A DNA stretch of 64,000 bases from an uncultured Muribaculaceae bacterium (GTDB lineage Bacteria > Bacillota_I > Bacilli_A > RF39 > UBA660). Of this stretch, positions 1 to 64,000 are shown piece by piece. The position numbers were made by a program, and so were the translations under genes. The stretch is from the NCBI GenBank assembly GCA_964494015.1, contig CAZBQC010000001.1:7551-71550 (forward strand). Reading direction: 5' to 3'. The notes beneath the pieces were generated by a model. The model did no database searches. It had not been told where the DNA came from and saw nothing but the letters and a program-made list of their open reading frames with translations. How positions within the stretch are numbered: position 1 is the stretch's first letter; the number at the start of each line of letters is the position of its first letter.

Positions 1-911
1 GAATCGATGAACCAACATTACAGATGACGATTGGTACTAATTCTAGTCCTTTTGTGGGACTGGATGGTAAGATCTTGACAGCGAGAAAGATCGAAGAGAG
101 ATTAGTCAAAGAAACCCAAAAAGATGTCAGTTTAAGAGTTGAACCATACGATAAAGAAAGTTTCTTAGTTAGTGGTCGAGGAGAGTTACATTTAGGGATT
201 CTAGTTGAAAACATGCGTCGTGAAGGTTTTGAGATCGAAATTAGTAAACCGGTTGTCATTATTAAGGAAGTTGACGGGATTAAGATGGAGCCTTATGAAG
301 AGTTACAAGTTGAAGTACCAGAAGAGACAGTCGGTAATGTCATCGAGGAGTTAGGACAGCGTGGTGCGATCATGGAAAACATGACTAATTTTGGCAATCA
401 GGCCCGAATTATTTATTCGATTTCCTCTCGTGGTTTAATTGGCTTTATGACTGATTTTATGACTCTAACTAAAGGTTATGGAATTATCAATCACAGTTTT
501 AAGGAGTATCGTCCATATCAAAATATTGTCATCGGAGAGAGGACTTTAGGAGTACTTGTTTCATCAGAAACGGGGAAGGCGACAGCTTATGGAATTGGAC
601 AGTTAGAAGATCGTGGAGTTATGTTTATCGAACCAGGAACTGATGTTTATCAAGGAATGATCGTTGGAGAGTGTAATCGTGATCATGACTTAGCTATCAA
701 TATCGTAAAAGGTAAACAGCTTACCAACATGAGAGCAGCCGGAAGTGATCATACCGTCGTATTAAAGAGACCAAGACCAATTACTCTAGAATATGCCATG
801 GAATACATCAATCACGATGAATTAATTGAAGTGACACCAAACTATATTAGATTACGAAAAAGACTCCTTAATGCTCTTGATCGCAAGAAAAATGAGATAA
901 GAAATAATTAA
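1..911 (+). CDS. typA: Translational GTPase TypA/BipA, C-terminal part. The gene is 5' partial and continues upstream of the window.
   Basis: The open frame reaches the window edge. The sequence is BipA C-terminal-like (GRGELHLGILVENMRREGFE, RPITLEYAMEYINHDELIEVTP). The stop is at 909-911. Confidence 0.85.
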   Translation, partial: IDEPTLQMTIGTNSSPFVGLDGKILTARKIEERLVKETQKDVSLRVEPYDKESFLVSGRGELHLGILVENMRREGFEIEISKPVVIIKEVDGIKMEPYEELQVEVPEETVGNVIEELGQRGAIMENMTNFGNQARIIYSISSRGLIGFMTDFMTLTKGYGIINHSFKEYRPYQNIVIGERTLGVLVSSETGKATAYGIGQLEDRGVMFIEPGTDVYQGMIVGECNRDHDLAINIVKGKQLTNMRAAGSDHTVVLKRPRPITLEYAMEYINHDELIEVTPNYIRLRKRLLNALDRKKNEIRNN

Positions 912-915
912 AAAT

Positions 916-957
916 AAGTATCAGTATAAAAAAAATACTAGTACTTATTTTTATTTT
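916..957 (+). terminator. Rho-independent terminator of typA.
   Basis: Stem AAGTATCAGTAT / ATACTAGTACTT (5+5 bp with a 2-nt internal mismatch) around an A8 loop, followed by ATTTTTATTTT. Confidence 0.55.
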
Positions 958-1006
958 GTGTTATGATATTCGTGTATAATATGTAAAAGATAGGAGACTA
1001 TTTATG
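925..1006 (+). repeat. Copy 1 of a duplicated ~80-nt upstream block: terminator-like ACTAGTACTTATT, an extended -10 promoter (TGTTATGAT / TATAAT) and an RBS.
   Basis: About 80% identical to 2150-2230. Both copies end in GGAGACTATTTATG / GGGGACTATTTATG. Confidence 0.7.
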
Positions 1007-1942
1007 AGTAAAAAGATTATTTTTTCCTTGATATTGTTTGTTGGAGTTTTTTTTGCGTTTGGTATAAGAGTTAAAGCCGTAAATTGTTTTTATCATAAAT
1101 ATGATTCAAATACAAGTGGACCAGATTCTACCATAAGCTTAAATATTAATAATTATGGTACTCAATCTGCTACTGTTACATTAATGGCTACGCCTGAAAA
1201 GATAACACCTGACTCAGCAAAATATGCTGACTTGACAAGCATCGATTTACTGACAGAAAAAAAAATAGGTTTTTATTACGAACAAGCAGCTCTTGGGGGT
1301 GATTATCAAGTTGAAGGAGATAGATTTATAACTTTTAGTGGAGATAGTTGTAAAGATGGAAAATGTTGCCCGCTGTATGTTGGATTTAATGTTCATAGTC
1401 CTAATGAAGAAGGTCAAGAGTATAATCCAAATATTTTTATTGTTGGTGATAATATTATTACTAGGGTAGAAGGAAGTTTCTTACCGACAGGTAATACCAT
1501 ACTTCCCGTTAAAGAAAATTGGAAAACATCTGGTGTCAGCTCAAAATCAGAAATCCCAACGATATTTACGCCACAATATATTTATGGAACATACATTGTA
1601 GATGAGGAAAAAACGGAAGATAAAATTGATAAATATGAAGGTCTTATTGGAACAGATGTTGAAAATACTTGTGAAGGTATTTTAGGTAAAGATTTCGTTG
1701 ATTTTATGAATAACTATATATTTTTGCCTCTAAAAATCATTGTACCGATATTGTTCTTGATATTTACAATTTTAGATTTTTCCAAAGCTGTTTTTGCAGA
1801 AGATAAGGATGCTCTTAAACATGCCCAATCTAAACTTATTAAAAGAGCGATTACTGTAGTTTTGTTATTTTTACTTACATATGTTTTAGATCTACTGTTT
1901 GCAATAGTTACTAATGGAAGAATTACTGATTGTTTTAAGTAG
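1004..1942 (+). CDS. T4SS-associated secreted surface protein, paralog A. It has a signal peptide, a variable ectodomain and a conserved C-terminal two-helix membrane hairpin.
   Basis: N-terminal signal peptide MSKKIIFSLILFVGVFFAFGIRVKA. The last ~100 aa (ENTCEGILG...TNGRITDCFK) are conserved with 2228-3175. There are two hydrophobic helices separated by a charged loop. An RBS (AGGAG) lies 8 nt upstream. Confidence 0.5.
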   Translation: MSKKIIFSLILFVGVFFAFGIRVKAVNCFYHKYDSNTSGPDSTISLNINNYGTQSATVTLMATPEKITPDSAKYADLTSIDLLTEKKIGFYYEQAALGGDYQVEGDRFITFSGDSCKDGKCCPLYVGFNVHSPNEEGQEYNPNIFIVGDNIITRVEGSFLPTGNTILPVKENWKTSGVSSKSEIPTIFTPQYIYGTYIVDEEKTEDKIDKYEGLIGTDVENTCEGILGKDFVDFMNNYIFLPLKIIVPILFLIFTILDFSKAVFAEDKDALKHAQSKLIKRAITVVLLFLLTYVLDLLFAIVTNGRITDCFK

Positions 1943-2149
1943 GCTTTTTGTGATGAAAAAGGAATTTTTACTATTAATTACTAAGATACTTTTTTATTAA
2001 TATTCATTAAAAGATTTTATTGATTTTGTATTTTTAATAAAAGGATACAAGATTGCTGTTACTGTGAAAATGTTGTGATATTTATTTTTTAGATATTTTT
2101 ATTTACTTTTACATGAGCTATTACATTATATTATTGGTTATATTTTCAT

Positions 2150-2230
2150 AAAAATACACTAGTACTTATTCTTATTTTATGTTATGATATTTGTATAAAA
2201 TATATTGAAGACGATAGGGGACTATTTATG
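2150..2230 (+). repeat. Copy 2 of the duplicated upstream promoter block.
   Basis: See 925-1006. Confidence 0.7.
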
Positions 2231-3175
2231 AACAGAAAAATTATTTTTTCATTAATCTTGTTTATTGGAGTATTCTTTGTGTTTGGTGTAGAAGTTAAAG
2301 CTGCTGATGAATATAGCTGTACATATTATAAATATAATGGTGGGGATGAATCTGGAAATATAGTATATCGAGATGATAAAGAATTAACTATTGTAAACTA
2401 TAATCAAGCGGATTTAGGAGTTTACTTTAACGGTATAAAAATCTTTGGAAATCAAATCGCTAGTGGTCCCTTAAGAGGTGGAGAAGTAGCATCTTCAAAA
2501 AACGAAAACATTACATTTGCTGCTGATACTCTCGTCGTCTCGAGAGTAGCTAATAAGATAGATTTTCACGATGATGTTATTAATTTTGGATATTGTCCAA
2601 AGTATGTTGGATTTTATATTGTATATTTTCCTTTTGATACCGCGTATATTTATTTTCATATTGCTGGCAGCTCTATACCTGCTCATACTCCACCTGCTGC
2701 TAACGGTGTTTGGCTTTCTGTTATGAATTCGGGAGAGAAGTTGATTTCTGGAACCGATAATAAATCCGATCAAAATGAGAATTATTATGGGTTATACATT
2801 TCTGATGCAGCCATTAAAGAGCAGAATCCCGATTTTGTGTCTAAAACAAAAGGTATAGTTTTGGAATATTCTGGTATTATTGGAACTCCAGTTGAAAATA
2901 CTTGTGAAGGTATTTTAGGACAAGAGTTTATCAATTGGTTAGTTGATTATATATTTAATCCTTTGAAAATAATTTCTCCAATATTACTTTTAATCTTTAC
3001 GACCTTAGATTTTGCTAAAACAGTATTTGGAGAAGATCAAGAAGCTCTTAAAAAGGCTCAATCTAATTTTATAAAAAGAACTATTGCTGTTGTTTTATTG
3101 TTTTTGCTTGCATATATCTTGGATCTTGTTTTTACAATAGTTACCAACGGAAGAATTGATGTCTGTATCAAATAA
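2228..3175 (+). CDS. T4SS-associated secreted surface protein, paralog B. The ectodomain has diverged and the C-terminal hairpin is conserved.
   Basis: Signal peptide MNRKIIFSLILFIGVFFVFGVEVKA. It shares the CP(L/K)YVGF and ENTCEGILG...IVTNGRI C-terminal module with paralog A. Confidence 0.5.
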   Translation: MNRKIIFSLILFIGVFFVFGVEVKAADEYSCTYYKYNGGDESGNIVYRDDKELTIVNYNQADLGVYFNGIKIFGNQIASGPLRGGEVASSKNENITFAADTLVVSRVANKIDFHDDVINFGYCPKYVGFYIVYFPFDTAYIYFHIAGSSIPAHTPPAANGVWLSVMNSGEKLISGTDNKSDQNENYYGLYISDAAIKEQNPDFVSKTKGIVLEYSGIIGTPVENTCEGILGQEFINWLVDYIFNPLKIISPILLLIFTTLDFAKTVFGEDQEALKKAQSNFIKRTIAVVLLFLLAYILDLVFTIVTNGRIDVCIK

Positions 3176-3202
3176 AGTTTATTTCAGTTAAGGAGGTAAT
3201 TC

Positions 3203-5494
3203 ATGTTTGTATTTATATTGGCTGGAGATAGTATAGAAAACTGGATTCGTCAAATCTTTGTTAGTATTGATGTGGGAATTTTTTGGCTATTTGAACAGGT
3301 GTTAGCAAATGTTTTTGTTGTAGCTGGAGTAACTATTTTTAATGAAAAAATTATTAATGAAGTGCTAAATAGAATTTATATAATTATAGGATTATATATT
3401 ACATTTAAATTAGCTTTTTCGATTATCACTTATATTGTTTCTCCTGATAAAATGTCTGATCAGGAACAGGGGTTTGGTAAAATTATTACTAGAGTAATTA
3501 TCGCTTTATCACTTTTAGTTTTAGTTCCCTCTATTTTTGATTATGCTCGGAAAGCTCAATTTTATATTCTTCCAGTAATTCCTAGAATTATCTTGGGAAT
3601 ATCTTTTAACGCTGATGATCCTTCAAATGAAACGAATGAGATCAGTGAATCTACTATTAAACAAATTGCCCAAGCGATGTCATTAAATACTTATTTATCT
3701 GTTTTTAATTATAACACAAACTGTAATGATGCACATAATACGATTGCAGGTACTCCTGAAGCAACGGATCCAAACCAATTTTTAGTTGGCAAAATGAGTC
3801 ATATTTATGGAGCAGTCAATATTATGTGTGGTACTACTGAGGACGAATATAAATTTCAATACACCACATTTGTTGGTTTGGTTTTAGGATGCTTTTTAAC
3901 TTATATGATGTTGGGGATATCCATTGATGTGGCTATTCGAGCAATTAAGCTTGGTTTATTAGAGTTATTAGCTCCGATACCGATTATGAGTTATATTGAC
4001 CCAAAGTCTTCTAAAGATGGGGCATTTAGTAACTGGGTCAAATACTCGATATCAACCTATGTTGATTTGTTTGCCAGAATAAGTATTATATATTTAGTTA
4101 TCTTTTTCTTTGATCAATTATTCCAAGGGAATGTTCTAGGTGAATATGGTGCTCTTGTTTATATATCAATTATTGTTGGAATCTTTTTCTTTATGAAACA
4201 GTTTCCTAAGTTTATCAAAGATATCCTTGGATTAAAAGGTGAAGGACACATGTTTAGGGATGTTCTTACAGGGCGTGGCACTTTTGGATTGGCTACTGGT
4301 ACAATTGGAGGGGCTTACAAAGCTAAAAAAGAAGGTGGGTCAGCATTCCTTGGAGCTATAGGTGGTTTAGGGGGATCTACAAAAAAGTTTCTTAGTAATG
4401 CTGTGAAGGATGAAAGAGGGGGTACAGTTAGACCTGGTGCTAAAGCTGGAGAAGAAGTAGCTAAAGTTAATACCGGTTTTCGTGGAAGAATGAATAGGGC
4501 GGCTGGTGGAGCAAGAGCTAATAGATTAGGATATACACAATCACGAGTTGACGACTTGAGATCAGCTACGGAAAAGGCTAAATTGTTAGCAGATCAAGCT
4601 GGAAAAGAGTATAGTGCTGCTGTAACCTCTCGTAGACCTGCTTCCGAAGTTGATGCGGCACAAGCAAAGTATGATACGGCAAGGGAAGGTTATGAAAATA
4701 TTAATAAACGATATACACAGTTTAAGGGTGCCCGAGATAGTATGGTAAAAGAAATGCCGGCTGGAGAACAAATTGAAGCCGACAAAAAAGTAGCTCGGGG
4801 AAGATTAAAAACTGAGTATAAAGAGAACTTGGGTGCTGCTAGAAGTGAAAGAAAAGAAGTGGCTAGGGAAGCAAAAGAAGCTAGAATAGGTCTAAGAGAG
4901 AGTTATGAAAGTGAAGTGGAACCAGTTTTAAAAAGAAGAACAAAAACTGGTACTAGTGTAAAAAAAATTAATGACGCTATTAGAGATGAAAATGTAAAAC
5001 TAAGCAGAATACAAAGTGATATAGCTGATAGTCAAGGACTTCTTGATGAGTTAGAAGTCGATGGAGATCCTGCCGATGCTTCCAAAATTACTGAGTTAAG
5101 AGCTCACATTAGTGAAAAAGAATTAGAAAAATCAGATATAGAAAACGAAATAAAATTAAAACAAGAGGAGTTGCCAAGTGCAGAAAGAAAGTTTAAAAGA
5201 GCTAATCAAGATGTAAATAGAATAGAGGGGAAATATAGCGCATCTAAAAGAGGAATTAACGCTGCTGCTGCTGGAAATATAGGAGTAGCTAAGCAAAATA
5301 TTAGTGATTTAAAAGATGCTTATAGTAATGCTAAGGAATCAATTGATTCTGGTACTTATCTATTTAGTTCTTCGTCAACATCAAGTCCAGCACCAGCACC
5401 AAGTCCTGCATCAGCGCCAACAACTCCTGAGCCTTCTGCTGAAACTTCTCGATTGGATACTGTTCGACCTGGTGATGACGATGATGTCATGTGA
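3203..5494 (+). CDS. VirB6/TrbL-like polytopic membrane protein with a ~430-aa charged, disordered C-terminal extension.
   Basis: 6-7 predicted TM helices in the first ~340 aa. It sits in a T4SS gene context. The rest is K/E/A/R-rich coiled-coil-like sequence ending in a Pro/Ser-rich and acidic tip (SSPAPAPSPASAPTTPEPS...DDDDVM). RBS AGGAGG. Confidence 0.5.
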   Translation: MFVFILAGDSIENWIRQIFVSIDVGIFWLFEQVLANVFVVAGVTIFNEKIINEVLNRIYIIIGLYITFKLAFSIITYIVSPDKMSDQEQGFGKIITRVIIALSLLVLVPSIFDYARKAQFYILPVIPRIILGISFNADDPSNETNEISESTIKQIAQAMSLNTYLSVFNYNTNCNDAHNTIAGTPEATDPNQFLVGKMSHIYGAVNIMCGTTEDEYKFQYTTFVGLVLGCFLTYMMLGISIDVAIRAIKLGLLELLAPIPIMSYIDPKSSKDGAFSNWVKYSISTYVDLFARISIIYLVIFFFDQLFQGNVLGEYGALVYISIIVGIFFFMKQFPKFIKDILGLKGEGHMFRDVLTGRGTFGLATGTIGGAYKAKKEGGSAFLGAIGGLGGSTKKFLSNAVKDERGGTVRPGAKAGEEVAKVNTGFRGRMNRAAGGARANRLGYTQSRVDDLRSATEKAKLLADQAGKEYSAAVTSRRPASEVDAAQAKYDTAREGYENINKRYTQFKGARDSMVKEMPAGEQIEADKKVARGRLKTEYKENLGAARSERKEVAREAKEARIGLRESYESEVEPVLKRRTKTGTSVKKINDAIRDENVKLSRIQSDIADSQGLLDELEVDGDPADASKITELRAHISEKELEKSDIENEIKLKQEELPSAERKFKRANQDVNRIEGKYSASKRGINAAAAGNIGVAKQNISDLKDAYSNAKESIDSGTYLFSSSSTSSPAPAPSPASAPTTPEPSAETSRLDTVRPGDDDDVM

Positions 5495-5531
5495 TTTTGG
5501 TATTATGAAAATTAAAGGAGTGTGATACTTA

Positions 5532-5846
5532 ATGAATAACTATTTAATTCCAGCTAACAGCAAAAAAGGTCAATTAATTTTTGGTATCTTCAAAGGTGAT
5601 GATTTGATTATTTTTGGTGTTGGTGTTGGAGCGACATTACTAGCCTTGATAATTTTTCCTACTACCGATATAGTGACTGGAATACTTTGTCTATTACCGG
5701 CATTGGTAGCGGCACTTTTAGTATTTCCAGTTGCTAACTATCATAATGTTCGGACGGTTATCAAGGAAGTAATAAAATTTTACAGTGAGTCAAGAAGATA
5801 TATATGGAAAGGTTGGTGTTCTTCATATGAGCCAAAAAAGAAGTAA
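5532..5846 (+). CDS. Small two-TM membrane protein, VirB3/PrgI/TcpE-like.
   Basis: 104 aa with two hydrophobic helices. It lies immediately upstream of VirB4, as in Tn916 orf17/orf16. Confidence 0.45.
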   Translation: MNNYLIPANSKKGQLIFGIFKGDDLIIFGVGVGATLLALIIFPTTDIVTGILCLLPALVAALLVFPVANYHNVRTVIKEVIKFYSESRRYIWKGWCSSYEPKKK

Positions 5847-6378
5847 TTCTAGGTATACCGAAGATTGGATTCCAATCAAAGGTATTAGTGATGGTTCGAT
5901 TTTACTACCTAATAATTATCGAGTTACAGGTGTCAAAATCACTCCTCGAAATATCTTTATTATGGATGATTTGGAGCAAGAAAATGTTATGACGGCTCTA
6001 AAGAATTTCTATAATATGCTTAATTTTGAATTTTGGCTTATTGTGGCAGATCGTCCAGTTGACATATCGGTCTATTTATCCCAGTTGCAACTTTTATACA
6101 ACGATGCCTCTAATCAAGCCATTCGTAAATTAATTAATCAGGATATTAATAAAGCTAATATGTTTATTAATAATAATGTTGTCGATACGGAATATTACTT
6201 ATTATTTAGAGATAAAGATCCGGAGATTATTCAGAAGAAAGTTCGTTTGTTAATTAATGGGCTTGGAAGTTGTGGGCTTAATGCCAGTAAGACAACTGAT
6301 GATGATCTGAGAATAATTCTAGATAATTTCTTAAATGGTGGGGTTAGGACAGAATTTGGAACGGTGGTGCCACTATGA
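5785..6378 (+). CDS. VirB4-family conjugal transfer ATPase, N-terminal segment (separate ORF).
   Basis: The sequence DWIPIKGISDGSILLPNNYRVTGVKITP resembles the N-terminus of Gram-positive VirB4/TraE proteins. Its TGA stop overlaps the ATG of the next ORF (ATGA). The start is uncertain: GTG at 5785 or ATG at 5827. Confidence 0.5.
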   Translation: MSQEDIYGKVGVLHMSQKRSNSRYTEDWIPIKGISDGSILLPNNYRVTGVKITPRNIFIMDDLEQENVMTALKNFYNMLNFEFWLIVADRPVDISVYLSQLQLLYNDASNQAIRKLINQDINKANMFINNNVVDTEYYLLFRDKDPEIIQKKVRLLINGLGSCGLNASKTTDDDLRIILDNFLNGGVRTEFGTVVPL

Positions 6379-8159
6379 GTTTAAAATCAGAAATAGCTCC
6401 TAAAGGATTAGAATGGATGCCTAGTGAGTTTAGAATTAGTGATAAGTATGCCACTTTTTTAACAGTTGTATCTTATCCTAAATTCATTAATCCTGGTTAT
6501 CTATCAAATCTTACTAGTACACCAGGAATTAAGATTGTTATTAAACATATACCTGTACCTTTTTCAACGATTCAAAAGATGCTTAATAAACAAATTGCTG
6601 ATTTAAGGGTTCGCTATAACGAAGAAAAAGACAGGACGATGCAGGAGAGAATTAGACTTGATGCTGAAAGTTTGGAATACTTTGTAACGATGTTAGCTTC
6701 GAGTCAGTCTTTAATCTTTGATTTTCAATTACATATTATGGTTACGGCTGATACTAAAGATGAATTAGAATTAAAGAAAACCAATGTTAAGAATTACTTA
6801 GATGCTATGGAGTTGCGTGCTGTAACTCTTCGTTTTCAGCAAGAAACAATTTTTAAATCGGTTTTACCGATTTTCCCAAAACAGGCTATTGAAGAACGTA
6901 TCGGAACTCCTATTCCTTCAGTGACTGTCGCAGCCATGTATCCGTTTATTTTTGATAGCATTAAGGATCCTGGTTTATCAATTCTTTTTGGAGTAGACTT
7001 TTCTGGTGGTGTTATTCTCTTTAATCAGTTTTTATTTAAGATTCGTAAAGAGACCAATCGAAATAATGCCAATATGGTTATTTTAGGTACTTCAGGTAGT
7101 GGTAAATCTACTGCTGCTAAACTTTTATTGCGTGGTCATATTCGAAATGGTTGTCAAATTGTAGCGATCGACCCCGAAAATGAACTTGAAGAAATGACGA
7201 CGCTTTATGGTGGAGATGTAGTCGATATTGGCAAAGGTGGAGAGTTTGGAATGGTTAATCCTCTTCAAGCCATTATGGATGCCGATGAAGAAGAAGTGGC
7301 CAGTGGTCTTGGATATACTGTTTTAACTAGAACCTTACAATTTTTGAAAGCCTTTATGCGTTATTATTCACCGGATATTCAGGATGATGTTTTAACTCTT
7401 TTCAGTGAAGTTGTTCAAGATACTTATCAGAGATTTGAAATAAATTTTGATACTGATTTTTCAGATTATGAACCGGAAGATTTTCCAACTTTCAGCGATG
7501 TTTATGCTACCATTAAGGGAAGATTGACGTCGATGACCGATGCGACTCATGAACGAGATGTCATGGAACGACTTGAATTAAAAGTACGTCCATTTACTAA
7601 AGAATTAAGATATTACTTTGATGGACCGACAACTATACCATCGGATTCAGACTTTATTGTCTTCAATATTAAAGAGATAATGAATGCTGATACTAATATT
7701 AGAAATGCTTTATTCTTTAATATTTTAAAATATGCTTGGGGACTTTGCTTAGATCAGTCAGTTGATACAGTGTTAATGGTTGATGAAGCCCATGTCCTAT
7801 TAAGTGGCAACAATATTTTAGGAGCCGACTTTTTAGGTCAGGTTCAAAGACGTGCCAGAAAGTATAACACGGGAACGATTATTATTACACAACAACCTAG
7901 TGATTTCTCTGATCCTAATATTATCACTCAAGGTAAGGCTATTTTTGATAATGCCGCCTATTATTTAGTCATGGGACTAAAGAAACAGGCAGTTGAAGAT
8001 TTGTCATTGCTTATTGACTTAAACGATAATGAGAGAGAGAGTATTAAGAGATATTCACAAGGACAAGCCCTGTTTGTCTGTGGTAACCGTAGGATGCAAA
8101 TAGATGTTGTCGTTACTCAAGAAGAATTAGAATCATTCGGTAGTGGCGGAGGATTATAA
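6375..8159 (+). CDS. VirB4-family conjugal transfer ATPase (TraE/PrgJ/TcpF-like), main body.
   Basis: Walker A ILGTSGSGKSTAAK and Walker B LMVDEAH. VirB4-like length and context. Confidence 0.75.
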   Translation: MSLKSEIAPKGLEWMPSEFRISDKYATFLTVVSYPKFINPGYLSNLTSTPGIKIVIKHIPVPFSTIQKMLNKQIADLRVRYNEEKDRTMQERIRLDAESLEYFVTMLASSQSLIFDFQLHIMVTADTKDELELKKTNVKNYLDAMELRAVTLRFQQETIFKSVLPIFPKQAIEERIGTPIPSVTVAAMYPFIFDSIKDPGLSILFGVDFSGGVILFNQFLFKIRKETNRNNANMVILGTSGSGKSTAAKLLLRGHIRNGCQIVAIDPENELEEMTTLYGGDVVDIGKGGEFGMVNPLQAIMDADEEEVASGLGYTVLTRTLQFLKAFMRYYSPDIQDDVLTLFSEVVQDTYQRFEINFDTDFSDYEPEDFPTFSDVYATIKGRLTSMTDATHERDVMERLELKVRPFTKELRYYFDGPTTIPSDSDFIVFNIKEIMNADTNIRNALFFNILKYAWGLCLDQSVDTVLMVDEAHVLLSGNNILGADFLGQVQRRARKYNTGTIIITQQPSDFSDPNIITQGKAIFDNAAYYLVMGLKKQAVEDLSLLIDLNDNERESIKRYSQGQALFVCGNRRMQIDVVVTQEELESFGSGGGL

Positions 8160-8188
8160 AAACAATTAATAGTAGGAGGTGACTTGGA

Positions 8189-10567
8189 ATGGATTTATCT
8201 GCACAAAGGAAAAAATTACTAGATCGTAACAATCTAGTAAAAAATCAAAGAAAAAATATTAGTAATAGTAATTCTAATTCTAATTTTAATTCTAATGAAC
8301 AAGACACCTCTAATCCGCTTGCCAATCGTAAACCTCATCCTAATAAATCACTTTTTGGTCGATCAGATGGGGTTGATAAAAATCAAGACTCAAGTGATGA
8401 AACAAAAGATTCTAGTGAACCAGCAAGTACTGCTGGTAATAGCAATGCTGATACTAGTGATGAGTCAACTGATCTTTTAGGTGGTCTTAACAATCAGGTT
8501 TCAGGTAAGATTAAGGGGACTTTGGTTACTAAAGCGTTAGCAGTCGCTAGTCCTTTCCTTTTTGTAGGCATTTTCGTTGTCATTATTATCATTATTGTTA
8601 TTATTGAGTTAAAAAAATATTTACCATTTTTAAGTTATGGTGCTAATACCACTATTAGTGTTAATGCTAATAATACATCTTATAACTCTGTTACTCATAC
8701 GACTTCTGAAACTGATCCATTAAGAGCAAAAGAAGATCTCTTTAATCAAAAATTGGATGAAGTTTGGAATGTTTTCAACGACAAAGCCAATGTAAGTATC
8801 GATATTGATTATATTATCGGAGCTTTGTTTTATGACAAGATTGATCTCCAATTTTTAGAGTCGGAAGATTTGACGACTGAAGAAGTGACCGGTACTTATA
8901 AGAATGGTCTTGAAAAGATTTACATTTTGGCTCAGTATCAAGTTACTACTCACATCTATGAAAATAATGATAGTGGTGAATCTTCAGTTGATCCTACTGA
9001 AAAAAGAGAAGTAGCTAAAAATGATGCATCTGATACTGCTGAGACCTGGTATAAAGAAATTTTTAATGGTACTTGGAATTATGAAGAAGCTAATTTTCAA
9101 ACCCATTATGGAGAATTTGAAAATTTAGATACAGTTTATACCGTCGATGTTTCTAAGAAAGGGGTTTTTTATTGGAATTTAGTTGATGGGGATTTTATTA
9201 CTACTTATTATGCCAATCAATTTACTTCTGATATGACCGATGCTCAAAGAGAGGCTAAAAAAATTATTATTGCCGATAGAATATATCAGTTTGTTGAAGA
9301 CTTTAAAAAAGTTAAAAATAAAAATTATGGATATTTAACTGATGGATTAAAGGTTAATTTATATACCTGTGACTATAATGAAACACTTTATTTCCTTGGT
9401 GGTAACGGGTATAGTGTTTCTACTCTCGCCAATGAAGGAACAAGTTATCCGACTTACACTAATTTTAAAAATTATGTTAAGGGTGCTATTTATGGAGAAA
9501 TACCGTCTAGTATGAATGAAAATACTAAGGAGTCGGTTAAAGCGTTTATTATTGCTTTTAGTAGCTATGCTTTAGCTAGATCTAGTTACAGTAGTGGTGC
9601 TACTGAAATTGATGTCCATGTGGGAAATTGTTGGCAATTATCGTGTGATCCTTTATTAGGATGCCAATATTGCAATAGTAAAATTGGAAAATACGGTACG
9701 AATATAACTGGTGTAGATTCAACCTGTCCACATGGTAGGATTTGGTCGCCAAGAGAACCACTTGACGAGGCAACTAATGCTTGGTTCGATTCAGTTGTCG
9801 ATGAAGTTTTCGGTACAGTTATGATGAATGCTTCAGGAAATTTCTTTCGTGCTGGTCATTATGATAAAAAATCCAACCCAAATTGTGGAGCTAATTGCAT
9901 GGGGCAGGCTGATGCTGTTAAGGATGCTGCAAATGGCATGACTTATGAGCAAATTTTAGCTAAGTATTATTCTGGCTATGAGCTTGTCAATATTAAAGAA
10001 GATTTGTATATCCAAAATGCTAATTATGGTAATGGTGGTGTCGTTCTCAACCAGCTTTTTCATTATCATCAGGGAGATTATACAGAACGTAACTTTTGTG
10101 GTAGATCTGATGCTAGTATTGCTTCATCAGGTTGCGGTGTCGTAGCCGGTGCTATTGCGGTCTCGCTTTTAAAAAACCAGGCTGTTGATCCTAAAACAGT
10201 TATGGAGTTTGCTCATGCCAATAAAATGTGTGGTTATGGTATAAGTGGTACAGATGCGGGAGTATATGAATTGCTGGCTAAGAAACATCAGTTAAATTAT
10301 TCAGTGACCTACAAAGATAATGCTGTTGCTGTTGTCGATGCTTTAAAGACTAGTAAAGCCGTGGTTGTTGCCCATATTCCAGCTGGTACCAGTGGAACTT
10401 ATTCCAGCGGTTCTGGACACTATATCGTTTTTGTGGCCATCAATGCTAATGGACAAGCTTTAGTCTGGGATCCAGGGTATCGAAATAATCCACAACGTGA
10501 TAATGCATGGCATGATATGAATGAATTAGTCAAATATACCGATGCATACTATATATTGTCGAGGTAA
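8189..10567 (+). CDS. T4SS cell-wall hydrolase (VirB1 functional analogue) with a SpoIID/LytB-like domain and a C39-like/papain-like cysteine peptidase domain.
   Basis: N-terminal NSNSNS low-complexity region and a single TM helix (FLFVGIFVVIIIIIVII). ALARSSY...NCWQLSCDP...ILAKYYSGYEL resembles SpoIID. CG...SGCGVVAGA...GHYIVFVAINANGQALVWDPG is a Cys/His/Asp triad layout of the C39_2 type. RBS AGGAGGTGA. Confidence 0.45.
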   Translation: MDLSAQRKKLLDRNNLVKNQRKNISNSNSNSNFNSNEQDTSNPLANRKPHPNKSLFGRSDGVDKNQDSSDETKDSSEPASTAGNSNADTSDESTDLLGGLNNQVSGKIKGTLVTKALAVASPFLFVGIFVVIIIIIVIIELKKYLPFLSYGANTTISVNANNTSYNSVTHTTSETDPLRAKEDLFNQKLDEVWNVFNDKANVSIDIDYIIGALFYDKIDLQFLESEDLTTEEVTGTYKNGLEKIYILAQYQVTTHIYENNDSGESSVDPTEKREVAKNDASDTAETWYKEIFNGTWNYEEANFQTHYGEFENLDTVYTVDVSKKGVFYWNLVDGDFITTYYANQFTSDMTDAQREAKKIIIADRIYQFVEDFKKVKNKNYGYLTDGLKVNLYTCDYNETLYFLGGNGYSVSTLANEGTSYPTYTNFKNYVKGAIYGEIPSSMNENTKESVKAFIIAFSSYALARSSYSSGATEIDVHVGNCWQLSCDPLLGCQYCNSKIGKYGTNITGVDSTCPHGRIWSPREPLDEATNAWFDSVVDEVFGTVMMNASGNFFRAGHYDKKSNPNCGANCMGQADAVKDAANGMTYEQILAKYYSGYELVNIKEDLYIQNANYGNGGVVLNQLFHYHQGDYTERNFCGRSDASIASSGCGVVAGAIAVSLLKNQAVDPKTVMEFAHANKMCGYGISGTDAGVYELLAKKHQLNYSVTYKDNAVAVVDALKTSKAVVVAHIPAGTSGTYSSGSGHYIVFVAINANGQALVWDPGYRNNPQRDNAWHDMNELVKYTDAYYILSR

Positions 10568-10569
10568 AA

Positions 10570-11274
10570 ATGAAAAAATATAAATTATTGTTTTTAGTTA
10601 TATTGGTAGTTATTTTAACTGGTTGTCAAAGTACGACTAGTATTATAATTAATAAAGATTTATCAGTTAGTGAAGAAACATGGATCACTCAGGATACTGA
10701 GTTTTGGAATAATTTCTATAAGACTAGTCCGGCTTCATTAATTAATGAAGCTTTAAGTGATGAAAAGAATAAAAAGTTCTTAATCGATAACAATTATACT
10801 TATCGTACTGAGATTAGTAATTCTTTCAAAGGAGTAATTTTAGAAAAAAATTATTCATCACTGGAAGAATACTCTTCCAATTCAGCTTTAGCTAAAATAC
10901 CTTTTGATAAGTTAATCTATCAACAAAATGGAAATATTATTTCAGTTAAAACGGAAGGATTTAATTCATATCAAGACATAGTGGAAGATTTAGATGCCAT
11001 TTTAGTCAAATATGCCAAAATAAGTGTTTCAGTTCCTTATATTGTAACAGAACATAATGCTGATAAAGTCGATAAGGTAAATAATGTTTTTACTTGGGAA
11101 ATTGATAAAGAAACGACGGAAAAAAGTATTGTTTTAGAGTTTGATCAAAGTCGTTTGTTTATTAAACATCTTGATTTATATATATCTTTGGGAATAATTT
11201 TATTACTTTTAAGCATTCTTGGAGTGTGGTATTTAAAAATTCGAAAAAGTAATAAAATTAATAATAGAATTTAA
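10570..11274 (+). CDS. T4SS-associated lipoprotein with an additional C-terminal TM anchor. It is a possible VirB8/TcpC-position protein.
   Basis: Lipobox LTGC at residues 16-19 and a C-terminal hydrophobic helix LGIILLLLSILGVWYL. It sits between the hydrolase and the T4CP. Confidence 0.4.
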   Translation: MKKYKLLFLVILVVILTGCQSTTSIIINKDLSVSEETWITQDTEFWNNFYKTSPASLINEALSDEKNKKFLIDNNYTYRTEISNSFKGVILEKNYSSLEEYSSNSALAKIPFDKLIYQQNGNIISVKTEGFNSYQDIVEDLDAILVKYAKISVSVPYIVTEHNADKVDKVNNVFTWEIDKETTEKSIVLEFDQSRLFIKHLDLYISLGIILLLLSILGVWYLKIRKSNKINNRI

Positions 11275-11282
11275 AAGGTTTT

Positions 11283-11292
11283 GTGTTATAAT
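11283..11292 (+). promoter_or_regulatory. Extended -10 promoter (TGTTATAAT) for the coupling-protein gene.
   Basis: TGn + TATAAT lies 35 nt upstream of the GTG start. RBS AGGAGG at 11313-11318. Confidence 0.4.
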
Positions 11293-11326
11293 ATTCCTAG
11301 TTAATGAGCTTTAGGAGGTATGAGTC

Positions 11327-14290
11327 GTGAAATTAAAAATTAGAGCAGAATCAAAAGATGCTACAATCTTCATCATTTTTGCAGTTTTTCTTTTATATTT
11401 AGTAGCAGTCGGAGTACTTAATTTATCTAGTTTTGCCAGTTTTGGTGAATTTTATGGTTTAAATCCAATTGAAGCCTTTTCAGGTCGTTTTATTGTCCCA
11501 ACTATTATCTTTTATTTAATCGCTTTAGGCTCACTCTTCTTTACGACGGGATCATACTTTTTTGATTTAGAAGAGGGGATTGGTTTTTCTATCGGTTCAA
11601 AAAAAGAAAAGGGTTATAGTCGCTGGGCAACGGCTAAAGAAATGAAGAAAGAGTTAAAACTTGTTTATCCTCATGAAGAGAATTCTAGATATGCGGGTAT
11701 TCCTCTTATTAATAATGGTAAAGAAATCTGGGTTGACGACAGTCATTACCATAATTTAGTTATCGGTTCAACGGGTAGTGGTAAGACAACAGCTGTTATT
11801 TTCCCGATGGTCAGATTGCTTGCTAAACATAATGAATCAATGATTATTACCGATCCTAAAGGTGAAATTTATGAAAAGATGGCTGTCATGCTTAAATCAC
11901 GTGGTTACAATATCGTTTTATTGAATTTCCGTAATCCTCAAAATGGTAATTCATGGAATCCATTATCGATGCCATATAATCTATATAAAAATGGCAATCA
12001 GGATAAATCAATCGAGTTACTTGATGACTTAGCGCTTAATATCTTGTATGATGAAACTAATAAAAATGCCGATCCTTTCTGGGAAAAGACCTCGGCCGAT
12101 TATTTTTCTGGTATTGCTCTAGGTCTATTTGAGGATGCTGATCCGTCACAAATCAATATCAACAGTATCAGTTTAATGTCGACAGTCGGCGAAGAAAAAT
12201 TTGGTGGTTCGACCTATATTAAAGAATATTTTAATGGAAAAGATCCTACTGGTTCAGCCTTCATCAATGCTTCCAGTACGATTTTGGCACCAAGTGAAAC
12301 CAAGGGAGGGATTCTAGCTGTCTTTAAGCAAAAGATAAAACTTTTCGCTTCTCGTGAAAACCTATCAGAAATGCTTTCACATAGTGATTTTGATTTGTCG
12401 GATATTGGTAAAAAGAAAACCGCTTTATTCATCATTATTCAGGATGAGAAGAAAACCTATCATTCTTTGGCGACAATCCTTTTAAAACAGTGTTATGAAA
12501 CTTTAATCGACGTGGCTCAAGATAATGGTGGCGAACTGCCCATTAGAACTAATTTCTTAGTTGATGAGTTTGCCAATATGCCACCTTTAAAAGATATTGA
12601 CGTTATGATTACAGCAGCTCGAAGTAGAAAAATTCGTTTTACTTTGATCATTCAAAACTTTGCTCAGTTAAATGAAATTTATGGTAAAGAAACAGCTGAA
12701 ACTATTAAGGGTAACTGTGGAAATATGCTTTATTTGATCAGTACCGAGTTAGCTGCTTTGGAAGAGATAAGTAAAATGTGTGGTGAAGTAAAATCTAAAG
12801 AGAAGGATAAAACTGCTTCGACACCATTAATTACCGTCACTGATTTACAAAAATTAAAGTTAAATGAGGTCATTATCCGAAGAATTCGTCTTTCGCCATT
12901 TAAGACTAAATTAAAGGCCGAATACGAAATGAATTGGGGAAGAACTTATCCGAAAGCTCAGTATCCAGTTCGTGAAAAACAACCGATCAATATCTTCGAT
13001 ATGAGGACTTTTGTCAAAGAAAAAAAGAAAGCTAAGATGAATGAAATTTTGAATATGGATGCCAGTGGCAGTGATCCAATGGGAGGGTTTAATCCTAATA
13101 TGCCACCGTTCTTTAATCAAAATATGTTTAACAGTGAATCGCCGCCAGTTCAGGCTAATCCATATGGGATGAATGATCTTCCTCCTAATAATAACGATTT
13201 TAATATCGATGACTTGGTTAAGAAAATTGATCAGAAGATTGCTGAACTGGAAGAGGAAGAAAAAAGAAATAATCTGGCCATCGCAGCTGAGAATACCAAT
13301 TTACTGGAAGAACCAAAGGCAAGTCCTAATTTAGATCAAGCTATGGACAATTTTAAAATTGATCAGCCAATGATGGAAGAAAAACAGGTTGCTGAAGTCA
13401 GTCCTAGTCCAGGACCAGTATCATCGGAAAAAATTGTTGATTCTGATGTCGTCAATCAACCAAAAAACAATATTTTAGAAGCGGTCCCAATTCCAAACAA
13501 TAATTATTTTGAACCAATTTCTAAGAAGGAAGTTGTGCCAGCTAATATTAATTATCGTGATTTATATAATGACGAAGAAGATTCTGGCGGTGCGGTTCGG
13601 GAGATGGATAATATCAATCCCAAGGCTATTTATAACGTTTTAGAATCAACTAATTATGAATTGCCTAAAGAAGATAGACCGATTATTAAGGATGAGAAAC
13701 CTTTAGAAGACAAGGTAGTGGTAAGTGAACCAGTTAAGGAGGAACAACCAATACTAAATGCTGATTCCATACCAGTTAATGAAGAGGAGATTAATGATTT
13801 ATTTAAGAGTTTGAAAAATAATGTCGAGGAAGAAACTTTCTTTGATCAAAGAACACCTTTAAATAACAGTTTCAGTAGTCGACCTCGCTGGTTTGCTGTC
13901 GAAGAAGAGAACCAAGGTTATACAGCAGTTAGAAGACCAAAATCAAATAATCAGAACTCAGCTTTTGATTCAACTAACCACCCTAATGATAAAGTTTTTG
14001 ATAAGGGTTTGCCAGAAGATAGTTTTATCAGTCAGGAAACAGTCAATTTAAAACCAGTTGATCAACCAGTGGTAGTTGAGAAAGTAAAGTTGGAAACTGA
14101 TGATCTGTTTAAACCTAAAGACGCTAATCTCAATTGGTTTTCCGAACACGAAAATGATATAAAAAGTACAACTTTAGCAATTAATCCGGAAAATCTTCAA
14201 GAAGATATCAAGCAAGAAACCGTTAATGAAGAAACCGAATATAACGAAATAACTGATGATCAATTCTTTGATGATTTCTTTGATGACTAG
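11327..14290 (+). CDS. Type IV coupling protein (VirD4/TraG-like ATPase) with a very long acidic disordered C-terminal tail.
   Basis: N-terminal TM helices. Walker A LVIGSTGSGKTT, a DPKGE motif and Walker B LVDEFANMP. About 430 C-terminal residues are low complexity (N/P/E/D-rich) and end in DDQFFDDFFDD. Confidence 0.7.
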   Translation: MKLKIRAESKDATIFIIFAVFLLYLVAVGVLNLSSFASFGEFYGLNPIEAFSGRFIVPTIIFYLIALGSLFFTTGSYFFDLEEGIGFSIGSKKEKGYSRWATAKEMKKELKLVYPHEENSRYAGIPLINNGKEIWVDDSHYHNLVIGSTGSGKTTAVIFPMVRLLAKHNESMIITDPKGEIYEKMAVMLKSRGYNIVLLNFRNPQNGNSWNPLSMPYNLYKNGNQDKSIELLDDLALNILYDETNKNADPFWEKTSADYFSGIALGLFEDADPSQININSISLMSTVGEEKFGGSTYIKEYFNGKDPTGSAFINASSTILAPSETKGGILAVFKQKIKLFASRENLSEMLSHSDFDLSDIGKKKTALFIIIQDEKKTYHSLATILLKQCYETLIDVAQDNGGELPIRTNFLVDEFANMPPLKDIDVMITAARSRKIRFTLIIQNFAQLNEIYGKETAETIKGNCGNMLYLISTELAALEEISKMCGEVKSKEKDKTASTPLITVTDLQKLKLNEVIIRRIRLSPFKTKLKAEYEMNWGRTYPKAQYPVREKQPINIFDMRTFVKEKKKAKMNEILNMDASGSDPMGGFNPNMPPFFNQNMFNSESPPVQANPYGMNDLPPNNNDFNIDDLVKKIDQKIAELEEEEKRNNLAIAAENTNLLEEPKASPNLDQAMDNFKIDQPMMEEKQVAEVSPSPGPVSSEKIVDSDVVNQPKNNILEAVPIPNNNYFEPISKKEVVPANINYRDLYNDEEDSGGAVREMDNINPKAIYNVLESTNYELPKEDRPIIKDEKPLEDKVVVSEPVKEEQPILNADSIPVNEEEINDLFKSLKNNVEEETFFDQRTPLNNSFSSRPRWFAVEEENQGYTAVRRPKSNNQNSAFDSTNHPNDKVFDKGLPEDSFISQETVNLKPVDQPVVVEKVKLETDDLFKPKDANLNWFSEHENDIKSTTLAINPENLQEDIKQETVNEETEYNEITDDQFFDDFFDD

Positions 14291-14302
14291 AGAAACTTCC
14301 TA

Positions 14303-14350
14303 CCTATTTGTAATACTATAACATATAATACAAATAGGAGGGAGTTTTTT
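14303..14350 (+). terminator. Hairpin plus T-run downstream of the T4CP gene.
   Basis: Perfect 10-bp inverted repeat CCTATTTGTA / TACAAATAGG with a 16-nt spacer, followed by GTTTTTTATTT. Confidence 0.4.
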
Positions 14351-14354
14351 ATTT

Positions 14355-14648
14355 ATGGATACCATCGCCGTTATCGACTTTAAAAAAATAACTGGTATGG
14401 TTAAAGTAATAGATTTAAGAGATAATTATAAATATAATTTAAATAAAATACCTAATTCTATCAATGTACCATTTAGTTTTCTCATTACCAATCCTGATGA
14501 TTATATCAATAAAAATGATACTTACTATTTAATTTGTGAGTATGGTAAAAAGAGTTTAGAAGTCTCTAAGATTCTCAATCGACAAGGTTATAAAACGATT
14601 AGTATCTTAGGAGGATATCGAGATTATCAAAAAGAAGTTTCTGATTAA
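14355..14648 (+). CDS. Single-domain rhodanese-like sulfurtransferase.
   Basis: 97 aa with an active-site Cys loop CEYGKKS. RBS AGGAGGGAG. Confidence 0.6.
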   Translation: MDTIAVIDFKKITGMVKVIDLRDNYKYNLNKIPNSINVPFSFLITNPDDYINKNDTYYLICEYGKKSLEVSKILNRQGYKTISILGGYRDYQKEVSD

Positions 14649-14659
14649 ACTTCTTTTTT

Positions 14660-14760
14660 GATGATTAAATGATGATAAATTGAAGATAACCCAATTTATC
14701 TAAGAAAGATAAATATAACAAGTGAAGATAAATAATTAAAATCATCACTAAATATCTATT
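14660..14760 (+). repeat. Cluster of GATAAAT-like iterons with one 9-bp inverted repeat.
   Basis: GATAAAT at 14674, 14708 and 14727, with GATGATTAAAT / GATGATAAAT in tandem. Inverted repeat GATAAATTG (14674-82) / CAATTTATC (14692-14700). Confidence 0.4.
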
Positions 14761-14763
14761 ATG

Positions 14764-14793
14764 TTGATATTGGTGATGTTTTTTTGTTATAAT
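14764..14793 (+). promoter_or_regulatory. Sigma-A promoter of polA.
   Basis: -35 TTGATA (14764-69), an 18-nt spacer, then the extended -10 TGTTATAAT (14785-93). Confidence 0.5.
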
Positions 14794-14815
14794 ATTTTTA
14801 TAGTGGAGGGTAATC

Positions 14816-17431
14816 ATGAAAAAAGTTGTTTTAGTTGATGGAAATAATATTTTATTTAGAAGTTATTATGCAACAGCTTATAGTGGCAATATGATGAAGA
14901 ATTCAAAGGGTGTACCAACTAATGCTGTCTATGGACTTATCAATATGTTAAATAAGATTATTAGTGAAGAAAAACCTTCCTATATTCTCGTAGCACTCGA
15001 TAAAGGTAAAACTTTTCGTCATGATAAATACGAAGTATATAAACAGGGCCGAATTGAAATGCCTGATGAACTTAAGACTCAATTTCCTCTTGCGAAAGAG
15101 ATTATTAAGGCGATGGGGATCAAGTATTTAGAAATAGATAATTATGAAGCCGATGACATTATCGGAACGTTTTCGAAAATAATTAATCAAAGTAGTGATC
15201 TATCGGGAGTTATTATTAGTAGCGATAAAGATTTATTGCAGTTGATCAGTGATAAAATTGAGGTAAAATTATTAAAACAAGTTGATTATCTTCGTTTTAA
15301 TGAACAATACTTTAAAGAGACATATGGATTTGAACCTCTTAAAATGATTGATTTAAAGGCTTTGATGGGAGATGCTTCCGATAACATTCCGGGAGTTAAG
15401 GGAATCGGTGAGAAAACAGCACTCGATCTACTTCATGAGTACGGTAGTTTAGAAGGTGTCTATGAACATGTTCACGAGATTAAGGGAAAACTGCAAGAAA
15501 AGTTGTTGACTGGTCGAGAAATGGCCTTTATGAGTAAGGATATTGCAACTATTTATCAGGATATTCCAATGGACGTTTCAATTGCCGACATTCTTTATCA
15601 AGGAATTGATCAGACAAATTACTTAAAGCTTTTAGAAGAATTAGAGTTTTATTCGATCATTAAAAAATTAGATTTAAAATCAGATTCAAAAACAAATAAA
15701 GAACCAGTTCTCAATAAAAAGTTCGTTATCGTTAAAGATTTAAAAGAGATTAAAAAAGATGATGAGTATGCTCTTTATTTAGAATTATGTGGATACAACT
15801 ATCACACCGCTAAACCGTTAGGAGTTAGTTTAGTGATGGAAAATGCAACTTATTATTTACCATTTGAATTGTTGAAGAATGATCCTTACTTTTTCCAAGA
15901 TGGTAAAAAGAAATATACTTATGACTTGAAAAAGTTACTAGTTACTTTTAAGTATCATAATCTTTTTATCGATGGACAAGTTATCGATTTGATTATTGCT
16001 CTTTACTTGTTAAATTATAATATCAAGAATGATATTAGTTATGTCGCTCGTAATTTTGGCTATGAAATACCTTTTTATGAAGAGGAATTCGGAACACTTG
16101 CCAAACTACACGAACCAGATTGTAATTTTTTAACTGAAATATCTATCAAAAAGTGTGAATTTATTTATAGTGAAAAAGATAATATTTTAAATAAACTTGG
16201 GGAAGAAGGAGCTGCTGACTTATTTTATCAAATTGAGATGCCTTTAGTTTATGTTTTGGCTGATATGGAATATACGGGTATTTTAGTTTCCAAAGATTTT
16301 TTACTCGAGATGGGTGAGGAAATTAAAGTTAAGCTTAAGAAGTTAGAAAGTGAAATTTATGATTTAGCTGGATTAGAGTTTAATATTATGTCACCTCGCC
16401 AGTTAGGAGAAGTACTATTCAACAAAATGGCAATCAAGTATCCTGGTAAGGTTAAAGATAATGTTTATTCGACCAGTAAAGAAGTTCTTGATAAAATTAG
16501 AGGCTATCATCCAATTATTGATGTTATTACTGACTATCGAACCTATGCCAAACTCTATAATAATTACGTCATCGGTTTAGTTAGTGAAATTAAAGAAGAT
16601 GGGAAAATTCATACGACCTATAACCAGACTCTAACAAGAACCGGTCGTTTATCGAGCGATAGCCCGAATCTTCAGAATATTCCGGTTCGCCTAGAATATG
16701 GAAGATTGATTCGTAAAGCTTTTATTGCTCATCCCGGGAATTGTTTAGTATCTTTCGACTACTCACAAATTGAACTTAGGATTTTTGCACACTTATCGAA
16801 GGCTTCTAATCTAGTTCAAGCTTTTGTCGAAGACAAAGACATTCATAAACAAACAGCAAGCGATATCTTTAATGTCGCCTTGAATGAAGTCACTAGTGCC
16901 ATGAGGCGAACAGCCAAGGCCGTCAACTTTGGTATTCTTTATGGGATCAGCAGTTTTGGTTTATCAGAGGACTTGGGAATCGATGTCAAGAGTGCCAAAA
17001 AATTTATCGATAAGTATTTAGAGACTTATCCTGGTATTAAGGAGTACATGGAAGAAGAGATCAAAGAGGCTTACAAACTTGGATATGTGACGACGATTAT
17101 GAATCGTAAACGAACGATCGATGAACTTAAAAATAAAAATTACATGATTAGAAGTCAAGGAGAAAGAATGGCTCTTAATACCCCAATTCAAGGTAGTAGT
17201 GCCGATATTTTAAAAAAAGCCATGATCGATATTTATCAAGAATTTAACAACAGAAAATTCAAAAGTAAACTTTTGCTTCAGGTTCATGATGAATTAGTTT
17301 TTGAAGTCGTCAAAGAAGAAGAAAAAAAAGTTATTGAACTAGTTAAAGAGATTATGGAGCATGCATATAATTTAATTGTACCACTCAAAGTAGATGTCAA
17401 TGTTGGCACTAACTGGTACGAAGCAAAGTAG
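14816..17431 (+). CDS. polA: DNA polymerase I.
   Basis: 871 aa. It has an N-terminal 5'-3' exonuclease domain and C-terminal pol motifs (RRTAKAVNFGILYGIS, LQVHDELVFE). Confidence 0.92.
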   Translation: MKKVVLVDGNNILFRSYYATAYSGNMMKNSKGVPTNAVYGLINMLNKIISEEKPSYILVALDKGKTFRHDKYEVYKQGRIEMPDELKTQFPLAKEIIKAMGIKYLEIDNYEADDIIGTFSKIINQSSDLSGVIISSDKDLLQLISDKIEVKLLKQVDYLRFNEQYFKETYGFEPLKMIDLKALMGDASDNIPGVKGIGEKTALDLLHEYGSLEGVYEHVHEIKGKLQEKLLTGREMAFMSKDIATIYQDIPMDVSIADILYQGIDQTNYLKLLEELEFYSIIKKLDLKSDSKTNKEPVLNKKFVIVKDLKEIKKDDEYALYLELCGYNYHTAKPLGVSLVMENATYYLPFELLKNDPYFFQDGKKKYTYDLKKLLVTFKYHNLFIDGQVIDLIIALYLLNYNIKNDISYVARNFGYEIPFYEEEFGTLAKLHEPDCNFLTEISIKKCEFIYSEKDNILNKLGEEGAADLFYQIEMPLVYVLADMEYTGILVSKDFLLEMGEEIKVKLKKLESEIYDLAGLEFNIMSPRQLGEVLFNKMAIKYPGKVKDNVYSTSKEVLDKIRGYHPIIDVITDYRTYAKLYNNYVIGLVSEIKEDGKIHTTYNQTLTRTGRLSSDSPNLQNIPVRLEYGRLIRKAFIAHPGNCLVSFDYSQIELRIFAHLSKASNLVQAFVEDKDIHKQTASDIFNVALNEVTSAMRRTAKAVNFGILYGISSFGLSEDLGIDVKSAKKFIDKYLETYPGIKEYMEEEIKEAYKLGYVTTIMNRKRTIDELKNKNYMIRSQGERMALNTPIQGSSADILKKAMIDIYQEFNNRKFKSKLLLQVHDELVFEVVKEEEKKVIELVKEIMEHAYNLIVPLKVDVNVGTNWYEAK

Positions 17432-17440
17432 GGATTAATT

Positions 17441-18388
17441 ATGAAAATGACTCCCATTAAGACTTTAATTATAAGTTTTATTGGTAATACTTTTTTATCC
17501 GTCTTTAAAATCGTGGCCGGTTTTTTAGGAAATTCTAAATCTTTAATCGCCGATGGAATTCATTCTTTTAGTGATTTAGCAACTGATCTTTTTTCTATTT
17601 TAGGAGCTAAATTATCTCATAAGCCAGCTGATCGTGATCATCCTTATGGCCATGGCAAATATGAATATATCACGAGCAGTGTTATTTCCATCACCATTAT
17701 TCTCTTAGGTGTTTTTCTAATGGTCGATTCTTTTAATGGTAAGTCAAGAATTCCTGACTTGAGAATTCTTTGTGTTGTCATTGTAGCGATCATTACAAAA
17801 TATTTTCTAGCTAGATTCATCTTAAAAAATGGCAAGAAATTTAAGAATCAAATCTTAATATCTTCTGGAAAAGAATCTTTTCTCGATGTCTTGACATCAG
17901 TCTTTGTCTTTTTGATTGTCATTCTTTCCCAATTTGCTAAAGAAATAAAATTTTTGAGTTATATCGATAAATCTGGTTCTTTAATAATTGGAATTTTCAT
18001 TATTATTAATGGCCTTAAATTATTGGGAAGTAATTTATCCCATCTCTTGGGTGAAATTGAAGAAGATACGGAGATCTATGATCAAATCAATGAAATAATT
18101 AAAGATAATTATCGCCATGTTACCTTAATAAATTTATTACTCGTCAAGTATGGACCATATTATCAAGCTCATATTAAAATTGGACTTGATCGCGGTACCA
18201 AAGTAGAAACTTTAACAGAAATGATCGATGTAATAGAAAGTAAAATTAAACAAAAAATTATCAATATTGGTTATATAACAACCAGTATTGATTGCTTGAA
18301 TGAAGGATGTGATTTAGATGCCAGAATTACCAGAGGTCGAAACAGTAAAAGAAACACTAAAAAGAAAAATTTTAAAGAAAAAAATTAG
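17441..18388 (+). CDS. Cation diffusion facilitator (CDF) family transporter.
   Basis: Six TM helices and the CDF signature HSFSDLATDL. The last 71 nt overlap the mutM start in another frame. Confidence 0.7.
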   Translation: MKMTPIKTLIISFIGNTFLSVFKIVAGFLGNSKSLIADGIHSFSDLATDLFSILGAKLSHKPADRDHPYGHGKYEYITSSVISITIILLGVFLMVDSFNGKSRIPDLRILCVVIVAIITKYFLARFILKNGKKFKNQILISSGKESFLDVLTSVFVFLIVILSQFAKEIKFLSYIDKSGSLIIGIFIIINGLKLLGSNLSHLLGEIEEDTEIYDQINEIIKDNYRHVTLINLLLVKYGPYYQAHIKIGLDRGTKVETLTEMIDVIESKIKQKIINIGYITTSIDCLNEGCDLDARITRGRNSKRNTKKKNFKEKN

Positions 18389-19133
18389 TAAAGTTACGGT
18401 TTTACATGATAAAATTATTGCCTTGCCAAGTGTCGATGAATTTAGAGGACAGTTAATTAATCAGGAGATCGTCGATATTCGAAGAAAAGGTAAGTGGTTG
18501 ATTTTTGTCTTAACTGATTATTACTTGCTTAGTCATTTGCGCATGGAAGGAAAATATTTTTATAAAGAAGCTAGTGATCCAATAAGAAAACATGATCACG
18601 TCATTTTTGATTTTAGTGATGGGACAAGCCTTAGATACAATGATGTTCGAAAATTTGGAAAGATGTATCTAGTCGATGATTTGGAGAAAGCTGTTCCCTT
18701 TTTAGAAATAGGTTTGGAACCATGGGATGAAAAATTGGTTCCCGATTATCTAAAATCTAAATATCAAAAGAAGAGACTTCCGATTAAGACTCTTTTATTA
18801 GATCAGACGATCATTACGGGAATTGGCAATATCTATGCCGATGAAATTTTATTTTTAAGTAAAATTAATCCTCTACTTAAACCCAGTGATTTAACAACTC
18901 AAAACTTATTAGATATTATTGATAATACTAAAAGAGTATTAGAGAAGGCCATCAGTTTAGGTGGAACGACAATTAGGAGCTATACTTCGAGTGAGGGAGT
19001 GACAGGAAAATTTCAAAATGAGTTGTATGTACATGCTCGAGAAAAGGGAGAATGTTTAGTCTGTAAAACGGAAATTATTAAAATAAAAGTCAATGGCCGG
19101 GGCACTTACTATTGTCCAAACTGTCAGAAATAA
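18318..19133 (+). CDS. mutM: Formamidopyrimidine-DNA glycosylase.
   Basis: N-terminal MPELPEVETV and a C-terminal zinc finger CLVC...CPNC. Confidence 0.9.
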   Translation: MPELPEVETVKETLKRKILKKKISKVTVLHDKIIALPSVDEFRGQLINQEIVDIRRKGKWLIFVLTDYYLLSHLRMEGKYFYKEASDPIRKHDHVIFDFSDGTSLRYNDVRKFGKMYLVDDLEKAVPFLEIGLEPWDEKLVPDYLKSKYQKKRLPIKTLLLDQTIITGIGNIYADEILFLSKINPLLKPSDLTTQNLLDIIDNTKRVLEKAISLGGTTIRSYTSSEGVTGKFQNELYVHAREKGECLVCKTEIIKIKVNGRGTYYCPNCQK

Positions 19134-19177
19134 ATCAATTGATTTTGAAATTAAATAAAAAGTTATATATTTAGTTT

Positions 19178-19216
19178 GTACCTAATACATTATTTGTATT
19201 AGGTACTTTTTTTTTA
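19178..19216 (+). terminator. Rho-independent terminator of mutM.
   Basis: GTACCTAATACA / TGTATTAGGTAC stem followed by T10. Confidence 0.7.
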
Positions 19217-19301
19217 TTCATTTTTCAGAAAAGGATGATGATTTTTAGGATTTAACCTGGGAAATAAGCAATAATTTATTTTATAGAATGGAGGAACAAA
19301 A

Positions 19302-20153
19302 ATGCGAACGTTGCAAGTCTTAGAATACGAAATAAACACTAAAATTATTAATAATGAAGATTATGTATCATTGACTGATATTGCAAAAAAAGTTAATCCA
19401 GAGGCACCTAGATTTGTGATTCAGAACTGGATGAGAAATAAAAACACGATTGATTTTATTGGATTATGGGAAATCATATATAATTATAATTTTAACCGTG
19501 TTGAATTCGAGGCGGTTAAATTGAAATATGGTTTTAATAGATTTGTTATGTCACCTACAAAGTGGATTGAGAATACTAATGCAATTGGTTTTATGACAAA
19601 AGCAGGTAAATATGATGGAGGGACATATGCTCATATTGATATTGCTTTAGAATTTGCATCATGGATAAGCCCGGAATTTAAATTATATATTTACACGGAA
19701 TTTAAAAGATTAAAAACAATAGAACAAAAACAATTAGGTTGGAATTTGAGAAGAACATTATCAAAAATTAATTATAATATTCATACCGATGCAATAAAAA
19801 ATAATTTAATACCAAAAGCAGTAACTAAAGATCAAATGAATCTAATATACGCAAATGAGGCAGATGTAATTAATGTTGCATTGTTTGGAATGACTGCCAA
19901 AGAATGGAAAATAAAAAATATAGGTAAAGTAGAGAATATAAGAGATTATGCCAATGTGGCAGAATTAGTTTGTCTAGTTAATTTAGAAAATTTAAATTCA
20001 GTTTATATAAATGAAGGAATGAGTCAAAAAGATAGATTAATTAAGTTAAATAATATAGCTATTCATCAAATGCAATTATTAACAAGTGATAATCGAATAC
20101 AAGCATTAGAAGAAGTTTCTCAAGTCAAATTGATTGAGGATAAAGAAATTTAG
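19302..20153 (+). CDS. KilA-N domain protein (phage-derived orphan).
   Basis: GTYAHIDIALEFASWISPEFKLYIY resembles the KilA-N/APSES core. It is flanked by terminators. Confidence 0.55.
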   Translation: MRTLQVLEYEINTKIINNEDYVSLTDIAKKVNPEAPRFVIQNWMRNKNTIDFIGLWEIIYNYNFNRVEFEAVKLKYGFNRFVMSPTKWIENTNAIGFMTKAGKYDGGTYAHIDIALEFASWISPEFKLYIYTEFKRLKTIEQKQLGWNLRRTLSKINYNIHTDAIKNNLIPKAVTKDQMNLIYANEADVINVALFGMTAKEWKIKNIGKVENIRDYANVAELVCLVNLENLNSVYINEGMSQKDRLIKLNNIAIHQMQLLTSDNRIQALEEVSQVKLIEDKEI

Positions 20154-20284
20154 TGTAGCTATAAAGAAAATACCGTTTCGTCATATAATTTAATAACGCA
20201 ATTATTGATTCTATGAAATGCTAATTGTAACTTAGGTTTAGAACACTTCAAGATAATGCAAGCATTAGAGAATGAAAGAAACTC

Positions 20285-20329
20285 AAAAAAAGAACATCTC
20301 TTACATTTGTAAGCAGATGTTCTTTTTGT
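20285..20329. terminator. Bidirectional terminator between the convergent KilA-N and CofE-like genes.
   Basis: Nested inverted repeat AGAACATCTCTTACA ttt TGTAAGCAGATGTTCT with A/T runs on both sides. Confidence 0.7.
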
Positions 20330-21525
20330 TAATCGGAATAATTTGTAAAATATCCTTTCGTAAGAACTAAAGGGGTACCTTTATCTCCACTTCCGGAAGT
20401 TAAATCACACAGTGATCCAATTAAATCAACATATCTTCTAGGAGTTGTTCCCAGTGAAATATTTTGAGCCATTAAATCCTTATCCTTTAATCTTATTTCT
20501 TCCTTAATTAAATCTTCAAGTTCTTCTCCCTTTGAATTTCTAAATTTATTATCAGCTAAATACTTAAGTTTAAGTTCATTTGGACTTCCTTCTAAGCCCT
20601 TTGTATATCCTGGACTTACGACAGGATCGGCAAGTTCCCATATTTTTCCAACCGGATCTTTAAATGCCCCATCACCGTAAACCATCACTTCGATAGTTTT
20701 ACCAGTTATTTCTTTTAATCTCTTTTGAATTTCTTCTACCACTTCTTGTGAATTACGGGGAAATAACTTCACTTTCTCTTCAGTAGCTCTGTTTGATCCT
20801 AACAGACCGTATGTTTCATTAAAACCATTTCCATTTCCTTTAGTAGTGTTAATATCGTCCAATCCATAGACGACTTGACAACCATTTTTTCTCAAGATAT
20901 TTTTGGATTCTTCTCTCGTATGAATATCACAACATAACACTTTATCAACATATCTTAAAATCGTCTCGACATGGTTAGCAAAAACGAACTCACATTCACA
21001 GTTTTCACTTTCGACTATTTCTTTATACAAATCGACATAATTTATTCCTGTAAAAAGATGTTTTTCTTGACCAAAATATTGTCGATATTCCTCCTCAGTT
21101 AGGACTTGATCATATGGATTAATATGATATTCACTCAATAACTCTTTTCTAAACAAGTGATTGCCTACTTCGTCAGCTGGATAACTTAAAACAATTGTTA
21201 ATTTATCCATGGCTCTAGCAAAAGCTTTCAATAAAATGGCAAATCTATTTCTACTTAAGATTGGAAAAGTAAGTCCAATATGACTTGACTTAAATTTATT
21301 TTTAACATCAGTCGCTATTTCATCGACAGTAACATAATTGCCAGCACTTCTACTTACAACTGCTTCAGTAATGGCTACGATATCACGGTCATCAAATTCG
21401 AAATTTTCGCTTTGACTAGCTCTTAACAAGGAAGATATCACAATATCTATTAAATCATCTCCCTCTTTAATAATTGGAGTTCTTATACCTCTTACAACGG
21501 TACCTACATCTTTCACAAACCTCAC
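20329..21525 (-). CDS. F420-0:gamma-glutamyl ligase (CofE)-like family protein of unknown role.
   Basis: The N-terminal IKEGDDLIDIV...DRDIVAITEAVVSRSAG resembles the CofE fold. At 398 aa it is longer than canonical CofE. Confidence 0.35.
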   Translation of the reverse strand: MRFVKDVGTVVRGIRTPIIKEGDDLIDIVISSLLRASQSENFEFDDRDIVAITEAVVSRSAGNYVTVDEIATDVKNKFKSSHIGLTFPILSRNRFAILLKAFARAMDKLTIVLSYPADEVGNHLFRKELLSEYHINPYDQVLTEEEYRQYFGQEKHLFTGINYVDLYKEIVESENCECEFVFANHVETILRYVDKVLCCDIHTREESKNILRKNGCQVVYGLDDINTTKGNGNGFNETYGLLGSNRATEEKVKLFPRNSQEVVEEIQKRLKEITGKTIEVMVYGDGAFKDPVGKIWELADPVVSPGYTKGLEGSPNELKLKYLADNKFRNSKGEELEDLIKEEIRLKDKDLMAQNISLGTTPRRYVDLIGSLCDLTSGSGDKGTPLVLTKGYFTNYSD

Positions 21526-21659
21526 CTCTTCTTTAATTATAGCATACTTTATTTTGGGTTGTCTGCTTTAACGAAGGCAAATATTGGTAAAAATATAGAA
21601 ATAATCGAAATAAAATGATATAATACTTCTCAAATATTTAAAGGGAAGGGGGCTATTTT

Positions 21660-22457
21660 ATGGAAAAATACGAGGAAGCATTAAAATTATTTATTAATAA
21701 AATGGGATATAAAACTAATGAAAATGTTATTGGAATAGTTTTATATGGTAGTCATTTAACTGGTTATGCTCACAGTAAATCAGATATAGATTTACATGTT
21801 ATCATGCGCGATAACATAGATGTTTTGATTAGAGGGGCTTCAGTTGATTATGATTTTAAAACAGAATATTTTGAGAAGCCATTACAAGATTTGTATTTAT
21901 CAGCTGATAATGATTTTGTATCACAGAATAATGCTATGGTTCCAATAATAGGATATGGGAAAATATTATATGATCCAACCGGCGTAGTAAAAGTACTTCA
22001 AGGTTATATTTTAGAAAAATATAAAGAGCCATTGCCACCGTTAGAACTTGACGACGCAAAAGAAATGGCAGTAATAATAGCTAATAGAATTTCAACATTA
22101 CAAGTAATGTATGAAAATGATAGTCCATGGTTTAATCATAACTATCATAAAACAATAGAAAAGCTAAGGAAGTTTTATTCAAGAAAACTTGGTTGTCCTG
22201 ATATACCTGATTATAAAGCAGAAAAATTATATTCAAATGAAAATTATCGGCAAGCATTTTGCAAATCCATAATACCAGATATAGAATTTATTAGATTATA
22301 TTTTGAAGCAGCTACTTGTGATGGAGACAATAAAGAAAAAATGACATATATAAATGCTATTTATGAGTATACAACAAAAGACTTAAACTTAGATCCAAAT
22401 AATTATAGGATTATGATTAAATCAAGAAATAATCCTATGAATAAAATTCACGAATAA
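21660..22457 (+). CDS. Nucleotidyltransferase-domain protein (ANT/Lnu-like minimal NTase fold).
   Basis: The GS-X9-SDIDL motif is present as LYGSHLTGYAHSKSDIDLHV. 265 aa. Confidence 0.4.
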   Translation: MEKYEEALKLFINKMGYKTNENVIGIVLYGSHLTGYAHSKSDIDLHVIMRDNIDVLIRGASVDYDFKTEYFEKPLQDLYLSADNDFVSQNNAMVPIIGYGKILYDPTGVVKVLQGYILEKYKEPLPPLELDDAKEMAVIIANRISTLQVMYENDSPWFNHNYHKTIEKLRKFYSRKLGCPDIPDYKAEKLYSNENYRQAFCKSIIPDIEFIRLYFEAATCDGDNKEKMTYINAIYEYTTKDLNLDPNNYRIMIKSRNNPMNKIHE

Positions 22458-22458
22458 A

Positions 22459-22490
22459 AAGAAATAATCAAAAAATTATTTCTTTTTCCT
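22459..22490 (+). terminator. Terminator after the NTase gene.
   Basis: AAGAAATAAT caaaaa ATTATTTCTT is a perfect 10-bp stem followed by TTTCC. Confidence 0.5.
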
Positions 22491-22658
22491 ATTCTGGATT
22501 TACCTTGGGAAAAAATAGATTTTCCTAATTGAGTATAATTAATGTTAATGACAAATGCTTGATTTTAAAGCATTTTTATACTGTAATATTATTTAAACAA
22601 GTTAAGTAATAGTTTATTATTTATCTTTTTCATTATATAATAACGGTAGGTGATTTAG

Positions 22659-24416
22659 ATGTTCAAAGAGAAATTAGCTTTAGTACCATCACTTCCTGGC
22701 TGCTATCAAATGAAAAATAAAGATGGGATGATTATTTATGTTGGTAAAGCCAAGAATTTAAAGCATCGTCTTCGAAGTTATTTTACAGGAACAGTTACGG
22801 GTAAGACTTTGATGTTAGTCAATGATATAGTTGACTTTGAATATATTGTCACAAGTAGTGAATTAGAAAGTTTGATCCTAGAAATAAATCTCATTAAAAA
22901 ATATAATCCGAAATATAATATTCTGTTAAAAGATGATAAAAGTTATCCTTATATTGAACTTACCTTAGATAAATATCCAGTTTTAAAAGTAGTTAGATAT
23001 GCTAATCGAAAAAAGAATCGTACTAATTTATTTGGACCATATCCCAGTGTCGGAAGTGCCAGAAATACCGTGGAACTTTTAAATCGTATTTATCCACTTC
23101 GCAAATGTGAAAGATTAAAAAAAGAGGTTTGTCTATATTATCATATTGGAGAATGCCTTGGCTATTGTCAGAATGATATTGATCCGATCAAAATAAAAAA
23201 ATTGGTCAAAGAAATTTCCGTTTTTTTGAATGGTAACAGTCAAAATATTCTTGAAAAATTAGAAAAAGAAATGGTTAAAGCGAGCGATAGCTTAAACTTT
23301 GAACGAGCTAAAGAGTTAAAAGAGTTAATGAATAATGTTAAGATTACTTTAAGACCACAGAATATCGATCTAAATAAAAATTATCATTTTGATATCTTTG
23401 GGGCCTATAAGAATAATAATTACTTATCTATTCAAGTTTTCTTTATTCGAAATGGACTCTTATTTGGAAGACACAAAGATATTATTCAGATTGTCGACGA
23501 AGAACAAGAAGAATTGTTAGAGTATATTATTAAGTTCTACGACAAGAATAATCTTTTACCAAAAGAAATCTTAGTAGGTTCAAAGATCGATCAAGAACTA
23601 TTGAAAGACTATTTAAAAATTAAAGTGACGTTACCTAAGAAAGGTAAGCTAAAGAAATTATTAGAAATGGTTACCGATAATGCCAGAATTGAACTTCATA
23701 ATCAGGAGGCAGTTTTAAATAACAATGAAAAAGTTAGATTGGAAGCTCTTCAAGACTTGAAATCACTATTAAAAATGGATCAGGTGAAAAGAATTGAAGC
23801 TTTCGATAATTCACATTTATTTGGAACTTTCTATGTTGGCGGGATGGTCGTCTTTGAAGACTTTTTGCCAGTTAAAAATGATTATCGAAAATATAAGATT
23901 GCTACTTCAGTCAAAGACGATATCAGTGCGATGAAAGAAGTAATTTATCGAAGATATTTTAAAGTCTTAATGGAGAACTTGGTTAAACCTGATTTAATCA
24001 TTGTCGATGGTGGTAAAGCTCAAGTTCGTGTGGCGAAAGAAATTATCGATAGTTTAAAATTAAAGATTAAGGTTATCGGTCTAAAGAAGGATGATAGACA
24101 TAATACGGATGTCATAATTGATGAAGAGGGTCAAGAAATCAAAATTGATAACCATAGTAATCTCTTTCTCTTTTTAGCTAAAATTCAAAAAGAAGTTCAT
24201 GAGTATACTGTCAATTATCATCGCAATATTAAAAGTAAAGGAGCTTTAATGAGTCTTTTAGATCTCGTTCCTGGAGTTGGCGAGGTTCGAAAAAAAGACT
24301 TATTAAAGAAATATTCCTCACTGAAGAAAATGAAAGATGCTACTTTAGAAGAATTAGAAGAATTTCTTAATAAAGATGTGGCTTTATCTTTATTTACTTA
24401 TTTAAAAGAGTTATAA
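22659..24416 (+). CDS. uvrC: Excinuclease ABC subunit C.
   Basis: GIY-YIG N-terminus (GCYQMKNKDGMIIYVGKAKNLKHRLRSY) and a C-terminal HhH. RBS GGTAGGTGAT. Confidence 0.9.
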   Translation: MFKEKLALVPSLPGCYQMKNKDGMIIYVGKAKNLKHRLRSYFTGTVTGKTLMLVNDIVDFEYIVTSSELESLILEINLIKKYNPKYNILLKDDKSYPYIELTLDKYPVLKVVRYANRKKNRTNLFGPYPSVGSARNTVELLNRIYPLRKCERLKKEVCLYYHIGECLGYCQNDIDPIKIKKLVKEISVFLNGNSQNILEKLEKEMVKASDSLNFERAKELKELMNNVKITLRPQNIDLNKNYHFDIFGAYKNNNYLSIQVFFIRNGLLFGRHKDIIQIVDEEQEELLEYIIKFYDKNNLLPKEILVGSKIDQELLKDYLKIKVTLPKKGKLKKLLEMVTDNARIELHNQEAVLNNNEKVRLEALQDLKSLLKMDQVKRIEAFDNSHLFGTFYVGGMVVFEDFLPVKNDYRKYKIATSVKDDISAMKEVIYRRYFKVLMENLVKPDLIIVDGGKAQVRVAKEIIDSLKLKIKVIGLKKDDRHNTDVIIDEEGQEIKIDNHSNLFLFLAKIQKEVHEYTVNYHRNIKSKGALMSLLDLVPGVGEVRKKDLLKKYSSLKKMKDATLEELEEFLNKDVALSLFTYLKEL

Positions 24417-24436
24417 TTATCTAAGAAAGGTAAAAT

Positions 24437-24814
24437 ATGATCGATAGAATTAAATTTATTTGTAAGTTAGTTATCGTGTTAGTAGTTTTAGGAGTATTAG
24501 GGAGCTTTGTTTATTATTATATTATAAAAACGATTAGGAGTACTCAAAAATATGCCTACAATATCATCGAATTAAATATGCAGTCAGCAGTAATTTCTTA
24601 TTTTTTAAGTGATTCTGAATTACTTGTTTCTAAGTTTACGAAAAAAGTGGGTTTAGAAGAATTAGTAACTAGTGGGCATTTAGATGGAAAAAGTATTGCT
24701 ACAGAATGTAATCAGAGTAAAAGTTATGTAATTGGAACAGTTGATGATAACAAGAGTATATCTTATCAAGTTTGTTTAATTTGTGAGGGATATAAATCAG
24801 ATAGTTGTTCTTAA
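24437..24814 (+). CDS. Small membrane-anchored hypothetical protein.
   Basis: 125 aa with an N-terminal TM helix. It is wedged between uvrC and mutL. Confidence 0.35.
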   Translation: MIDRIKFICKLVIVLVVLGVLGSFVYYYIIKTIRSTQKYAYNIIELNMQSAVISYFLSDSELLVSKFTKKVGLEELVTSGHLDGKSIATECNQSKSYVIGTVDDNKSISYQVCLICEGYKSDSCS

Positions 24815-24824
24815 GAGGGTGGTG

Positions 24825-26552
24825 ATGGAAGTGACAAATAAAGTTCATTTGATGAGTGAAGAATTATCCAATAAAATAGCAGCTGGAGAAGTGGTCGAAA
24901 AAGTGATGAATGTCGTCAAGGAACTCGTTGAAAACAGTATTGATGCTCTAAGTACTGAAATTAAAATAGCCCTAGTTGAATCGGGAATTAAAGAAATAAC
25001 AGTGAGTGATGATGGGTTAGGTATGGATGAAGAAGACGCCGTTTTAGCGTTTTCAAGACATGCGACCAGTAAATTATTGGAGCTTGATGATTTATTTTCG
25101 ATTAATACTTTAGGATTTAGAGGAGAAGCCTTACCTTCGATTGCAGCGATTAGTGAACTTGTTTTAAAAACTTCAAATACTAAGACAGGAACGATGGTTG
25201 TTATCAATGGTGGTAAAATTATTGAGGTTCTTAAATCTGATTTAAGAAAAGGGACCATCATTACTGTTAAAAATTTATTTTATAACACTCCTGTTCGTCT
25301 AAAGTATTTAAACAGTCTTTATAGTGAATTAGCAAATACTGTTGACTATGTCAATAAGATGGCTTTAAGTTATCCAAATATTAGGTTTACTTTAACGAAT
25401 AATGATAAAGTTTTATTAAGTACTGATGGCAGTAATAATTTATTAAAAGTAATCAATAGTATCTATGGACTTGAAGTCAGTAAAAAAATGTTAGAATTGG
25501 ATTCATCGAATGAAGATTATCAGCTTAGTGGATATATATCATATCCAGAAATAGCCAGAAGCAGCAAGAGTAATATGACAGTTTTGGTCAATAATCGAGT
25601 TATTCGTAATAATGAGATTATTAAAACAGTTTTAGAAGCATATCATACTTATATTCCAGTCGATAAATATCCAATTATGGTCTTGAAGATTGAAGTTGAT
25701 CCAAGTTTAATCGATGTCAATATTCATCCAACCAAGATGGATATTAAGTTTTCTAAATTGGAGAAATTAAAAGAGTTAATTAATGAGACGATCAATAAAA
25801 AATTAAAAGAAGCATTATTGATACCAGAAATTAGAATTGATCGAGAACCTCTTAAGGAAGATTTTTCTAGTCTTGAAATAAAAAAAGATATAGAACCTGA
25901 TTTAAAATATGAGGATTTATCTTTTAACTTGGAAGTTAGCGATAATCATGAAGAAGATGTTAAAGAAAGTCGGATCAAAGAGATGTATCCAGTTGGATTA
26001 GTACATGGTACTTATATTATTGCCGAAAACGAAATAGGGATGTTTATTATCGATCAACATGCAGCAGCTGAGAGAGTTAATTATGAAAAATACTTAAATA
26101 ATCTAATGCAAGAAAAAGTTGATACGATTAACTTATTAGTACCAATTACAATCGAATTAACCAATAAAGAATATTTAATCTTAAAAGAACATTTTCAGAT
26201 TTTAGAAGAGTTAAAAATAGACTATGAAGAGTTTGGATTAAATACGATTATGATTCGAAGTCATCCGGTCTGGTTACCTAAATATGCCTTGGAAGAGTCA
26301 ATTAGAAAGATTATCGAAATCATTATCGATAACTTAGATTTCAATTTAGAAAGATTTAGAGAGAAAGTAGCGATTACTTTAGCTTGTAAGTTAAGTATTA
26401 AGGGTAATATGGCTACAACTAGTGAAGATATGACTTATTTAATTGAAGCTTTACGAAAGACTAATAATCCTTTTACTTGTCCACATGGAAGACCAACGAT
26501 TATAACTTATTCGAAATATGATTTAGAGAAATTATTTAAAAGGGCTGAGTAG
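24825..26552 (+). CDS. mutL: DNA mismatch repair protein MutL.
   Basis: GHKL ATPase motifs (KIAAGEVVE, ELVENSIDA, GFRGEAL). The probable start is ATG 24825 after RBS AGAGGGTGG. The GTG at 24783 is the ORF-track start. Confidence 0.9.
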   Translation: MEVTNKVHLMSEELSNKIAAGEVVEKVMNVVKELVENSIDALSTEIKIALVESGIKEITVSDDGLGMDEEDAVLAFSRHATSKLLELDDLFSINTLGFRGEALPSIAAISELVLKTSNTKTGTMVVINGGKIIEVLKSDLRKGTIITVKNLFYNTPVRLKYLNSLYSELANTVDYVNKMALSYPNIRFTLTNNDKVLLSTDGSNNLLKVINSIYGLEVSKKMLELDSSNEDYQLSGYISYPEIARSSKSNMTVLVNNRVIRNNEIIKTVLEAYHTYIPVDKYPIMVLKIEVDPSLIDVNIHPTKMDIKFSKLEKLKELINETINKKLKEALLIPEIRIDREPLKEDFSSLEIKKDIEPDLKYEDLSFNLEVSDNHEEDVKESRIKEMYPVGLVHGTYIIAENEIGMFIIDQHAAAERVNYEKYLNNLMQEKVDTINLLVPITIELTNKEYLILKEHFQILEELKIDYEEFGLNTIMIRSHPVWLPKYALEESIRKIIEIIIDNLDFNLERFREKVAITLACKLSIKGNMATTSEDMTYLIEALRKTNNPFTCPHGRPTIITYSKYDLEKLFKRAE

Positions 26553-26555
26553 GGT

Positions 26556-27458
26556 ATGAAATTAGAAGATAAAACAATTATTGTGATCACTGGACCAACA
26601 GGAGTTGGAAAAACCAAGTTAAGTATTGCTTTAGCCAAGTTATTAGCTGGTGAAGTTATCAATGCCGACAGTATGCAAGTCTATAAAGATTTAAATATTG
26701 GAACAGCTAAGATCAAAGAAGAAGAAAAAGAAGGAATTAAACACCATCTTTTTGATATTTGTGAACTTGACCATGATTATAATATTTTTGAATATCAGAA
26801 AGATTGTCGAAAAAAAATTAAAGAGATTTTTAAACGAGGCAAAACTCCTATTCTAGTAGGAGGAAGTGGCTTATATATTAAAGCTGCATTATTTGATTAT
26901 AATTTTCAGGAAGAAACGATTAAAGATGATTATGAAGACTTATCAAACGAAGAAATATTAAATAAAATTAAAGAATTTAATCCCGAATGCAGTATTCATA
27001 TCAATAATCGGAAGAGATTGGTTAGAGAATTAAACAAGTGTCGTAATAATAATCTTGCTAATAAGAATGGCAATAAGTTACTGTATAAAGCTATTTTTAT
27101 CGGTTTAACGACAAGTCGTGAAGAGTTATATCAAATAATTAATCGTCGTGTCGACAAGATGATTCATAAAGGTTTGATTCAGGAGGTCGAAGAGTTATAT
27201 AAAAAGAAAATCTGGACGAAAGCGATTCAAACAGCGATCGGGTACAAAGAATTATATAAATACTTTGATCAGGAAATAACTAAAGAAGAAGCGATTGAAC
27301 TGATCAAGAAGAATTCCCGTAATTATGCTAAGAGGCAATATACTTTTTTACATCATCAAATAAGTGTTAATTGGTTTTTAGTTAATTTTAATAATTTTAA
27401 AGAAACGATTAGTGAAATTCACAAATTTATTAAAAATGAAAAAAAGCTATTGAAATAA
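26556..27458 (+). CDS. miaA: tRNA dimethylallyltransferase.
   Basis: P-loop GPTGVGKT. It follows mutL, which is the conserved order. Confidence 0.85.
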   Translation: MKLEDKTIIVITGPTGVGKTKLSIALAKLLAGEVINADSMQVYKDLNIGTAKIKEEEKEGIKHHLFDICELDHDYNIFEYQKDCRKKIKEIFKRGKTPILVGGSGLYIKAALFDYNFQEETIKDDYEDLSNEEILNKIKEFNPECSIHINNRKRLVRELNKCRNNNLANKNGNKLLYKAIFIGLTTSREELYQIINRRVDKMIHKGLIQEVEELYKKKIWTKAIQTAIGYKELYKYFDQEITKEEAIELIKKNSRNYAKRQYTFLHHQISVNWFLVNFNNFKETISEIHKFIKNEKKLLK

Positions 27459-27504
27459 ATAATCATTGATGATAGAATTTAAGTAGTATGATAGGAGGAA
27501 TAAG

Positions 27505-30357
27505 ATGTACACGGAATACGACAAAGAAGGAAATTATACACAAGATGAAAAACCAGATCGTAAAAAGCTATATATCATAATAGCCATTATAATTGGTATA
27601 TTACTTTTAATTTGGTTATTTTTCTTTAGTGGCTGGATAAAATTTGGTTATGGTTCAAGAGTTAAAAATATTAGTATTAACATGAAGACTTTAGGTTTAA
27701 AGCCTAAAGATACTTATCAGCTCTATGCCGAAGTAGGGCCAAATAATGCTAAAAATAAAACGGTTACTTGGCACAGTAGCGATAGTAATGTTGCCGAAGT
27801 AGATTCGAAAACAGGACTAGTAACGGCTATTGCTGAAGGTCAAGCGATGGTGGTCGTTGTCAGTAACGATAATAAAAAGGTTTCGGCTGACTGTATTGTG
27901 ACGGTAAGCAATAATTTAACTGATGTCACAGGAATATCCTTTACAAGTGATGAAATAACAATCTATAAAGGTAGTGGCGAGTTATTAGAAGTTACTGTTT
28001 CACCAGATACAGCTAAGACGCCAGTCTTGAAATATATTAGTAGCAATAATGTTGTTGTCAAGGTTAACGATATTGGATATGTCACAGGCGTTGATGTTGG
28101 AACAGCGACAGTTATGGTTCAAACGGAAGATGGCAAGTTCAGTGATACAATTACAGTTTATGTCAAATCCGGAAGTGGTTCGACAGTCATTAATCCAACC
28201 GGTCTTAAGTTTGCTGCTGATAGTGTTGATATTGTTGTCAACACAACTCAAAATTTAGGAATAACATTTACACCAACTAATGCAACTAATACATCTTTGA
28301 CCTGGGCAAGTACTGATACCTCAGTAGTTAAAGTTAACAATGGTGCAGTGACAGGATTAAAAATAGGAACAGCACAAGTTAAAGCAACAACCTTTAATAA
28401 TATAACGGCAACTATTAATGTTAATGTTATAGCTGCCCCAATACCTGTTACAGGGCTAACAGTAAGTCCAACTTCAGTTACTTTGAAGATGGGTGGAACA
28501 AGACAAATAACACCAACGATTGCGCCAGCTAATGCTTCAAACCAAGAAGTTACTTATACTTCTAGCAATACTAGTATAGCAACAGTATCTGAAAATGGTC
28601 TAATAACAGGAGTGTCTACTGGATCAGCTACAATTACGGTAAAGACTAAAGATCAAGGAAAAGAAGCAACAGTAGCTGTTACAGTGTCAAGTGAAAGTAG
28701 TGGTGGATCGTCTGGTGGAAGTAGTGGAGGATCGTCTGGCGGGAGTAGTTCTTCTGCTACAGTGTCTATTTCCGGACCAACTCAAATATTTAAAAATACT
28801 ACAGTTAAATATATAGTAAATGGATTACCTGCAACTGCTGTGGGTGTAGAGTGCTATGTAAGAGAGCAAGATAAGCCTTATTCAAATGTTTCTTCTGACA
28901 AATATAATAAATCGTTATGTACCCTTAAAGGTTTAACAGCTGGAAAAGATATAGTACTTACTGCTAAAGTTTTTGATGCTGGCAAAACTTATACTGTTAG
29001 TATTAAAGTAAAAATTATTGAGTTAGAAAAAGGTGAAAGCGGTCCTAAAGAAATTAAATCAATTAAATTTATTGCCAAAACCGGAAATTTAAAATTGGGT
29101 AGTACCTTTGGCTTTTCTGTAGTTTTAGAGCCTTCTGATGTAAAACTTTCTGGTGGTGTTACATGGCAAAATTCAGATACTAGTGTTGTTAACCTTTTAA
29201 AATCTACAGAAACTTTCGCCAGAGCAACAGGCAAAAAAGCCGGGACAGCGGTTATCTCTGCAATAGCAATGGATATGTATGGAAATAAAGTTTCGGTATC
29301 TGCTATCGTTACTGTTTATTCAGATGTAATAGATAAAACTCCTCCAATATGTGGTGATAAGCATGATGAGCCAAGTGTGTTGAGTTGGACTAGAAATGAC
29401 AGAACAATTAAGGTTGATTGCAAAGATGAAGGTGGTTCGGGATGCACCCAATCAAGTTTTACAAAGACTTTTACCAAAGACGGTGAATTTGATATGATAG
29501 AAATATCTGATAAAGCCGGAAATACAACCCTTTGTCCAGTTAGAATAAATATTGATCAAAAACCACCAGCATGTAAAACTGGTTCAGGTGAAAGTATTAA
29601 TTGGACACGCGGTACCAATGGTAGTAAAACAATTACAGTTAAGTGTGAAGACAGTAGTTCTGGATGCAAAAGTCCTACATTTACATTAACCTTTAATACA
29701 ACTATAAAACAGTCAACAATAACAATTGAAGATAAAGTTGGTAATACAGTAAAATGTCCAGTCAATGTTTTTCTTGATACAACGCCTCCTAACAAATGTA
29801 CAATTAGTACTTCTCCCGGGGTTGGAACTTCTAAAACTATTACGGTAAAAGATAATGGTGATAGTCATAGTGGCATTAAAAATGTCAAAATTGGAACTTC
29901 ATCTGGATCAAGTGTAGCTTCCCAGTCATATTCATCTACTGGAAAATTTGTTGGAACCGTAACTGATAATGCAGGTAATACTAATAGTTGTTCACTTACT
30001 TTAGTTAGTAAGAAACAGTATAAATATTCAACTTGTACGACAGGAAAGAGATGTAGTCTTGCTGGTAAAGAAGTTTGCTCTGGATGGTCTAATCCAAAGT
30101 ACCTTTGTTATAGTTCAGCATCCGAAGCGAAGAATTTAAATACTTGGAAAACCACCATATGTAATAAAATAAACGATCCTGATTGTAAGTACAGTTGTAA
30201 AACTTTCAGTTGTGATTCTTGGCGTTATAATGAGAGTTGTTCAAAATGTGGATGTGGTTCATGGAGTTCGTGGTCCGAAAATTGGAGTGATGTGAGAATA
30301 AATGAAAGTAACTGTCGTCAAAGACTGGAAAGAACAGTTTATTATCAATCAAGCTAA
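27505..30357 (+). CDS. Large surface protein with an N-terminal TM anchor, multiple Big_2-type Ig-like repeats, a (GGS)n linker and three Cys-rich C-terminal repeats.
   Basis: Repeated VTWxSSDxxVAxV... Ig-like units. SSGGSSGGSSGGSSGGSSSS at 28690-28750. The ~55-aa unit C..W....I.V.C.D..SGC...F...F......I.D..GN...CPV is present three times. Confidence 0.55.
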   Translation: MYTEYDKEGNYTQDEKPDRKKLYIIIAIIIGILLLIWLFFFSGWIKFGYGSRVKNISINMKTLGLKPKDTYQLYAEVGPNNAKNKTVTWHSSDSNVAEVDSKTGLVTAIAEGQAMVVVVSNDNKKVSADCIVTVSNNLTDVTGISFTSDEITIYKGSGELLEVTVSPDTAKTPVLKYISSNNVVVKVNDIGYVTGVDVGTATVMVQTEDGKFSDTITVYVKSGSGSTVINPTGLKFAADSVDIVVNTTQNLGITFTPTNATNTSLTWASTDTSVVKVNNGAVTGLKIGTAQVKATTFNNITATINVNVIAAPIPVTGLTVSPTSVTLKMGGTRQITPTIAPANASNQEVTYTSSNTSIATVSENGLITGVSTGSATITVKTKDQGKEATVAVTVSSESSGGSSGGSSGGSSGGSSSSATVSISGPTQIFKNTTVKYIVNGLPATAVGVECYVREQDKPYSNVSSDKYNKSLCTLKGLTAGKDIVLTAKVFDAGKTYTVSIKVKIIELEKGESGPKEIKSIKFIAKTGNLKLGSTFGFSVVLEPSDVKLSGGVTWQNSDTSVVNLLKSTETFARATGKKAGTAVISAIAMDMYGNKVSVSAIVTVYSDVIDKTPPICGDKHDEPSVLSWTRNDRTIKVDCKDEGGSGCTQSSFTKTFTKDGEFDMIEISDKAGNTTLCPVRINIDQKPPACKTGSGESINWTRGTNGSKTITVKCEDSSSGCKSPTFTLTFNTTIKQSTITIEDKVGNTVKCPVNVFLDTTPPNKCTISTSPGVGTSKTITVKDNGDSHSGIKNVKIGTSSGSSVASQSYSSTGKFVGTVTDNAGNTNSCSLTLVSKKQYKYSTCTTGKRCSLAGKEVCSGWSNPKYLCYSSASEAKNLNTWKTTICNKINDPDCKYSCKTFSCDSWRYNESCSKCGCGSWSSWSENWSDVRINESNCRQRLERTVYYQSS

Positions 30358-30364
30358 GGGTTAT

Positions 30365-30406
30365 TAAAAAGCATAAAATGGAGTGAATTCATTCTATGCT
30401 TTTTTT
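30365..30406. terminator. Bidirectional terminator between the surface-protein gene (+) and sodA (-).
   Basis: AGCATAAAATG...CATTCTATGCT hairpin with A5 upstream and T7 downstream. Confidence 0.55.
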
Positions 30407-31008
30407 GTGTTTTTATAGTTATTATTTATGGTATTGAAATCTACTATTTCAAAGAAATTATCGATATATTTATTTCGCTCATTTTTATATTTCAAGTAAT
30501 AGGCATGTTCCCATAAGTCTAGTGCCATGATTGGTGTATATCCAAAAGAATATGGTGTCTCTTGATTAGTGACATTGATAATATTTAAATTACCATTATC
30601 ATCAACTACCAACATGGTATAACCACTTCCAACTAAATTGTTAGCGTACTCCTTAAATGTATTCTTAAAATTATTAAAGTTTTGATATTTGCCATTAATA
30701 GCAGTTGCTATCTCATTTGCTGGAACATTATTTTTATTTGGACTCATATTATCAAAATATAAAATATGGTTTAGTACCCCTCCTAAATTAAAGAGAATAT
30801 CTCCTCGATCATTGATATCAAAAATATCCAAGTGATTGACTAATTCTTCCATTGAGTAACGATAATCATAATTATTCCTCTTTAGTAGGGCGTTTAAATT
30901 ATCCATATACTTCTGGGCATGTTTATCATGATGTAGTCGCATTGTTTCCTCATCGATGTATGGTTCTAGGGCATTATGAGGATACTTTAATGGTGGTAAT
31001 TCATACAT
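30394..31008 (-). CDS. sodA: Fe/Mn superoxide dismutase.
   Basis: HHDKHAQKYMDNLN and DLWEHAYYL motifs. Confidence 0.9.
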   Translation of the reverse strand: MYELPPLKYPHNALEPYIDEETMRLHHDKHAQKYMDNLNALLKRNNYDYRYSMEELVNHLDIFDINDRGDILFNLGGVLNHILYFDNMSPNKNNVPANEIATAINGKYQNFNNFKNTFKEYANNLVGSGYTMLVVDDNGNLNIINVTNQETPYSFGYTPIMALDLWEHAYYLKYKNERNKYIDNFFEIVDFNTINNNYKNTKKA

Positions 31009-31109
31009 AGTAAAACCTCCTACTTAATCGTATTAATTTCTCTTCTTTTTAGAATTAGTATTTGAGATTATTTGATTTTGTAATATAATATAATTAGAGT
31101 AGGTGAATA

Positions 31110-32108
31110 ATGAAAATATTAGTGACGGGTGGAACAGGGTATATTGGTAGTCATACTTGTGTCGAACTATTAAGAAATGGATTTGAGATAGTAGTGATTG
31201 ATAACTTGTCTAATTCTAAGATTGAGGTTGTCGATAAGATCAAGAAAATTACGGGGAAAGATTTTACCTTTTATCAGGGTGATATCAGAGATAGTTTACT
31301 ACTGGAAGAGATCTTTCAAAAAGAAGAAATTGATGCAGTGATTCATTTTGCGGGTTTAAAAGCTGTTGGAGAATCAGTTTCCAAGCCACTTCTTTACTAC
31401 CGTAATAATATCGATGGAACTTTGATTCTATGTGAGATTATGAACAAATATAACTGTAAGAGGCTGGTTTTTTCGAGTAGTGCGACAGTCTATGGTAAAC
31501 CAGAAACTTTACCTATTAAAGAAGATTTTCAATTATCGACGACTAATCCTTATGGTTCAACTAAATTATATATTGAAGGTATATTAAAAGACCTATATAT
31601 AGCTGATCATGAGTGGTCGATCGTCATCCTTCGTTATTTTAATCCGATTGGATCGGATAAATCTGGTTTGATTGGTGAAAATCCTAACGATATTCCTAAT
31701 AATTTAATGCCTTATATCATGAAAGTGGCAGTAGGGGAACTACCTCATTTAAATGTCTTTGGCAATGACTATGATACACCTGACGGAACTGGTGTTAGAG
31801 ATTATATTCATGTAGTCGATCTAGCTCTTGGACACTTGAGTGCTTTAAACATTTTAACTCCAGGAGTTGAGTACATCAATTTAGGTACTGGTAAAGGTTA
31901 CAGTGTCCTTGATCTTGTCAGTACTTTTATGAAGGTTAATCGAGTAGATGTTCCTTATAAGATTGTCGAACGACGTCCAGGAGACATCGATGCCTGTTAT
32001 GCCGACGTGACCTATGCTAAGAAAAGGTTAGGTTGGGAAGCTAAACATACTCTTGAAGAGATGTGCAAGGATGCCTATAATTTCATTAAAAACGAAAAGA
32101 ATCTTTAG
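31110..32108 (+). CDS. galE: UDP-glucose 4-epimerase.
   Basis: Rossmann N-terminus MKILVTGGTGYIGSH and a YxxxK SDR motif. Confidence 0.85.
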   Translation: MKILVTGGTGYIGSHTCVELLRNGFEIVVIDNLSNSKIEVVDKIKKITGKDFTFYQGDIRDSLLLEEIFQKEEIDAVIHFAGLKAVGESVSKPLLYYRNNIDGTLILCEIMNKYNCKRLVFSSSATVYGKPETLPIKEDFQLSTTNPYGSTKLYIEGILKDLYIADHEWSIVILRYFNPIGSDKSGLIGENPNDIPNNLMPYIMKVAVGELPHLNVFGNDYDTPDGTGVRDYIHVVDLALGHLSALNILTPGVEYINLGTGKGYSVLDLVSTFMKVNRVDVPYKIVERRPGDIDACYADVTYAKKRLGWEAKHTLEEMCKDAYNFIKNEKNL

Positions 32109-32193
32109 GATTTTTTTTAATTTCGATATAAAGTGATAAGTAGTGACATTACTTAAAATATATGTTAAAATTCTATTAGTAGAGGTGACTAGG

Positions 32194-32598
32194 ATGAATC
32201 GAAGTAAGTTAAGAGAAATAGCGATGAAAGTTTTATATCAAGTGTACATTCTTAACAATACTAAAGTTAAGTATGAGACTTGTGACCTCATCAAAGAACA
32301 ATTGGAAGTTGAAAACGATTTTATTAATACGATTGTCTTTGGAGTTATTAAAGAACAAAAAAATATTGAAAAATTAGCTAATAAATATTTAGTTGATTGG
32401 GAGTTAAATCAATTAAATAAGGTTGATAAAGCAATTCTTTCTCTTAGTATTTATGAACTTCTATATACTGATACACCTCATATTGTTTCAATTAATGAAG
32501 CAATTGAGTTATCAAAGGTTTATAGTGATCCGAAAGTTACTAAAATGATCAATGCGGTTTTAGATAATATTTATCATCATGAGGTTTTAGATGAATAA
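32194..32598 (+). CDS. nusB: Transcription antitermination factor NusB.
   Basis: MNRSKLREIAMKVLYQ... RBS AGAGGTGAC. The ORF track begins at 32143, but the ATG at 32194 fits the RBS. Confidence 0.8.
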   Translation: MNRSKLREIAMKVLYQVYILNNTKVKYETCDLIKEQLEVENDFINTIVFGVIKEQKNIEKLANKYLVDWELNQLNKVDKAILSLSIYELLYTDTPHIVSINEAIELSKVYSDPKVTKMINAVLDNIYHHEVLDE

Positions 32599-33847
32599 TG
32601 ATAAGTATCTTTCGGTTACGGAGTTAACTAGATATATTAAAGATTTAATCGATAATGATTTATTTTTAAATAATGTTTTTCTAAGAGGAGAAATATCCAA
32701 TTTTAAAGCTCATACGAGAGGTCACTTTTATTTTACTTTAAAAGATGAAAATTCAAGAATTAATGCCGTGATGTTTCTAGGTCAGGCTAGTAAAATAAAG
32801 TTTACACCGACTGATGGGATGAAAGTGTTAGTAACGGGCCGAATCAGTGTCTATGAGACAACTGGAGGATACCAAATTTATGTCGAAGAGATGATTGAGG
32901 ATGGGATTGGCAACTTATATATTGCTTTTGAACAGTTAAAGAAAAAATTAGAAGAAGAGGGCTTGTTTAGGGCTGAGCATAAGAGAAAGATTCCTAAGAT
33001 TCCAAAGAAGATTGGAATTGTTACAGCGTCTACTGGGGCAGCTGTCAAAGATATTTTATCGACGATTAAAAGAAGATGGCCACTAGCTGAAACTATTCTT
33101 TTTCCCAGTTTAGTTCAAGGAGAGTTGGCAGCTGACGATATTGTCAAAAATATTCAGTTAGCTAATAATTGTGACATTGATGTTTTGATAGTTGGTCGAG
33201 GTGGAGGCAGTATCGAAGATTTATGGCCTTTTAACGAAGAAATAGTCGCTCGAGCTATCTACAATTCCAAAGTGCCAGTTATCAGTGCTGTTGGGCATGA
33301 AATTGACTTTTCGATCAGTGATTTTGTGGCAGATTTAAGAGCTCCAACGCCAACCGGAGCGGCTGAATTATCGGTTCCTAATATCATCGATGTTTTGAAT
33401 TATTTAAGTCAGATTGATATTCGCTTAAATAAAGTCATCAGTCATAAGATTGATTTTAATCAAGAAATTTTAAATCGTTTAAAAAAGAGTTATGTTCTTA
33501 CTAATCCCATGTCAATTTATCAGATTAAAGAACAAAACTTTGATAATTTAATTGAAAGATTAAAGTTAAATATTTTAGCAATTATTAAGAATAATACAGA
33601 TTATTTTAAAAATCTTAAGAATAATTATCTTTTAAAAAATCCTAAGGTTCTATATGAAGCAAAAGCGAAAGAATATCAATATTTATTAAATAAGTTAGAA
33701 ATACTTAATCCTCTTTTAACGATTAAGCGAGGTTATAGTATTACTAAAAATAAAGGTAAGATAGTTAAAAGTATTAAAGATGTTAAAAAGAATGATCAAC
33801 TTAATATTGAAGTTACCGATGGTGTAATTGACGCCATCGTAGTATAG
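32591..33847 (+). CDS. xseA: Exodeoxyribonuclease VII large subunit.
   Basis: OB-fold N-terminus (VFLRGEISNFKAHTRGHFYFTLKD) and the catalytic region GRGGGSIEDLWPFNEE. Confidence 0.88.
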   Translation: MNNDKYLSVTELTRYIKDLIDNDLFLNNVFLRGEISNFKAHTRGHFYFTLKDENSRINAVMFLGQASKIKFTPTDGMKVLVTGRISVYETTGGYQIYVEEMIEDGIGNLYIAFEQLKKKLEEEGLFRAEHKRKIPKIPKKIGIVTASTGAAVKDILSTIKRRWPLAETILFPSLVQGELAADDIVKNIQLANNCDIDVLIVGRGGGSIEDLWPFNEEIVARAIYNSKVPVISAVGHEIDFSISDFVADLRAPTPTGAAELSVPNIIDVLNYLSQIDIRLNKVISHKIDFNQEILNRLKKSYVLTNPMSIYQIKEQNFDNLIERLKLNILAIIKNNTDYFKNLKNNYLLKNPKVLYEAKAKEYQYLLNKLEILNPLLTIKRGYSITKNKGKIVKSIKDVKKNDQLNIEVTDGVIDAIVV

Positions 33848-33855
33848 GAGGGAAT

Positions 33856-34080
33856 ATGGAAAAGAAAGAGTTAAGTTTTGAAGAAAATATTAAAAAGTTA
33901 GAGAGTATTGTTAAAGAACTCGAAAATGGTGAAGTACCACTGGATGAAGCCATTAAAAAATATCAGGAAGCTATGACTTTAGCTAAACTTTGCGATGACA
34001 AGTTAAAGAATGCTACCGAAACAATCAATAAGATTATGAATAAAGATGGCAGTCTATCTGATTTCAAGGCAGAAGAGTAA
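33856..34080 (+). CDS. xseB: Exodeoxyribonuclease VII small subunit.
   Basis: 74-aa coiled coil (ENIKKLESIVKELENGEVPLDEAIKKYQEA). Confidence 0.85.
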   Translation: MEKKELSFEENIKKLESIVKELENGEVPLDEAIKKYQEAMTLAKLCDDKLKNATETINKIMNKDGSLSDFKAEE

Positions 34081-34102
34081 TAGTGATTGGGGGAAGATTA
34101 AG

Positions 34103-34624
34103 ATGGCACGAAGTGATGAGTACGATAGAAGTTATGCAAAAATAAATACTTTATTAAATTTATATAACAAGATATATGAAATACCTTATACTTATAAAAA
34201 CAAAGATTCGATGCAGGACTTGTGCTTTTTGATGAATGAAATAGGACTTTCTCTTGGTGATTATTGTTTTGGTTTATATCATAGTGGTCCATTTTCCTAT
34301 ATCTTAGATGATCAAATTGACGAGTGTTTTAGAGAAAAAACAAACGAAAAAGAAATAACAAAACAAAATTACACTGAACTAGGTAATTTTGCCATCGAAG
34401 GTTTAAGAGTTCTAAAATATAGAATAATCAAATCTAATTGTACTGATTTATTGAAAGAAAAAAAGGATGATATTGTTTATTTTATGAACGCTATTGCTAT
34501 TGCAAAATATCTTATAGAGTATGAAAGACAAAGAGATGTTTTAAATACTTTAAATATTATGAGAGATAGAAAAGATGTTAATGAAATAGCTGTTGGAGAA
34601 GCTAGAAAATTACAAAGAATATGA
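34103..34624 (+). CDS. Hypothetical protein. It is the first gene of the accessory island.
   Basis: ORF with RBS GGGGGAAG 8 nt upstream of ATG 34103. I recognise no motif. Confidence 0.4.
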   Translation: MARSDEYDRSYAKINTLLNLYNKIYEIPYTYKNKDSMQDLCFLMNEIGLSLGDYCFGLYHSGPFSYILDDQIDECFREKTNEKEITKQNYTELGNFAIEGLRVLKYRIIKSNCTDLLKEKKDDIVYFMNAIAIAKYLIEYERQRDVLNTLNIMRDRKDVNEIAVGEARKLQRI

Positions 34625-34706
34625 TAAGAGTTTAAATAGATAAAAATTTTAATTTATAAAAACAAAAATATAGAGATTGATAAAAAATATCAATTTTTTT
34701 TGTTCT

Positions 34707-34765
34707 TGTTAGGATTTATTTTTTTTATGAGAAATATTATTAATAGGGGGTATTTTAAATAACAG
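34707..34765 (+). repeat. Conserved ~60-nt upstream element, copy A.
   Basis: About 80% identical to 36230-36282 (TTGTTAG[G/A]ATTT...GAGAAATATT[A/C]TTAATA[G/A]GG...). Confidence 0.5.
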
Positions 34766-34792
34766 AAAAACGAAAAAAAATTAGCTGAAAAG

Positions 34793-34819
34793 ATTTCTGT
34801 CGGAAATTTCGACAGAAAT
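34793..34819 (+). promoter_or_regulatory. 27-bp near-perfect palindrome upstream of the Bro-N gene. It is a candidate operator.
   Basis: ATTTCTGTCGGAAATTTCGACAGAAAT has 13/13 mirrored pairs except for one mismatch. It lies ~57 nt upstream of ATG 34876. Confidence 0.5.
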
Positions 34820-34875
34820 TCAGGAGTAGGGAAATTTAAAGTATATTATTTCTATGTCGTAGAAGGAGGATAGAT

Positions 34876-35658
34876 ATGGAAGAAAATAAGATGCGTTTAA
34901 TTAACAAAATATTTAATAATGAAACCATAAGAACGGTATGGGATAAAGAAGTTCAAAAATATTACATAAGTATTGTTGATGTTGTAGCATTATTATCAGA
35001 GAGCAAAAATCCACAAATATATTGGAGAGTATTAAAAAAGCGTTTGAAGGATGAAGGGAATGAAACCGTTACAAATTGTAACGGTTTGAAGTTAAGGGCT
35101 CAAGATGGTAAATATCGATTGGCTGATGTCTGTGATATTAAAGGAATTTTTAGAATTATAGAATCTATTCCATCTAAAAATGCCGAACCTATAAAACAAT
35201 GGCTAGCTAAACTTGGTAGTGAAAGAGTAGATGAGACTTTTGATCCTTCTCTTGCCCTTCAAAGAGCTATAGATTTATATAGGATAAAAGGTTATGATGA
35301 AAATTGGATTGCCAAAAGAATAAGGGTATTACAAGAAAGGAAGCAACTTACTGATGTTTGGAAAGAAAATGGTGTAACCGAACAAACGGAATATGCCATT
35401 CTTACCAATGAAATATATAAAAAATGGTCGGGTATGACGGCTAAAGAATATAAAGAATTTAAAGGGTTAAGAAGAGAAAGTCTTAGAGATAATATGGATA
35501 ATATTGAATTAATTTTAACAGATTTGTCAGAAGAAGCCACTAAAAGACTAGTAGTTAAGAAAAAACCTCAGGGATTGAAAGAAAATATTGGCGTTGCTAG
35601 ATTGGGAGGGAATGCTGCAAAATTGGCAAGAGAGGATATAGAAAAAAATCTTGGTTAA
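34876..35658 (+). CDS. Bro-N domain protein (phage antirepressor-like).
   Basis: FNNETIRTVWDKEVQKYYISIVDVVALL...GKYRLADVCDIKGIFRIIESIPSKNAEPIKQWLAKLG resembles Bro-N. RBS GAAGGAGG. Confidence 0.55.
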   Translation: MEENKMRLINKIFNNETIRTVWDKEVQKYYISIVDVVALLSESKNPQIYWRVLKKRLKDEGNETVTNCNGLKLRAQDGKYRLADVCDIKGIFRIIESIPSKNAEPIKQWLAKLGSERVDETFDPSLALQRAIDLYRIKGYDENWIAKRIRVLQERKQLTDVWKENGVTEQTEYAILTNEIYKKWSGMTAKEYKEFKGLRRESLRDNMDNIELILTDLSEEATKRLVVKKKPQGLKENIGVARLGGNAAKLAREDIEKNLG

Positions 35659-35702
35659 TCAGTAGTTACAAAAGATAGTAAATTAGACTATGAATATATA
35701 AA

Positions 35703-35729
35703 GGAAAATTCGGAAATTCCGTAAATTCT
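35703..35729 (+). repeat. Three tandem 9-mers that contain an 11-bp perfect palindrome.
   Basis: The 9-mers are GGAAAATTC, GGAAATTCC and GTAAATTCT. The 11-bp perfect palindrome is CGGAAATTCCG (35711-35721). Confidence 0.5.
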
Positions 35730-35761
35730 ATTAAACTAATAAATTTTTATGACTATAGAAA

Positions 35762-36211
35762 GTGATAACTGTGAAAAATGAAATAATATTATTTGAAAAT
35801 CAAAATGTTAAACTTGAAGTTAATATGCACGATGAAACAGTTTGGCTTAATAGGGAACAATTGGCTCAGTTGTTTGATAGAGACATTAAAATAATTGGCA
35901 AGCATGTTAATAATGTATTAAAAGAAGAATTAGATAAGGAAGTGGTTGTCGCAAAATTTACGACAACCACTAAACATGGTGCGATAGCTGGGAAAGAACA
36001 AAAAAGCATAGTTGATTATTACAATTTAGATATGATTATTAGTATCGGGTATCGTGTTAAAAGGAATAATGGTATTATTTTTAGAAAATGGGCAAATAAA
36101 ATTTTAAGAGATTATTTAATCCAAGGTTATGCAATTAATAATAAACGGTTAGAGTATCTTGAAAAAATTATTAAGATAATCGACATTGCAAATCAGATTT
36201 ATGCAAAATAG
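35762..36211 (+). CDS. RhuM-family N-terminal domain protein. It is a truncated paralog that lacks the Doc domain.
   Basis: NEIILFENQNVKLEVN..ETVWLNREQLAQLF...NLDMIISIGYRVK...FRKWANKILRDYLIQGYAINNKRL is RhuM-N. It is 149 aa and stops just after a 106-nt block that is ~97% identical to 36578-36683. The likely real start is GTG 35771, which aligns with the ATG of copy 2. Confidence 0.5.
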   Translation: MITVKNEIILFENQNVKLEVNMHDETVWLNREQLAQLFDRDIKIIGKHVNNVLKEELDKEVVVAKFTTTTKHGAIAGKEQKSIVDYYNLDMIISIGYRVKRNNGIIFRKWANKILRDYLIQGYAINNKRLEYLEKIIKIIDIANQIYAK

Positions 36212-36229
36212 CAATTCTTTTGTTAGAAT

Positions 36230-36282
36230 TTGTTTTTTTGACGAGAAATATTCTTAATAAGGTATATTAGAAAGTAATAACT
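36230..36282 (+). repeat. Conserved upstream element, copy B.
   Basis: See 34707-34765. Confidence 0.5.
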
Positions 36283-37215
36283 ATGAAAAATGAAATTATT
36301 ATATTTGAAAATCAAAATATTAAACTTGAAGTTAATCTTCAAAAAGAAACAGTTTGGTTAACTCAAAAACAGATAGCTATTCTTTTTGAAAAGGATGAAA
36401 ATACAATAAATGATCATATTAAAAACATATTTTTGGAAGGCGAATTAGAAAAAGAAACTTCCACCGGGATTTCCGGTAAAAGTTTTGGTGGCAGAAAAGC
36501 AAAAACATATAATTTAGATGTTATAATTTCGGTTGGATATCGAGTTAAATCTAAAAATGGTATTATCTTTCGTCAGTGGGCAAATAAAATTTTAAGAGAT
36601 TATTTAATCCAAGGTTATGCAATTAATAATAAACGGTTAGAGTATCTTGAAAAAACTATTAAGATAATCGACATTGCTAATCGTATTGATGAAAAATTAG
36701 AAAATAAGGAAGCCAAAGAAATTTTAAATATTATTGGCAAATATACCAAAGCTCTTAATATGTTAGATAATTATGATCATAAAAAAACAACTAAACCAAA
36801 AGGAACAAAAAATGATCAACGAATTAACTATGATGAATGTCTAGAACTTATTAATATTTTAAAAACTAACCAAAATAGTACTATTTTTGCACTGGAAAGA
36901 GACAATGGTTTAGAAGGAATTATTAAAGATATTTACCAAACATATGAATGCAAAGAACTATATCCTACTGTTGAAGAAAAAGCTGCTAATTTTTTATATA
37001 TGATTGTCAAAAATCATGTTTTTATTGATGGAAATAAAAGAATAGCAGCGACATTATTTATTTACTTTCTATTCAAATATGAAATTTTGTATATTAATGA
37101 TAAGCAAATCATCGACAATAACACTTTAACTGCAATGACTTTATTAATTGCTGAATCTAATCCTAAAGAAAAGGAAGTGATTATTGATCTAATATTAAAT
37201 TTCTTTAATAACTGA
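36283..37215 (+). CDS. RhuM-family protein with a C-terminal Fic/Doc (death-on-curing-like) domain.
   Basis: The N-terminal domain is as in 35762-36211. The C-terminal HVFIDGNKRIAATLF matches the Doc motif HxFxDGNKR. Confidence 0.6.
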   Translation: MKNEIIIFENQNIKLEVNLQKETVWLTQKQIAILFEKDENTINDHIKNIFLEGELEKETSTGISGKSFGGRKAKTYNLDVIISVGYRVKSKNGIIFRQWANKILRDYLIQGYAINNKRLEYLEKTIKIIDIANRIDEKLENKEAKEILNIIGKYTKALNMLDNYDHKKTTKPKGTKNDQRINYDECLELINILKTNQNSTIFALERDNGLEGIIKDIYQTYECKELYPTVEEKAANFLYMIVKNHVFIDGNKRIAATLFIYFLFKYEILYINDKQIIDNNTLTAMTLLIAESNPKEKEVIIDLILNFFNN

Positions 37216-37467
37216 TGTTTATTGAGTAAAACATTTTATAATGAAACAATAGAACTTTATGGAATAAAAAAGTTGAAAAATATTACATAAGTATTGTAGA
37301 CATAATTTAAGTTCTTGCAGAAAGTAGGGAGCCAAGAAAATATTGAAATTGGTTAAAAATAAATTGCAAAAAGAAGAGGAATTTGAAGTGTCTAGTATTA
37401 CTAAACACTTGAAATTGAAATCTGCTGATGGTAAATATTATAATACTAAGGTACTTGAAACTAAATA
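37216..37467 (+). pseudogene. Decayed fragment of a second Bro-N paralog.
   Basis: It is ~75% nt identity to codons ~1-85 of 34876-35658 (ATGtTTTTAtT..AATGAAACAATAGAAC..AAATATTACATAAGTATTGTAGAC). It has frameshifts and early stops, and no intact start. Confidence 0.55.
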
Positions 37468-37558
37468 AAAATTAATAAATATTTAAAATAAATTTATTTG
37501 CTAATATCTCTTTTATTTCCTTTTAAGTTGTTGTATAATGTCTTTTATTGGAGGTTTT

Positions 37559-39583
37559 ATGAATTTATCAAGAGAAGAGTTGCAACAGGAAGAAGCATAT
37601 TTAAAAGCTTGCTTACAGGAACTTGATGAACAAATAAAAGAACTGAAGTCTAATCTGATTGTTGAAGAACAGGAAATCAAGGATTTTAATAAGTATCTTT
37701 GGAATGAGCGTGGCAACATGGATCCAGTAGAAATTAGAAGTGGCATGTTGGAGTCCGATTTAGAAATACAAGAATTTGAAAGGAAAAGCAAATACTTAAA
37801 AAAATTATTAAGAATAAAAAACAGTCCTTATTTTGGAAGAATTGATTTTAATTCAGACCAAGAATATCAAGTGTATATAGGAATTACTCATTTAACCAAA
37901 AATTTAAAAAATTTAATTTATGATTGGCGTAGCCCAATTGCTAGTTTGTTTTATGATTCAAATATTGGTCATACTTCCTATCTTGCACCAGAAGGAAAAA
38001 TCTCTGGTTATCTATCCAAGAAAAGACAATATCGGATTGAAGAACGGAAAATAAAAGCCATTTTCGATAATAATTTAAATGTTACCGATGAGTTATTGCA
38101 ACAAGTACTGGCTAATAATAGTACTGAGAAAATGAAAAATATCGTCAATACTATTCAGGAAGAACAAAATGAAATTATTCGAAACATTAAAGATAAATAT
38201 CTAATTATTCAGGGAATTGCAGGAAGTGGTAAAACTTCGGTGGCTCTTCATCGTATTGCTTTTCTTTTATATAAGATTGATAAACTGACGAGTGAAGATG
38301 TGCTTATCTTTTCACCCAACAATATTTTTTCTTCCTATATTTCAAATGTTTTGCCAGAATTGGGGGAAGATAATACTAAGGAAACAACTTTCAGTGATTT
38401 TGCTATTAAATATGTTTCTGAATTCAAAAGTATTGAATCGTTTACTAGTTTTATCGCCCGTTCTTTTCAAAAAAGAGATAATGAACATGATTACAATTTG
38501 ATTAAATTCAAATTGAGTGATGATTTTATTAAGATCATTGAAGATTATGCCAAGGAAATAGAAAGAAATAGTAAGTTTCTACAAGATTTAATATATGAAG
38601 AAAGAACAGTTTTCAAAGAAGATTTGAATGAGTTAATACACGATCGATACAGTCGTTTAACTCTTTATGAAAGGATTCCTCAAATAAGTGAGCATCTGTG
38701 TCATAAGTTTGGTTTAAAAGTTACTCAACATGCTCGTTCGATCGAAAGCAGGCTTTATCGAATTTCGAATATCAGCAAAGACTTTATTAAAATTTATCAG
38801 AACTTGTATCAAAGTGCCTCTTTTAAAAGTAATTATGGTGTCATTCGAAGTGATCAACTACCTCAAAGTGACAATATTCTAAATTATGAAGATAGTCTGG
38901 CCTTCATTTACTTAAAAGGATTACTGACAGGTTTTCCTTACAGTAATCAGATTAAAGAAATAGTTGTCGATGAAGCACAGGATTACAGTAAACTACAATA
39001 TTTAATTTTAAAGACTATTTTTAAACGAGCAACTTTTACCATCTTAGGTGATATTAATCAAACTATTAATCCTTATTATCAATATCGATCTTTAGAAGAG
39101 TTAAGTTCAATATTTTCAAACGCTAAATATTTAGAGCTCACTAAAACTTATCGTTCTAGTGAAGAGATTATTAAATTTTCTAATCGTATTTTAGATTTAG
39201 ATTATGCTGTCAGTGTCCGTAAAAGTAATAATGTTCCAGTTAAAGAACGAGTCAGCCAAAATATTATTTCGGATCTTGTCGTCGATTTAACTAAAGGTTT
39301 AAATAAATATCGAAAAATGGCAATTATAACTAAAAGCATGGACGAAGCTAATTATCTTTATAAATCTTTAAAGTTTTCTTTTAAGGATCTTTCCTTAGCT
39401 ACTGAAACCAATTATACTAACACTAATTTAGTAATACTGCCGATTTACTTAGCTAAAGGGTTAGAATTTGATCAAGTTATTATCTATACTGATCATAATA
39501 ACAAGTATACTGACCGAGAAAAAAAGCTGTATTATGTGGCTGCAACTAGAGCTCAACATGAATTAATTGTCTATAATCAGTAA
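37559..39583 (+). CDS. helD: HelD-like UvrD/Rep superfamily-1 helicase.
   Basis: N-terminal coiled coil followed by Walker A GIAGSGKTSVALHR, motif II VVDEAQDYS and motif VI YVAATRAQHEL. RBS GGAGG precedes ATG 37559. The ORF track starts at 37538, inside the -10. Confidence 0.65.
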   Translation: MNLSREELQQEEAYLKACLQELDEQIKELKSNLIVEEQEIKDFNKYLWNERGNMDPVEIRSGMLESDLEIQEFERKSKYLKKLLRIKNSPYFGRIDFNSDQEYQVYIGITHLTKNLKNLIYDWRSPIASLFYDSNIGHTSYLAPEGKISGYLSKKRQYRIEERKIKAIFDNNLNVTDELLQQVLANNSTEKMKNIVNTIQEEQNEIIRNIKDKYLIIQGIAGSGKTSVALHRIAFLLYKIDKLTSEDVLIFSPNNIFSSYISNVLPELGEDNTKETTFSDFAIKYVSEFKSIESFTSFIARSFQKRDNEHDYNLIKFKLSDDFIKIIEDYAKEIERNSKFLQDLIYEERTVFKEDLNELIHDRYSRLTLYERIPQISEHLCHKFGLKVTQHARSIESRLYRISNISKDFIKIYQNLYQSASFKSNYGVIRSDQLPQSDNILNYEDSLAFIYLKGLLTGFPYSNQIKEIVVDEAQDYSKLQYLILKTIFKRATFTILGDINQTINPYYQYRSLEELSSIFSNAKYLELTKTYRSSEEIIKFSNRILDLDYAVSVRKSNNVPVKERVSQNIISDLVVDLTKGLNKYRKMAIITKSMDEANYLYKSLKFSFKDLSLATETNYTNTNLVILPIYLAKGLEFDQVIIYTDHNNKYTDREKKLYYVAATRAQHELIVYNQ

Positions 39584-39615
39584 ATATGATATGATACTAT
39601 TATAAGGATGGTATT

Positions 39616-40365
39616 ATGAAATGTATTTTATTATGTGCTGGTTATGCAACGAGACTGTTTCCATTGACAGAAAATTTTCCGAAAGCACTTTTACCAATTG
39701 GTAAGAAACAACTTTTAAATTATATTTATGATCAAGTGGAAACGATTCCTGATGTCGATGAAGTTTATATTATTACCAATAATCGTTATTATCAGCATTT
39801 TGTCACTTGGCAAAAAGCTTTAAAAACGGCAAAAAAAGTCAAGATTATTAACGATGGAACTAATTCCAATGATGATCGACTAGGAGCTATTGGTGACATT
39901 ATCTACACGATAAAACAAGAAGAAATTAATGATGATTTAATGATTATTGCGGGCGATAATTTATTTAATTATAAATTAATTGATGTTGTCAATTTCTATA
40001 AAGATAAAAATAAGACCGTTCTTTGTGCTAAAGAGTTAGATGATATCGATTTATTAAGAAGATTTGCAGTTGCTTTAGTTGATGATGACAGTAAAGTTAC
40101 ATCATTGGAGGAAAAACCCGAACATCCAAAAAGTAATTTAGGAGTTTATGCTACTTATCTTTATCCTCAAGAAGTTTTAAAATACTTTGATAAATATCAA
40201 GCAGCTGGATTAAAGATGGATGCTCCGGGACATTTTCCGGCCTACTTATATCAGTTTGAAGATGTTTATGTCTATAAATTTCAAGGTGAATGCTACGATA
40301 TTGGAACACATGAGACTTATCAATTGGTAAATGATTTATATTCAAAAAATGATTTAAATAATTAA
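39616..40365 (+). CDS. Sugar-phosphate/NTP nucleotidyltransferase family protein.
   Basis: The N-terminal LLCAGYATRLFPLTENFPKALLPIGKK is the signature of NTP-transferase fold proteins. Confidence 0.6.
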   Translation: MKCILLCAGYATRLFPLTENFPKALLPIGKKQLLNYIYDQVETIPDVDEVYIITNNRYYQHFVTWQKALKTAKKVKIINDGTNSNDDRLGAIGDIIYTIKQEEINDDLMIIAGDNLFNYKLIDVVNFYKDKNKTVLCAKELDDIDLLRRFAVALVDDDSKVTSLEEKPEHPKSNLGVYATYLYPQEVLKYFDKYQAAGLKMDAPGHFPAYLYQFEDVYVYKFQGECYDIGTHETYQLVNDLYSKNDLNN

Positions 40366-40416
40366 AGATAGCCATAATAATACTGTAGCTTTGCTTTTAA
40401 AAAGGAGTTGATCCTT

Positions 40417-41400
40417 ATGAAGTTTAAAAACAAACTACTTACACTATTTCTAGCTATTTTTATTATACCATTTCAAGTATTAGCTTATTCCTCCTATCTA
40501 ATTCCAGGCGGAGAATCAGTCGGGATTAAACTTGAATCAAAAGGTGTCATTATCGTCGGATTCTATAAAGTGAATGATGAATATATTGGCAGTGATTCAG
40601 GATTATCAATTGGCGATCGAATTGTTTCGATTAACGATAAAACCATTTCCAACATCGATGACTTAGTCAGAAATGTCAATGGAGAAAATAGTACGGTAAT
40701 TTTAAAAATTGGGTATCTTCATAACAATAGTTTAAGATACACTGATTTAAAGTTAGTAAAAGATCAAGATGGTATTTATAAAACGGGTTTATACGTCAAG
40801 GATAGTATCAATGGAATAGGGACCTTAACTTTTATCGACCCAGCGACTAAATTGTATGGTGCTTTAGGACATGAAATTGTCGAGAAGACCAGCAATTTAA
40901 AAATTGAAGTCAAAAATGGGAAGATATTTAAGTCTATCATTACAGGTATTGAAAGAAGTACCGATGGAAATCCAGGTGAAAAGAATGCCAGACTCTTTAG
41001 TGATGTTATTTATGGTAATGTTTCAATCAATGGTATTACTGGTGTTTTTGGGACCTATTCAGGAGCACTTCCTAATAAAAAGCTCATGAAAGTAGCTGAA
41101 CCTGATGAAATAACTTTAGGTAAAGCTCAAATAATGACCGTCTTGTCTGGCGAAAAAGTCGAAACTTTCGAAATTAAAATTTTATCGATTGACAAAAAGG
41201 GTACAATCAAAAATATTTTATTTGAAGTCACTGATTCGCGTCTTTTAGACGTAGCTGGTGGAATTATTCAGGGAATGTCAGGAAGTCCAATTATTCAGAA
41301 TAATATGATTATTGGAGCTGTTACTCATGTTGTGGTCAATGACGCAACTAAGGGATATGGTATTTTTATAACTAATATGCTAGATAGTGTAAACGAGTAG
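40417..41400 (+). CDS. SpoIVB-like S55 serine peptidase with a PDZ domain.
   Basis: Signal/TM N-terminus and a PDZ-like segment. GTLTFIDPATKLYGALGHEI and QGMSGSPII are S55 active-site regions. RBS AAGGAG precedes ATG 40417. Confidence 0.65.
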   Translation: MKFKNKLLTLFLAIFIIPFQVLAYSSYLIPGGESVGIKLESKGVIIVGFYKVNDEYIGSDSGLSIGDRIVSINDKTISNIDDLVRNVNGENSTVILKIGYLHNNSLRYTDLKLVKDQDGIYKTGLYVKDSINGIGTLTFIDPATKLYGALGHEIVEKTSNLKIEVKNGKIFKSIITGIERSTDGNPGEKNARLFSDVIYGNVSINGITGVFGTYSGALPNKKLMKVAEPDEITLGKAQIMTVLSGEKVETFEIKILSIDKKGTIKNILFEVTDSRLLDVAGGIIQGMSGSPIIQNNMIIGAVTHVVVNDATKGYGIFITNMLDSVNE

Positions 41401-41427
41401 AGACATTTAATTGTCTCTATTCTTTTT
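41398..41427 (+). terminator. Terminator of the spoIVB-like gene.
   Basis: TAGAGACA tttaat TGTCTCTA followed by TTCTTTTT. Confidence 0.6.
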
Positions 41428-41516
41428 CCAAAAAAGTTTGTTAATTTCATGATTAAAGATTGCTTTTTTAATTAAAAAAAACTATAATAAAAATCATGTT
41501 GAAAGGAAGGGAAATT

Positions 41517-43838
41517 ATGATTAAGACCAATTTACCAGTACTTGTTTTAAGAAATATCGTTTTATTTCCCTTCAGTGAAATTAGAATTGAAATCGATAAT
41601 ATCGAAGATAAAAAATTAATCTCTTTAGCCGAGTCTTATTATAATAATACTTTGTTGGTAATAACTAAAAGGGATAGTGAAACTGATGAAGTGGATCTTA
41701 ATCAGTTGCCAAAAGTAGGAGTTGTCGGCGAGATCAAGTTAAAGATGGAAATGCCTAACGGGAAAATGCGTCTAGTCATTGCTGGAGCAGTGAGAAATAA
41801 AATCTATGCTTATAGTGAAGACGATAGTGTTTTAGATTCGATGGTTGGAAGTGTCACTTACGAAGAGATCGATAATGTTGAGGAAATGGCCTATGCCCGA
41901 AGCTTAATTAAGCAGGTTGAACTTTATGTCAATAATGTTCCCCAGATTGGAAATAGTCTTTTATCTCAGATATCTAACGTGAGTAACATCGATAAAATTA
42001 CTGATTTAGTGGCTTTAGTTTTACCTTTTCCTCTTGATCGTAAAATCGATTATATCGAAGAAATAAATCCAATTGACAGAGTGAAGATGCTCCTTGATGA
42101 TATTAATCGTGATTTAGAAGTAATCAAACTAGAGAAAAAAATTGAAGATGAAGTGAGAGTTCAACTCGATGATGCTCAGAGGGAATTTGTCCTACGTGAG
42201 AAATTAAAAGCGATTAAGAATGAGCTAGGAGAAGCCATCAGTTTTGATCAAGAGGCTGACAATTTAAGAGAAAAAATTAATAATTTAAAATGTCCAGCTC
42301 GAATCAAAAAACGTCTTAATGAAGAGTTACATCGCTATATGACTTCTAATCCTAATTCTCCAGAGGTCAGCAATATTAGGAATTATTTAGAATATCTGTT
42401 ACAATTACCATGGGAAGTTTATACCAAGGATAATTTGAATTTAAAAGATATTTTAAAAAAGCTAGATGAGAGTCATTATGGCTTGAATAAAATTAAGGAT
42501 CGAATTATCGAATACATTGCTGTCAAGCAGTTTACTAATAATAATGCCACGAGTCCCATTATCTGTTTTGTCGGTCCACCAGGAGTTGGAAAAACTACCC
42601 TAGCTAAAAGTATTGCCAACAGTCTAAACCGAAAATGTGCCAAAATTTCAGTTGGTGGAGTAAACGATGAAGCCGAAATTGTCGGTCATCGTCGAACCTA
42701 TATTGGAGCAGCACCTGGCAAGATTATTGCCGGAATCAAAAAAGCTGGGAGTAATAATCCCGTTTTTATCATCGATGAGATCGACAAGATGACTAAAGAT
42801 ATTAAAGGTGACCCAGCCAGTGCTCTTTTAGATGTCTTAGATAAGGAACAAAACAATAAGTTTGTCGACTTGTATTTGGAAGAAGAGTTTGATTTATCAA
42901 AAGTGCTGTTTATTTTAACAGCTAATTATATAGAACAAATTCCTTATGAACTATTAGATCGTTTGGAAATTATCGAATTATCAAGTTATACCGAAGTAGA
43001 AAAATTAGAAATTGCTAAAAATCATCTTTTTAAAAAATTGATTAAAGAACATGGTTTAGGAAAAAAAGAAATAAAGATAACCGATGAAGCTATCTCTCAT
43101 ATCATCAGATTTTATACGATGGAGGCTGGAGTTAGAGAGTTAGAGCGCATGCTTTCGACAATTTTTCGTAAAATCGTCAAAGATTTATTAATCAATAAAG
43201 GCAAAAAAACTTATCAAATTGAAGTCGGAGATTTACCAAGCTATCTTGGAGAAATAAAATTTTCTCATCTTCTAAATGACCATGAGAACGAATCTGGAGT
43301 AGTTAATGCCTTATCCTATACTCCTTATGGTGGAGAGTTGTTAAAAATTGAAGTGACTAGCTTTAAAGGAGAAGGTAAAGTAATAATTACCGGTTCGGTG
43401 GGCAAAGTAATGGAAGAATCAATTATGATTGCTGTCAGTTACATTAAAAGTCGATGTGATGAGTTTGAAATCGATCCGAATCTTTTAAAGAAGAATGATT
43501 TTCATATTCATATTCCTGAAGGGGCAGTTAAAAAAGATGGTCCCAGTGCTGGAGTAACCATTACAACCGCCATTATTTCATTGTTAAAACGAAGGAAAGT
43601 CACCAATGCCATTTCGATGACCGGCGAAATTACTTTGGTAGGCAATATTCTTCCTGTGGGCGGAATCTATGAAAAGATGGTTGTAGCGAGCAAGAATATG
43701 ATCACCAAAGTCTTTATCCCAGTTCAAAACAAACATGATCTTACCGATTTACCAAGTTATGTCAAAGACAATTTATCGTTTGTTCCAGTAACAAATTATC
43801 TTGATATATATCAAGAGTTGTTTAAAAAGGAGATATAA
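41517..43838 (+). CDS. lon: ATP-dependent Lon protease.
   Basis: The LON N-domain, AAA+ GPPGVGKTT / FIIDEIDK and the protease serine DGPSAGVT. RBS AAAGGAAGGG precedes ATG 41517. Confidence 0.92.
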   Translation: MIKTNLPVLVLRNIVLFPFSEIRIEIDNIEDKKLISLAESYYNNTLLVITKRDSETDEVDLNQLPKVGVVGEIKLKMEMPNGKMRLVIAGAVRNKIYAYSEDDSVLDSMVGSVTYEEIDNVEEMAYARSLIKQVELYVNNVPQIGNSLLSQISNVSNIDKITDLVALVLPFPLDRKIDYIEEINPIDRVKMLLDDINRDLEVIKLEKKIEDEVRVQLDDAQREFVLREKLKAIKNELGEAISFDQEADNLREKINNLKCPARIKKRLNEELHRYMTSNPNSPEVSNIRNYLEYLLQLPWEVYTKDNLNLKDILKKLDESHYGLNKIKDRIIEYIAVKQFTNNNATSPIICFVGPPGVGKTTLAKSIANSLNRKCAKISVGGVNDEAEIVGHRRTYIGAAPGKIIAGIKKAGSNNPVFIIDEIDKMTKDIKGDPASALLDVLDKEQNNKFVDLYLEEEFDLSKVLFILTANYIEQIPYELLDRLEIIELSSYTEVEKLEIAKNHLFKKLIKEHGLGKKEIKITDEAISHIIRFYTMEAGVRELERMLSTIFRKIVKDLLINKGKKTYQIEVGDLPSYLGEIKFSHLLNDHENESGVVNALSYTPYGGELLKIEVTSFKGEGKVIITGSVGKVMEESIMIAVSYIKSRCDEFEIDPNLLKKNDFHIHIPEGAVKKDGPSAGVTITTAIISLLKRRKVTNAISMTGEITLVGNILPVGGIYEKMVVASKNMITKVFIPVQNKHDLTDLPSYVKDNLSFVPVTNYLDIYQELFKKEI

Positions 43839-43848
43839 AAAAAATATC

Positions 43849-44364
43849 ATGACAAATAGTGATGAAGTAGTTTTACTCTCGCAGTTTAAGTATGATTTAT
43901 TTGAAGCTAATCCATCTTTTATAAAGGGAACTTATTTTTTAGAAGATAGTAAAATAAAAGGTTTAGATCTTTTTCAAACCTTGATAAATGGCCAGGATGG
44001 AAAATACTATCGTTCTAATTATATTACTAATAAAATTTTGTTCATTATTGAGGAAAGTACTTTTATTGATCGCTTTTCTAAAGAGGATCAAATCAAGATT
44101 TTTTTATTGATTAAAAGTCTTATTAAAAATAATCAAGATCTTTTAGTTGGTCAAGATAAATTATTAATGTATCGGCAAAAAGTTATTAGGGAATATTTCG
44201 TCATCCAAAAGGTTCTTGCTGATCAAAAAGAGACAGTATTCGATAGTAAACTTTTAAATTTATTCAACGAATTTCTTTATGATTATGTTGGTGTATTTCT
44301 TAAAGATGATCTTCTTTTAGGAAAATTTCAAAAATACCTGGCGATTTGTACTAAAGAAAAGTAA
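43849..44364 (+). CDS. Hypothetical protein.
   Basis: ORF only. I recognise no motif. Confidence 0.4.
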   Translation: MTNSDEVVLLSQFKYDLFEANPSFIKGTYFLEDSKIKGLDLFQTLINGQDGKYYRSNYITNKILFIIEESTFIDRFSKEDQIKIFLLIKSLIKNNQDLLVGQDKLLMYRQKVIREYFVIQKVLADQKETVFDSKLLNLFNEFLYDYVGVFLKDDLLLGKFQKYLAICTKEK

Positions 44365-44491
44365 CGATGTCATCAGAAAGTCGAAAGCTATTTTTATCGA
44401 CAATATCTATTGCTAAAAATGAATAGAATGACGAGAAACTTGGAAGTTAAATAATAGAATTGATAGTTGGTTTATTGACTGGACCAATTTT

Positions 44492-44517
44492 AACTATACG
44501 AAAGTATAGTTTTTTTC
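44492..44517 (+). terminator. Rho-independent terminator.
   Basis: AACTATAC gaaa GTATAGTT followed by T6. Confidence 0.6.
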
Positions 44518-44561
44518 ATATCATCAAAAATCTTTCATATATATCTAATAGGAGGAATTAA

Positions 44562-45266
44562 ATGAATAAAATAATACCATTTACGAAAGAAATATACTTT
44601 AAGACGATGATTAAGGAAATTACTAGTATTTCACTTGATCATACGATCAATGTTCAAAGAAATAATACGATCAGTGGAGAATTTATTGTCAGTGGAACTT
44701 ACAAGATGACTGAAGCTTCAGCCTTAGAAGAAGAATTTAATTACAGTATTCCAATCAATATCGAAATTGATGATAAGTATGAAACCAGTAATTGTAAAGT
44801 TCTAATCGATGACTTTAACTATGAAATTGTCAACGAAGAACGATTAAAAGTTCACATTGATTTATTGATCGATAATTTGGAAGAGATTATCAAAGAGGAA
44901 TTTTCATTAGATCCAGAAGTAATTAAAAAACATCTTGATAAAAGTAATCTTGAAGTAGAATTAAATAAAGAAGAGTCAAATATCAACATCGAAGATAAAT
45001 CCTTGGAATTAGTTCGCGATGATAAGAACAATGCTATCAAGGAAGAGGTAAATATTATGGATATATTCAATAGTATCAACAATAATCAGAAAGAAACTTA
45101 TTCGACGTATTCAGTTTATTTCTTTAAAGAAGATGATACGATCGATCGAATAGTTGAAAAGTATAATGTTACCAAAGAAGAATTAGCTAATTATAATAAG
45201 TTAGATGAAGTTAAGGCTGGTACGAAAGTGATTATTCCATGTCATAAACTTGATGAAAAATCTTAG
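44562..45266 (+). CDS. Protein with a C-terminal LysM domain. It may be a SpoVID/SipL-like spore morphogenetic protein.
   Basis: The C-terminal YSVYFFKEDDTIDRIVEKYNVTKEELANYNKL...GTKVIIP is LysM-like. The N-terminal ISLDHTINVQRNNTISGEFIVSGTY is reminiscent of the SpoVID N-terminus. RBS AGGAGG. Confidence 0.4.
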   Translation: MNKIIPFTKEIYFKTMIKEITSISLDHTINVQRNNTISGEFIVSGTYKMTEASALEEEFNYSIPINIEIDDKYETSNCKVLIDDFNYEIVNEERLKVHIDLLIDNLEEIIKEEFSLDPEVIKKHLDKSNLEVELNKEESNINIEDKSLELVRDDKNNAIKEEVNIMDIFNSINNNQKETYSTYSVYFFKEDDTIDRIVEKYNVTKEELANYNKLDEVKAGTKVIIPCHKLDEKS

Positions 45267-46173
45267 AGAAATACTCGACAAACACGAACTTAATCCCTAT
45301 CGATATACCTGTTATAAAAAGGCTCGAATTATTGATACGGAAGAAGGTTCTTTTGTTTTAAAAGCAAAATGTAATCTCGATACCTATAATTATTTATTAT
45401 CACGAAATTTTGATTATTTTCCTAGAATTATTAGTGATAGTGGCGAGGATTATGAAATAACTGAATATATTGATGGAGTCGACTATCCAAGTGAGCAAAA
45501 ATCAATTGATTTAATATATTTAGTCAGTATTCTCCATAACAAAACTCTTTTTTATCGAGAAACTGATTTAAATAGAATTAAAACTACTTATGAAGAGTCC
45601 TTAAAAAAGCAGGAAGAATTAAGTAATTATTACTATAGTTTGAATGATGTGATCGATTCAGTTATCTATATGTCGCCAGCTATTTATCTATTAGCTAGAA
45701 ATATTTCCAAAATCTACTATGCCTTATATTTAACTAAGGAATATCTTGAAAAATGGTATAAGATCGTTTCTGATAAAAAAAAAGAACGCCTAGTGTTGGT
45801 CCATAATAATCTAGATGTATCTCATTTAATTAGAAGCAATAAAGAATACTTGGTCAGCTGGGATAATGCTAGACAGGATTTACCCATTATCGATCTATAT
45901 GTCTTATTTAAAAATAATTATCGTAATATTGATTTTATTACGTTACTTAACTATTATGAAAGTAAGTTCCCTCTTTTAAAGGAAGAAAAACTATTGTTGT
46001 TAATCAAGTTATTATTGTCTGATAAATTAGAGCTCAGTAGTAATGTCTATACCGATACGATTAATTTTAATAACTATTTCATCTATTTAGATAAGGTCTT
46101 GGACCTAAATAATCATCTAGAAAATCATTTTAATGATCAGAAAGAAAAGCAGGAACATTTGAAACAAGAGTAA
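45250..46173 (+). CDS. CotS-family / phosphotransferase (kinase-like) fold protein.
   Basis: The VHNNLDVSHLI region resembles the kinase catalytic loop of CotS/APH family proteins. Confidence 0.35.
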   Translation: MMKNLREILDKHELNPYRYTCYKKARIIDTEEGSFVLKAKCNLDTYNYLLSRNFDYFPRIISDSGEDYEITEYIDGVDYPSEQKSIDLIYLVSILHNKTLFYRETDLNRIKTTYEESLKKQEELSNYYYSLNDVIDSVIYMSPAIYLLARNISKIYYALYLTKEYLEKWYKIVSDKKKERLVLVHNNLDVSHLIRSNKEYLVSWDNARQDLPIIDLYVLFKNNYRNIDFITLLNYYESKFPLLKEEKLLLLIKLLLSDKLELSSNVYTDTINFNNYFIYLDKVLDLNNHLENHFNDQKEKQEHLKQE

Positions 46174-46338
46174 GAAGGTATTAAATCTCGTAATAAAAAG
46201 TAAAGTTATAATGGCTTGATAAGCAATGATGATAATTAAAGCAAAGATGATAAAGGAGTAGGAAACACTACTTCTTCTTTTGTTTTTACAATTGTTACAA
46301 AAGCAAAACATCCCGTGGCCATTATTTCTTTTGAACAT
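46117..46338 (-). CDS. Candidate small membrane protein with an N-terminal Cys cluster.
   Basis: RBS GGTAGGTGAT 5 nt upstream of the ATG on the minus strand. The protein has the CFCNNC motif followed by one TM helix. Its 3' end overlaps the CotS-like gene. Confidence 0.3.
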   Translation of the reverse strand: MFKRNNGHGMFCFCNNCKNKRRSSVSYSFIIFALIIIIAYQAIITLLFITRFNTFLLLFQMFLLFFLIIKMIF

Positions 46339-46435
46339 TTACTATCACCTACCATAGTTTATGTTAAAAGAAAAGATTTGTTATAAATACCTATTAATTT
46401 TATGGTATACTTGTGATAGTAGGTGATTTAAAGAT

Positions 46436-47665
46436 ATGAAAAAGAGGCGAATAAAGAGAAAAAAAATCGTTAGTTTGATCGTAATCTTAGGTTCGTTTTT
46501 CCTGGGAGTTTTTCTGATCAAAGATCGATTTTTATCCGAACCTGAACCAGTTGAAGAGGAGTTTGTTATCATTGGCAAAAGCCTGCAGGAAGTAGAAGAT
46601 TACGCTAAGGAGCATGATTATACTGTCAAAAAGGAATTTGTCTACGATAAAGTAATCTTAGAGAATATTGTCGTTTCGGGTACTAAAAAGGGAAATACTA
46701 TCGAGATCATTATTTCAAAGGGGAAGATACCACTTAGTGTCTATCAAGATAACAAAGTTAATGAATTAGGTAAAATTCCAATTATGATGTATCACGGAAT
46801 CGTCAATACAACGACGACTAAATATGTCGGGGGAAATGTCGATAAGGATGGTTACAATCGAACTGTGACCGCCTTTAAAAACGATTTAGAGTTTTATTAT
46901 GAAAACAATTATCGAATGATTAGATTAATCGACTATGTAGGTGGTAATATTACGACCGAATTAGGAAAAAGTCCCCTGGTTTTAACTTTTGATGATGGTC
47001 GTGAAGACAACTTTAAGGTGTTAGGAAAAAATGCCGATGGAAGCTTAGAAATTGATCCCAATAGTGCGGTTGGAATCCTTGAGGAATTTAAAAACAAATA
47101 TCCAGACTTTAATGTAACGGCGACCTTCTTCTTAAATTATGAACTATTTCAGCAGAAAACTTATAACGAAGATATTTTAAAATGGTTGATCGAAAACGGT
47201 TATGATGTTGGTAATCATACCACTAATCATGCCGACATCAAGACGATTACAGCTAGCAAGACCGAGGAAATAGTTGGCAAAATGTATGAAAAATTAGCTA
47301 GTATTATTCCTGATAAATATGTCCAAATCGTAGCCTTGCCGTTTGGTTCTCCTTATGTCAAGAGCCATAGTAATTTTTCCCACATTTTAAAAGCAAACTA
47401 TAACAGTCAAACTTATGAGACGCTTTCAACCTTAAGAGTAGGGTGGGAGCCAGAATTGTCACCTTATCATCAAAATTTTGATCAAACATTCTTAAAGAGA
47501 TGCCGTGCTTACGACAATAATGGTCAGGAATTTGATATTAAGATGGTCTTTAATTCTTTAAAGTCAACTCGCTATGTGTCTGATGGGGACCTAACAACAG
47601 TGGTTATTAAACAAGGAACTACTAACTTAAATGATAAAATTACGAAAGAGATAATTAAATACTAA
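46436..47665 (+). CDS. Polysaccharide deacetylase (NodB homology domain) with an N-terminal TM anchor.
   Basis: LTFDDGRED and DVGNHTTNHADI are NodB motifs. RBS TAGGTGAT. Confidence 0.7.
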   Translation: MKKRRIKRKKIVSLIVILGSFFLGVFLIKDRFLSEPEPVEEEFVIIGKSLQEVEDYAKEHDYTVKKEFVYDKVILENIVVSGTKKGNTIEIIISKGKIPLSVYQDNKVNELGKIPIMMYHGIVNTTTTKYVGGNVDKDGYNRTVTAFKNDLEFYYENNYRMIRLIDYVGGNITTELGKSPLVLTFDDGREDNFKVLGKNADGSLEIDPNSAVGILEEFKNKYPDFNVTATFFLNYELFQQKTYNEDILKWLIENGYDVGNHTTNHADIKTITASKTEEIVGKMYEKLASIIPDKYVQIVALPFGSPYVKSHSNFSHILKANYNSQTYETLSTLRVGWEPELSPYHQNFDQTFLKRCRAYDNNGQEFDIKMVFNSLKSTRYVSDGDLTTVVIKQGTTNLNDKITKEIIKY

Positions 47666-47736
47666 AATTAGCTCTTTTTGATTGAAGAGATGATACTTTT
47701 ATGTTAGAATATGAAGTGTAATAAATAATAGCGAGT

Positions 47737-50700
47737 GTGATTATTTTGAAAAAAAGACAAGTTTTAATTTTTAAGTTTAAACGCTTTCTTACCAATATTA
47801 AAGAAAAAAGAATAATCCTATCAATTATTTCTGTTTTGTTGTTGATAGGTTTAGTTATTGGAGTCAGTTATGCCATCTTAGAATACCAAACTAATAAATC
47901 AGTCGATAATTTGTTGACAACGACAGTTGGTGAATTATCGATAACTTTTTCTTCTAATAGCAATACCATTGCCCTTGAAAATGCTCAACCGGTGTCTGAT
48001 CAACAGGGGCTTCTACAAGCTCCATACACTTTCACGGTTTCTAGTTCGAGCTCTTATGATGTTTATTTTGTTGTTAAATTAAATGAATTTTATTATAACA
48101 GTAGCACCCATGATGATACAGGGTTACAGTTTCCAGATAACACTTTGAAAATAAATGTCGATAATGGTACTTCATCATCGACGAATTATTTGACTAATAG
48201 TTATACTGTTGTTGACGATACGATTCCAGGTCAAGGTACACAAAACAAAACCTATTCAATTAGAATTTGGATCGATGAAAATGCTGGTAGTGAGGTAAGT
48301 GGTAAGCATTATCATGGTCGAATCGAACTGATTAATTCTCACAGCGATCAATTAAGTTCACTAGTACAATATAATTTAAAGAATAACTTATTTACTCCTG
48401 CAGAGGATACTGAACAGACTTTTATTGTCGGAACAGCTAGCGACGATAACTATGAACCGAATAATTACTTATGGTACAGTGGCAAAATGTGGCGAATCCT
48501 AGCTTTAAATAAAACAGATGGAGCAGTGACATCCATTAAAGTAATTACTCAAAACTTAATGACAGCTACGTTTAGAAATGGAACGGTTGAAAATGGTGGC
48601 AGTGGACTAAGTTCTATATACGAAAATAGTTATATGTATCAATGGTTGAATGAAGATTTTTATGATACCTTAAGGAGTCCAACTAATTTTGTTGTGACCA
48701 ATTACTTGTGGAATGCCACACAAACTTCAAGTGTTAGTAAACCTCTTAATACGACGATGGTAGCTGGTAATGTCGGATCATTAAATCTTTACGAGTACGT
48801 CAAGAGTTATACAAATACTACCGCAGCTAACGGCTATTTAAATCTTAGCTATAATTGGTGGTTGATAAATCCACACCCTACAACCGACTGGGCCAATTTT
48901 GTTGATTCTAATGGTTATATTGGTAGTGATATTTTTTCCAATATATTTTCAATTCGTCCAGCGATAAACTTAAAACCCAATCTGCTTGTAGTTAAAGGGA
49001 ACGGAACGAGTTCTAATCCCTATCGATTAGAAGGAGATAACGATGAAGAAGAAGATTTACTAAACGATAATTTAAACACTAGGTATAGTGGGGAATATGT
49101 CAGATTTAATAATGAGGATTATCGAATCATGAAAATAGAAGGAAATCTTACTAAAATTGTCAAAGTTGATTATCTTAAATCATCAGGTGAAAATTTATCA
49201 TTAGCCTATGCTTCCGGCAGTAATTATTTATATTCTTCTTCCATCTCTGGCGGTACTAGTTATTGGGGAGGATACTTAAATACTACTTGGTATGATGGTT
49301 TATCTACAAGTGATAAAAACATGGTTGAAACAGGAACTTGGTATTCAGGGGTGGTTACTTTAAATACCAGTTATAAAAAAAGTATTTGCGAGACAGTGGC
49401 TGTTGGAACTTTAACGAGTACTTGCGGTAAGACTACCTTATCGACCACGGCCAAAGTCGGTCTTATTAGATTAGGAGAAATGTTTTCAAGTCAACTTGGT
49501 GATATTGGAAGTGCAGTTAATTTTCGACTACTGACTCCATACTCAACGAGTGGTTCGGTTTTTTTGAACCAAAATACGGCAACAACGGCTACTTCTGCGG
49601 TTACTACTTCTTATGCCACCAGACAGACTTTGTATTTAAAATCCAATGTAAAAATAGTTAGTGGAGATGGTACACCTGATAATCCATTTATTATTGAAGG
49701 TCTATCAACAATTCTAGATAAAATTAATTCAGATCTAAGTAGTAATTTATATACCCCATCTGGTGATACTGATCAAACTTTTATTGTCGGAACAAGTAGT
49801 GATACAAATTATAAGCCAAATAATTATCTATGGTATAGTGGCAAACTATGGAGAATTGTGGCATTAAATAAAACTTCCGGGGTGGTAACTTCTGTAAAAA
49901 TAATAACTCAGAACTTAATGTCAGGTTTTTATCGTTCCAGTTCACAGTATGACTTGGTATATTATGGAAGTTATATGTACCAATGGTTTAAGGAAGATTT
50001 TTATGATACATTAAGAAATCCGACTAACTTTATTGTTACTAACTATCTGTGGAATGCTACCGCAGTTACGAATAGTAATAAACCACCTACTACAACAATG
50101 GTAGCTGGTAATGTTGGGTCCTTAAATGGCTATGAATATGTAAAGTCATACACTAATACCACCGCTGCCAATGGCTATTTAAATCTTGGTTGTTACTGGT
50201 TTCTAATAAGCCCGGAGTCTGGTAGTTCAAATGGTATCTGGAGTGTCAGTACTACTGGTGCATATTCTTCGTATTCAGCATCTAATCGATTTTCAATTCG
50301 TCCAGCCGTCAATTTAAAAGCCGATTTATGCATTGTGAGTGGAAATGGGACAAGTACTAGTCCTTATCGTTTAGAGGGAGATAATGATCAAGAGGTTGAT
50401 TTATTAAACGATGGTTTAAATACGAGGTACAGTGGAGAATATGTCAAGTTTGCTGGTGAAGATTATCGAATTATGAAAGTAGAAGGCAGTCTAACTAAGA
50501 TCGTCAAGGTTGATTATCTTAAGTCGGAAGGAACAATTGTAACTAAGGCTTTTGCTGCCAGTAGTTCTTTATATTCAGCTTCTATTTCTGGTGGAACTAA
50601 TTATTGGGGAGGGTATTTAAATACAACCTGGTACGGTAGCTTAAGCACAGATTATCAAAATATGATTGAAACAGGGACTTGGTATTCAGGAACGGTAGGT

Positions 50701-51042
50701 TCGCAGGCAAGTTATAAATTAAGTATTTGTGCCACTGTAACAACCGGAACTTTAACAAGTACTTGTACTAGGACGACTGTATCAACTACTGCTAAAATCG
50801 GATTAATTAGGTTAGGAGAAATGTTTTCCAGTCATCTTGCTATTAGTGGAGAAGCTGCTAGTTTCCGTTTATTAACTCCAGATTCAAGCAGTACTGTCTT
50901 TTATGGACCCACTAATGCCAACATATTTACCGGTGCTGTTACTACTGCTTATGCTACAAGACCGACATTCTATCTTAAAGCAGGTGTCTATATTACTGAC
51001 GGCGACGGCACACCTAGCAATCCTTTTACCATTGCTATGTAA
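47737..51042 (+). CDS. Large N-terminally anchored surface protein built from two tandem ~440-aa repeats.
   Basis: A TM helix at residues 25-47. Repeat 1 (~48350-49690) and repeat 2 (~49690-51040) share LYTP..DT[ED]QTFIVGT.SD.NY.PNNYLWYSGK.WRI.ALNKT.G.VTS.K.ITQNLM and the remaining sequence at ~75% nt identity. Confidence 0.55.
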   Translation: MIILKKRQVLIFKFKRFLTNIKEKRIILSIISVLLLIGLVIGVSYAILEYQTNKSVDNLLTTTVGELSITFSSNSNTIALENAQPVSDQQGLLQAPYTFTVSSSSSYDVYFVVKLNEFYYNSSTHDDTGLQFPDNTLKINVDNGTSSSTNYLTNSYTVVDDTIPGQGTQNKTYSIRIWIDENAGSEVSGKHYHGRIELINSHSDQLSSLVQYNLKNNLFTPAEDTEQTFIVGTASDDNYEPNNYLWYSGKMWRILALNKTDGAVTSIKVITQNLMTATFRNGTVENGGSGLSSIYENSYMYQWLNEDFYDTLRSPTNFVVTNYLWNATQTSSVSKPLNTTMVAGNVGSLNLYEYVKSYTNTTAANGYLNLSYNWWLINPHPTTDWANFVDSNGYIGSDIFSNIFSIRPAINLKPNLLVVKGNGTSSNPYRLEGDNDEEEDLLNDNLNTRYSGEYVRFNNEDYRIMKIEGNLTKIVKVDYLKSSGENLSLAYASGSNYLYSSSISGGTSYWGGYLNTTWYDGLSTSDKNMVETGTWYSGVVTLNTSYKKSICETVAVGTLTSTCGKTTLSTTAKVGLIRLGEMFSSQLGDIGSAVNFRLLTPYSTSGSVFLNQNTATTATSAVTTSYATRQTLYLKSNVKIVSGDGTPDNPFIIEGLSTILDKINSDLSSNLYTPSGDTDQTFIVGTSSDTNYKPNNYLWYSGKLWRIVALNKTSGVVTSVKIITQNLMSGFYRSSSQYDLVYYGSYMYQWFKEDFYDTLRNPTNFIVTNYLWNATAVTNSNKPPTTTMVAGNVGSLNGYEYVKSYTNTTAANGYLNLGCYWFLISPESGSSNGIWSVSTTGAYSSYSASNRFSIRPAVNLKADLCIVSGNGTSTSPYRLEGDNDQEVDLLNDGLNTRYSGEYVKFAGEDYRIMKVEGSLTKIVKVDYLKSEGTIVTKAFAASSSLYSASISGGTNYWGGYLNTTWYGSLSTDYQNMIETGTWYSGTVGSQASYKLSICATVTTGTLTSTCTRTTVSTTAKIGLIRLGEMFSSHLAISGEAASFRLLTPDSSSTVFYGPTNANIFTGAVTTAYATRPTFYLKAGVYITDGDGTPSNPFTIAM

Positions 51043-51059
51043 CAAATATTATATTTTTG

Positions 51060-51088
51060 TTGACATTGTCATATAATATGTGTATAAT
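51060..51088 (+). promoter_or_regulatory. Consensus sigma-A promoter of the infC-rpmI-rplT operon.
   Basis: TTGACA (51060-65), a 17-nt spacer, then TATAAT (51083-88). Confidence 0.6.
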
Positions 51089-51094
51089 TATCAT

Positions 51095-51240
51095 GTAAAT
51101 TTAAAAAGAAAGAGATTTTTATCCACCCGATTATGAATAGTAATGGGTCAAAAGCTTGTTTTAAAATATTATTTTAATATTTAATAGGTTTTTAAGTGGA
51201 TAGAGATATCCACTTTTTAATTATTTTGGAGGTGTTTTAT
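51095..51240 (+). promoter_or_regulatory. infC leader with terminator/antiterminator geometry. It is a candidate L20-responsive attenuator.
   Basis: A 9-bp perfect hairpin AAGTGGATA gaga TATCCACTT (51194-51215) with a downstream U-run. An upstream ATCCAC (51121-26) could alternatively pair with GTGGAT (51196-51201). Confidence 0.45.
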
Positions 51241-51768
51241 ATAGCTGTTTCGAAAGGTAATTTGCTAATTAACGATCAGATCAAAGTTAGTCATGCCTTA
51301 GTTATCGGTCCGAACGGAGAGCAAGTAGGTGTCAAGTCAATCGGCGATGCTCTAACTTTGGCGTCTTATGCCAATTTAGATTTAGTGTTGATTAATCCAA
51401 CCGGTACGCCACCGGTCTGTAAAGTTATGGACTATAACAAGTATCGTTACGAAAAGTCGAAAAAAGAGAAGGAAGCTTTAAGACGTCAACGAGTCAATAG
51501 TGTCGAAACCAAAGAGTTTCGTCTTTCGCCTAATATCGATGTTGGAGATTTTGAAACCAAGATTAATAATGTTACAAAATACTTATTAAAAGGTGACAAG
51601 ATTAAGTTAACGATTAGGTTTAAAGGTCGTCAGTTGGCACACATCGATTTAGGGAAGGAAGTCTTAATTCGTTTTGCTAATCGCTTAATGGATATTGCTG
51701 AAGTTGTGGAAAATCCTAAGTTAGATGGTAAGAACATGTCAATGCTAATTTCACCGAAAAAAAAGTAA
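51241..51768 (+). CDS. infC: Translation initiation factor IF-3, probably starting at a non-canonical ATA codon.
   Basis: The IF-3 sequence begins (I)AVSKGNLLINDQIKVSHALVIGPNGEQ. RBS GGAGGTG (51228-34) is followed 6 nt later by in-frame ATA 51241. The only in-frame upstream NTG is GTG 51196, which lies inside the leader hairpin and has no RBS. Confidence 0.8.
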   Translation: MAVSKGNLLINDQIKVSHALVIGPNGEQVGVKSIGDALTLASYANLDLVLINPTGTPPVCKVMDYNKYRYEKSKKEKEALRRQRVNSVETKEFRLSPNIDVGDFETKINNVTKYLLKGDKIKLTIRFKGRQLAHIDLGKEVLIRFANRLMDIAEVVENPKLDGKNMSMLISPKKK

Positions 51769-51783
51769 ATAAGGAGGAGAATT

Positions 51784-51972
51784 ATGCCTAAATTAAAGAC
51801 TCATAAAGGAGTAAAAAAAGTTTTAAAAGTAAGAAAAGGTGGTACGATTAGTATCGGTATGCCAGGTGGAAGACATAATACTGGCAAAAAGAATGCGAAA
51901 GTAAATCGTAAAAAAAGAAAGGGTTCAGTATTAGCGCAAGCTGATCAGAAGAGATTAAAAAATTTAATTTAA
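51784..51972 (+). CDS. rpmI: 50S ribosomal protein L35.
   Basis: [20 protein letters not shown]... RBS AGGAGGAG. Confidence 0.9.
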
Positions 51973-51997
51973 TCGTCGTATAGAGGAGGAAAAAGAG

Positions 51998-52597
51998 ATG
52001 GCAAGAGTAAAAAACGGAGTTGTTACCAAAGCACGTCGTAAAAAGGTTTTAAAGGCAGCTAGTGGTTATTTTGGTAGCAAACATAGATTATTTAAGACCG
52101 CCAGAGAGCAATTGATGCATTCTGGCCAATATGCTTTTCGTGATCGTAGACAAAAGAAAAGAGAATTTAGAAAATTATGGATTACGAGAATTAATGCTGC
52201 CTGTCGTGAAAACGGAATTAGTTATTCGAGATTTATTGAAGGATTAAGTAAGGCTTCTGTCGAAGTCAACAGAAAGATGTTGAGTGAGATTGCAATTAAC
52301 GATCCTAAAGCTTTCAGTGAATTAGTGAAGGTAGCAAAAGATGGTAAAGCCGGAAAAGTTAAAAAAGAAGTTGAAAAACAAAAAACGGATCAGGTAGTTA
52401 AAGAAGAAGTTAAAGTCGAAAAACCAGTTAAAATTGAAAAGAAAGTAACGATCAAAACGAAAGTTACCAAAGAGAAAGAAAGTATCGACTATCGTAAATT
52501 GACGGTAGCTGAATTAAAAGAATTAGCTAAAAAGGCTAAAGTCGAAGGCTTTTCAACCATGAAGAAAAATAAATTGATAGAAAGTCTTCAAAAATAA
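51998..52597 (+). CDS. rplT: 50S ribosomal protein L20 with a ~80-aa K/E-rich C-terminal extension ending in a Rho_N-like motif.
   Basis: The L20 core [19 protein letters not shown]...[14 protein letters not shown]. The tail ends [32 protein letters not shown]. Confidence 0.88.
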
Positions 52598-52621
52598 ACA
52601 TATTAATGGATTTAAATGCCT

Positions 52622-52650
52622 AGTGCTTGAGTTCTCAAGTGGTGTTTATT
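52622..52650 (+). terminator. Terminator after rplT.
   Basis: GCTTGAG tt CTCAAGT hairpin followed by GGTGTTTATT. Confidence 0.45.
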
Positions 52651-52688
52651 AGAAATTAATAGAAGATTAAACGAAAAGGAGAAGAAAT

Positions 52689-53735
52689 ATGACTGTTATT
52701 TCAATGAGTTATTTATTAGAAGCAGGTGTTCATTTTGGACACCAAAAGAAAAGATGGAATCCAAAGATGAAGGAGTATATCTTTTCATCACGTGATGATA
52801 TTTATATTATCGATTTACAAAAGACGGTTAAAAAGCTAGAAGAAGCTTATACTAAGTTAGAAGAAATTACTAAGAATGGTGGCAAGGTTATCTTTGTTGG
52901 AACTAAAAAGCAAGCTAAAGAAGCGGTCGAAGAATGTGCTAACCGTACAAAGATGTATTTTGTCAGTGAAAGATGGTTAGGAGGAACTCTAACTAATTTC
53001 AAGACCATTAGAAGCCGAGTTAGAAGACTTGAAGAAATCGAAAAGATGGAAAAGGATGGTATTTTTGAAATTCTACCTAAAAAAGAAGTATCTTTATTAA
53101 ATAAAGAATATCAGAAGCTTAATCGTTATTTAAGAGGAATTAGAGACATGGAAAAACTTCCTCAAGCAATGATTATTGTCGATCCACAAAAGGAATTAAA
53201 TGCCATTCATGAAGCTAAAAAGTTACATATTCCCGTCGTTGGACTGGTCGATACTAATGGCGACCCGGATTTAGTCGATTATGTCATTCCTGGTAATGAT
53301 GATGCTGTCAGGTCAGTCAAACTAGTGTTAGGTGGCTTAACTAATGCCATTGCTAGTGTCAATGGCAACGAAGTCATCGATTATGTAGTTGAAGATGAAA
53401 AAGGTGCTAAAAAAACTAAGGTTCATGAAAGTAAAGAAGAGTCTGTTTTAGTTGAAGAAGTGATAACCAAAGAAGAAGTAAAAGAAGAAATTAAAGAAGA
53501 AATTAAAGAAGAAATTAAAGAAGAAATTAAAGAAGAGGTTATCGTTAACGAGGAAGTACCAGTAGCTCCTAAAAAGACCAGAGTTAAAAAAGAAGTAGCG
53601 AAGAAAGAACCAGAAATATCTCTTAAGAACCTTTCTAAGATGAATATTACTGAATTAAAGGCTCTTGCTAAAGAAAAGGGTATTAAAGGTTATTCTAAGT
53701 TAAAAAAAGATGAATTAATTAAAGAATTAAAATAG
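52689..53735 (+). CDS. rpsB: 30S ribosomal protein S2 with a ~95-aa acidic/basic C-terminal extension ending in a Rho_N-like motif.
   Basis: The S2 core [27 protein letters not shown]. The tail carries (EEIK)n and ends [29 protein letters not shown]. Confidence 0.9.
53484..53531 (+). repeat. In-frame 12-nt tandem repeat, four perfect copies.
   Basis: The unit GAAGAAATTAAA encodes EEIK repeats inside rpsB. Confidence 0.85.
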
Positions 53736-53744
53736 GAGAGAGAC

Positions 53745-54617
53745 ATGACAAGTGCAAATGATATTAAAGCTTTGAGGGAAAAAACGGGTGCTGGATTTTC
53801 AGACTGCAAAAAAGCCTTAGAAGCTACTAATAATGATATGGAAAAAGCTATTGATTGGTTACGTGAAAAAGGAATTAGCAGTGCGGCTAAAAAAGAGGCG
53901 AGGATTGCGGCTGAAGGACTTTGCAATATTCAGGTTGTTGGAAATACTGCTGTCATCGTCGAAGTTAATTCAGAAACTGATTTTGTAGCTAGGAATATAG
54001 AATTTCAAAATTTATGTCAGTTTCTTGCTACTCAAATTTTAAATAATGACGTTACTGATTTAGAGAGTGTTTTTAATTTAAAAACAACTGACGGAACAGT
54101 CAAAGATACAATTATTAGTTACATTTCTAAAATTGGAGAAAAATTATCTTTAAGACGTTTTGCAAAATTAGTGAAAGAAGAAAATCAAGTGTTTGGAACT
54201 TATTTACATATGGGTGGTAAAATTGGAGTCTTGGTTCTTTTAGATGGCAATGATCAAGAAGTAGCCAAGGATGTTGCTATGCATATTGCAGCGATGAAAC
54301 CAAGTTATATTAGTCGTAATGAAATAAGTAGTGAGACTTTAGAAAAAGAAAAAGCAATTATCAAGGAACAAGCGATCAACGAAGGGAAATCTCCAGAAAT
54401 AGCTGAAAAGATGATTACTGGTCGCATCAATAAATTTTATCAAGAAGTCTGCCTACTTGAACAATTATTTGTTAAAAATGATGATCTTCAAGTAGGAGTC
54501 TATGTTCAAAATCATCAAAGTGCCGTCAAGCAAATGATTCGTTTCGAAGTTGGAGAAGGACTTGAAAAAAGATGTGAAGATTTTGCCGAAGAGGTCATGA
54601 AACAGATTAGGAATTAA
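53745..54617 (+). CDS. tsf: Elongation factor Ts.
   Basis: The N-terminal UBA-like IKALREKTGAGFSDCKKALE. Confidence 0.9.
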   Translation: MTSANDIKALREKTGAGFSDCKKALEATNNDMEKAIDWLREKGISSAAKKEARIAAEGLCNIQVVGNTAVIVEVNSETDFVARNIEFQNLCQFLATQILNNDVTDLESVFNLKTTDGTVKDTIISYISKIGEKLSLRRFAKLVKEENQVFGTYLHMGGKIGVLVLLDGNDQEVAKDVAMHIAAMKPSYISRNEISSETLEKEKAIIKEQAINEGKSPEIAEKMITGRINKFYQEVCLLEQLFVKNDDLQVGVYVQNHQSAVKQMIRFEVGEGLEKRCEDFAEEVMKQIRN

Positions 54618-54621
54618 AATT

Positions 54622-55179
54622 ATGAAGAAGTATTTGATATTATTATTAATCGTGGTTTTGGTTGGAAGTGGATGTACGATTACTAAATTAAAGAAAGATA
54701 GTATTAGTTTTAGTGAAGAGTATAATATCAGTAAAAATAATATGTTTGTCTATGCAACAGCAGACGAAGTAATCGATATTTTAAAAAAGGGAACGGGAAT
54801 AATTTATTTTGGTTTTCCTGAATGCCCATGGTGTCAAGCAGCTATCAAGATGTTTTATGAGGTAGCCAGCAAGAAAAATGTCGAGAAGGTATATTATCTG
54901 AATATTAAAGAAATGCGCAATCAAAACACGAAAGAATATCAAGATATTGTTACTTTGATTAGCGATTATTTATACAAGGATTCGCAAGATCAAAAAAGAA
55001 TCTTTGTACCAGATTTCTACTTTGTAAAAGATGGAAAAGTTCTTTATCATAATAACGATATGTCGACTAATAGTGGGGATATAGAAGAATATTTAACTGA
55101 TGAAGTTAAAGAAGAGATCAAAGGTAAATACTTGGAAGGAATTGTCAAAATTTATTCAGTCAGTTGTAAAGAATGTTAA
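54622..55179 (+). CDS. Thioredoxin-fold lipoprotein with a CxxC motif.
   Basis: Lipobox LVGSGC and redox motif FPECPWCQ. Confidence 0.55.
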   Translation: MKKYLILLLIVVLVGSGCTITKLKKDSISFSEEYNISKNNMFVYATADEVIDILKKGTGIIYFGFPECPWCQAAIKMFYEVASKKNVEKVYYLNIKEMRNQNTKEYQDIVTLISDYLYKDSQDQKRIFVPDFYFVKDGKVLYHNNDMSTNSGDIEEYLTDEVKEEIKGKYLEGIVKIYSVSCKEC

Positions 55180-55257
55180 TGAATAACTACTAGTAATAGT
55201 AGTTTTTAATTGAAAAATATTTGTTTCAATGATAAGATTATCTTATATGAGGTAAAT

Positions 55258-55965
55258 ATGTATAAGAGAGTACTTTTAAAACTTAGTGGCGAGTCGCTTG
55301 GAAAAGAGAAAGAAGGCTTAGATTTTGCTTTAGTTTTAGAAGTTTGCAATTATGTTAAGTTTTTGATCGAAAAGGGTTATGAGATAGTTATCGTCGTCGG
55401 TGGTGGCAATTATTGGCGAGGTCGGGATAATTTAGAAATTGAAAAGGTCACTTCTGATACGATTGGGATGCTGGGTACCATTATCAATGCGTTAGCTTTA
55501 AAAGATGGTTTTCGTCAGGTAGGTATCAAGGCAATCGTTTCAACACCATTTAATTTTAACGAGTTGTTACCACAATATAAAAGCCAAGAATTGGTGTCAG
55601 CCTTAGATTTGAAGAATGTCGTTATCTTTGGTGGTGGAATCGGTAAATCTGGTTATTCAACTGATTCAGCGGCATCTCACGAAGCGGTGGTTACCAAGTG
55701 CGATTTGATTGTAAAATTAACTAATGTCGATGGAGTTTATGATCGTGATCCAAGTGTCGATAAGGATGCCCAAAAATATGACCAGATATCCTTTAAAGAG
55801 GTACTCGACAAAGGTCTGAAGATTATGGATTTATCAGCTATTAAAGAGTGTATGGAAAACAATATCAGTATTGCCGTCATCAATTTTAAGGACAAAGATA
55901 ATCTTTTAAGAATCTTAAATCAAGAGAAAGTAGGGACGTTGATAAGTAATGAGAAAAGTAATTAA
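55258..55965 (+). CDS. pyrH: UMP kinase.
   Basis: YKRVLLKLSGESLG and VVGGGNYWRG motifs. RBS TGAGGTAAAT precedes ATG 55258. Confidence 0.88.
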   Translation: MYKRVLLKLSGESLGKEKEGLDFALVLEVCNYVKFLIEKGYEIVIVVGGGNYWRGRDNLEIEKVTSDTIGMLGTIINALALKDGFRQVGIKAIVSTPFNFNELLPQYKSQELVSALDLKNVVIFGGGIGKSGYSTDSAASHEAVVTKCDLIVKLTNVDGVYDRDPSVDKDAQKYDQISFKEVLDKGLKIMDLSAIKECMENNISIAVINFKDKDNLLRILNQEKVGTLISNEKSN

Positions 55966-56167
55966 TCTTGACAATGATCAGCTAGTAAAAAACTTAAAAA
56001 AGCGAAAAATACTTCGCTATGTAATTATCTTTTTAGCTCTTCTAACAGTCTTTTTAGCAGCTTATTCGCTATTTACTGATTTTTCTTTCTATTATTCACT
56101 AATTCCCTTTGTAATGTATACATTTTTTAAGTATTGGCGAGATAGTTTAAAGATCGAAAAGAAATAG
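55949..56167 (+). CDS. Small two-TM membrane protein, hypothetical.
   Basis: 72 aa. It overlaps the pyrH stop (ATGA-type coupling). Confidence 0.35.
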   Translation: MRKVINLDNDQLVKNLKKRKILRYVIIFLALLTVFLAAYSLFTDFSFYYSLIPFVMYTFFKYWRDSLKIEKK

Positions 56168-56170
56168 ATT

Positions 56171-56398
56171 TCACTTTTGGTGAAATCTATTTTTTAGTAT
56201 TTCCAAGATCGTTTTTTTAAAGTTTTCGTCTCCATCCGTCCAAATAATTTCAAAGAAAACTCCCATGCCAGGAAGAGTGACTTCATCTTGCTCACTAATA
56301 CTGGCATTAATAGCTTTTTTAATAGTTTCATCGTCATCATTTTTGAAATTATTAATTATATATTCCCTAATACTTTTATCCATATCTAGTCCTTTCAA
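56171..56398 (-). CDS. Small acidic hypothetical protein.
   Basis: 75-aa ORF convergent with the previous gene. I recognise no motif. Confidence 0.3.
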   Translation of the reverse strand: MKGLDMDKSIREYIINNFKNDDDETIKKAINASISEQDEVTLPGMGVFFEIIWTDGDENFKKTILEILKNRFHQK

Positions 56399-56486
56399 TA
56401 ATATTATTGATAGATATTCAAAAAATATACTAGTATTTTTCTCTAAAATATAGTATAATTAATAGTAGAAAAGGAGGAACTAGTTT

Positions 56487-57035
56487 ATGTGGTGGATTAT
56501 ACCAGTTGTTATTGTTTTATTACTTGTATTGTGGTTTTTAACAACTTATAACAAGTTAATTGTTTTAAGAAACAGAAAGGATGATCAGTGGGCTCAGATC
56601 GATGTTCAATTAAAGAGAAGAGCTGATTTAATTCCTAATTTAGTTGAGACTGTTAAAGGTTATGCTAAACATGAAAGTGGAACTTTAGAGTCTGTTATTC
56701 AAGCTCGAAACAGTTATGTTAGTGCCAAGACACCAGAAGATAAAATCGATGCTAGCAATCAGTTGACTGGTGCGATTAGTAAGCTATTTGCTTTATCAGA
56801 AAGTTATCCTGACTTAAAAGCCAATCAAAACTTTTTAAGCCTTCAGACTGACTTAAAAGAAACTGAGGATAAGATAAGTATTACAAGACAGTTCTATAAT
56901 GATACAGTCCTTAAATATAACAACAAATTAGAAGTGGTGCCAAGTAATATTGTGGCTAGTATAGCTGGATTTAAGAAAGCAAAATTTTTTGAAGTTAGCG
57001 ATGCTGAAAAAGAAGCACCAAAAGTTGCGTTTTAG
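56487..57035 (+). CDS. lemA: LemA family membrane protein.
   Basis: An N-terminal TM helix and the LemA core NKLIVLRNRKDDQWAQIDVQLKRRADLIPNLVETVKGYAKHE. Confidence 0.8.
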   Translation: MWWIIPVVIVLLLVLWFLTTYNKLIVLRNRKDDQWAQIDVQLKRRADLIPNLVETVKGYAKHESGTLESVIQARNSYVSAKTPEDKIDASNQLTGAISKLFALSESYPDLKANQNFLSLQTDLKETEDKISITRQFYNDTVLKYNNKLEVVPSNIVASIAGFKKAKFFEVSDAEKEAPKVAF

Positions 57036-57080
57036 AATAAACTTGCTTTAAGCAAGTTTTTTTAAGGAGAAGATATTAAT

Positions 57081-58988
57081 ATGAAAAAATTATTTTATTT
57101 ATTAGTTTTATTTATCTTTATTATTCCTTTTAAGGTTGGTGCTGTTTATACTACTGATAAATATTATTTTGATATTAAAATCAATCAGGATGGATCCTTA
57201 TTGGTTAGAGAACTGGCTATTTTAGAGGGAACTTATAATAATCGTGAATTAACAATTAAGTATCGTGATGCTAACTTACGACACTTCACAGGAGTTAAAG
57301 AAGATTTTTATGAGAGTGATATCTATAACAATGCTGGTATTACCGATATTAAAGTTGGAGATGTGTTAGTCGACGATGATTTTAGTTTTGATTATATCGA
57401 TCAGGTAAATCAGTACTATACCAAGTCCTCTTATGTTAATAATGGGGACTGTGGCAAGTATGTATTCACCGAGATAACTGACGGTATCAGTTTAAAAATT
57501 GCCTGTTCTAGTGATTATCGAAGAGCTTTCTATGTCGAATATAAGGTTCTTAATGCGGTTGTTATTCATAACGATGTTGCTGAATTTTATTATCCGATTT
57601 TAGGCAGTGATTACACAGAAAACATTACTGATTTTCAGGTTAAGGTCCATTTACCTAGCGATGGTTCGACGATGAGGTTTTGGGCTCACGGACCTCTTAA
57701 CAGCAGTGTCGAGAAACTAGATGAAAAGACAATTTATTTGAAGTCGGATTTTATTGGAGCTTACAATCCTGTCGATGTCCGAGTAATTTTTGATAAGAAT
57801 TTAGTACCTAATAGTACTAAAAAAAGTAATGTCGAGGCCACTCATTATATATTAGAAATTGAAGAAGAAAGAGCTGACGAGGCTAATCAGCAAAGAGCAG
57901 AAGCTAAACTTCTGATTGGTTTTGTTAAAGGATCAACTATTATTTGGTATTTAGGTGTGATAGCCTTTCTTATCTATACATACATTAAATATGATAAAGA
58001 GAGAACACCAAATTATAAATATGATTACTATCGTGAAATACCTCTTGATTATCCTCCAGAGTTAGTCGAATATTTAATGAAGAAGAATGTGTCAGTTTTA
58101 GGATTTAAAGCTAATATTTTATCTTTGATTGAGCGAAAGAAAATTAAAGTTGAGGGAACACCTGCTGATAAAAATAATTATCGTTTGATTTTGGTTAATA
58201 AAGAAAATCTAAATGAGTTAGATAGTATTATCATTGAATTATTGTTTGAAAAGATTGGTGCTAATGAAGGAGTCACTCTAAAAGAAATAGAAAAGTATAG
58301 TAAAAATTATACCAATGCCCAAACTTTTATGAACAGTTACAATAGATGGTTAAGTTTGGCTAAAGGAAACGGTACGAAAGCTGGTCTTTTTGAATCACAT
58401 CTTGGCTTTAAAGTTTTAAGCTTTATACTGGTATTTTTAAGTGGTGTTTCAATCTTTATTTTAAATGTTAATCTCGGGATGTTTTCAGAGGCTAATATTA
58501 GTATTTATAGTGTTTTTCTATTCTTGTTGTTGCCTTTATTAATCTTTAGCTCCATCTATTTAATTGCGTTTAAGAAAAGAACTGTCAAAGGAGTAGAAGA
58601 CTATAATATATGGAATGCCTTTAAGAGATTTTTATTAGATTTTGGACATTTTAGTGATAAAGAATTGCCAGAGATAGCTCTATGGGAAAAGTATTTAGTC
58701 TATGCTACGGTGTTAGGTTGTGCTAGACAATTAGAAAAAAGCATGAAGATTAAGCTTCAAGAGATGTCAACTACTGTCAATAATCCGACTTTGATGAATT
58801 ACTACATTACGAGCAGTATTTTAAATTCGACGATTTCAAGTAGTGTCAGTAATGCCGTGACAACTGCTGTTTCCTCAAGTCGTGCTTCGATTGCTAGAAG
58901 CCAATCATCGTCAGGTGGAGGTTTTGGTGGCGGGTTCTCAGGTGGTGGATTCTCGGGTGGCTTCGGCGGAGGCGGAGGTCGCTCTTAA
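57081..58988 (+). CDS. DUF2207-type membrane protein, the usual LemA partner, with a Gly-rich C-terminal tail.
   Basis: A signal peptide, an extracellular domain and multiple TM helices. The C-terminus ends GGGFGGGFSGGGFSGGFGGGGGRS. It lies immediately downstream of lemA. Confidence 0.6.
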   Translation: MKKLFYLLVLFIFIIPFKVGAVYTTDKYYFDIKINQDGSLLVRELAILEGTYNNRELTIKYRDANLRHFTGVKEDFYESDIYNNAGITDIKVGDVLVDDDFSFDYIDQVNQYYTKSSYVNNGDCGKYVFTEITDGISLKIACSSDYRRAFYVEYKVLNAVVIHNDVAEFYYPILGSDYTENITDFQVKVHLPSDGSTMRFWAHGPLNSSVEKLDEKTIYLKSDFIGAYNPVDVRVIFDKNLVPNSTKKSNVEATHYILEIEEERADEANQQRAEAKLLIGFVKGSTIIWYLGVIAFLIYTYIKYDKERTPNYKYDYYREIPLDYPPELVEYLMKKNVSVLGFKANILSLIERKKIKVEGTPADKNNYRLILVNKENLNELDSIIIELLFEKIGANEGVTLKEIEKYSKNYTNAQTFMNSYNRWLSLAKGNGTKAGLFESHLGFKVLSFILVFLSGVSIFILNVNLGMFSEANISIYSVFLFLLLPLLIFSSIYLIAFKKRTVKGVEDYNIWNAFKRFLLDFGHFSDKELPEIALWEKYLVYATVLGCARQLEKSMKIKLQEMSTTVNNPTLMNYYITSSILNSTISSSVSNAVTTAVSSSRASIARSQSSSGGGFGGGFSGGGFSGGFGGGGGRS

Positions 58989-59060
58989 AAATATGATTTT
59001 TCATATTTTTTCTTTTTTTTACGGATTTTTAAAGATTTGTGTAATAATATATAAGAAGAG

Positions 59061-59089
59061 TTGACAAAATAAATAATTATTAGTATAAG
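59061..59089 (+). promoter_or_regulatory. Consensus sigma-A promoter of topA.
   Basis: TTGACA (59061-66), a 17-nt spacer, then TATAAG (59084-89). Confidence 0.5.
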
Positions 59090-59111
59090 TTATAAGAGTG
59101 AGGTGTAATTC

Positions 59112-61130
59112 ATGAATTTAGTAATCGTCGAATCTCCACATAAAAGTAAAACGATTGAAAAGTATTTAGGTAAAAATTATAAGGTTGTTTCAAGTGTCGG
59201 TCATATCCGTGATTTGGCAACAACTGGCAAGTATGGTCTAGGAGTCGATATCGACAATGATTTTAAACCTAGCTATATTCCAATTACAGGGAAGAAAAAA
59301 GTAATCAGTAACTTAAAGAAAGCGGTTAAAGAGAGTGATAAAGTTTATTTGGCGACTGACCCCGATCGAGAAGGGGAGGCTATCAGTTGGCATTTAAAGG
59401 ATACTCTTAATTTAAAAGAAAATAATTATGCTCGAATACTGTTTCATGAAATAACCAAGGATAAGGTTATCGAGGCTTTTAATCAGCCAGGAAAAATCGA
59501 TGATCACTTAGTTAAAAGTCAGGAAACAAGAAGGATATTGGACAGAATCATTGGCTTTCGCTTAAGTAAATTGATCCAGTCGAAGACGAGTGCCAAAAGT
59601 GCTGGTCGTGTTCAGAGTGTTGCTTTAAAGTTAATTGTCGACCGTGAACGTGAAATCCAAGCTTTTGTCAGTGAAGAATATTATACAATTACCGGTGTCT
59701 TTGATGATTTTGAAGCTGATTTATTTAATTATAATCATCAAGATTTGGAAATAAAAGATTTAAAAACAGCTGAAGCTATTCTAGAAAAATTAAGTAAACA
59801 ATTTAAGATTATCAGTATCGAAAAGAAGACGAAGAAAAAAAATGCTAAGTATCCGTTTACGACCAGTACTTTGCAGATCGATGCTTCCCAAAAGTTAGGA
59901 TTTTCAGCTAAGAAAACGATGACTATTGCCCAAAAACTTTATGAAGGTATCACTTTAGAAAATGAAACCGTCGGACTTATTACCTATATGCGTACTGATT
60001 CGATTAGATTAAGTGATGAGTTTATCGGTCAAACGATGAATTACATCGATAAACATTACGGTAAGAATTATGTTGGCTATGTTAAAAAGGCTAAAAATAC
60101 TGAGAATGTTCAGGATGCTCATGAAGCTGTTCGACCAACTTCCATTTTAAGGGAGCCAGATGAGATAAAAGGCTATTTATCGCCTGATGAATACAAATTA
60201 TATAAACTTATTTATACGAGATCTTTAGCCAGTTTAATGGCTGACGCTAAAACTGACAATACGACCATTATTTTAGATAATAACAATTATCAGTTTAAGG
60301 CTACTGGCCAGATTCTAATCTTCGATGGTTATTTAAAAGTCTATAGTGATTATGAGGACAGTGAAGATAGAATACTGCCTGACTTGGAAGTTAATAAGAT
60401 ATTAAATTCTAATGATATCTTTTATGAGCAGCATTTTACCAAGCCACCTGTTAGATATACGGAAGCCAAACTCATTAAAGAATTAGAAGAGTTAGGAATT
60501 GGACGTCCTTCGACTTATGCAAAAATCATGGATATCATTCGTGAACGTGATTATGTCATAACTGAAGACAAGAAATTTATTCCAACTGAAATAGGGATTG
60601 AATTGACTGACAAACTGCAAGAGTTTTTCAGTAATATTATCAACGTTAAATATACCGCCGATATGGAAAATGATCTAGATAAGATTGCTGATGGCAAGAT
60701 CGATAACATTAGAGTTTTAAAAGATTTCTATACTATCTTTGAACCGACTTTAAATTCAGCTTTTAAAGAAATGGAAAAACCGGCTCCCACTGAAACGGGA
60801 GAGAATTGTCCAAATTGTGGCAGTCCTTTAGTTGTTCGTAAAGGTAAATATGGTGAATTTGTAGCTTGCAGTAATTATCCAACTTGCAAATATGTCAAAA
60901 AGGAAGCTAAAGAGATAAAGTATATTATGGATTGTCCATTATGTGATGGTAAAGTCATCGAAAAAACCACCCGCAAAGGTAAAATCTTTTATGGTTGCAA
61001 TAACTATCCAAAGTGTACATTTGCCACTTGGGATGAACCGACTAACGAGTTTTGTCCAAAATGTCAAAGCGTCTTAGTCAAAAAAGATCATCATCTTAAA
61101 TGCAGTAAATGTGACTATCAGAGCGAGTAA
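59112..61130 (+). CDS. topA: DNA topoisomerase I.
   Basis: The TOPRIM N-terminus MNLVIVESPHKSKTIEKYLG and three C-terminal C4 zinc ribbons. Confidence 0.92.
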   Translation: MNLVIVESPHKSKTIEKYLGKNYKVVSSVGHIRDLATTGKYGLGVDIDNDFKPSYIPITGKKKVISNLKKAVKESDKVYLATDPDREGEAISWHLKDTLNLKENNYARILFHEITKDKVIEAFNQPGKIDDHLVKSQETRRILDRIIGFRLSKLIQSKTSAKSAGRVQSVALKLIVDREREIQAFVSEEYYTITGVFDDFEADLFNYNHQDLEIKDLKTAEAILEKLSKQFKIISIEKKTKKKNAKYPFTTSTLQIDASQKLGFSAKKTMTIAQKLYEGITLENETVGLITYMRTDSIRLSDEFIGQTMNYIDKHYGKNYVGYVKKAKNTENVQDAHEAVRPTSILREPDEIKGYLSPDEYKLYKLIYTRSLASLMADAKTDNTTIILDNNNYQFKATGQILIFDGYLKVYSDYEDSEDRILPDLEVNKILNSNDIFYEQHFTKPPVRYTEAKLIKELEELGIGRPSTYAKIMDIIRERDYVITEDKKFIPTEIGIELTDKLQEFFSNIINVKYTADMENDLDKIADGKIDNIRVLKDFYTIFEPTLNSAFKEMEKPAPTETGENCPNCGSPLVVRKGKYGEFVACSNYPTCKYVKKEAKEIKYIMDCPLCDGKVIEKTTRKGKIFYGCNNYPKCTFATWDEPTNEFCPKCQSVLVKKDHHLKCSKCDYQSE

Positions 61131-61201
61131 GTAATTATCAAAAACGTATAGTTTGCCTTAGATTATACGTTTTTGTTATACTTAAAACAAGGAGTTTATA
61201 A

Positions 61202-62032
61202 ATGAAGGAAAAGTCTTTTGCTAAAGTAAATTTAGCTATTAATGTAATCAGAAAGCTACCTAATGGCTATCATGAATTAGATATGATCATGCTACCTATT
61301 TCTCTTTACGATGAAATAGAAATTAATTTTGCCCCTGATGATTTGCTTAATGGGAGAAGTTTTAATGATGTAGTTGTCAAGAATAATTTAATTGTTAAAA
61401 CCATCGAGCTAATGCGAAGAAAATATGATTTAGTTTTCAATTTTGATATTCAAATAACGAAAAGAATTCCTCTTTCAGCTGGTTTGGGAGGAGGCAGTTC
61501 CAATGCTGCCACTACCATCAAGATCTTAAATAAACTTTGTAATCTTGGACTTCAATTAGAGGAAATGTCTGAAATTGGACAACAGTTGGGCGCTGATGTT
61601 CCCTTCTTTTTATATGGTCAGCCAGCTCGAGTTAGAGGGATTGGCAATCTAATTTCTCCTCTTGAGATAGAGCCAATTACTTTACTTTTGATTAAACCGT
61701 TAGAGGGGATATCTACCAAGGAAGCATTCCAAAAACTAAATCTAAATGAATGTAATCATCCTAATATCGATCAGATAATTCAAAATATTAATGATCAAAA
61801 GAATTGGTTTAATCTGTTAGGAAACTCTTTGGAGTATTCAGCTAATATTCTTCTTCCTAAGTTGGAAGCTATTAAACAAGAGTTGTTTATGTCTGGAATT
61901 GATAAAATAATCATGTCAGGAAGTGGATCAACCTTAATTTTTTTAGCTAGTGATGAGCAAATACTGAATAAAGTTTTGACGAAAAAAGATTCTCGTTACG
62001 ACTTATTTGGAAAATATAAAACATTAAAATAA
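61202..62032 (+). CDS. ispE: 4-diphosphocytidyl-2-C-methyl-D-erythritol kinase.
   Basis: A GHMP kinase with the motif PLSAGLGGGSSNAA. Confidence 0.85.
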   Translation: MKEKSFAKVNLAINVIRKLPNGYHELDMIMLPISLYDEIEINFAPDDLLNGRSFNDVVVKNNLIVKTIELMRRKYDLVFNFDIQITKRIPLSAGLGGGSSNAATTIKILNKLCNLGLQLEEMSEIGQQLGADVPFFLYGQPARVRGIGNLISPLEIEPITLLLIKPLEGISTKEAFQKLNLNECNHPNIDQIIQNINDQKNWFNLLGNSLEYSANILLPKLEAIKQELFMSGIDKIIMSGSGSTLIFLASDEQILNKVLTKKDSRYDLFGKYKTLK

Positions 62033-62085
62033 AAAAAGTGGAAATATTGTCGATTTTTATGTATAATGATGATAGAGGTAATAAA

Positions 62086-62640
62086 ATGTACAACTATATA
62101 ATTGGGAAGGTTACAGAAATAAATACTAATATGATAACTTTAGATAATAACGGGGTAGGATATTTAATTCATACTCCAAACCCTTATTCGTTTAACGAAG
62201 GAGATTCTTATCTGGTATATATCTATCATCATCTTCGAGAAGATGAAAGCAGTTTATATGGTTTTAAAACGTATGAAGAAAAAGATTTGTTTTTGAAACT
62301 TCTTTCGGTAAAAGGACTTGGACCCAAGATGGCTCTACCGATTGTTGCTAGTTCCTCAATCAATGGCATTGCCGATGCAATTAATCGTGAAAATGTCTTA
62401 TATTTGAAGAAGTTTCCTAAAATAGGGGATAAGTTAGCTAAACAGATAATTTTAGATTTAAAAGGAAAATTGGTTGTCAATGCTACGCTAAGTAACAATG
62501 ATTATACTGATGAATTGTATGATGTTTTAAAGGGACTTGGATACAATGATAAAGATATCAAAAATATTATGCCACGAATCAATAAAGATTTATCACTTGA
62601 GGAGCAAATAAAGGAAGCACTAAAATTGATGCTTAGATAG
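62086..62640 (+). CDS. ruvA: Holliday junction branch-migration protein RuvA.
   Basis: MYNYIIGKV... and the HhH region. RBS GAGGT precedes ATG 62086. -10 TATAAT at 62062-67. Confidence 0.85.
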
Positions 62641-62648
62641 GAGGTCAT

Positions 62649-63632
62649 ATGAACAGTAGTGAAGACGTAGGATACGAACAGAATATTCGTCCTAATCGCT
62701 TAAATGAATATATTGGTCAAAGTGATGTCAAGGAAAATATTCGAGTCTTTGTCGAAGCTGCTAAGATGCGAAATGAACCTCTCGACCATGTTCTTCTTTA
62801 TGGCCCACCGGGATTGGGTAAAACAACTTTAGCCTATATTATTGCCAATGAGTTAAATAGCAATATTCGAACAGCTAGTGGACCAGCGATTGAGAAACCT
62901 GGAGACTTGGCAGCTATTCTTTCTTCACTTGAACCAGGAGATGTCCTATTTATCGACGAGATTCATCGCTTGCCGAGATTCATTGAAGAAATTCTCTATC
63001 CGGCGATGGAAGACTTTACTTTAGATATTATTGTCGGCAGTGAAGGGAGCAGTCGAAGCATCAAAATAAATTTGCCACCTTTCACATTAGTAGGAGCGAC
63101 TACTCGAGCTGGTGATTTATCTAGTCCGTTAAGAGACCGGTTTGGAATTGTCTCAAAATTAAAGTATTATACGATCGATGAATTAAATGATATTGTCAAA
63201 AGAACTTCCAAGGTCTTGGAGATGGCAATTGACGATGATGCTTCGCTGTTACTTGCTAAAAGGAGTAGGGGTACGCCAAGAGTGGCCAATCGCCTGTTTA
63301 AAAGAGTGCGGGATTTTGCTATAGTTGATGGCAGGAGTCATATCGATCTTAGTATTACTAATTTGGCTCTTGATCGATTAAAAGTTGATGATTTAGGGCT
63401 GGATGAAACCGATCATCAATTGCTAAAAGCTATCATTGAAAAATTTAATGGAGGACCAGTTGGTATCGAATCAATTGCCAGTTCGATAGGCGAAGAAGTG
63501 ACGACTATTCTCGATGTTTACGAACCATATCTATTACAAATTGGTTTTTTAAAGAGAACCTCACGTGGTCGGGTCGTGACCGATAAAGCTTATCGACATT
63601 TAGGAATATCTAATCAAGGAAGTTTATTTTAG
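62649..63632 (+). CDS. ruvB: Holliday junction helicase RuvB.
   Basis: AAA+ motifs [14 protein letters not shown] and LFIDEIHRL. Confidence 0.92.
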
Positions 63633-63640
63633 GAGGATAT

Positions 63641-64000
63641 ATGGAGTTAAATAAAGATATGAAAAATTTGCAAAATCAAAGAGTGAATTATGAAAAGAAA
63701 AAAGGATCGCATCAGTTATTGAGCGATGTAATGACTGTTTTAAAATGGGCATTAGGAGCCTTGGCGGTTACTGGTTTATTTGGTTTATCATTTGCTGGCT
63801 ATCCATTAGTTTATTTGCTTGGAACAGCCACAATCGGAAGTATTGGTGTCTATGGATTAACTAAATTATCGAATCATGAAAATAATATGGTGGTAAATTA
63901 TGACCGAAATATTAGTCAGGTTCATTCCGAGATGGGCCAACTAGAAGCTCAAAAAGGAGCTGTCAAAAGAGGTCCAAAAGTTCAATTAACCTTACCAGCG
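63641..64000 (+). CDS. Hypothetical two-TM membrane protein. The gene is 3' partial and continues past the window.
   Basis: The ORF reaches the window edge. RBS AGGAGG. Confidence 0.35.
   Translation, partial: MELNKDMKNLQNQRVNYEKKKGSHQLLSDVMTVLKWALGALAVTGLFGLSFAGYPLVYLLGTATIGSIGVYGLTKLSNHENNMVVNYDRNISQVHSEMGQLEAQKGAVKRGPKVQLTLPA

Follow-up and report, generated by a model that had tools for sequence, protein, structure and literature searches.

The window, by which we mean the whole stretch of 64,000 nucleotides that was analysed, comes from a low-GC uncultured gut bacterium, recorded as Bacilli or "Tenericutes", and bears an accessory insert of ~2.8 kb at ~34.70-37.50 kb (roughly 34,704 to 37,500). 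The insert is bounded on the left by the terminator-like hairpin that follows an orphan backbone gene and on the right by the helD promoter. It carries two known types of candidate anti-phage gene, each as an intact and as a broken copy. All annotated genes and ORFs of the locus, from xseB through helD, lie on the + strand, and its features are the following.

33856-34080, +, xseB, the left backbone flank (Pfam Exonuc_VII_S, 72.2 bits), collinear with the sister genome L180
34103-34624, +, orphan hypothetical gene, 173 aa from the ATG chosen in the initial annotation; backbone, outside the insert
34672-34703, +, terminator-like AT-rich hairpin with a T8 run, 3' of the orphan gene at the left insert edge (-7.3 kcal/mol, z = -2.2)
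34706-34759, +, P-box (upstream element) copy 1, heading the Bro-N unit
34792-34820, +, Bro-N leader hairpin, perfect over 13 bp (-14.9 kcal/mol, z = -4.3)
34876-35658, +, intact Bro-N gene, 260 aa, with an N-terminal Bro-N domain and a DinD-like C-terminal region (PADLOC PDC-S13)
35723-35761, +, P-box copy 2, 5' of the short RhuM ORF; homologous to 36212-36282, minus 23 nt
35762-36211, +, RhuM-N-only ORF, 149 aa; 146-149-codon N-terminal remnant of a second RhuM-Doc subfamily ("variant A")
36088-36195, +, conversion tract, short-gene copy, 104/108 identical to 36576-36683
36212-36282, +, P-box copy 3, 5' of the intact RhuM-Doc gene
36283-37215, +, intact gene with RhuM-N and Doc (Fic-fold) domains, 310 aa (PADLOC candidate family PDC-S23)
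36576-36683, +, conversion tract, intact-gene copy, counterpart of 36088-36195
37015-37041, +, Doc-type catalytic motif HVFIDGNKR (in translation), within the 310-aa gene
37215-37470, +, decayed Bro-N remnant, ~codons 6-85 of the intact gene, with in-frame stops and frameshifts
37538-39583, +, helD, backbone to the right of the insert (484 bits to NCBIfam HelD_BACSU, cut-off 419)

All the features named in the initial annotation are present, in place or displaced by a few bases; its island was drawn too wide, since it took in the hypothetical gene, which is backbone common to the sister genome L180. There the order is xseB, a 177-aa homologue of the orphan gene, a 171-aa ORF and helD, with the Bro-N and RhuM genes absent, and the window matches this genome at 78% nucleotide identity over 30401-34658 and at 76% over 37507-42784. 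Because the orphan gene is collinear with L180, which lacks the Bro-N and RhuM genes, the insert is taken to start after the hairpin of the orphan gene. At the insert site L180 carries instead a second ORF resembling the orphan gene (the 171-aa ORF has motifs in common with the 177-aa homologue and was judged by eye to be a paralogue), and a comparable hairpin with a T-run stands 5' of its helD promoter region; in L050, helD lies directly 3' of xseB. The orphan gene itself has zero matches in Pfam, NCBIfam, PADLOC and PHROGs, and only two homologues are credible, P0246 (56%) and P0247 (37%, 171 aa), the latter being the sole full-length match besides the query itself among the 1.8 billion representatives searched. 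No defence genes flank the insert and it does not lie within an RM locus; its four ORFs are all accounted for, with no recombinase gene among them.

Three units follow one another in tandem in the insert, and at the head of each stands a related upstream element of ~55 nt. P-box copy 1 is 81% identical to 36220-36273 over 54 nt (87.5% over 40 nt), and no further occurrence of the P-box is found elsewhere in the 64-kb window. In the first unit, the leader hairpin of the intact Bro-N gene was equalled in folding by 1 of 200 shuffles, and GAAGGAGG stands 7 nt 5' of the ATG of the gene. Its product matches the HMM of PDC-S13 over the full length (PDLC04920, E = 7.5e-106, residues 11-260 on profile positions 8-257 of 286) as well as phrog_15286 (E = 1.1e-96), with a Bro-N domain barely over the Pfam cut-off (26.9 against 25.6 bits) and a weak similarity to DinD in the C-terminal region; the difference from PDC-S13 is that the window has one intact and one decayed copy. 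An assignment to E. coli DinD was rejected at 28.5 bits against a cut-off of 242. As for the remnant at the other end of the insert, its reading as a decayed copy is confirmed by the alignment to the intact gene with its stops and frameshifts; the identity is ~70% overall to Bro-N genes over 224 nt and rises to 84% in one 85-nt patch. The ATG of the remnant overlaps the TGA of the RhuM-Doc gene (TGATG), and its nucleotide identity to the Bro-N genes lying 3' of RhuM-Doc in L125 and L127 is 70-71%. The adjacency of RhuM-Doc and then Bro-N occurs in three lineages in which the decay state of Bro-N varies, being intact in L125, truncated in L127, a fragment in L094 and a remnant in the window.

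The intact RhuM-Doc gene belongs to a family that NCBI names "virulence protein RhuM/Fic/DOC family protein", with at least 8000 homologues having both domains. It scores 68.8 bits for Pfam RhuM and 46.1 bits for Fic, and it matches PDC-S23 over the full length (PDLC04965, E = 1.9e-113, residues 1-309 on profile positions 1-324 of 327) and the Doc-like toxin family phrog_577 (E = 1.4e-15). The motif HVFIDGNKR aligns with HIFNDANKR of P1 Doc (PDB 3k33) and HCFYNANKR of 9vzc, and 49 homologues all keep its H, F, D, G, K and R; the earlier placing of this motif in a genuine Fic/Doc context is upheld by the Fic score, the phrog_577 match and the Doc alignments. The structure model is poor (mean pLDDT 58), and a fold search with it gave no match.

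The short RhuM ORF matches Pfam Virulence_RhuM (75.2 bits) at profile positions 2-69 of 252 only, and the PDC-S23 models over their N-terminal ~135-145 positions only. It is cut at codon 146 and abuts P-box copy 3 directly, its homology to RhuM-Doc genes stops at its stop codon, and it has a GTG at 35771 where the homologous start of the neighbour is ATG. It had been regarded as a truncated duplicate of this neighbour; however, the identity is 76-79% in amino acids and 78-81% in nucleotides to the nearest foreign relatives, which have an 8-9-aa insertion, against ~57-62% to the neighbouring RhuM-Doc. Full-length members of its subfamily exist (L159, L161, L162). The short copy is what remains, at the 5' end, of a RhuM-Doc gene from a subfamily other than the neighbour's, which was either acquired separately or diverged long ago. 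It has no internal lesions and 2 private changes at otherwise invariant columns, with a dN versus relatives ~1.5 times the relatives' own; since the ORF is intact and the changes at invariant positions are not in excess, it is not proven to be a pseudogene and may be expressed and functional.

The block that the two RhuM genes had been reported to share lies where it was described, with 104/108 identical nucleotides and, in its core at 36098-36187, 1 difference in 90 nt, while outside the block the two genes are 62% identical in nucleotides and ~57-62% in amino acids. Third-codon differences amount to 0/35 in the block versus 47/100 elsewhere (Fisher p = 1.7e-8). Moreover, within the block ten RhuM-Doc genes of other genomes reach only 69-81% identity to either window copy, and even at p = 0.81 an identity of at least 104/108 has a probability of 2.5e-6; the derived residues ILRDY, LIQGY, YAINN and KIIDI are found in both window copies and are absent from the relatives of either. 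The proposal that the block is a tract of gene conversion or recombination between the tandem RhuM genes is thus supported by the third positions and by the relatives, and we read it, on the alignments, as a real gene-conversion tract. It resembles the concerted evolution of tandem paralogues by gene conversion in being a short tract of near-identity, synonymous sites included, between paralogues otherwise diverged; here, however, the tract involves a truncated remnant as one of its partners and stops 16 nt short of the loss of homology, that is, of the end of the short ORF.

RhuM-Doc genes in other genomes are recurrently inactivated. Among 80 metagenome loci with a RhuM-Doc gene (two of them themselves frameshifted), the gene is single, amid diverse housekeeping genes and nearly always on the same strand; a tblastn search of the available flanks (up to 4 kb, less on short contigs), with the short copy as query, detected no further RhuM gene, and the 25 Pfam families that occur most often in adjacent ORFs include none of an antitoxin-like kind. 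The RhuM-N-only ORFs examined elsewhere stand alone among housekeeping genes in 5/5 cases and beside a full copy in 0/5, and each has a different lesion: one is truncated, two are frameshifted, one has an internal deletion, and one has a frameshift with a truncation after it. Cases of decay in other genomes are as follows: L092 is truncated at the same codon as the short copy of the window, L186 is frameshifted near aa 135 and L094-99 at ~aa 203 (with an identical product on 57 contigs), L189 has an indel in an A-run, and L188 has lost aa 145-279 internally. In addition, L001, L002, L005, L006 and L008 carry a Doc-only fragment 2.4 kb 3' of an intact gene.

The islet is ordinary accessory-gene turnover and not a new system. 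The overall explanation that we favour, with a probability of about 0.62, is a three-unit accessory insert with a deletion remnant, a conversion tract and stand-alone candidate anti-phage genes. Unit 1 is the intact Bro-N/DinD-like gene (PDC-S13); unit 2 the first 440 nt of a RhuM-Doc gene that belongs to one subfamily; and unit 3 the intact RhuM-Doc gene (PDC-S23, another subfamily), followed by the decayed Bro-N gene that once overlapped its stop codon. A deletion would have removed the Doc half of unit 2 and fused codon 146 to the head of unit 3, yielding the short RhuM ORF, and gene conversion, simultaneous with the deletion or later, would have homogenised ~100 nt between the RhuM genes. 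This history is a reconstruction, because the order in unit 1 (Bro-N 5' of RhuM) misfits a simple repeat of RhuM-Doc then Bro-N.

Concerning function, both intact genes are candidate anti-phage genes of a stand-alone kind. Doc acts as a kinase on EF-Tu. Most likely the RhuM-Doc protein combines in a single chain a sensor and a Doc kinase that would stop translation on infection: the RhuM domain at the N-terminus would respond to some sign of infection, and the C-terminal Doc domain would phosphorylate EF-Tu, so that translation stops and abortive infection results. The anatomy and the boundaries of the insert, the family membership of its genes, the conversion tract and the repeated inactivation of such genes in other genomes are observed, while the anti-phage role, EF-Tu as the target, the trigger, and a restraint of the toxin that dispenses with an antitoxin are inferred.

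Several other explanations of the short copy and of the block were considered. The Doc-less RhuM-N protein had been suggested as a decoy or regulator of RhuM-Doc; it might be a dominant-negative or antitoxin-like partner, with the homogenised block preserving an interaction surface. The ORF is indeed open with its few private changes, a GAAAG motif is retained 9 nt 5' of the homologous start, no predicted terminator separates the short ORF from the Bro-N gene, which would allow co-transcription, PADLOC contains several short RhuM-N-only models (82-174 positions), and the relatives commonly include N-only ORFs of 135-153 aa. However, this role is not borne out by the 80 loci, where 0/80 show a second copy in the available flanks, and the N-only ORFs elsewhere, with their five lesions and no full-length neighbour, make a pattern of decay rather than a conserved gene; truncated relatives span 135 to 261 aa continuously, the short copy stems from a different subfamily, it has lost its ATG as well as 23 nt from the common upstream element, and gene conversion explains the block without selection. 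We therefore consider a partner improbable. A silent donor cassette, from which conversion would diversify the N-terminal sensing domain of the expressed gene in the manner of pilS/pilE, would account for a tract between a partial and a full copy, and partial fragments near intact genes do recur (the Doc-only fragment of L001, L002, L005, L006 and L008); but there is a single partial copy with a single ~100-nt tract, which falls in the most conserved and not the variable part of the domain, the block comparison leaves the direction of transfer ambiguous, a partial copy is absent at most loci, and the insert has no recombinase gene, so that this reading is very unlikely.

It is hardly credible that metagenome assembly, through a chimeric join or a collapsed repeat, created the tandem arrangement or the identical block. 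The contig is of metagenome type, its proteins are singletons in databases, and 35379-36625, which contains the short RhuM copy, is not covered by the independent assemblies of two other sequencing runs; yet these assemblies match 33844-35378 at 99.9% and 36626-39826 at 100%, and because they thereby reproduce both insert junctions, the junctions are not an assembly artefact. Besides, the block is imperfect with 4 mismatches, the short copy exits it into unique sequence running on into the head of the next unit, and an independent Logan contig (L184) begins at 36626, inside the block, as expected where assembly breaks off at a genuine repeat. A prophage, satellite or addiction module is also an unlikely source of the insert, which would then be its remnant, with Bro-N as antirepressor and RhuM-Doc as a "prophage maintenance killer" that has lost its antitoxin. 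One source does name a homologue "prophage maintenance system killer protein", the phrog_577 and phrog_15286 matches point the same way, and the RhuM-N domain is found in Streptococcus satellite phages and in Wolbachia phage WO; but the 2.8 kb lack genes for an integrase, a repressor, structural proteins or replication, there is no tRNA in the window, a near full-length RhuM-Doc occurs in 1 of 50,697 phage records and the Bro-N gene in 4, all unannotated faecal fragments, a Phd/YefM-like gene is neither adjacent here nor among the most frequent neighbour families at the 80 related loci, and the neighbours there are housekeeping genes.

The preferred reading, of stand-alone candidate genes, can be set against known systems. 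The window gene agrees with PDC-S23 in its two Pfam domains, in its length class (309-333 aa) and in having an intact Doc motif. What defined the PDC families was their embedding in BREX, DISARM or type I RM loci (10.1101/2024.01.29.577857), whereas the window gene lies outside RM, BREX and DISARM, in a 2.8-kb insert amid housekeeping genes and beside a broken paralogue. A full-text literature search for the names PDC-S13 and PDC-S23 returned no paper with either name; a RhuM-DOC fusion and its reading as a toxin had been proposed (PMC3710099). Compared with P1 Phd-Doc, a type II toxin-antitoxin system, the window motif fits the Doc-type H-x-F-x-D-G/A-N-K-R and the Doc region resembles solved Doc proteins (9vzc, E = 5e-4; 3k33, weak), but a Phd/YefM antitoxin gene is absent, an N-terminal region of ~200 aa is fused to the toxin domain, and the TIGR01550 score of 34.3 bits is under the cut-off of 38.65. 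With the classic RhuM (Salmonella SPI-3; PF13310 full length; PDC-S05) the window genes share the N-terminal ~70 profile positions, including FRxWA...GY...RL, but they lack the C-terminal ~180 positions and have Doc in their place. A member of PDC-S05, a RhuM-family candidate, protected E. coli against T7, T5 and T4, with plating of T7 and T5 down ~1000-fold (10.1101/2024.09.26.614923). In the relative L046, a classic RhuM gene is located directly 3' of xseB.

All ORFs of note between xseB and helD lie on the forward strand, and together with the two flanking genes they are arranged as follows.

Features of the region between xseB and helD, in window coordinates
33856-34080, + strand: xseB, left flank of the region
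34103 or 34046 to 34624, + strand: orphan ORF of 173 or 192 aa
34876-35658, + strand: Bro-N ORF of 260 aa, with the Pfam Bro-N domain
35762-36211, + strand: short RhuM-N ORF of 149 aa, with Pfam Virulence_RhuM
36283-37215, + strand: RhuM-N plus Doc ORF of 310 aa, with Pfam Virulence_RhuM and Fic/DOC
37215-37470: Bro-N remnant, aligned to codons ~6-85 of the Bro-N gene
37538-39583, + strand: helD, right flank of the region

The GC content across the region is 21-34%, without a sharp step at the insert, namely the stretch at about 34.70-37.50 kb that holds the Bro-N and RhuM genes. The 310-aa protein joins in one chain an RhuM N-terminal segment (PF13310, 68.8 bits with a cut-off of 33.7) and a C-terminal Fic/DOC domain (PF02661, 46.1 bits with a cut-off of 24). 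Its motif HVFIDGNKR, at 37015-37041, aligns with HIFNDANKR of P1 Doc (PDB 3k33) and was also aligned to a second solved Doc protein, 9vzc, so that the Doc-type context given to this motif in the initial annotation is confirmed by both the HMM search and the alignment; in fact the catalytic motif is intact here and invariant across the family. In both RhuM ORFs the Virulence_RhuM match is limited to profile positions 2-69 or 14-69 of 252, and no Fic match was found by Pfam in the short ORF, while the Bro-N domain of the 260-aa protein scores 26.9 bits against a cut-off of 25.6. The frameshifted Bro-N remnant described earlier is indeed present: its start overlaps the TGA of the 310-aa gene as TGATG, and in-frame stops and frameshifts are found inside it. 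A promoter and terminator scan returned 26 promoter-like sites where 26.3 are expected, and it missed the AT-rich hairpin that follows the orphan gene.

Both intact genes of the insert are ordinary members of known candidate families. With the PADLOC models, the 310-aa gene is an end-to-end match to PDC-S23 (PDLC04965, E = 1.9e-113, residues 1-309 on profile positions 1-324 of 327; a second model, PDLC04963, gives E = 2.7e-109), and the Bro-N gene is an end-to-end match to PDC-S13 (PDLC04920, E = 7.5e-106, residues 11-260 on profile positions 8-257 of 286), while the short ORF matches the PDC-S23 and PDC-S05 models over the N-terminal ~135-145 positions only. The PDC families are "phage defence candidates" picked for their embedding in BREX, DISARM or type I RM loci (10.1101/2024.01.29.577857). 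One PDC-S05 (RhuM) gene in E. coli lowered the plating of T7 and T5 about 1000-fold and that of T4 about 10-fold (10.1101/2024.09.26.614923), and the fusion of RhuM-like and DOC domains was described already in 2013, when both were proposed as toxins alongside RM systems (PMC3710099). We found no paper naming PDC-S13 or PDC-S23 and no published phage-protection test for PDC-S23; among the RhuM-type PDC families, such a test was found for PDC-S05 only. The RhuM-Doc family is very large, with at least 8000 homologues scored for the 310-aa protein, the best 120 of which are all 309-380 aa long with both domains; one homologue is named "virulence protein RhuM/Fic/DOC family protein". An AlphaFold2 model of the 310-aa protein built with 45 homologues reached a mean pLDDT of only 57.9, and for this low-confidence model no fold match was found in the PDB by Foldseek at E <= 0.001.

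The kinase P1 Doc blocks translation by phosphorylating EF-Tu, and its catalytic motif is common to the 310-aa protein. Two other features set the gene apart from Phd-Doc: the 310-aa protein has 34.3 bits, below the TIGR01550 (DOC_P1) cut-off of 38.65, and the adjacent Phd/YefM-type antitoxin gene is absent, the neighbours being the RhuM-N remnant upstream and the Bro-N remnant downstream, neither of which has an antitoxin family match in Pfam or NCBIfam. Similarly, the Bro-N protein differs from DinD, with 28.5 bits against the NCBIfam NF008573 equivalog cut-off of 242 and a match confined to residues 141-230, and the window genes differ from classic RhuM (PF13310 at full length) in covering only N-terminal profile positions, whereas the RhuM of the relative L046 covers positions 1-205 of the 252-position profile. 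Moreover, unlike the defence genes embedded in RM, BREX or DISARM loci, the insert is flanked by xseA/xseB and helD. For the RhuM-Doc protein, the product of a stand-alone gene, the most likely mechanism would resemble that of single-chain abortive-infection proteins: RhuM-N would keep Doc inactive until an infection cue and then permit translation arrest. The Bro-N/DinD-like protein would be a second and independent defence candidate.

The genomic context of RhuM-Doc genes was surveyed at 80 metagenome loci, with flanks of up to 4 kb and less on small contigs. Housekeeping genes of many kinds lie nearest to them, for example YaaA, ABC transporters, inositol monophosphatase, glycosyltransferases and tRNA methyltransferases, with hardly any on the opposite strand, and no antitoxin family is among the 25 most frequent Pfam families of the neighbouring ORFs on either side. 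The type I RM embedding expected from the literature was not seen at these loci for the subfamily of the window gene, the sole RM-type neighbour family being N6_N4_Mtase (2 of 54 upstream ORFs). The only recurring neighbours of a mobile or conflict type are Bro-N (2/52 downstream and 2/54 upstream ORFs) and ORF6N (3/52 downstream ORFs). Three lineages have a PDC-S13-type Bro-N gene directly 3' of RhuM-Doc. Outside the window, this Bro-N gene is intact in L125 (284 aa, 70% identical), truncated at 157 aa in L127 and reduced to an 83-aa fragment in L094-99. The pair may travel, and perhaps act, together, and as a recurrent gene order it would allow cooperation between RhuM-Doc and Bro-N. Of 50,697 phage records, 72 contain the RhuM-N domain, most of them from Streptococcus satellite phages and the Wolbachia phage WO; a near full-length RhuM-Doc was met in just one of the records and the Bro-N gene in four, all of them faecal fragments that are unannotated.

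The limits of the insert can be drawn by comparison with the sister genome L180, which is collinear with the window over 30401-34658 at 78% and over 37507-42784 at 76% nucleotide identity, and between these flanks 2.85 kb of the window stand in place of 0.64 kb of L180. There the order is nusB, xseA, xseB, a 177-aa homologue of the orphan protein, a 171-aa ORF and then helD (L180:5756-7270, the orphan-like pair at L180:6001-7127); the 171-aa ORF shows the motifs of the orphan gene when its translation is read by eye, and it would be a paralogue. The initial annotation had counted the hypothetical gene as part of the island, a placement which no longer holds, because the left flank and the orphan homologue within it are collinear with L180, and the gene thus belongs to the shared backbone. 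The orphan 173-aa gene has no family match in four libraries, and its credible homologues are only two: P0246 (56%), the only close one, located in L180, and P0247 (37%, 171 aa). Among 1.8 billion cluster representatives, P0247 alone matched at full length, apart from the query itself. A Panacea/SocA-like antitoxin, considered from the sequence pattern, was rejected for this gene, with no Pfam match at E <= 10 and almost no homologues. An AT-rich hairpin with a T8 run, at 34672-34703 (-7.3 kcal/mol, z = -2.2), forms the left edge of the insert, and a similar hairpin stands in L180 just ahead of the helD promoter region. Neither flanking direct repeats of the target-site type nor an integrase gene, a tRNA or an Rfam match was found at the insert.

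Independent contigs from two other sequencing runs match the window at 33844-35378 (1 mismatch) and at 36626-39826 (identical), and the central 1.25 kb of the insert lies outside their coverage. A collapsed or chimeric assembly is argued against by the 4 mismatches between the two copies of the block and by the unique sequence where the short RhuM copy leaves it. The second of these contigs (L184, a Logan contig) starts within the block, in keeping with an assembly break caused by a repeat; in that case the RhuM-Doc family would often be fragmented in short-read metagenomes, and the counts of "short RhuM" proteins in databases would be inflated.

The site downstream of xseB carries different genes in related genomes. 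A classic 280-aa RhuM gene lies directly 3' of xseB in L046 (2417-4074) and is followed by an Imm5-like gene, a RhuM-Doc gene lies there in L154 (3632-4939), two similar orphan genes stand in tandem in L180, and most other relatives have unrelated genes after xseB; in the more distant relative L050 (4353-5082), helD comes 490 bp after xseB with no + strand ORF of 50 aa or more between. Since RhuM-type genes are thus found at one site in three different species of the clade (the window, L046 and L154), the gene orders suggest a locus of cargo exchange, or a small hotspot, which has no recombinase gene and where the exchange perhaps proceeds by recombination in the conserved flanks.

The two RhuM genes of the window are 62% identical in nucleotides over the first ~140 codons, and within them 104 of 108 positions are identical between 36088-36195 and 36576-36683, including a 90-nt core with a single difference. 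All 35 codons of this block agree at the third position, while in the remaining alignment 47 of 100 third positions differ (Fisher p = 1.7e-8). Such identity is not a nucleotide-level constraint, because the same block in 10 RhuM-Doc genes of other genomes, 5 per subfamily, is just 69-81% identical to either window copy. Moreover, the two copies have in common several residues that are absent from every relative examined, namely R in ILRDY, Q in LIQGY, I and N in YAINN, and I in KIIDI. Because of the third-codon identity, the low identity of the relatives and these private residues, the recombination breakpoint or gene conversion which the initial annotation had proposed stands, and a gene-conversion event between the two neighbouring RhuM genes can be regarded as a well-supported reading of the alignment. 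Inside the block both copies are equally distant from the relatives of both subfamilies, and for this reason the donor cannot be told. Such a tract is textbook paralogue dynamics.

Within the block, the LEK(T) codons hold an A6 run (GAAAAAA) at window positions 36161-36166 and 36649-36654, and at L189:4385-4400 the same run is A8, with the frame shifted. Possibly the run is prone to slippage, although it lies in the block that the family conserves best; alternatively, the A8 form may be a homopolymer sequencing error in L189.

As to its origin, the short copy had been described as a truncated duplicate of its neighbour, and the comparison with other genomes points elsewhere. It has, together with its aligned relatives, an 8-9-aa insertion (VVAKFxxTTxHGAI) that is absent from the 310-aa gene and from the relatives of the latter, and at the DNA level it is 81% identical to L094-99 and 78% identical to L159, L161 and L162, with the similarity reaching 18 nt upstream of the start. 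Full-length RhuM-Doc genes of 317 aa of this second subfamily, variant A, are found in L159, L161, L162, L114, L151 and L134. Because of the insertion and these foreign variant A relatives, the short copy is what remains, at the N-terminal end, of another RhuM-Doc gene that has diverged from its neighbour. Its RhuM-Doc homology ends exactly at the TAG (36209-36211), the next base being the start of the upstream element of the 310-aa gene, and it has GTG at the position of the ATG of that gene. The ORF has no internal damage; its dN from the variant A relatives is 0.14-0.25, about 1.5 times that among those relatives (0.07-0.17), and at columns that are invariant in the rest it carries just 2 private changes, a number that other sequences equal or exceed. 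The ORF is either a remnant of recent date or one on which some constraint still acts.

The other question is whether such partial copies have a function. The Doc-less ORF would then tune the intact protein, as a dominant-negative or priming subunit, or would donate sequence by gene conversion and so change its sensing, the tract of ~100 nt being the footprint. In a search of 5.8 billion proteins the relatives of the short ORF are 66-79% identical, and the best 120 of them are all 135-261 aa long and without the catalytic part of Doc, with a Fic match in one only. Full-length genes of the same subfamily do exist among the metagenome loci, and contig breaks at the conserved block may explain some of the short lengths. 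Five N-only relatives were inspected on long contigs, where their lesions are real and of five different kinds. The L092 ORF (148 aa, a product on 24 contigs) stands alone and is truncated at the codon of the window copy; in L094-99 (211 aa, 57 contigs) a full gene has lost one base at about aa 203, and in L186 (150 aa) the frame of a full gene shifts near aa 135; the L189 ORF (135 aa) combines an indel at an A-run with a truncation after it; and L188 (151 aa) has aa 145-279 deleted internally. None of the five has a full-length copy beside it, and a second RhuM copy occurs within the flanks covered at 0 of the 80 loci, which goes against the earlier proposal that the short copy is a decoy or regulator of the Doc protein. 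RhuM-Doc genes are very often inactivated by independent Doc-removing lesions among the relatives compared, as one expects for a costly toxin gene without an antitoxin, and because the Doc domain is lost by so many routes, the N-only form is disfavoured as a conserved partner. As for donation, the window holds one partial RhuM copy only, while silent-cassette systems have several, with mosaic variants of the expressed gene. Altogether we consider a function of the partial copies highly improbable; turnover of an accessory locus normally leaves such traces as the truncated copy, the conversion tract and the Bro-N remnant, and nothing in them is categorically new.

Fragments of other kinds are also seen. 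An intact RhuM-Doc gene is followed, 2.4 kb downstream, by a Doc-only fragment with a frameshift in L001, L002, L005, L006 and L008 (e.g. L001:8380-8863), with an inositol monophosphatase gene between; the fragment corresponds to residues 150-310 and is up to 78-79% identical to the window protein. In another relative, at L040:15075-15227 and 3.6 kb downstream of xseB, membrane-protein genes leave a gap of 670 bp in which there is an isolated RhuM-N fragment of 50 codons, 69% identical to the short copy.

The insert is a cleanly delimited natural case of PDC-S13 and PDC-S23 outside any RM or defence island, for which the sister genome supplies a near-empty site for comparison. The by-products of the analysis, namely the adjacency, the Doc-removing lesions and the xseB site, could steer experiments on these candidates, and current concepts are unchanged. 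It is also conceivable that a single ancient sensor module, joined to interchangeable C-terminal effectors, is present both as RhuM-N and as the first ~150 aa of the PDC-S13 protein, and if this is true, all four genes of the insert belong to one superfamily. The hint is a weak one: the two align collinearly over 124 columns by hhalign (P = 0.0043, with a probability of only 8%), and the segments SKNxxxxxxWxxK and GY are common to both; moreover, one published annotation lists dinD and RhuM domains within a single CDS (PMC9881135).

Upstream of the genes, an element of ~55 nt stands ahead of both the Bro-N gene (copy at 34706-34759) and the 310-aa gene (copy at 36220-36273); identity between these copies is 81% over 54 nt and 87.5% over 40 nt. 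A third copy, with a 23-nt deletion, precedes the short ORF, and none is found elsewhere in the 64-kb window. With the RhuM-Doc loci of other genomes, similarity extends no more than 14-18 nt upstream of the start codon and does not include the element. The insert may be reconstructed as three units in tandem, of which the middle one would have been shortened by a deletion running from its codon 146 to the head of the third unit. Besides this element, the leader of the Bro-N gene contains a perfect 13-bp hairpin at window positions 34792-34820 (-14.9 kcal/mol, z = -4.3) without a T-run after it, and at 35710-35720, ahead of the short RhuM ORF, there is a related CGGAAATTCCG core; the hairpin could be an operator or a leader structure.

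Follow-up and report, generated by a model that had tools for sequence, protein, structure and literature searches.

The closest described counterpart of the locus analyzed here is the leader of the infC-rpmI-rplT operon in Bacillus subtilis (Choonee et al. 2007, PMC1865079), a transcription attenuator for which folding energies of -16.9 versus -15 kcal/mol and read-through by default have been reported. L20 binds this leader where helices 1 and 2 meet (PMC1865079), and according to the same source termination is triggered by L20 and not by metabolites. The L20 leader as published has several characteristic components: (i) three pairing elements, (ii) a non-conserved fourth stem preceding the terminator, and (iii) two strictly conserved As before helix 1 (PMC3849166, PMC1865079). 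In Escherichia coli, the L20 operator is located between infC and rpmI and acts on rpmI translation (Guillier et al. 2002; cited in PMC3849166 and PMC1865079); it has two helices and two unpaired As, and mimics the helix 40/41 junction of 23S rRNA. Another mode of control, translational autoregulation by IF3, acts on E. coli infC, which starts with AUU (Butler 1987; Sacerdot 1996; cited in PMC5499595 and PMC1865079). Non-canonical infC starts and the part they play in IF3 autoregulation are established in E. coli, and they have been noted for Gram-positive bacteria (PMC5499595, PMC1865079); IF3 autoregulation in B. subtilis is untested according to PMC1865079.

The locus described here occupies positions 51060-51243 of the window, that is, of the whole 64-kb stretch of DNA that was analyzed. 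It resembles the B. subtilis leader in the following features: (i) the operon is the same, and the site follows a sigma-A promoter and precedes the infC Shine-Dalgarno (SD) sequence, (ii) the AA motif, helix 1, helix 2, a variable stem, and an intrinsic terminator come in the same order, (iii) the antiterminator is more stable than the terminator fold (-32.9 versus -28.5 kcal/mol in the window), and (iv) infC has a non-canonical start codon. The likeness to the B. subtilis infC attenuator asserted in the initial annotation therefore extends to the place, the order of elements, and the energy ordering, from which we infer the role of L20. The two systems also differ. The leader is ~146 nt long in the window, with a clade median of ~152 nt, versus 201 nt in B. 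subtilis (PMC1865079); helix 1 has 3-4 bp here versus ~6 bp there; ysdA is absent, and rpsB-tsf come next instead; and L20 has a C-terminal Rho_N-like tail. With the E. coli L20 operator the locus shares the presumed effector and, by analogy, may share the logic of rRNA junction mimicry; however, the E. coli operator, as presented in the citing sources, acts on rpmI translation from within the infC-rpmI interval, whereas here that gap is 15 nt and termination is predicted upstream of infC. Like E. coli infC, the gene has an AUH codon in place of AUG, GUG, or UUG after an SD of good quality, and the clade as a whole keeps a non-canonical codon there; in contrast to the E. coli AUU, it is AUA here, AUC in most relatives, and never AUU.

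Operon context, related loci, and promoter

The ORF list and Pfam matches around the leader give the gene order infC, rpmI, rplT, rpsB, tsf on the + strand, on which the parts of the promoter and leader also lie; the window is AT-rich, with a G+C content of ~32%. The infC gene (51241..51768) encodes a 175-aa IF3 that contains Pfam domains IF3_N and IF3_C and matches IF3 chains in PDB (E = 1.5e-50). It is followed after 15 nt by rpmI (51784..51972), which encodes L35 (Pfam Ribosomal_L35p), and by rplT (51998..52597), which encodes the presumed effector L20, a 199-aa protein with the domains Ribosomal_L20 (residues 3-109) and Rho_N (residues 164-197). In both L20 (tail at 52487-52588) and the 348-aa S2 protein encoded by rpsB (53631-53726), a Lys/Glu-rich linker leads to a C-terminal Rho_N (SAP-like) domain, for which Pfam gives E = 1e-6 and 7e-9, respectively. 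The L20 tail is present in all 70 relatives with a complete gene (170-210 aa). When the window was searched with an HMM built from L20 tails, no further ORF with such a tail was detected, and our search of the literature for ribosomal proteins with Rho_N tails yielded nothing relevant. The rplT-rpsB intergenic region (52598-52688) contains a hairpin, CUUGAG-UUCU-CUCAAG, at ~52625-52640 (z = -1.4), which is without a clear U-run and had no Rfam family match in a scan of the whole window; it may mark the end of the infC operon or form part of an rpsB leader.

For comparative analysis we used 80 loci with 69-75% IF3 identity, obtained in a search with the IF3 protein of the window, and a leader alignment of 76 sequences. 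Nearly all of these loci come from uncultured gut 'Bacilli', 'Tenericutes', and 'Mycoplasma sp. CAG:877'-type metagenome bins. No rRNA was found by an Rfam scan of the window, nor in the related loci that were fetched. Three loci with the infC operon and leader of this clade (L018, L038, and L067) are filed under Acidaminococcus fermentans or 'uncultured Muribaculaceae' bins, which probably reflects binning errors in public assemblies.

The promoter of the operon is formed by the -35 hexamer TTGACA (51060..51065) and the -10 hexamer TATAAT (51083..51088) separated by 17 nt, as the initial annotation had described. This 12/12 consensus match is unique within positions 50000-53000, and the spacing from the -10 hexamer would place the transcription start near 51095. 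A TTGAC[AT]-type -35 hexamer with a 16-18 nt spacer, at a constant distance to the leader, was observed in 75 of 77 related loci, and the promoter, leader, SD, and AUH codon recur together in essentially all of the 80. The ORF upstream of the promoter (1101 aa; 47737-51042), by comparison, has a relative beside infC in 1 of 80 loci only. Since the promoter and leader are kept and the upstream ORF is not, the element belongs to infC and does not form the end of the gene before it. Two long repeats lie inside the 1101-aa ORF (e.g., LYTP..DT.QTFIVGT..D.NY.PNNYLWYSGK.WRI.ALNKT occurs twice), which may encode a variable surface protein.

Leader architecture and relation to the L20 leader family

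The putative operator is a 5' domain, AAAGAAAGAGAUUUUUAUCCACCCGAU (51105..51131), made up of invariant or nearly invariant columns of the 76 leaders. It includes the invariant AAAG at 51109-51112 and, in the relatives, aligns with the AAG...CCU portion of the RF00558 (L20_leader) consensus. Helix 1 (51112..51124) is short: G51112 pairs with C51124, and GAU (51114-16) pairs with AUC (51121-23) around a UUUU loop, 98.7% of the alignment cells being paired. It thus comprises 3-4 bp, insertions lengthening it in some lineages (GAUG/CAUC, UGGG/CCCA), and its pairs are invariant and hence give no covariation signal. Three other pairings were weighed for this helix. GGA/UCC and AAA/UUU were rejected, as both are lost in lineages with insertions (L001, L026, L038, L070), and GAU/AUC was chosen because it is invariant and is extended by these same insertions. 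Helix 2 (51125..51148), with strands ACCC-g-AUUAU and GUAAU-GGGU and the loop GAAUA, is 99.3% paired in its lower part and was found in every fold of the window leader. Two pairs of the lower part show compensatory changes in the 76-leader alignment; such changes were observed at columns 35/70 (UA, UG, CG) and 38/68 (UA, CG, GC, AU), as well as in the upper stem. The parts of the operator differ in their support: AAAG is invariant and helix 2 covaries, whereas the presumed L20 contact surface is the least supported part, since helix 1 has only 3-4 bp, lacks covariation, and is unmatched by Rfam. The variable stem (helix 3; 51150..51193), located directly 5' of the terminator, is present in all folds of the window leader, changes in length and sequence among the relatives, and fits the non-conserved fourth stem of the published L20 leader (PMC3849166).

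The terminator hairpin (51194..51215) was detected by a terminator scan and has a folding energy of -10.5 kcal/mol. Its 9 bp are formed by the arms AAGTGGATA (51194-51202) and TATCCACTT (51207-51215) around a GAGA loop, and TTTAATTATTTT follows; the U-rich tract UUUAAUUAUUUU (51216..51227), a CUUUUCUUAUU-type tract in the relatives, leads to the SD GGAGGTG (51228..51234), which is invariant in the 76 aligned leaders, including the would-be synonymous sites. The initial annotation was correct in placing a perfect 9-bp hairpin with a U-run between the promoter and the ribosome-binding site and mistaken in having it abut that site, as 12 U/A-rich nt lie in between. In one related locus (L005, 2950-3000), the SD is set off from the leader terminator by an additional ~45 nt, which indicates that the two need not adjoin. 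Over the 76 leaders the terminator comprises 11 pairs, with 97.9% of cells paired and five pairs changed on both sides; structure rather than sequence is therefore conserved upstream of the infC SD, which is a membership feature of the L20 leader. The sequence UCCA at 51122-51125, which also occurs in the terminator 3' arm, is complementary to UGGA (51227-51230) at the 5' edge of the SD, and RNAalifold predicted pairing of UCC (51122-24) with GGA of the SD. These pairs are invariant or nearly so, and covariation is thus uninformative either way; the pairing was left out of the model. It might account for the conserved U before GGAGG.

In the minimum-free-energy fold, the antiterminator 5' strand (51115..51126) pairs with 51196-51207, that is, with the 5' arm and loop of the terminator. 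The 5' strand covers the interhelical junction, which is the L20 site in B. subtilis, and uses up helix 1 and two basal pairs of helix 2. An upstream ATCCAC copy had been proposed in the initial annotation to sequester the terminator 5' arm; this copy is present at 51121-51126 and does pair, but as part of a 12-bp duplex rather than by itself. The unconstrained fold of the whole leader is the antiterminator fold at -32.9 kcal/mol, versus -28.5 kcal/mol with the terminator enforced, and the antiterminator duplex alone has an energy of -15.7 kcal/mol versus -10.5 kcal/mol for the terminator hairpin alone; the leader fold has z = -2.8 versus shuffles, and this value and the recurrence of the elements in the relatives exceed chance expectation. 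When the nascent RNA extends to 51206 and the terminator 3' arm is not yet made, the antiterminator is its best fold. The antiterminator (columns 24-33 with 139-148 in the 76 leaders) comprises 10 pairs, of which four are changed on both sides, with 93.2% of cells paired. Folding thus bore out the terminator/antiterminator geometry noted at the outset, with two mutually exclusive folds that both show compensatory changes.

Pairing falls to 27-58% in slid registers. Because the shuffle and permutation controls ignore phylogeny, significance is overstated by their counts: 0 of 500 shuffles gave covariation scores as high as those of the terminator, helix 2, and antiterminator, and 0 of 5000 permutations reached the observed mean duplex energy of 5' domains with their own terminator arms, to which they bind better than to the arms of other genomes (means of -12.99 and -11.62 kcal/mol, respectively). 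The duplex-energy test copes with the register-shifting insertions of the L001, L038, and L048 groups. A single architecture is common to all informative relatives; its elements are, in order, the promoter, AAGGAAAG-N-GAU...AUCC as helix 1, ACCU-G-AU...AU-AGGU as helix 2 (GAAUA-type loop), a hairpin that varies, the terminator and its CUUUUCUU tract, and the SD.

Comparison with Rfam was made at gathering and relaxed thresholds. RF00558 had no match in the whole window at gathering, and none on the window leader at E <= 10 in the two ranges tried; the matches obtained there, such as Plastid-clpP (E 0.3-0.7) and rimP, were all at chance level and were taken as noise. The gathering score of 58.7 bits, an operational cut-off and not a biological feature, was likewise reached by none of 20 relatives. 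At relaxed thresholds, 8 of 13 relatives had sub-threshold RF00558 matches that span the full model (1-127 of 127), lie on the correct strand, and coincide exactly with the leader, with scores of 26.5-40.8 bits: L026 (40.8), L009 (39.5), L011 (37.2), L070 (33.8), L063 (33.4), L001 (32.0; E = 8e-5), L048 (27.1), and L038 (26.5). The best E value in a second relaxed run on the relatives was 1.4e-4. The AAG motif, helix 2, and the terminator are aligned in these matches, and the 6-bp helix 1 of Rfam is skipped. A covariance model, R1, built from 75 relatives with the window left out, matched the window at 51099-51223 with 84.9 bits (E = 4e-15), and its next-best match in the 64 kb had 17.9 bits. 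The R1 match places the window leader in the family of its clade, and the sub-threshold RF00558 matches of the relatives identify that family as a divergent L20 leader homologue. Thus, the Rfam scan proposed in the initial annotation failed to detect the window, whose homology to RF00558 is traced through full-length sub-threshold matches in its relatives. On this sequence evidence, the assignment of the leader as a divergent L20 leader homologue with a shortened helix 1 is supported.

Two other readings of the leader deserve consideration. A genuine terminator/antiterminator switch could be set by a signal other than L20, such as a different protein (L35 and IF3 among the candidates), a small molecule, or the rate of transcription or translation alone. 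Such a reading would suit the reduction of helix 1, which belongs to the L20 site of B. subtilis, to 3-4 bp unmatched by RF00558, and the failure of the window leader to match the Rfam model altogether; yet the AA(A)G motif, helix 2, and the element order do align with full-length RF00558 in 8 of 13 relatives, rplT lies within the operon, and the B. subtilis precedent has termination responding to L20 and not to metabolites (PMC1865079). We regard a non-L20 signal as unlikely. It is most improbable that the hairpin merely terminates the 1101-aa gene upstream, or serves as a stabilizing structure, with a fortuitous complementarity of 51115-51126. The hairpin does lie 150 nt past the stop of the upstream ORF, and chance hairpins are common in AT-rich genomes, four terminator-like sites being found in 3 kb versus 1.6 expected. 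However, a perfect conserved promoter sits between that stop and the hairpin, the leader is retained in relatives although the upstream gene differs in 79 of 80, and the antiterminator partners co-vary.

The infC start codon

The SD GGAGGTG of the window is followed by the 6-nt spacer TTTTAT and by ATA (51241..51243), which shares the frame of the IF3 ORF (end at 51768); in this, the initial annotation was accurate. The aligned codon in the 80 relatives is ATC (60 loci) or ATA (20 loci), ATG, GTG, TTG, and ATT being absent. A distance of 5-7 nt separates it from the invariant GGAGGTG, GCN comes next, and ATC and ATA alternate inside several sub-lineages. The two codons between the SD and the AUH codon are hypervariable and include TGA in L026. 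The usual infC start elsewhere is ATT. ATT makes up 61% of the Ile codons in the long ORFs of the window and 74% of the internal Ile codons in infC of the relatives, and its complete absence from the AUH position thus indicates a constraint that ordinary Ile codons do not have. A possible reason for shunning ATT is that, together with the following G (always G in 81 sequences), it would give an out-of-frame UUG start.

The protein comparison agrees with this assignment. In alignments with IF3 chains from PDB, codon 22 of the GTG-started ORF corresponds to residue 3 of the best 171-aa chain, and Pfam IF3_N starts at residue 10 of the ATA-started protein (9 codons downstream of ATA); an ATA start therefore gives a normal 175-aa IF3. 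As for the initial claim that the frame has no plausible ATG, no in-frame ATG does occur before codon 63; the claim is incomplete in that TTG 51226 and GTG 51232 are in frame, both inside the SD. GTG 51232 was rejected as a start on account of this position, and TTG 51262 was ruled out on comparative and spacing grounds.

Two further start sites were weighed against ATA 51241. A canonical in-frame codon 15 nt upstream (TTG 51226; ATG in most relatives) would make IF3 five residues longer (MEVFYIAVSK...) and turn ATA/ATC into an internal Ile codon. An in-frame ATG or TTG is indeed found at this position in the window and in 76 of 80 relatives, and almost all loci have U before GGAGG, though the anti-SD complement would be A. 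The -15 codon, however, overlaps the SD and is preceded only by a U/A-rich tract without an SD; GGAGGTGTT is invariant at would-be synonymous sites, whereas the next six bases are hypervariable; and ATT is missing at the AUH position despite its 61-74% share of ordinary Ile codons. Moreover, the frame from the -15 codon is broken or absent in four loci, owing to indels in L010 and L059, GGG in L016, and a stop in L026, and all four retain AUH at SD spacing. Initiation at -15 is, in our judgment, quite improbable. Less probable still, to the point of being hardly credible, is a start at GTG 51196, the first ATG, GTG, or TTG codon of the open frame and the beginning of the 190-aa protein in public gene calls, the exact product of which is found in the public protein collection. 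This GTG is located inside the terminator 5' arm without an SD, and the extension it implies is not conserved: an in-frame stop occurs no more than 24 nt upstream of the AUH codon in 24 of the 79 relatives with a locatable stop, and an in-frame, open counterpart of the GTG exists in only ~18 of 80. The extension also has no counterpart in solved IF3, alignments beginning at codon 17-25 of the GTG-started ORF. From these comparisons, ATA 51241 is the best-supported start of infC and very probably the true one.

Proposed control of the operon and its significance

We consider it probable that 51060-51243 comprises the promoter, the leader, and the start of an infC-rpmI-rplT operon with two feedback layers, namely attenuation by L20 and control by IF3 at AUA. 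In the proposed mechanism, the ~146-nt leader would fold either as an intrinsic terminator (51194-51215 with the U-tract) or as the more stable antiterminator, in which 51115-51126 would pair with the terminator 5' arm and loop at 51196-51207. The antiterminator 5' strand would double as the 3' side of helix 1 and as the helix 2 base, the two helices together constituting the operator. By homology with B. subtilis, free L20 in excess would bind at the junction of these helices; the bound protein would lock the operator and block the antiterminator, and the terminator would then halt transcription short of infC. Once ribosome assembly uses up L20, the antiterminator would form first and the operon would be read through. 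L20 is reasonably likely to be the effector of the leader, by analogy with the described attenuator, and termination at the leader hairpin would be expected in vivo. In the second layer, IF3 synthesis would be initiated at AUA 51241, 6 nt past a strong SD, and IF3, by discriminating against such codons as it does for the AUU of E. coli infC, may repress its own synthesis. In a variant of the L20 layer, the clade would have pared helix 1 down to 3-4 bp while L20 gained its C-terminal tail, which might contribute to leader recognition or to termination; the result would be a modified L20/operator pair and not a mere replica of the B. subtilis arrangement. This variant seems doubtful to us and has a low probability.

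These results bear on annotation of both the gene and the leader. The public gene call starts at GTG 51196 inside the terminator hairpin and adds 15 spurious residues to IF3, and the resulting 190-aa product is the sole version of the window's IF3 in the public collection (NCBI and Logan sources); the infC starts of this clade are probably mis-called by gene finders systematically. RF00558 at its curated threshold misses the leader in the whole clade, and the 76-leader alignment together with R1 could broaden the L20_leader family to take in a large uncultured group of gut Bacilli. The evidence supports a divergent new member, carried by an uncultured lineage, of a regulatory family that has been described before; the principle is already known and will not surprise a specialist. 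For the organisms themselves, it would mean that small AT-rich genomes have retained both layers of infC operon control, L20 attenuation and a non-canonical IF3 start.

Follow-up and report, generated by a model that had tools for sequence, protein, structure and literature searches.

Two ribosomal proteins encoded by neighbouring genes in a 64-kb window of bacterial DNA (the window being the whole stretch analysed), bL20 and uS2, each end in a helix-extended-helix (HeH) domain of about 35 aa (SAP / Rho_N / LEM superfamily), carried on a long, charged linker beyond an otherwise normal core. The module is conserved while the linker drifts, and the arrangement recurs on uS2 and on bL20/bL21 in two phyla. 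Bacterial ribosomes are usually treated as near-uniform; here, a conserved, autonomous domain appears to be tethered to both subunits, in a design shared throughout a large set of gut Bacilli, most of them uncultured, and seen again in marine Flavobacteriaceae, with related lineages substituting a different nucleic-acid-binding module, helix-hairpin-helix (HhH). The tails may act as ribosome-tethered nucleic-acid-binding arms with RNA as the likeliest ligand, a reading of ligand and role to which we give about an even chance. If they do bind RNA or DNA, then the finding of mRNA, or the cellular position or clustering of ribosomes, would be altered, and this would be relevant to translation in reduced-genome or Shine-Dalgarno-free organisms. 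The existence of cultured carriers makes the question experimentally tractable.

The rplT–rpsB locus

The features of the locus are collected in Table 1. The promoter upstream of infC probably drives infC, rpmI and rplT, and possibly rpsB and tsf also. The first-pass annotation, made from the sequence alone, had placed the two extended genes in adjacent operons. They are adjacent, and its reading frames, lengths and tail sequences were confirmed exactly; the division into two operons is questioned, as no terminator-like site and no strong promoter match was found between rplT and rpsB, so that both may belong to one transcription unit. The products of the surrounding genes, IF3, bL35 and EF-Ts, are of ordinary length and without a tail. 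Across the window, every Rfam family stayed below its gathering score, so that the search gave no recognised leader for L20 or S2. Neither a rho nor a bS1 gene was found within the window or in the flanks examined.

Table 1. Genes, protein segments and sequence elements of the rplT–rpsB locus (window coordinates)
Feature	Coordinates	Strand	Description
Consensus sigma-70-type promoter	51060..51088	+	TTGACA-17-TATAAT, 12/12 match; upstream of infC
infC (IF3) and rpmI (bL35)	51196..51972	+	Pfam IF3_N/IF3_C, Ribosomal_L35p (on identical Logan contig)
rplT (bL20, C-terminally extended)	51998..52597	+	199 aa, TAA stop
bL20 core, residues 3-109	52004..52324	+	Pfam PF00453, E 1e-47
bL20 linker, residues ~120-161	52355..52480	+	K/E/V-rich, predicted disordered
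bL20 HeH / Rho_N module, residues 164-199	52487..52594	+	Pfam PF07498, match at 164-197
rpsB (uS2, C-terminally extended)	52689..53735	+	348 aa, TAG stop
uS2 core, residues 9-222	52713..53354	+	Pfam PF00318, E 2e-95
uS2 linker, residues ~232-311	53382..53621	+	K/E-rich, net acidic, low-confidence prediction
12-bp tandem repeat in uS2 linker, (KEEI)n	53469..53536	+	5.7 copies; Tandem Repeats Finder
uS2 HeH / Rho_N module, residues 314-348	53628..53732	+	Pfam PF07498, match at 315-346
tsf (EF-Ts)	53745..54617	+	Directly 3' of rpsB; 290 aa, assigned by eye

Anatomy of the extended proteins

Both proteins pass the equivalog models for their families, bL20 at 167.5 bits (TIGR01032, cut-off 65.65) and uS2 at 330.2 bits (TIGR01011, cut-off 76.3). 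Pfam and AlphaFold2 bear out the architecture first proposed for them, of a normal core, a K/E-rich linker, and a common C-terminal module. In the AlphaFold2 model of bL20, residues 120-161 have pLDDT below 50, followed by two predicted tail helices (170-179 and 190-198; pLDDT 80-91) with an extended loop between them. In that of uS2, residues 234-267 and 274-311 fall below 50, with a low-confidence helix at 262-283, and the predicted tail helices, likewise separated by an extended loop, lie at 320-330 and 340-347 (pLDDT 84-87). The L20 linker of homologues is 23-48 aa long and composed of 24% K, 23% E and 16% V, and that of S2 is 40-97 aa with a median net charge of -5. The 12-bp repeat in the uS2 linker, which has a Tandem Repeats Finder score of 122 with 96% matches and is also visible in the sequence, is a recent expansion.

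Identity of the C-terminal module

Profile comparison identifies the two tails as true members of the Rho_N (HeH) family. Against Pfam PF07498, the model named for checking by the first-pass annotation, both exceed the gathering cut-off of 24.9 bits: the L20 tail scores 29.0 bits (E 1.1e-6; 31.2 bits scanned alone) and the S2 tail 36.0 bits (E 6.7e-9; 37.1 bits scanned alone). In a six-frame scan of the 64-kb window (1010 segments), the tails find each other by phmmer with E-values of 1.3e-4 and 5.5e-4, the next-best matches having E > 3. The uniqueness of these reciprocal matches within the window places them above chance and above low complexity, and together with the Pfam gathering scores rules out a match to low-complexity sequence only. 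The same scan found no third HeH carrier in the window, and no carrier of an HhH module was present there either.

Searched against the PDB, the tail profile matches the N-termini of Rho (7oqh_A residues 57-89, E 2.4e-6; 8hsj_A residues 19-51, E 5e-6; 3l0o_A, E 1.7e-3), the Rho proteins matched including that of M. tuberculosis, and also the SAP domain of Ku70 (1jjr, E 2e-9 over two copies; 1jeq, E 0.01). PF07498 belongs to a clan with SAP, LEM and HeH, with which the tails share the fold class, and their sequence similarity to Rho_N is significant. Unlike Rho, the window's proteins have neither the OB-fold (PF07497) nor the ATPase, consisting by Pfam of core and Rho_N only; their module is C-terminal, sits on ribosomal proteins, and stops after helix 2, covering positions 1-34 of the 43 in the PF07498 model. 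With the NCBIfam rho models, the match is confined to positions 4-40. Rho binds RNA mainly through the OB-fold next to the HeH, and that the HeH is not its main RNA-binding surface counts against the proposed arms. The original assignment to the Rho_N family therefore stands, while the attribution of nucleic-acid binding as in Rho needs qualifying, since the Rho OB-fold is absent here.

The SAP model PF02037 gives 14.7-22.1 bits on the window's tails against a gathering score of 23.9, so by these scores the relation to SAP is at clan level only. The SAP domains of Ku70, Tho1 and PIAS have the HeH fold in common with the tails; they are eukaryotic chromatin and DNA-repair modules that bind DNA. 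The same architecture is described by NCBIfam NF011109 (PRK14537), a “50S ribosomal protein L20/unknown domain fusion protein”, whose model positions 188-225 align to the HeH tail. The window's L20 is a near miss to this model, matching both core and tail at 176.4 bits where 187 are required, and an Anaeroplasmataceae L20 (locus L022) passes with 190 bits. The L20 fusion has thus already been catalogued by NCBI, and on this alignment its “unknown domain” is a HeH domain of the Rho_N/SAP type. No matching NCBIfam model was seen for HeH fusions of S2 or L21, and the open-access literature yielded no paper on Rho_N, SAP or HhH tails of bacterial L20, L21 or S2, an absence that is no proof.

The main precedent is RHON1 of Arabidopsis, the last 40 aa of which, a Rho-N motif, bound RNA in gel-shift assays, with 16S and 23S fragments among the RNAs bound (PMC3458557). 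This C-terminal motif of ~40 aa follows a highly acidic stretch, resembling the linker and HeH described here, although RHON1 differs in being a eukaryotic, plastid-targeted chloroplast protein that works with RNase E and is not a ribosomal protein (PMC3458557). The precedent for an isolated HeH binding nucleic acid comes from RHON1 and the SAP domains, and not from Rho. Lineage-specific extensions of ribosomal proteins, such as the C-terminal helix of Bacteroidetes bS6 and those of chloroplast bL21c and uL13c, are likewise terminal and lineage-restricted. These are ordered and make fixed contacts with rRNA or neighbouring proteins, in contrast to an autonomous domain on a long, disordered tether.

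Conservation and distribution

The best 120 L20 and the best 120 S2 homologue clusters listed all comprise core and PF07498, save for a few L20 rows in which a related SAP call (PF02037) replaces it. With the exception of three assembly chimeras, their lengths span 177-202 aa for L20 and 302-359 aa for S2, so that the extended lengths recur across relatives. Mean pairwise identity is 0.83 in the core, 0.26 in the linker and 0.69 in the HeH of S2, and 0.93, 0.40 and 0.76, respectively, in L20. On these sequence identities, selection acts on the HeH, which is conserved almost like the core while the linker drifts. This pattern, with the architecture common to the homologue clusters, rules out extension by read-through or a missed stop.

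Carriers are found among uncultured, low-GC gut Bacilli/‘Tenericutes’, Acholeplasma and Anaeroplasmataceae. Among the 80 loci listed from species-representative genomes, tails are present on L20 (42), S2 (36) and L21 (12), figures biased toward L20-like tails by a scan profile built from L20-type tails only, and giving a biased taxonomic picture because the loci were selected by pattern and capped at 80. All ten intact, adjacent rplT–rpsB pairs among them carry both tails. One apparent exception, a tail-less S2 at locus L020, was rejected; the tail is there, and what interrupts it are in-frame stops in a contig prone to errors. Cultured carriers include Acholeplasma equifetale (HeH on uS2) and Polaribacter, Arenibacter and Robertkochia (HeH on bL21), with Cellulophaga and Sediminicola carrying the HhH form.

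The tail profile has 10,992 matches among representative proteins at E <= 1e-3. The best 150 of these are mostly proteins with several tandem HeH copies, and no other ribosomal-protein carrier is listed among them. P0388, a small protein, bears a nearly identical HeH along with a K/E linker and a transmembrane anchor. From these matches the HeH module is promiscuous, and confined neither to this lineage nor to L20 and S2. The first-pass annotation had proposed a lineage-specific function; lineage-wide occurrence is upheld and exclusivity is not, the module being found also on bL21 and uS2 of Flavobacteriaceae.

Recurrence and counterparts in other lineages

In Flavobacteriaceae the HeH module is carried on bL21 (Pfam L21p and Rho_N, 45 bits) and on uS2. 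Some relatives pass the SAP model, among them a Polaribacter L21 tail at 26.2 bits. bL21 contacts bL20 in the bacterial 50S subunit (bioRxiv 10.64898/2026.07.03.736309; PMC7804294). No solved ribosome carries the module, with bL21 (147 aa) and uS2 (254 aa) of F. johnsoniae both without a HeH.

In other Flavobacteriaceae uS2 proteins the HeH is replaced by an HhH domain (PF14520) that also matches the fingers of DNA polymerase lambda and HhH models of the RadA/RecG type, and a few (P0497, P0488, P0493 and P0504) have the linker without a terminal domain. HhH domains form a further class of nucleic-acid modules that bind the backbone. In marine metagenomes an HhH tail occurs on about ten different ribosomal proteins, the hosts beside uS2 being L21, L20, L27, L17, L19, S16 (assigned by eye), S5, L15 and S1.

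HhH-tailed proteins (NF008966, extended S2; NF008915 and NF008916, extended L21) and the “sunset domain variants” of L20 and S2 (NF051450 and NF051451) resemble the window's proteins in having a core, a low-complexity linker and a small C-terminal module, with uS2, bL21 and bL20 again the favoured hosts. They differ in the terminal module, which is of ~85 aa and HhH-containing in the former, and is an undefined domain in the latter. The window's L20 and S2 align to these models over core and linker only: L20 matches positions 1-158 of 219 in NF051450 (144.7 bits, cut-off 375) and S2 positions 1-224 of 382 in NF051451 (264.2 bits, cut-off 710). As these alignments stop before the C-terminal “sunset” part and score below the cut-offs, identity of the HeH tail with the “sunset” domain was ruled out.

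Possible roles of the tails

If the cores of bL20 and uS2 are seated in the ribosome as usual, then the tails would project from its solvent surface as separately folded domains on disordered tethers: the 50S tail at the bL20/bL21 patch, and the 30S tail at uS2, which lies between the head and the body, with bS1 and the mRNA's 5' side close by. There, they could serve as nucleic-acid-binding arms of low specificity. The likeliest ligand would be RNA in trans, either mRNA or the rRNA of the ribosome itself or its neighbours, and the effect would be to raise the local RNA affinity of the ribosome. RNA tethering or localisation, as suggested in the first-pass annotation, is thus a reasonable hypothesis. 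The swap to HhH on Flavobacteriaceae uS2 supports such arms by functional analogy, being a replacement by another nucleic-acid module, while the distance of the 50S site from the mRNA path counts against them.

Binding to double-stranded DNA is the better-known activity of SAP and HhH domains, and the ligand could for this reason be DNA. The HeH and HhH domains would then bind dsDNA non-specifically and tether ribosomes to the surface of the nucleoid, which would promote co-transcriptional translation, and the solvent faces of both subunits would suit a tether without directionality. The tail profile fits the DNA-binding SAP of Ku70 no worse than it fits Rho, SAP scores lie just under threshold, and the Flavobacteriaceae HhH resembles both RadA/RecG-type HhH and the fingers of DNA polymerase lambda, all of which is consistent with this. 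We nevertheless regard it as unlikely, because the acidic S2 linker would oppose DNA binding, and the one experimental result for a C-terminal Rho-N motif in such an architecture is RNA binding (PMC3458557).

Alternatively, the HeH might bind the rRNA of its own ribosome, either while this is being assembled or once it is mature, as many lineage-specific extensions do. bL20 enters the 50S early in assembly and the carriers include reduced-genome Bacilli/‘Tenericutes’, both in keeping with such a role, as is the binding of 16S and 23S fragments by the RHON1 motif (PMC3458557). A fixed docking site is poorly matched by a linker that varies at least two-fold in length and grows by slippage; close relatives replace the module with an unrelated HhH, and some retain the linker only. 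With uS2 being, moreover, a late and loosely bound protein, this explanation is quite improbable.

A protein–protein adaptor, in which the HeH recruits to the ribosome surface a partner such as an RNase, a helicase, a HeH protein anchored in the membrane, or a transcription factor able to recognise the Rho N-terminus as well, is suggested by the partnership of RHON1 with RNase E (PMC3458557), by the membrane-anchored P0388, and by the existence of many multi-HeH proteins. It is very improbable, as no candidate partner is conserved beside rplT or rpsB (the P0388 contig, of just 877 bp, provides no context), and the HhH swap points to a shared nucleic-acid ligand and not to a specific protein partner.

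That the tails have no specific ligand, the charged tail forming an entropic or solubility “bristle” with the HeH as a tolerated cap, would fit the low-complexity, poorly conserved linker and the four Flavobacteriaceae uS2 proteins that keep it without a terminal domain. It is highly improbable for a HeH that is nearly as conserved as the ribosomal core and recurs in two phyla at homologous positions. An artefact, whether missed-stop read-through or a chance low-complexity match, has nothing but the low-complexity linker in its favour, and is of negligible probability given clean reading frames with TAA and TAG stops, Pfam scores above gathering, and more than 200 independent homologue clusters with the same architecture.

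The proposed nucleic-acid-binding arms may also be viewed more broadly. The uS2 site and the bL20/bL21 patch could have been fitted independently, in several unrelated lineages, with interchangeable tethered nucleic-acid-binding modules (HeH, HhH and “sunset”), together forming an unrecognised ribosome-surface system that links ribosomes to mRNA, the nucleoid or other ribosomes, perhaps supplementing bS1 or coupling transcription to translation; we consider this doubtful. The presence of HhH on many ribosomal proteins suggests that any solvent-exposed C-terminus may serve, which weakens models that depend on a specific site.

Tailed bL20 and uS2 proteins

The first-pass annotation held that ribosomal proteins bL20 (rplT) and uS2 (rpsB) carry C-terminal tails ending in the same Rho_N-like module, and this proved accurate: Pfam finds Rho_N (PF07498) on both tails above its gathering cut-off of 24.9 bits, SAP (PF02037) scores slightly below threshold on each, and the two tails match one another reciprocally in a six-frame scan of the whole window (1010 open segments; E = 1.3e-4 and 5.5e-4). 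The further carriers it had suggested looking for were sought in six frames across the 64-kb window; remaining matches were no better than E = 3, and the window therefore holds exactly two.

AlphaFold2, run on a single sequence for L20 and on a 28-sequence alignment for S2, predicted for both proteins a folded core, a linker with pLDDT below 50, and a C-terminal helix, extended loop and helix with pLDDT of 80-91. A profile of 18 diverse tails matches the solved N-termini of Rho (7oqh, E = 2.4e-6; 8hsj, E = 5e-6; 3l0o), and also the SAP domain of Ku70, a solid basis in sequence comparison for assigning the module to the helix-extended-helix (HeH) superfamily of Rho_N, SAP and LEM domains. The alignment to Pfam Rho_N spans positions 1-34 of 43, with the protein terminating past the second helix. 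Whereas the factor Rho has an OB-fold and an ATPase, the tails have neither; kinship with Rho as a factor is therefore excluded, and what is shared is a domain.

Coordinates of the tailed genes and neighbouring features in the window
Feature	Position	Strand	Details
Large ORF	1004-5494		no Pfam match
VirB4/TraG-like P-loop ATPase	6375-8159
Large ORF	8189-10567		no Pfam match
VirD4-type type IV secretion coupling protein	11327-14290
1101-aa protein	47737-51042		sole Pfam match DUF6273
Promoter upstream of infC	51060-51088		perfect TTGACA-17-TATAAT
Hairpin and T-run	51194-51215
infC	51196-51768	+
rpmI	51784-51972	+
rplT	51998-52597	+	199 aa; clean TAA stop; core residues 3-109; Rho_N residues 164-197, 29.0 bits
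rpsB	52689-53735	+	348 aa; clean TAG stop; core residues 9-222; Rho_N residues 315-346, 36.0 bits
12-bp tandem repeat in rpsB linker	53469-53536		5.7 copies, 96% matches; encodes (KEEI)n
tsf	53745-54617	+
185-aa ORF	54622-55179		no Pfam match at E <= 1e-5

Conservation of module and tether

The combination of core and PF07498 is found throughout the best 120 clusters listed for L20 and the best 120 for S2, apart from a few L20 clusters with the related SAP call in its place. This common architecture, together with the clean stops, rules out read-through of missed stops. Homologues are 177-202 aa (L20) and 302-359 aa (S2) long, three outliers being assembly chimeras with internal duplications. 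The linkers, K/E/V-rich in both proteins and net acidic in S2, range from 23 to 48 aa on L20 and from 40 to 97 aa on S2, and the tandem repeat within the window's S2 linker implies that linker length evolves by replication slippage. Mean pairwise identity is 0.93 for the L20 core, 0.40 for its linker and 0.76 for its HeH, against 0.83, 0.26 and 0.69, respectively, for S2. Judged by these identities, the module is kept nearly as constant as the ribosomal core, with the tether free to vary.

Distribution in Bacilli and Flavobacteriaceae

A scan of GTDB representatives (one genome per species) with L20-type tail patterns gave 145 confirmed matches, the best 80 loci of which were searched in six frames by HMM. 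These 80 hold 90 carriers (42 bL20, 36 uS2 and 12 others), with the HeH C-terminal in all 90; these loci, like the helix-hairpin-helix (HhH) set described below, were chosen by sequence pattern with a ceiling of 80, so that carrier counts are indicative and not a census. Contigs of low GC (0.23-0.34) encode the L20 carriers and the majority of the S2 carriers, and the taxon names of these contigs, taken from record titles, include uncultured Bacilli, Tenericutes, Mollicutes, Erysipelotrichaceae, Candidatus Faecimonas, Candidatus Coprosoma, Clostridium sp. CAG:1000, Anaeroplasmataceae and Acholeplasma equifetale. As in the window, rplT adjoins rpsB with a tail on both in 10 loci; in an eleventh pair (L020), on an error-prone contig, the S2 tail is broken by in-frame stops, and in one MAG the tailed rplT and rpsB lie on separate contigs (L048 and L060). 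The 99-aa bL21 of a Bacilli locus (L008) has no tail. Seven contigs (L012, L017, L035, L039, L057, L069 and L076; GC 0.25-0.29) are titled Muribaculaceae, Bacteroidaceae or Sphaerochaetaceae and encode L20 or S2 with a Bacilli-type core and an HeH tail, the titles probably being binning or labelling errors in MAG records.

All 12 remaining carriers in the best 80 loci are bL21 proteins of Flavobacteriaceae (Robertkochia, Polaribacter, Arenibacter, Aquimarina, a MAG labelled Maribacter, and other MAGs), in which an A/K/P-rich linker joins the L21 core to the HeH (Pfam Ribosomal_L21p plus Rho_N at 45 bits). Two more Flavobacteriaceae loci (L065 and L073) bear the module on uS2, and homologue searches found uS2 with Rho_N to be common among marine Flavobacteriaceae MAGs. 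The HeH tails of all four groups are 61-77% identical, a figure owed partly to their nearness to the family consensus and partly to locus selection. As bL21 contacts bL20 in bacterial ribosomes (bioRxiv 10.64898/2026.07.03.736309; see also PMC7804294), both phyla extend one tail from the same 50S surface patch and another from the 30S subunit at uS2, this co-occurrence holding within single genomes for Bacilli and at family level for Flavobacteriaceae. No chain returned from solved structures for the tailed L21 or S2 queries aligns over the HeH; bL21 (147 aa) and uS2 (254 aa) of F. johnsoniae both lack it.

Exchange for other terminal modules

Many Flavobacteriaceae uS2 proteins terminate in the HeH; others have a linker with no terminal domain (P0497, P0488, P0493 and P0504), and those of Sediminicola, Cellulophaga and Croceitalea end in a module of ~85 aa with an HhH (PF14520, 30-36 bits; cut-off 27), another backbone-binding nucleic-acid module. 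The HhH module, behind A/K/P/E-rich linkers, follows the pattern DDLTK[IV]EGIGPK...TWPKQAxMAAxGKWDELKxWQDELDGGK. HhH-tailed uS2 aligns end to end with the NCBIfam extended-S2 model NF008966, and its tails additionally match the extended-L21 models NF008915 and NF008916 in their C-terminal regions. In a metagenome scan for HhH tails, the 80 loci listed (L082-L161) gave 36 uS2, 16 bL21, one bL20 and 27 other hosts. The last include bL27, bL17, bL19, uS5, uL15 and bS1, all confirmed by Pfam, and bS16, identified by eye on its sequence alone; also among them are a few coreless contig-end fragments, one three-copy protein and one non-ribosomal protein. HeH and HhH tails were never seen together in either locus set.

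NCBIfam also holds 'sunset domain variants' for exactly L20 and S2 (NF051450 and NF051451). The window proteins align with these models through the core and into the linker but no further, which marks 'sunset', by sequence, as a third and distinct kind of tail that another lineage carries on these two proteins; the term was not found in the literature. The window thus presents one case of a recurrent design, in which a low-complexity tether links a ribosomal protein core to a small helical module and whose favoured hosts are uS2 and bL20/bL21.

The bare observation is already present in databases, since NCBI catalogues the L20 fusion and the Pfam architecture is publicly precomputed. The equivalog NF011109, '50S ribosomal protein L20/unknown domain fusion protein', aligns with the L20 HeH at positions 188-225; the window L20 falls just below its cut-off (176 versus 187 bits) and an Anaeroplasmataceae L20 passes (190 bits). 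The tails belong to the wider class of lineage-specific ribosomal protein extensions, and no description of HeH- or HhH-type tails on bacterial L20, L21 or S2 was found in the open-access literature. The novelty appears to lie in the pattern: one module shared by uS2 and bL20 in Bacilli and by uS2 and bL21 in Flavobacteriaceae, the strong selection on HeH and not on tether, and the exchange of HeH for an HhH domain found on about ten different ribosomal proteins.

Possible function

The sole experimental precedent with the same architecture is Arabidopsis RHON1: its last 40 aa, a Rho-N motif preceded by a strongly acidic segment, bound RNA in gel shifts, 16S and 23S fragments among the RNAs bound (PMC3458557). 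This precedent, superfamily membership and the HhH replacement in close relatives suggest that the HeH would bind nucleic acid with low specificity. What the analysis shows is an autonomous, conserved module on a disordered tether of variable length, its hosts being solvent-exposed proteins of both subunits. We favour, at about an even chance, tails that act as ribosome-tethered RNA-binding arms, a reading drawn from sequence and analogy. Unlikely, though worth naming, is that the nucleic acid is double-stranded DNA, with the tails tethering ribosomes to the nucleoid. Variation in tether length and the net acidic S2 linker point to tails that would reach from the ribosome surface toward a ligand in trans, with no fixed docking site; a cis-acting role on rRNA or in assembly is accordingly given a low probability, and a protein adaptor one slightly lower. 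A bristle with no ligand is improbable, and an artefact, given the clean stops and shared architecture, has next to no likelihood.

A possible use of the HeH off the ribosome is hinted at by P0388 (L162, a contig of 877 bp). In this protein of 128 aa an N-terminal transmembrane helix is combined with a K/E-rich linker and an HeH almost identical to the ribosomal ones (42 bits against Pfam Rho_N), so that P0388 may employ the module while anchored in the membrane.

Genomic surroundings

No terminator-like site was found between rplT and rpsB, and Rfam recognised no leader in the window. The hairpin and T-run overlap the listed GTG start of infC; they may act as leader or attenuator for infC-rpmI-rplT as a unit, and infC perhaps starts at a non-canonical codon further downstream. 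The 185-aa ORF between tsf and pyrH has a lipoprotein-like signal (…LVGSGC) and a thioredoxin-like CPWC motif. The 1101-aa protein has an N-terminal hydrophobic segment and is composed of two internal duplicates of ~540 aa.

At a GC of about 0.32, the window is unremarkable chromosomal sequence from a low-GC bacterium, its genes nearly all on a single strand and including BipA, PolA, UvrC, MutL, Lon, TopA and RuvB; rho and rpsA are both absent from it. GC skew is positive in all 2-kb bins except one and long ORFs lie nearly all on the + strand (1-64000), which fits a leading-strand segment that contains neither a replication origin nor a terminus. The region with the VirB4/TraG-like and VirD4-type genes, and the large ORFs around them, looks like a piece of an integrated conjugative element.
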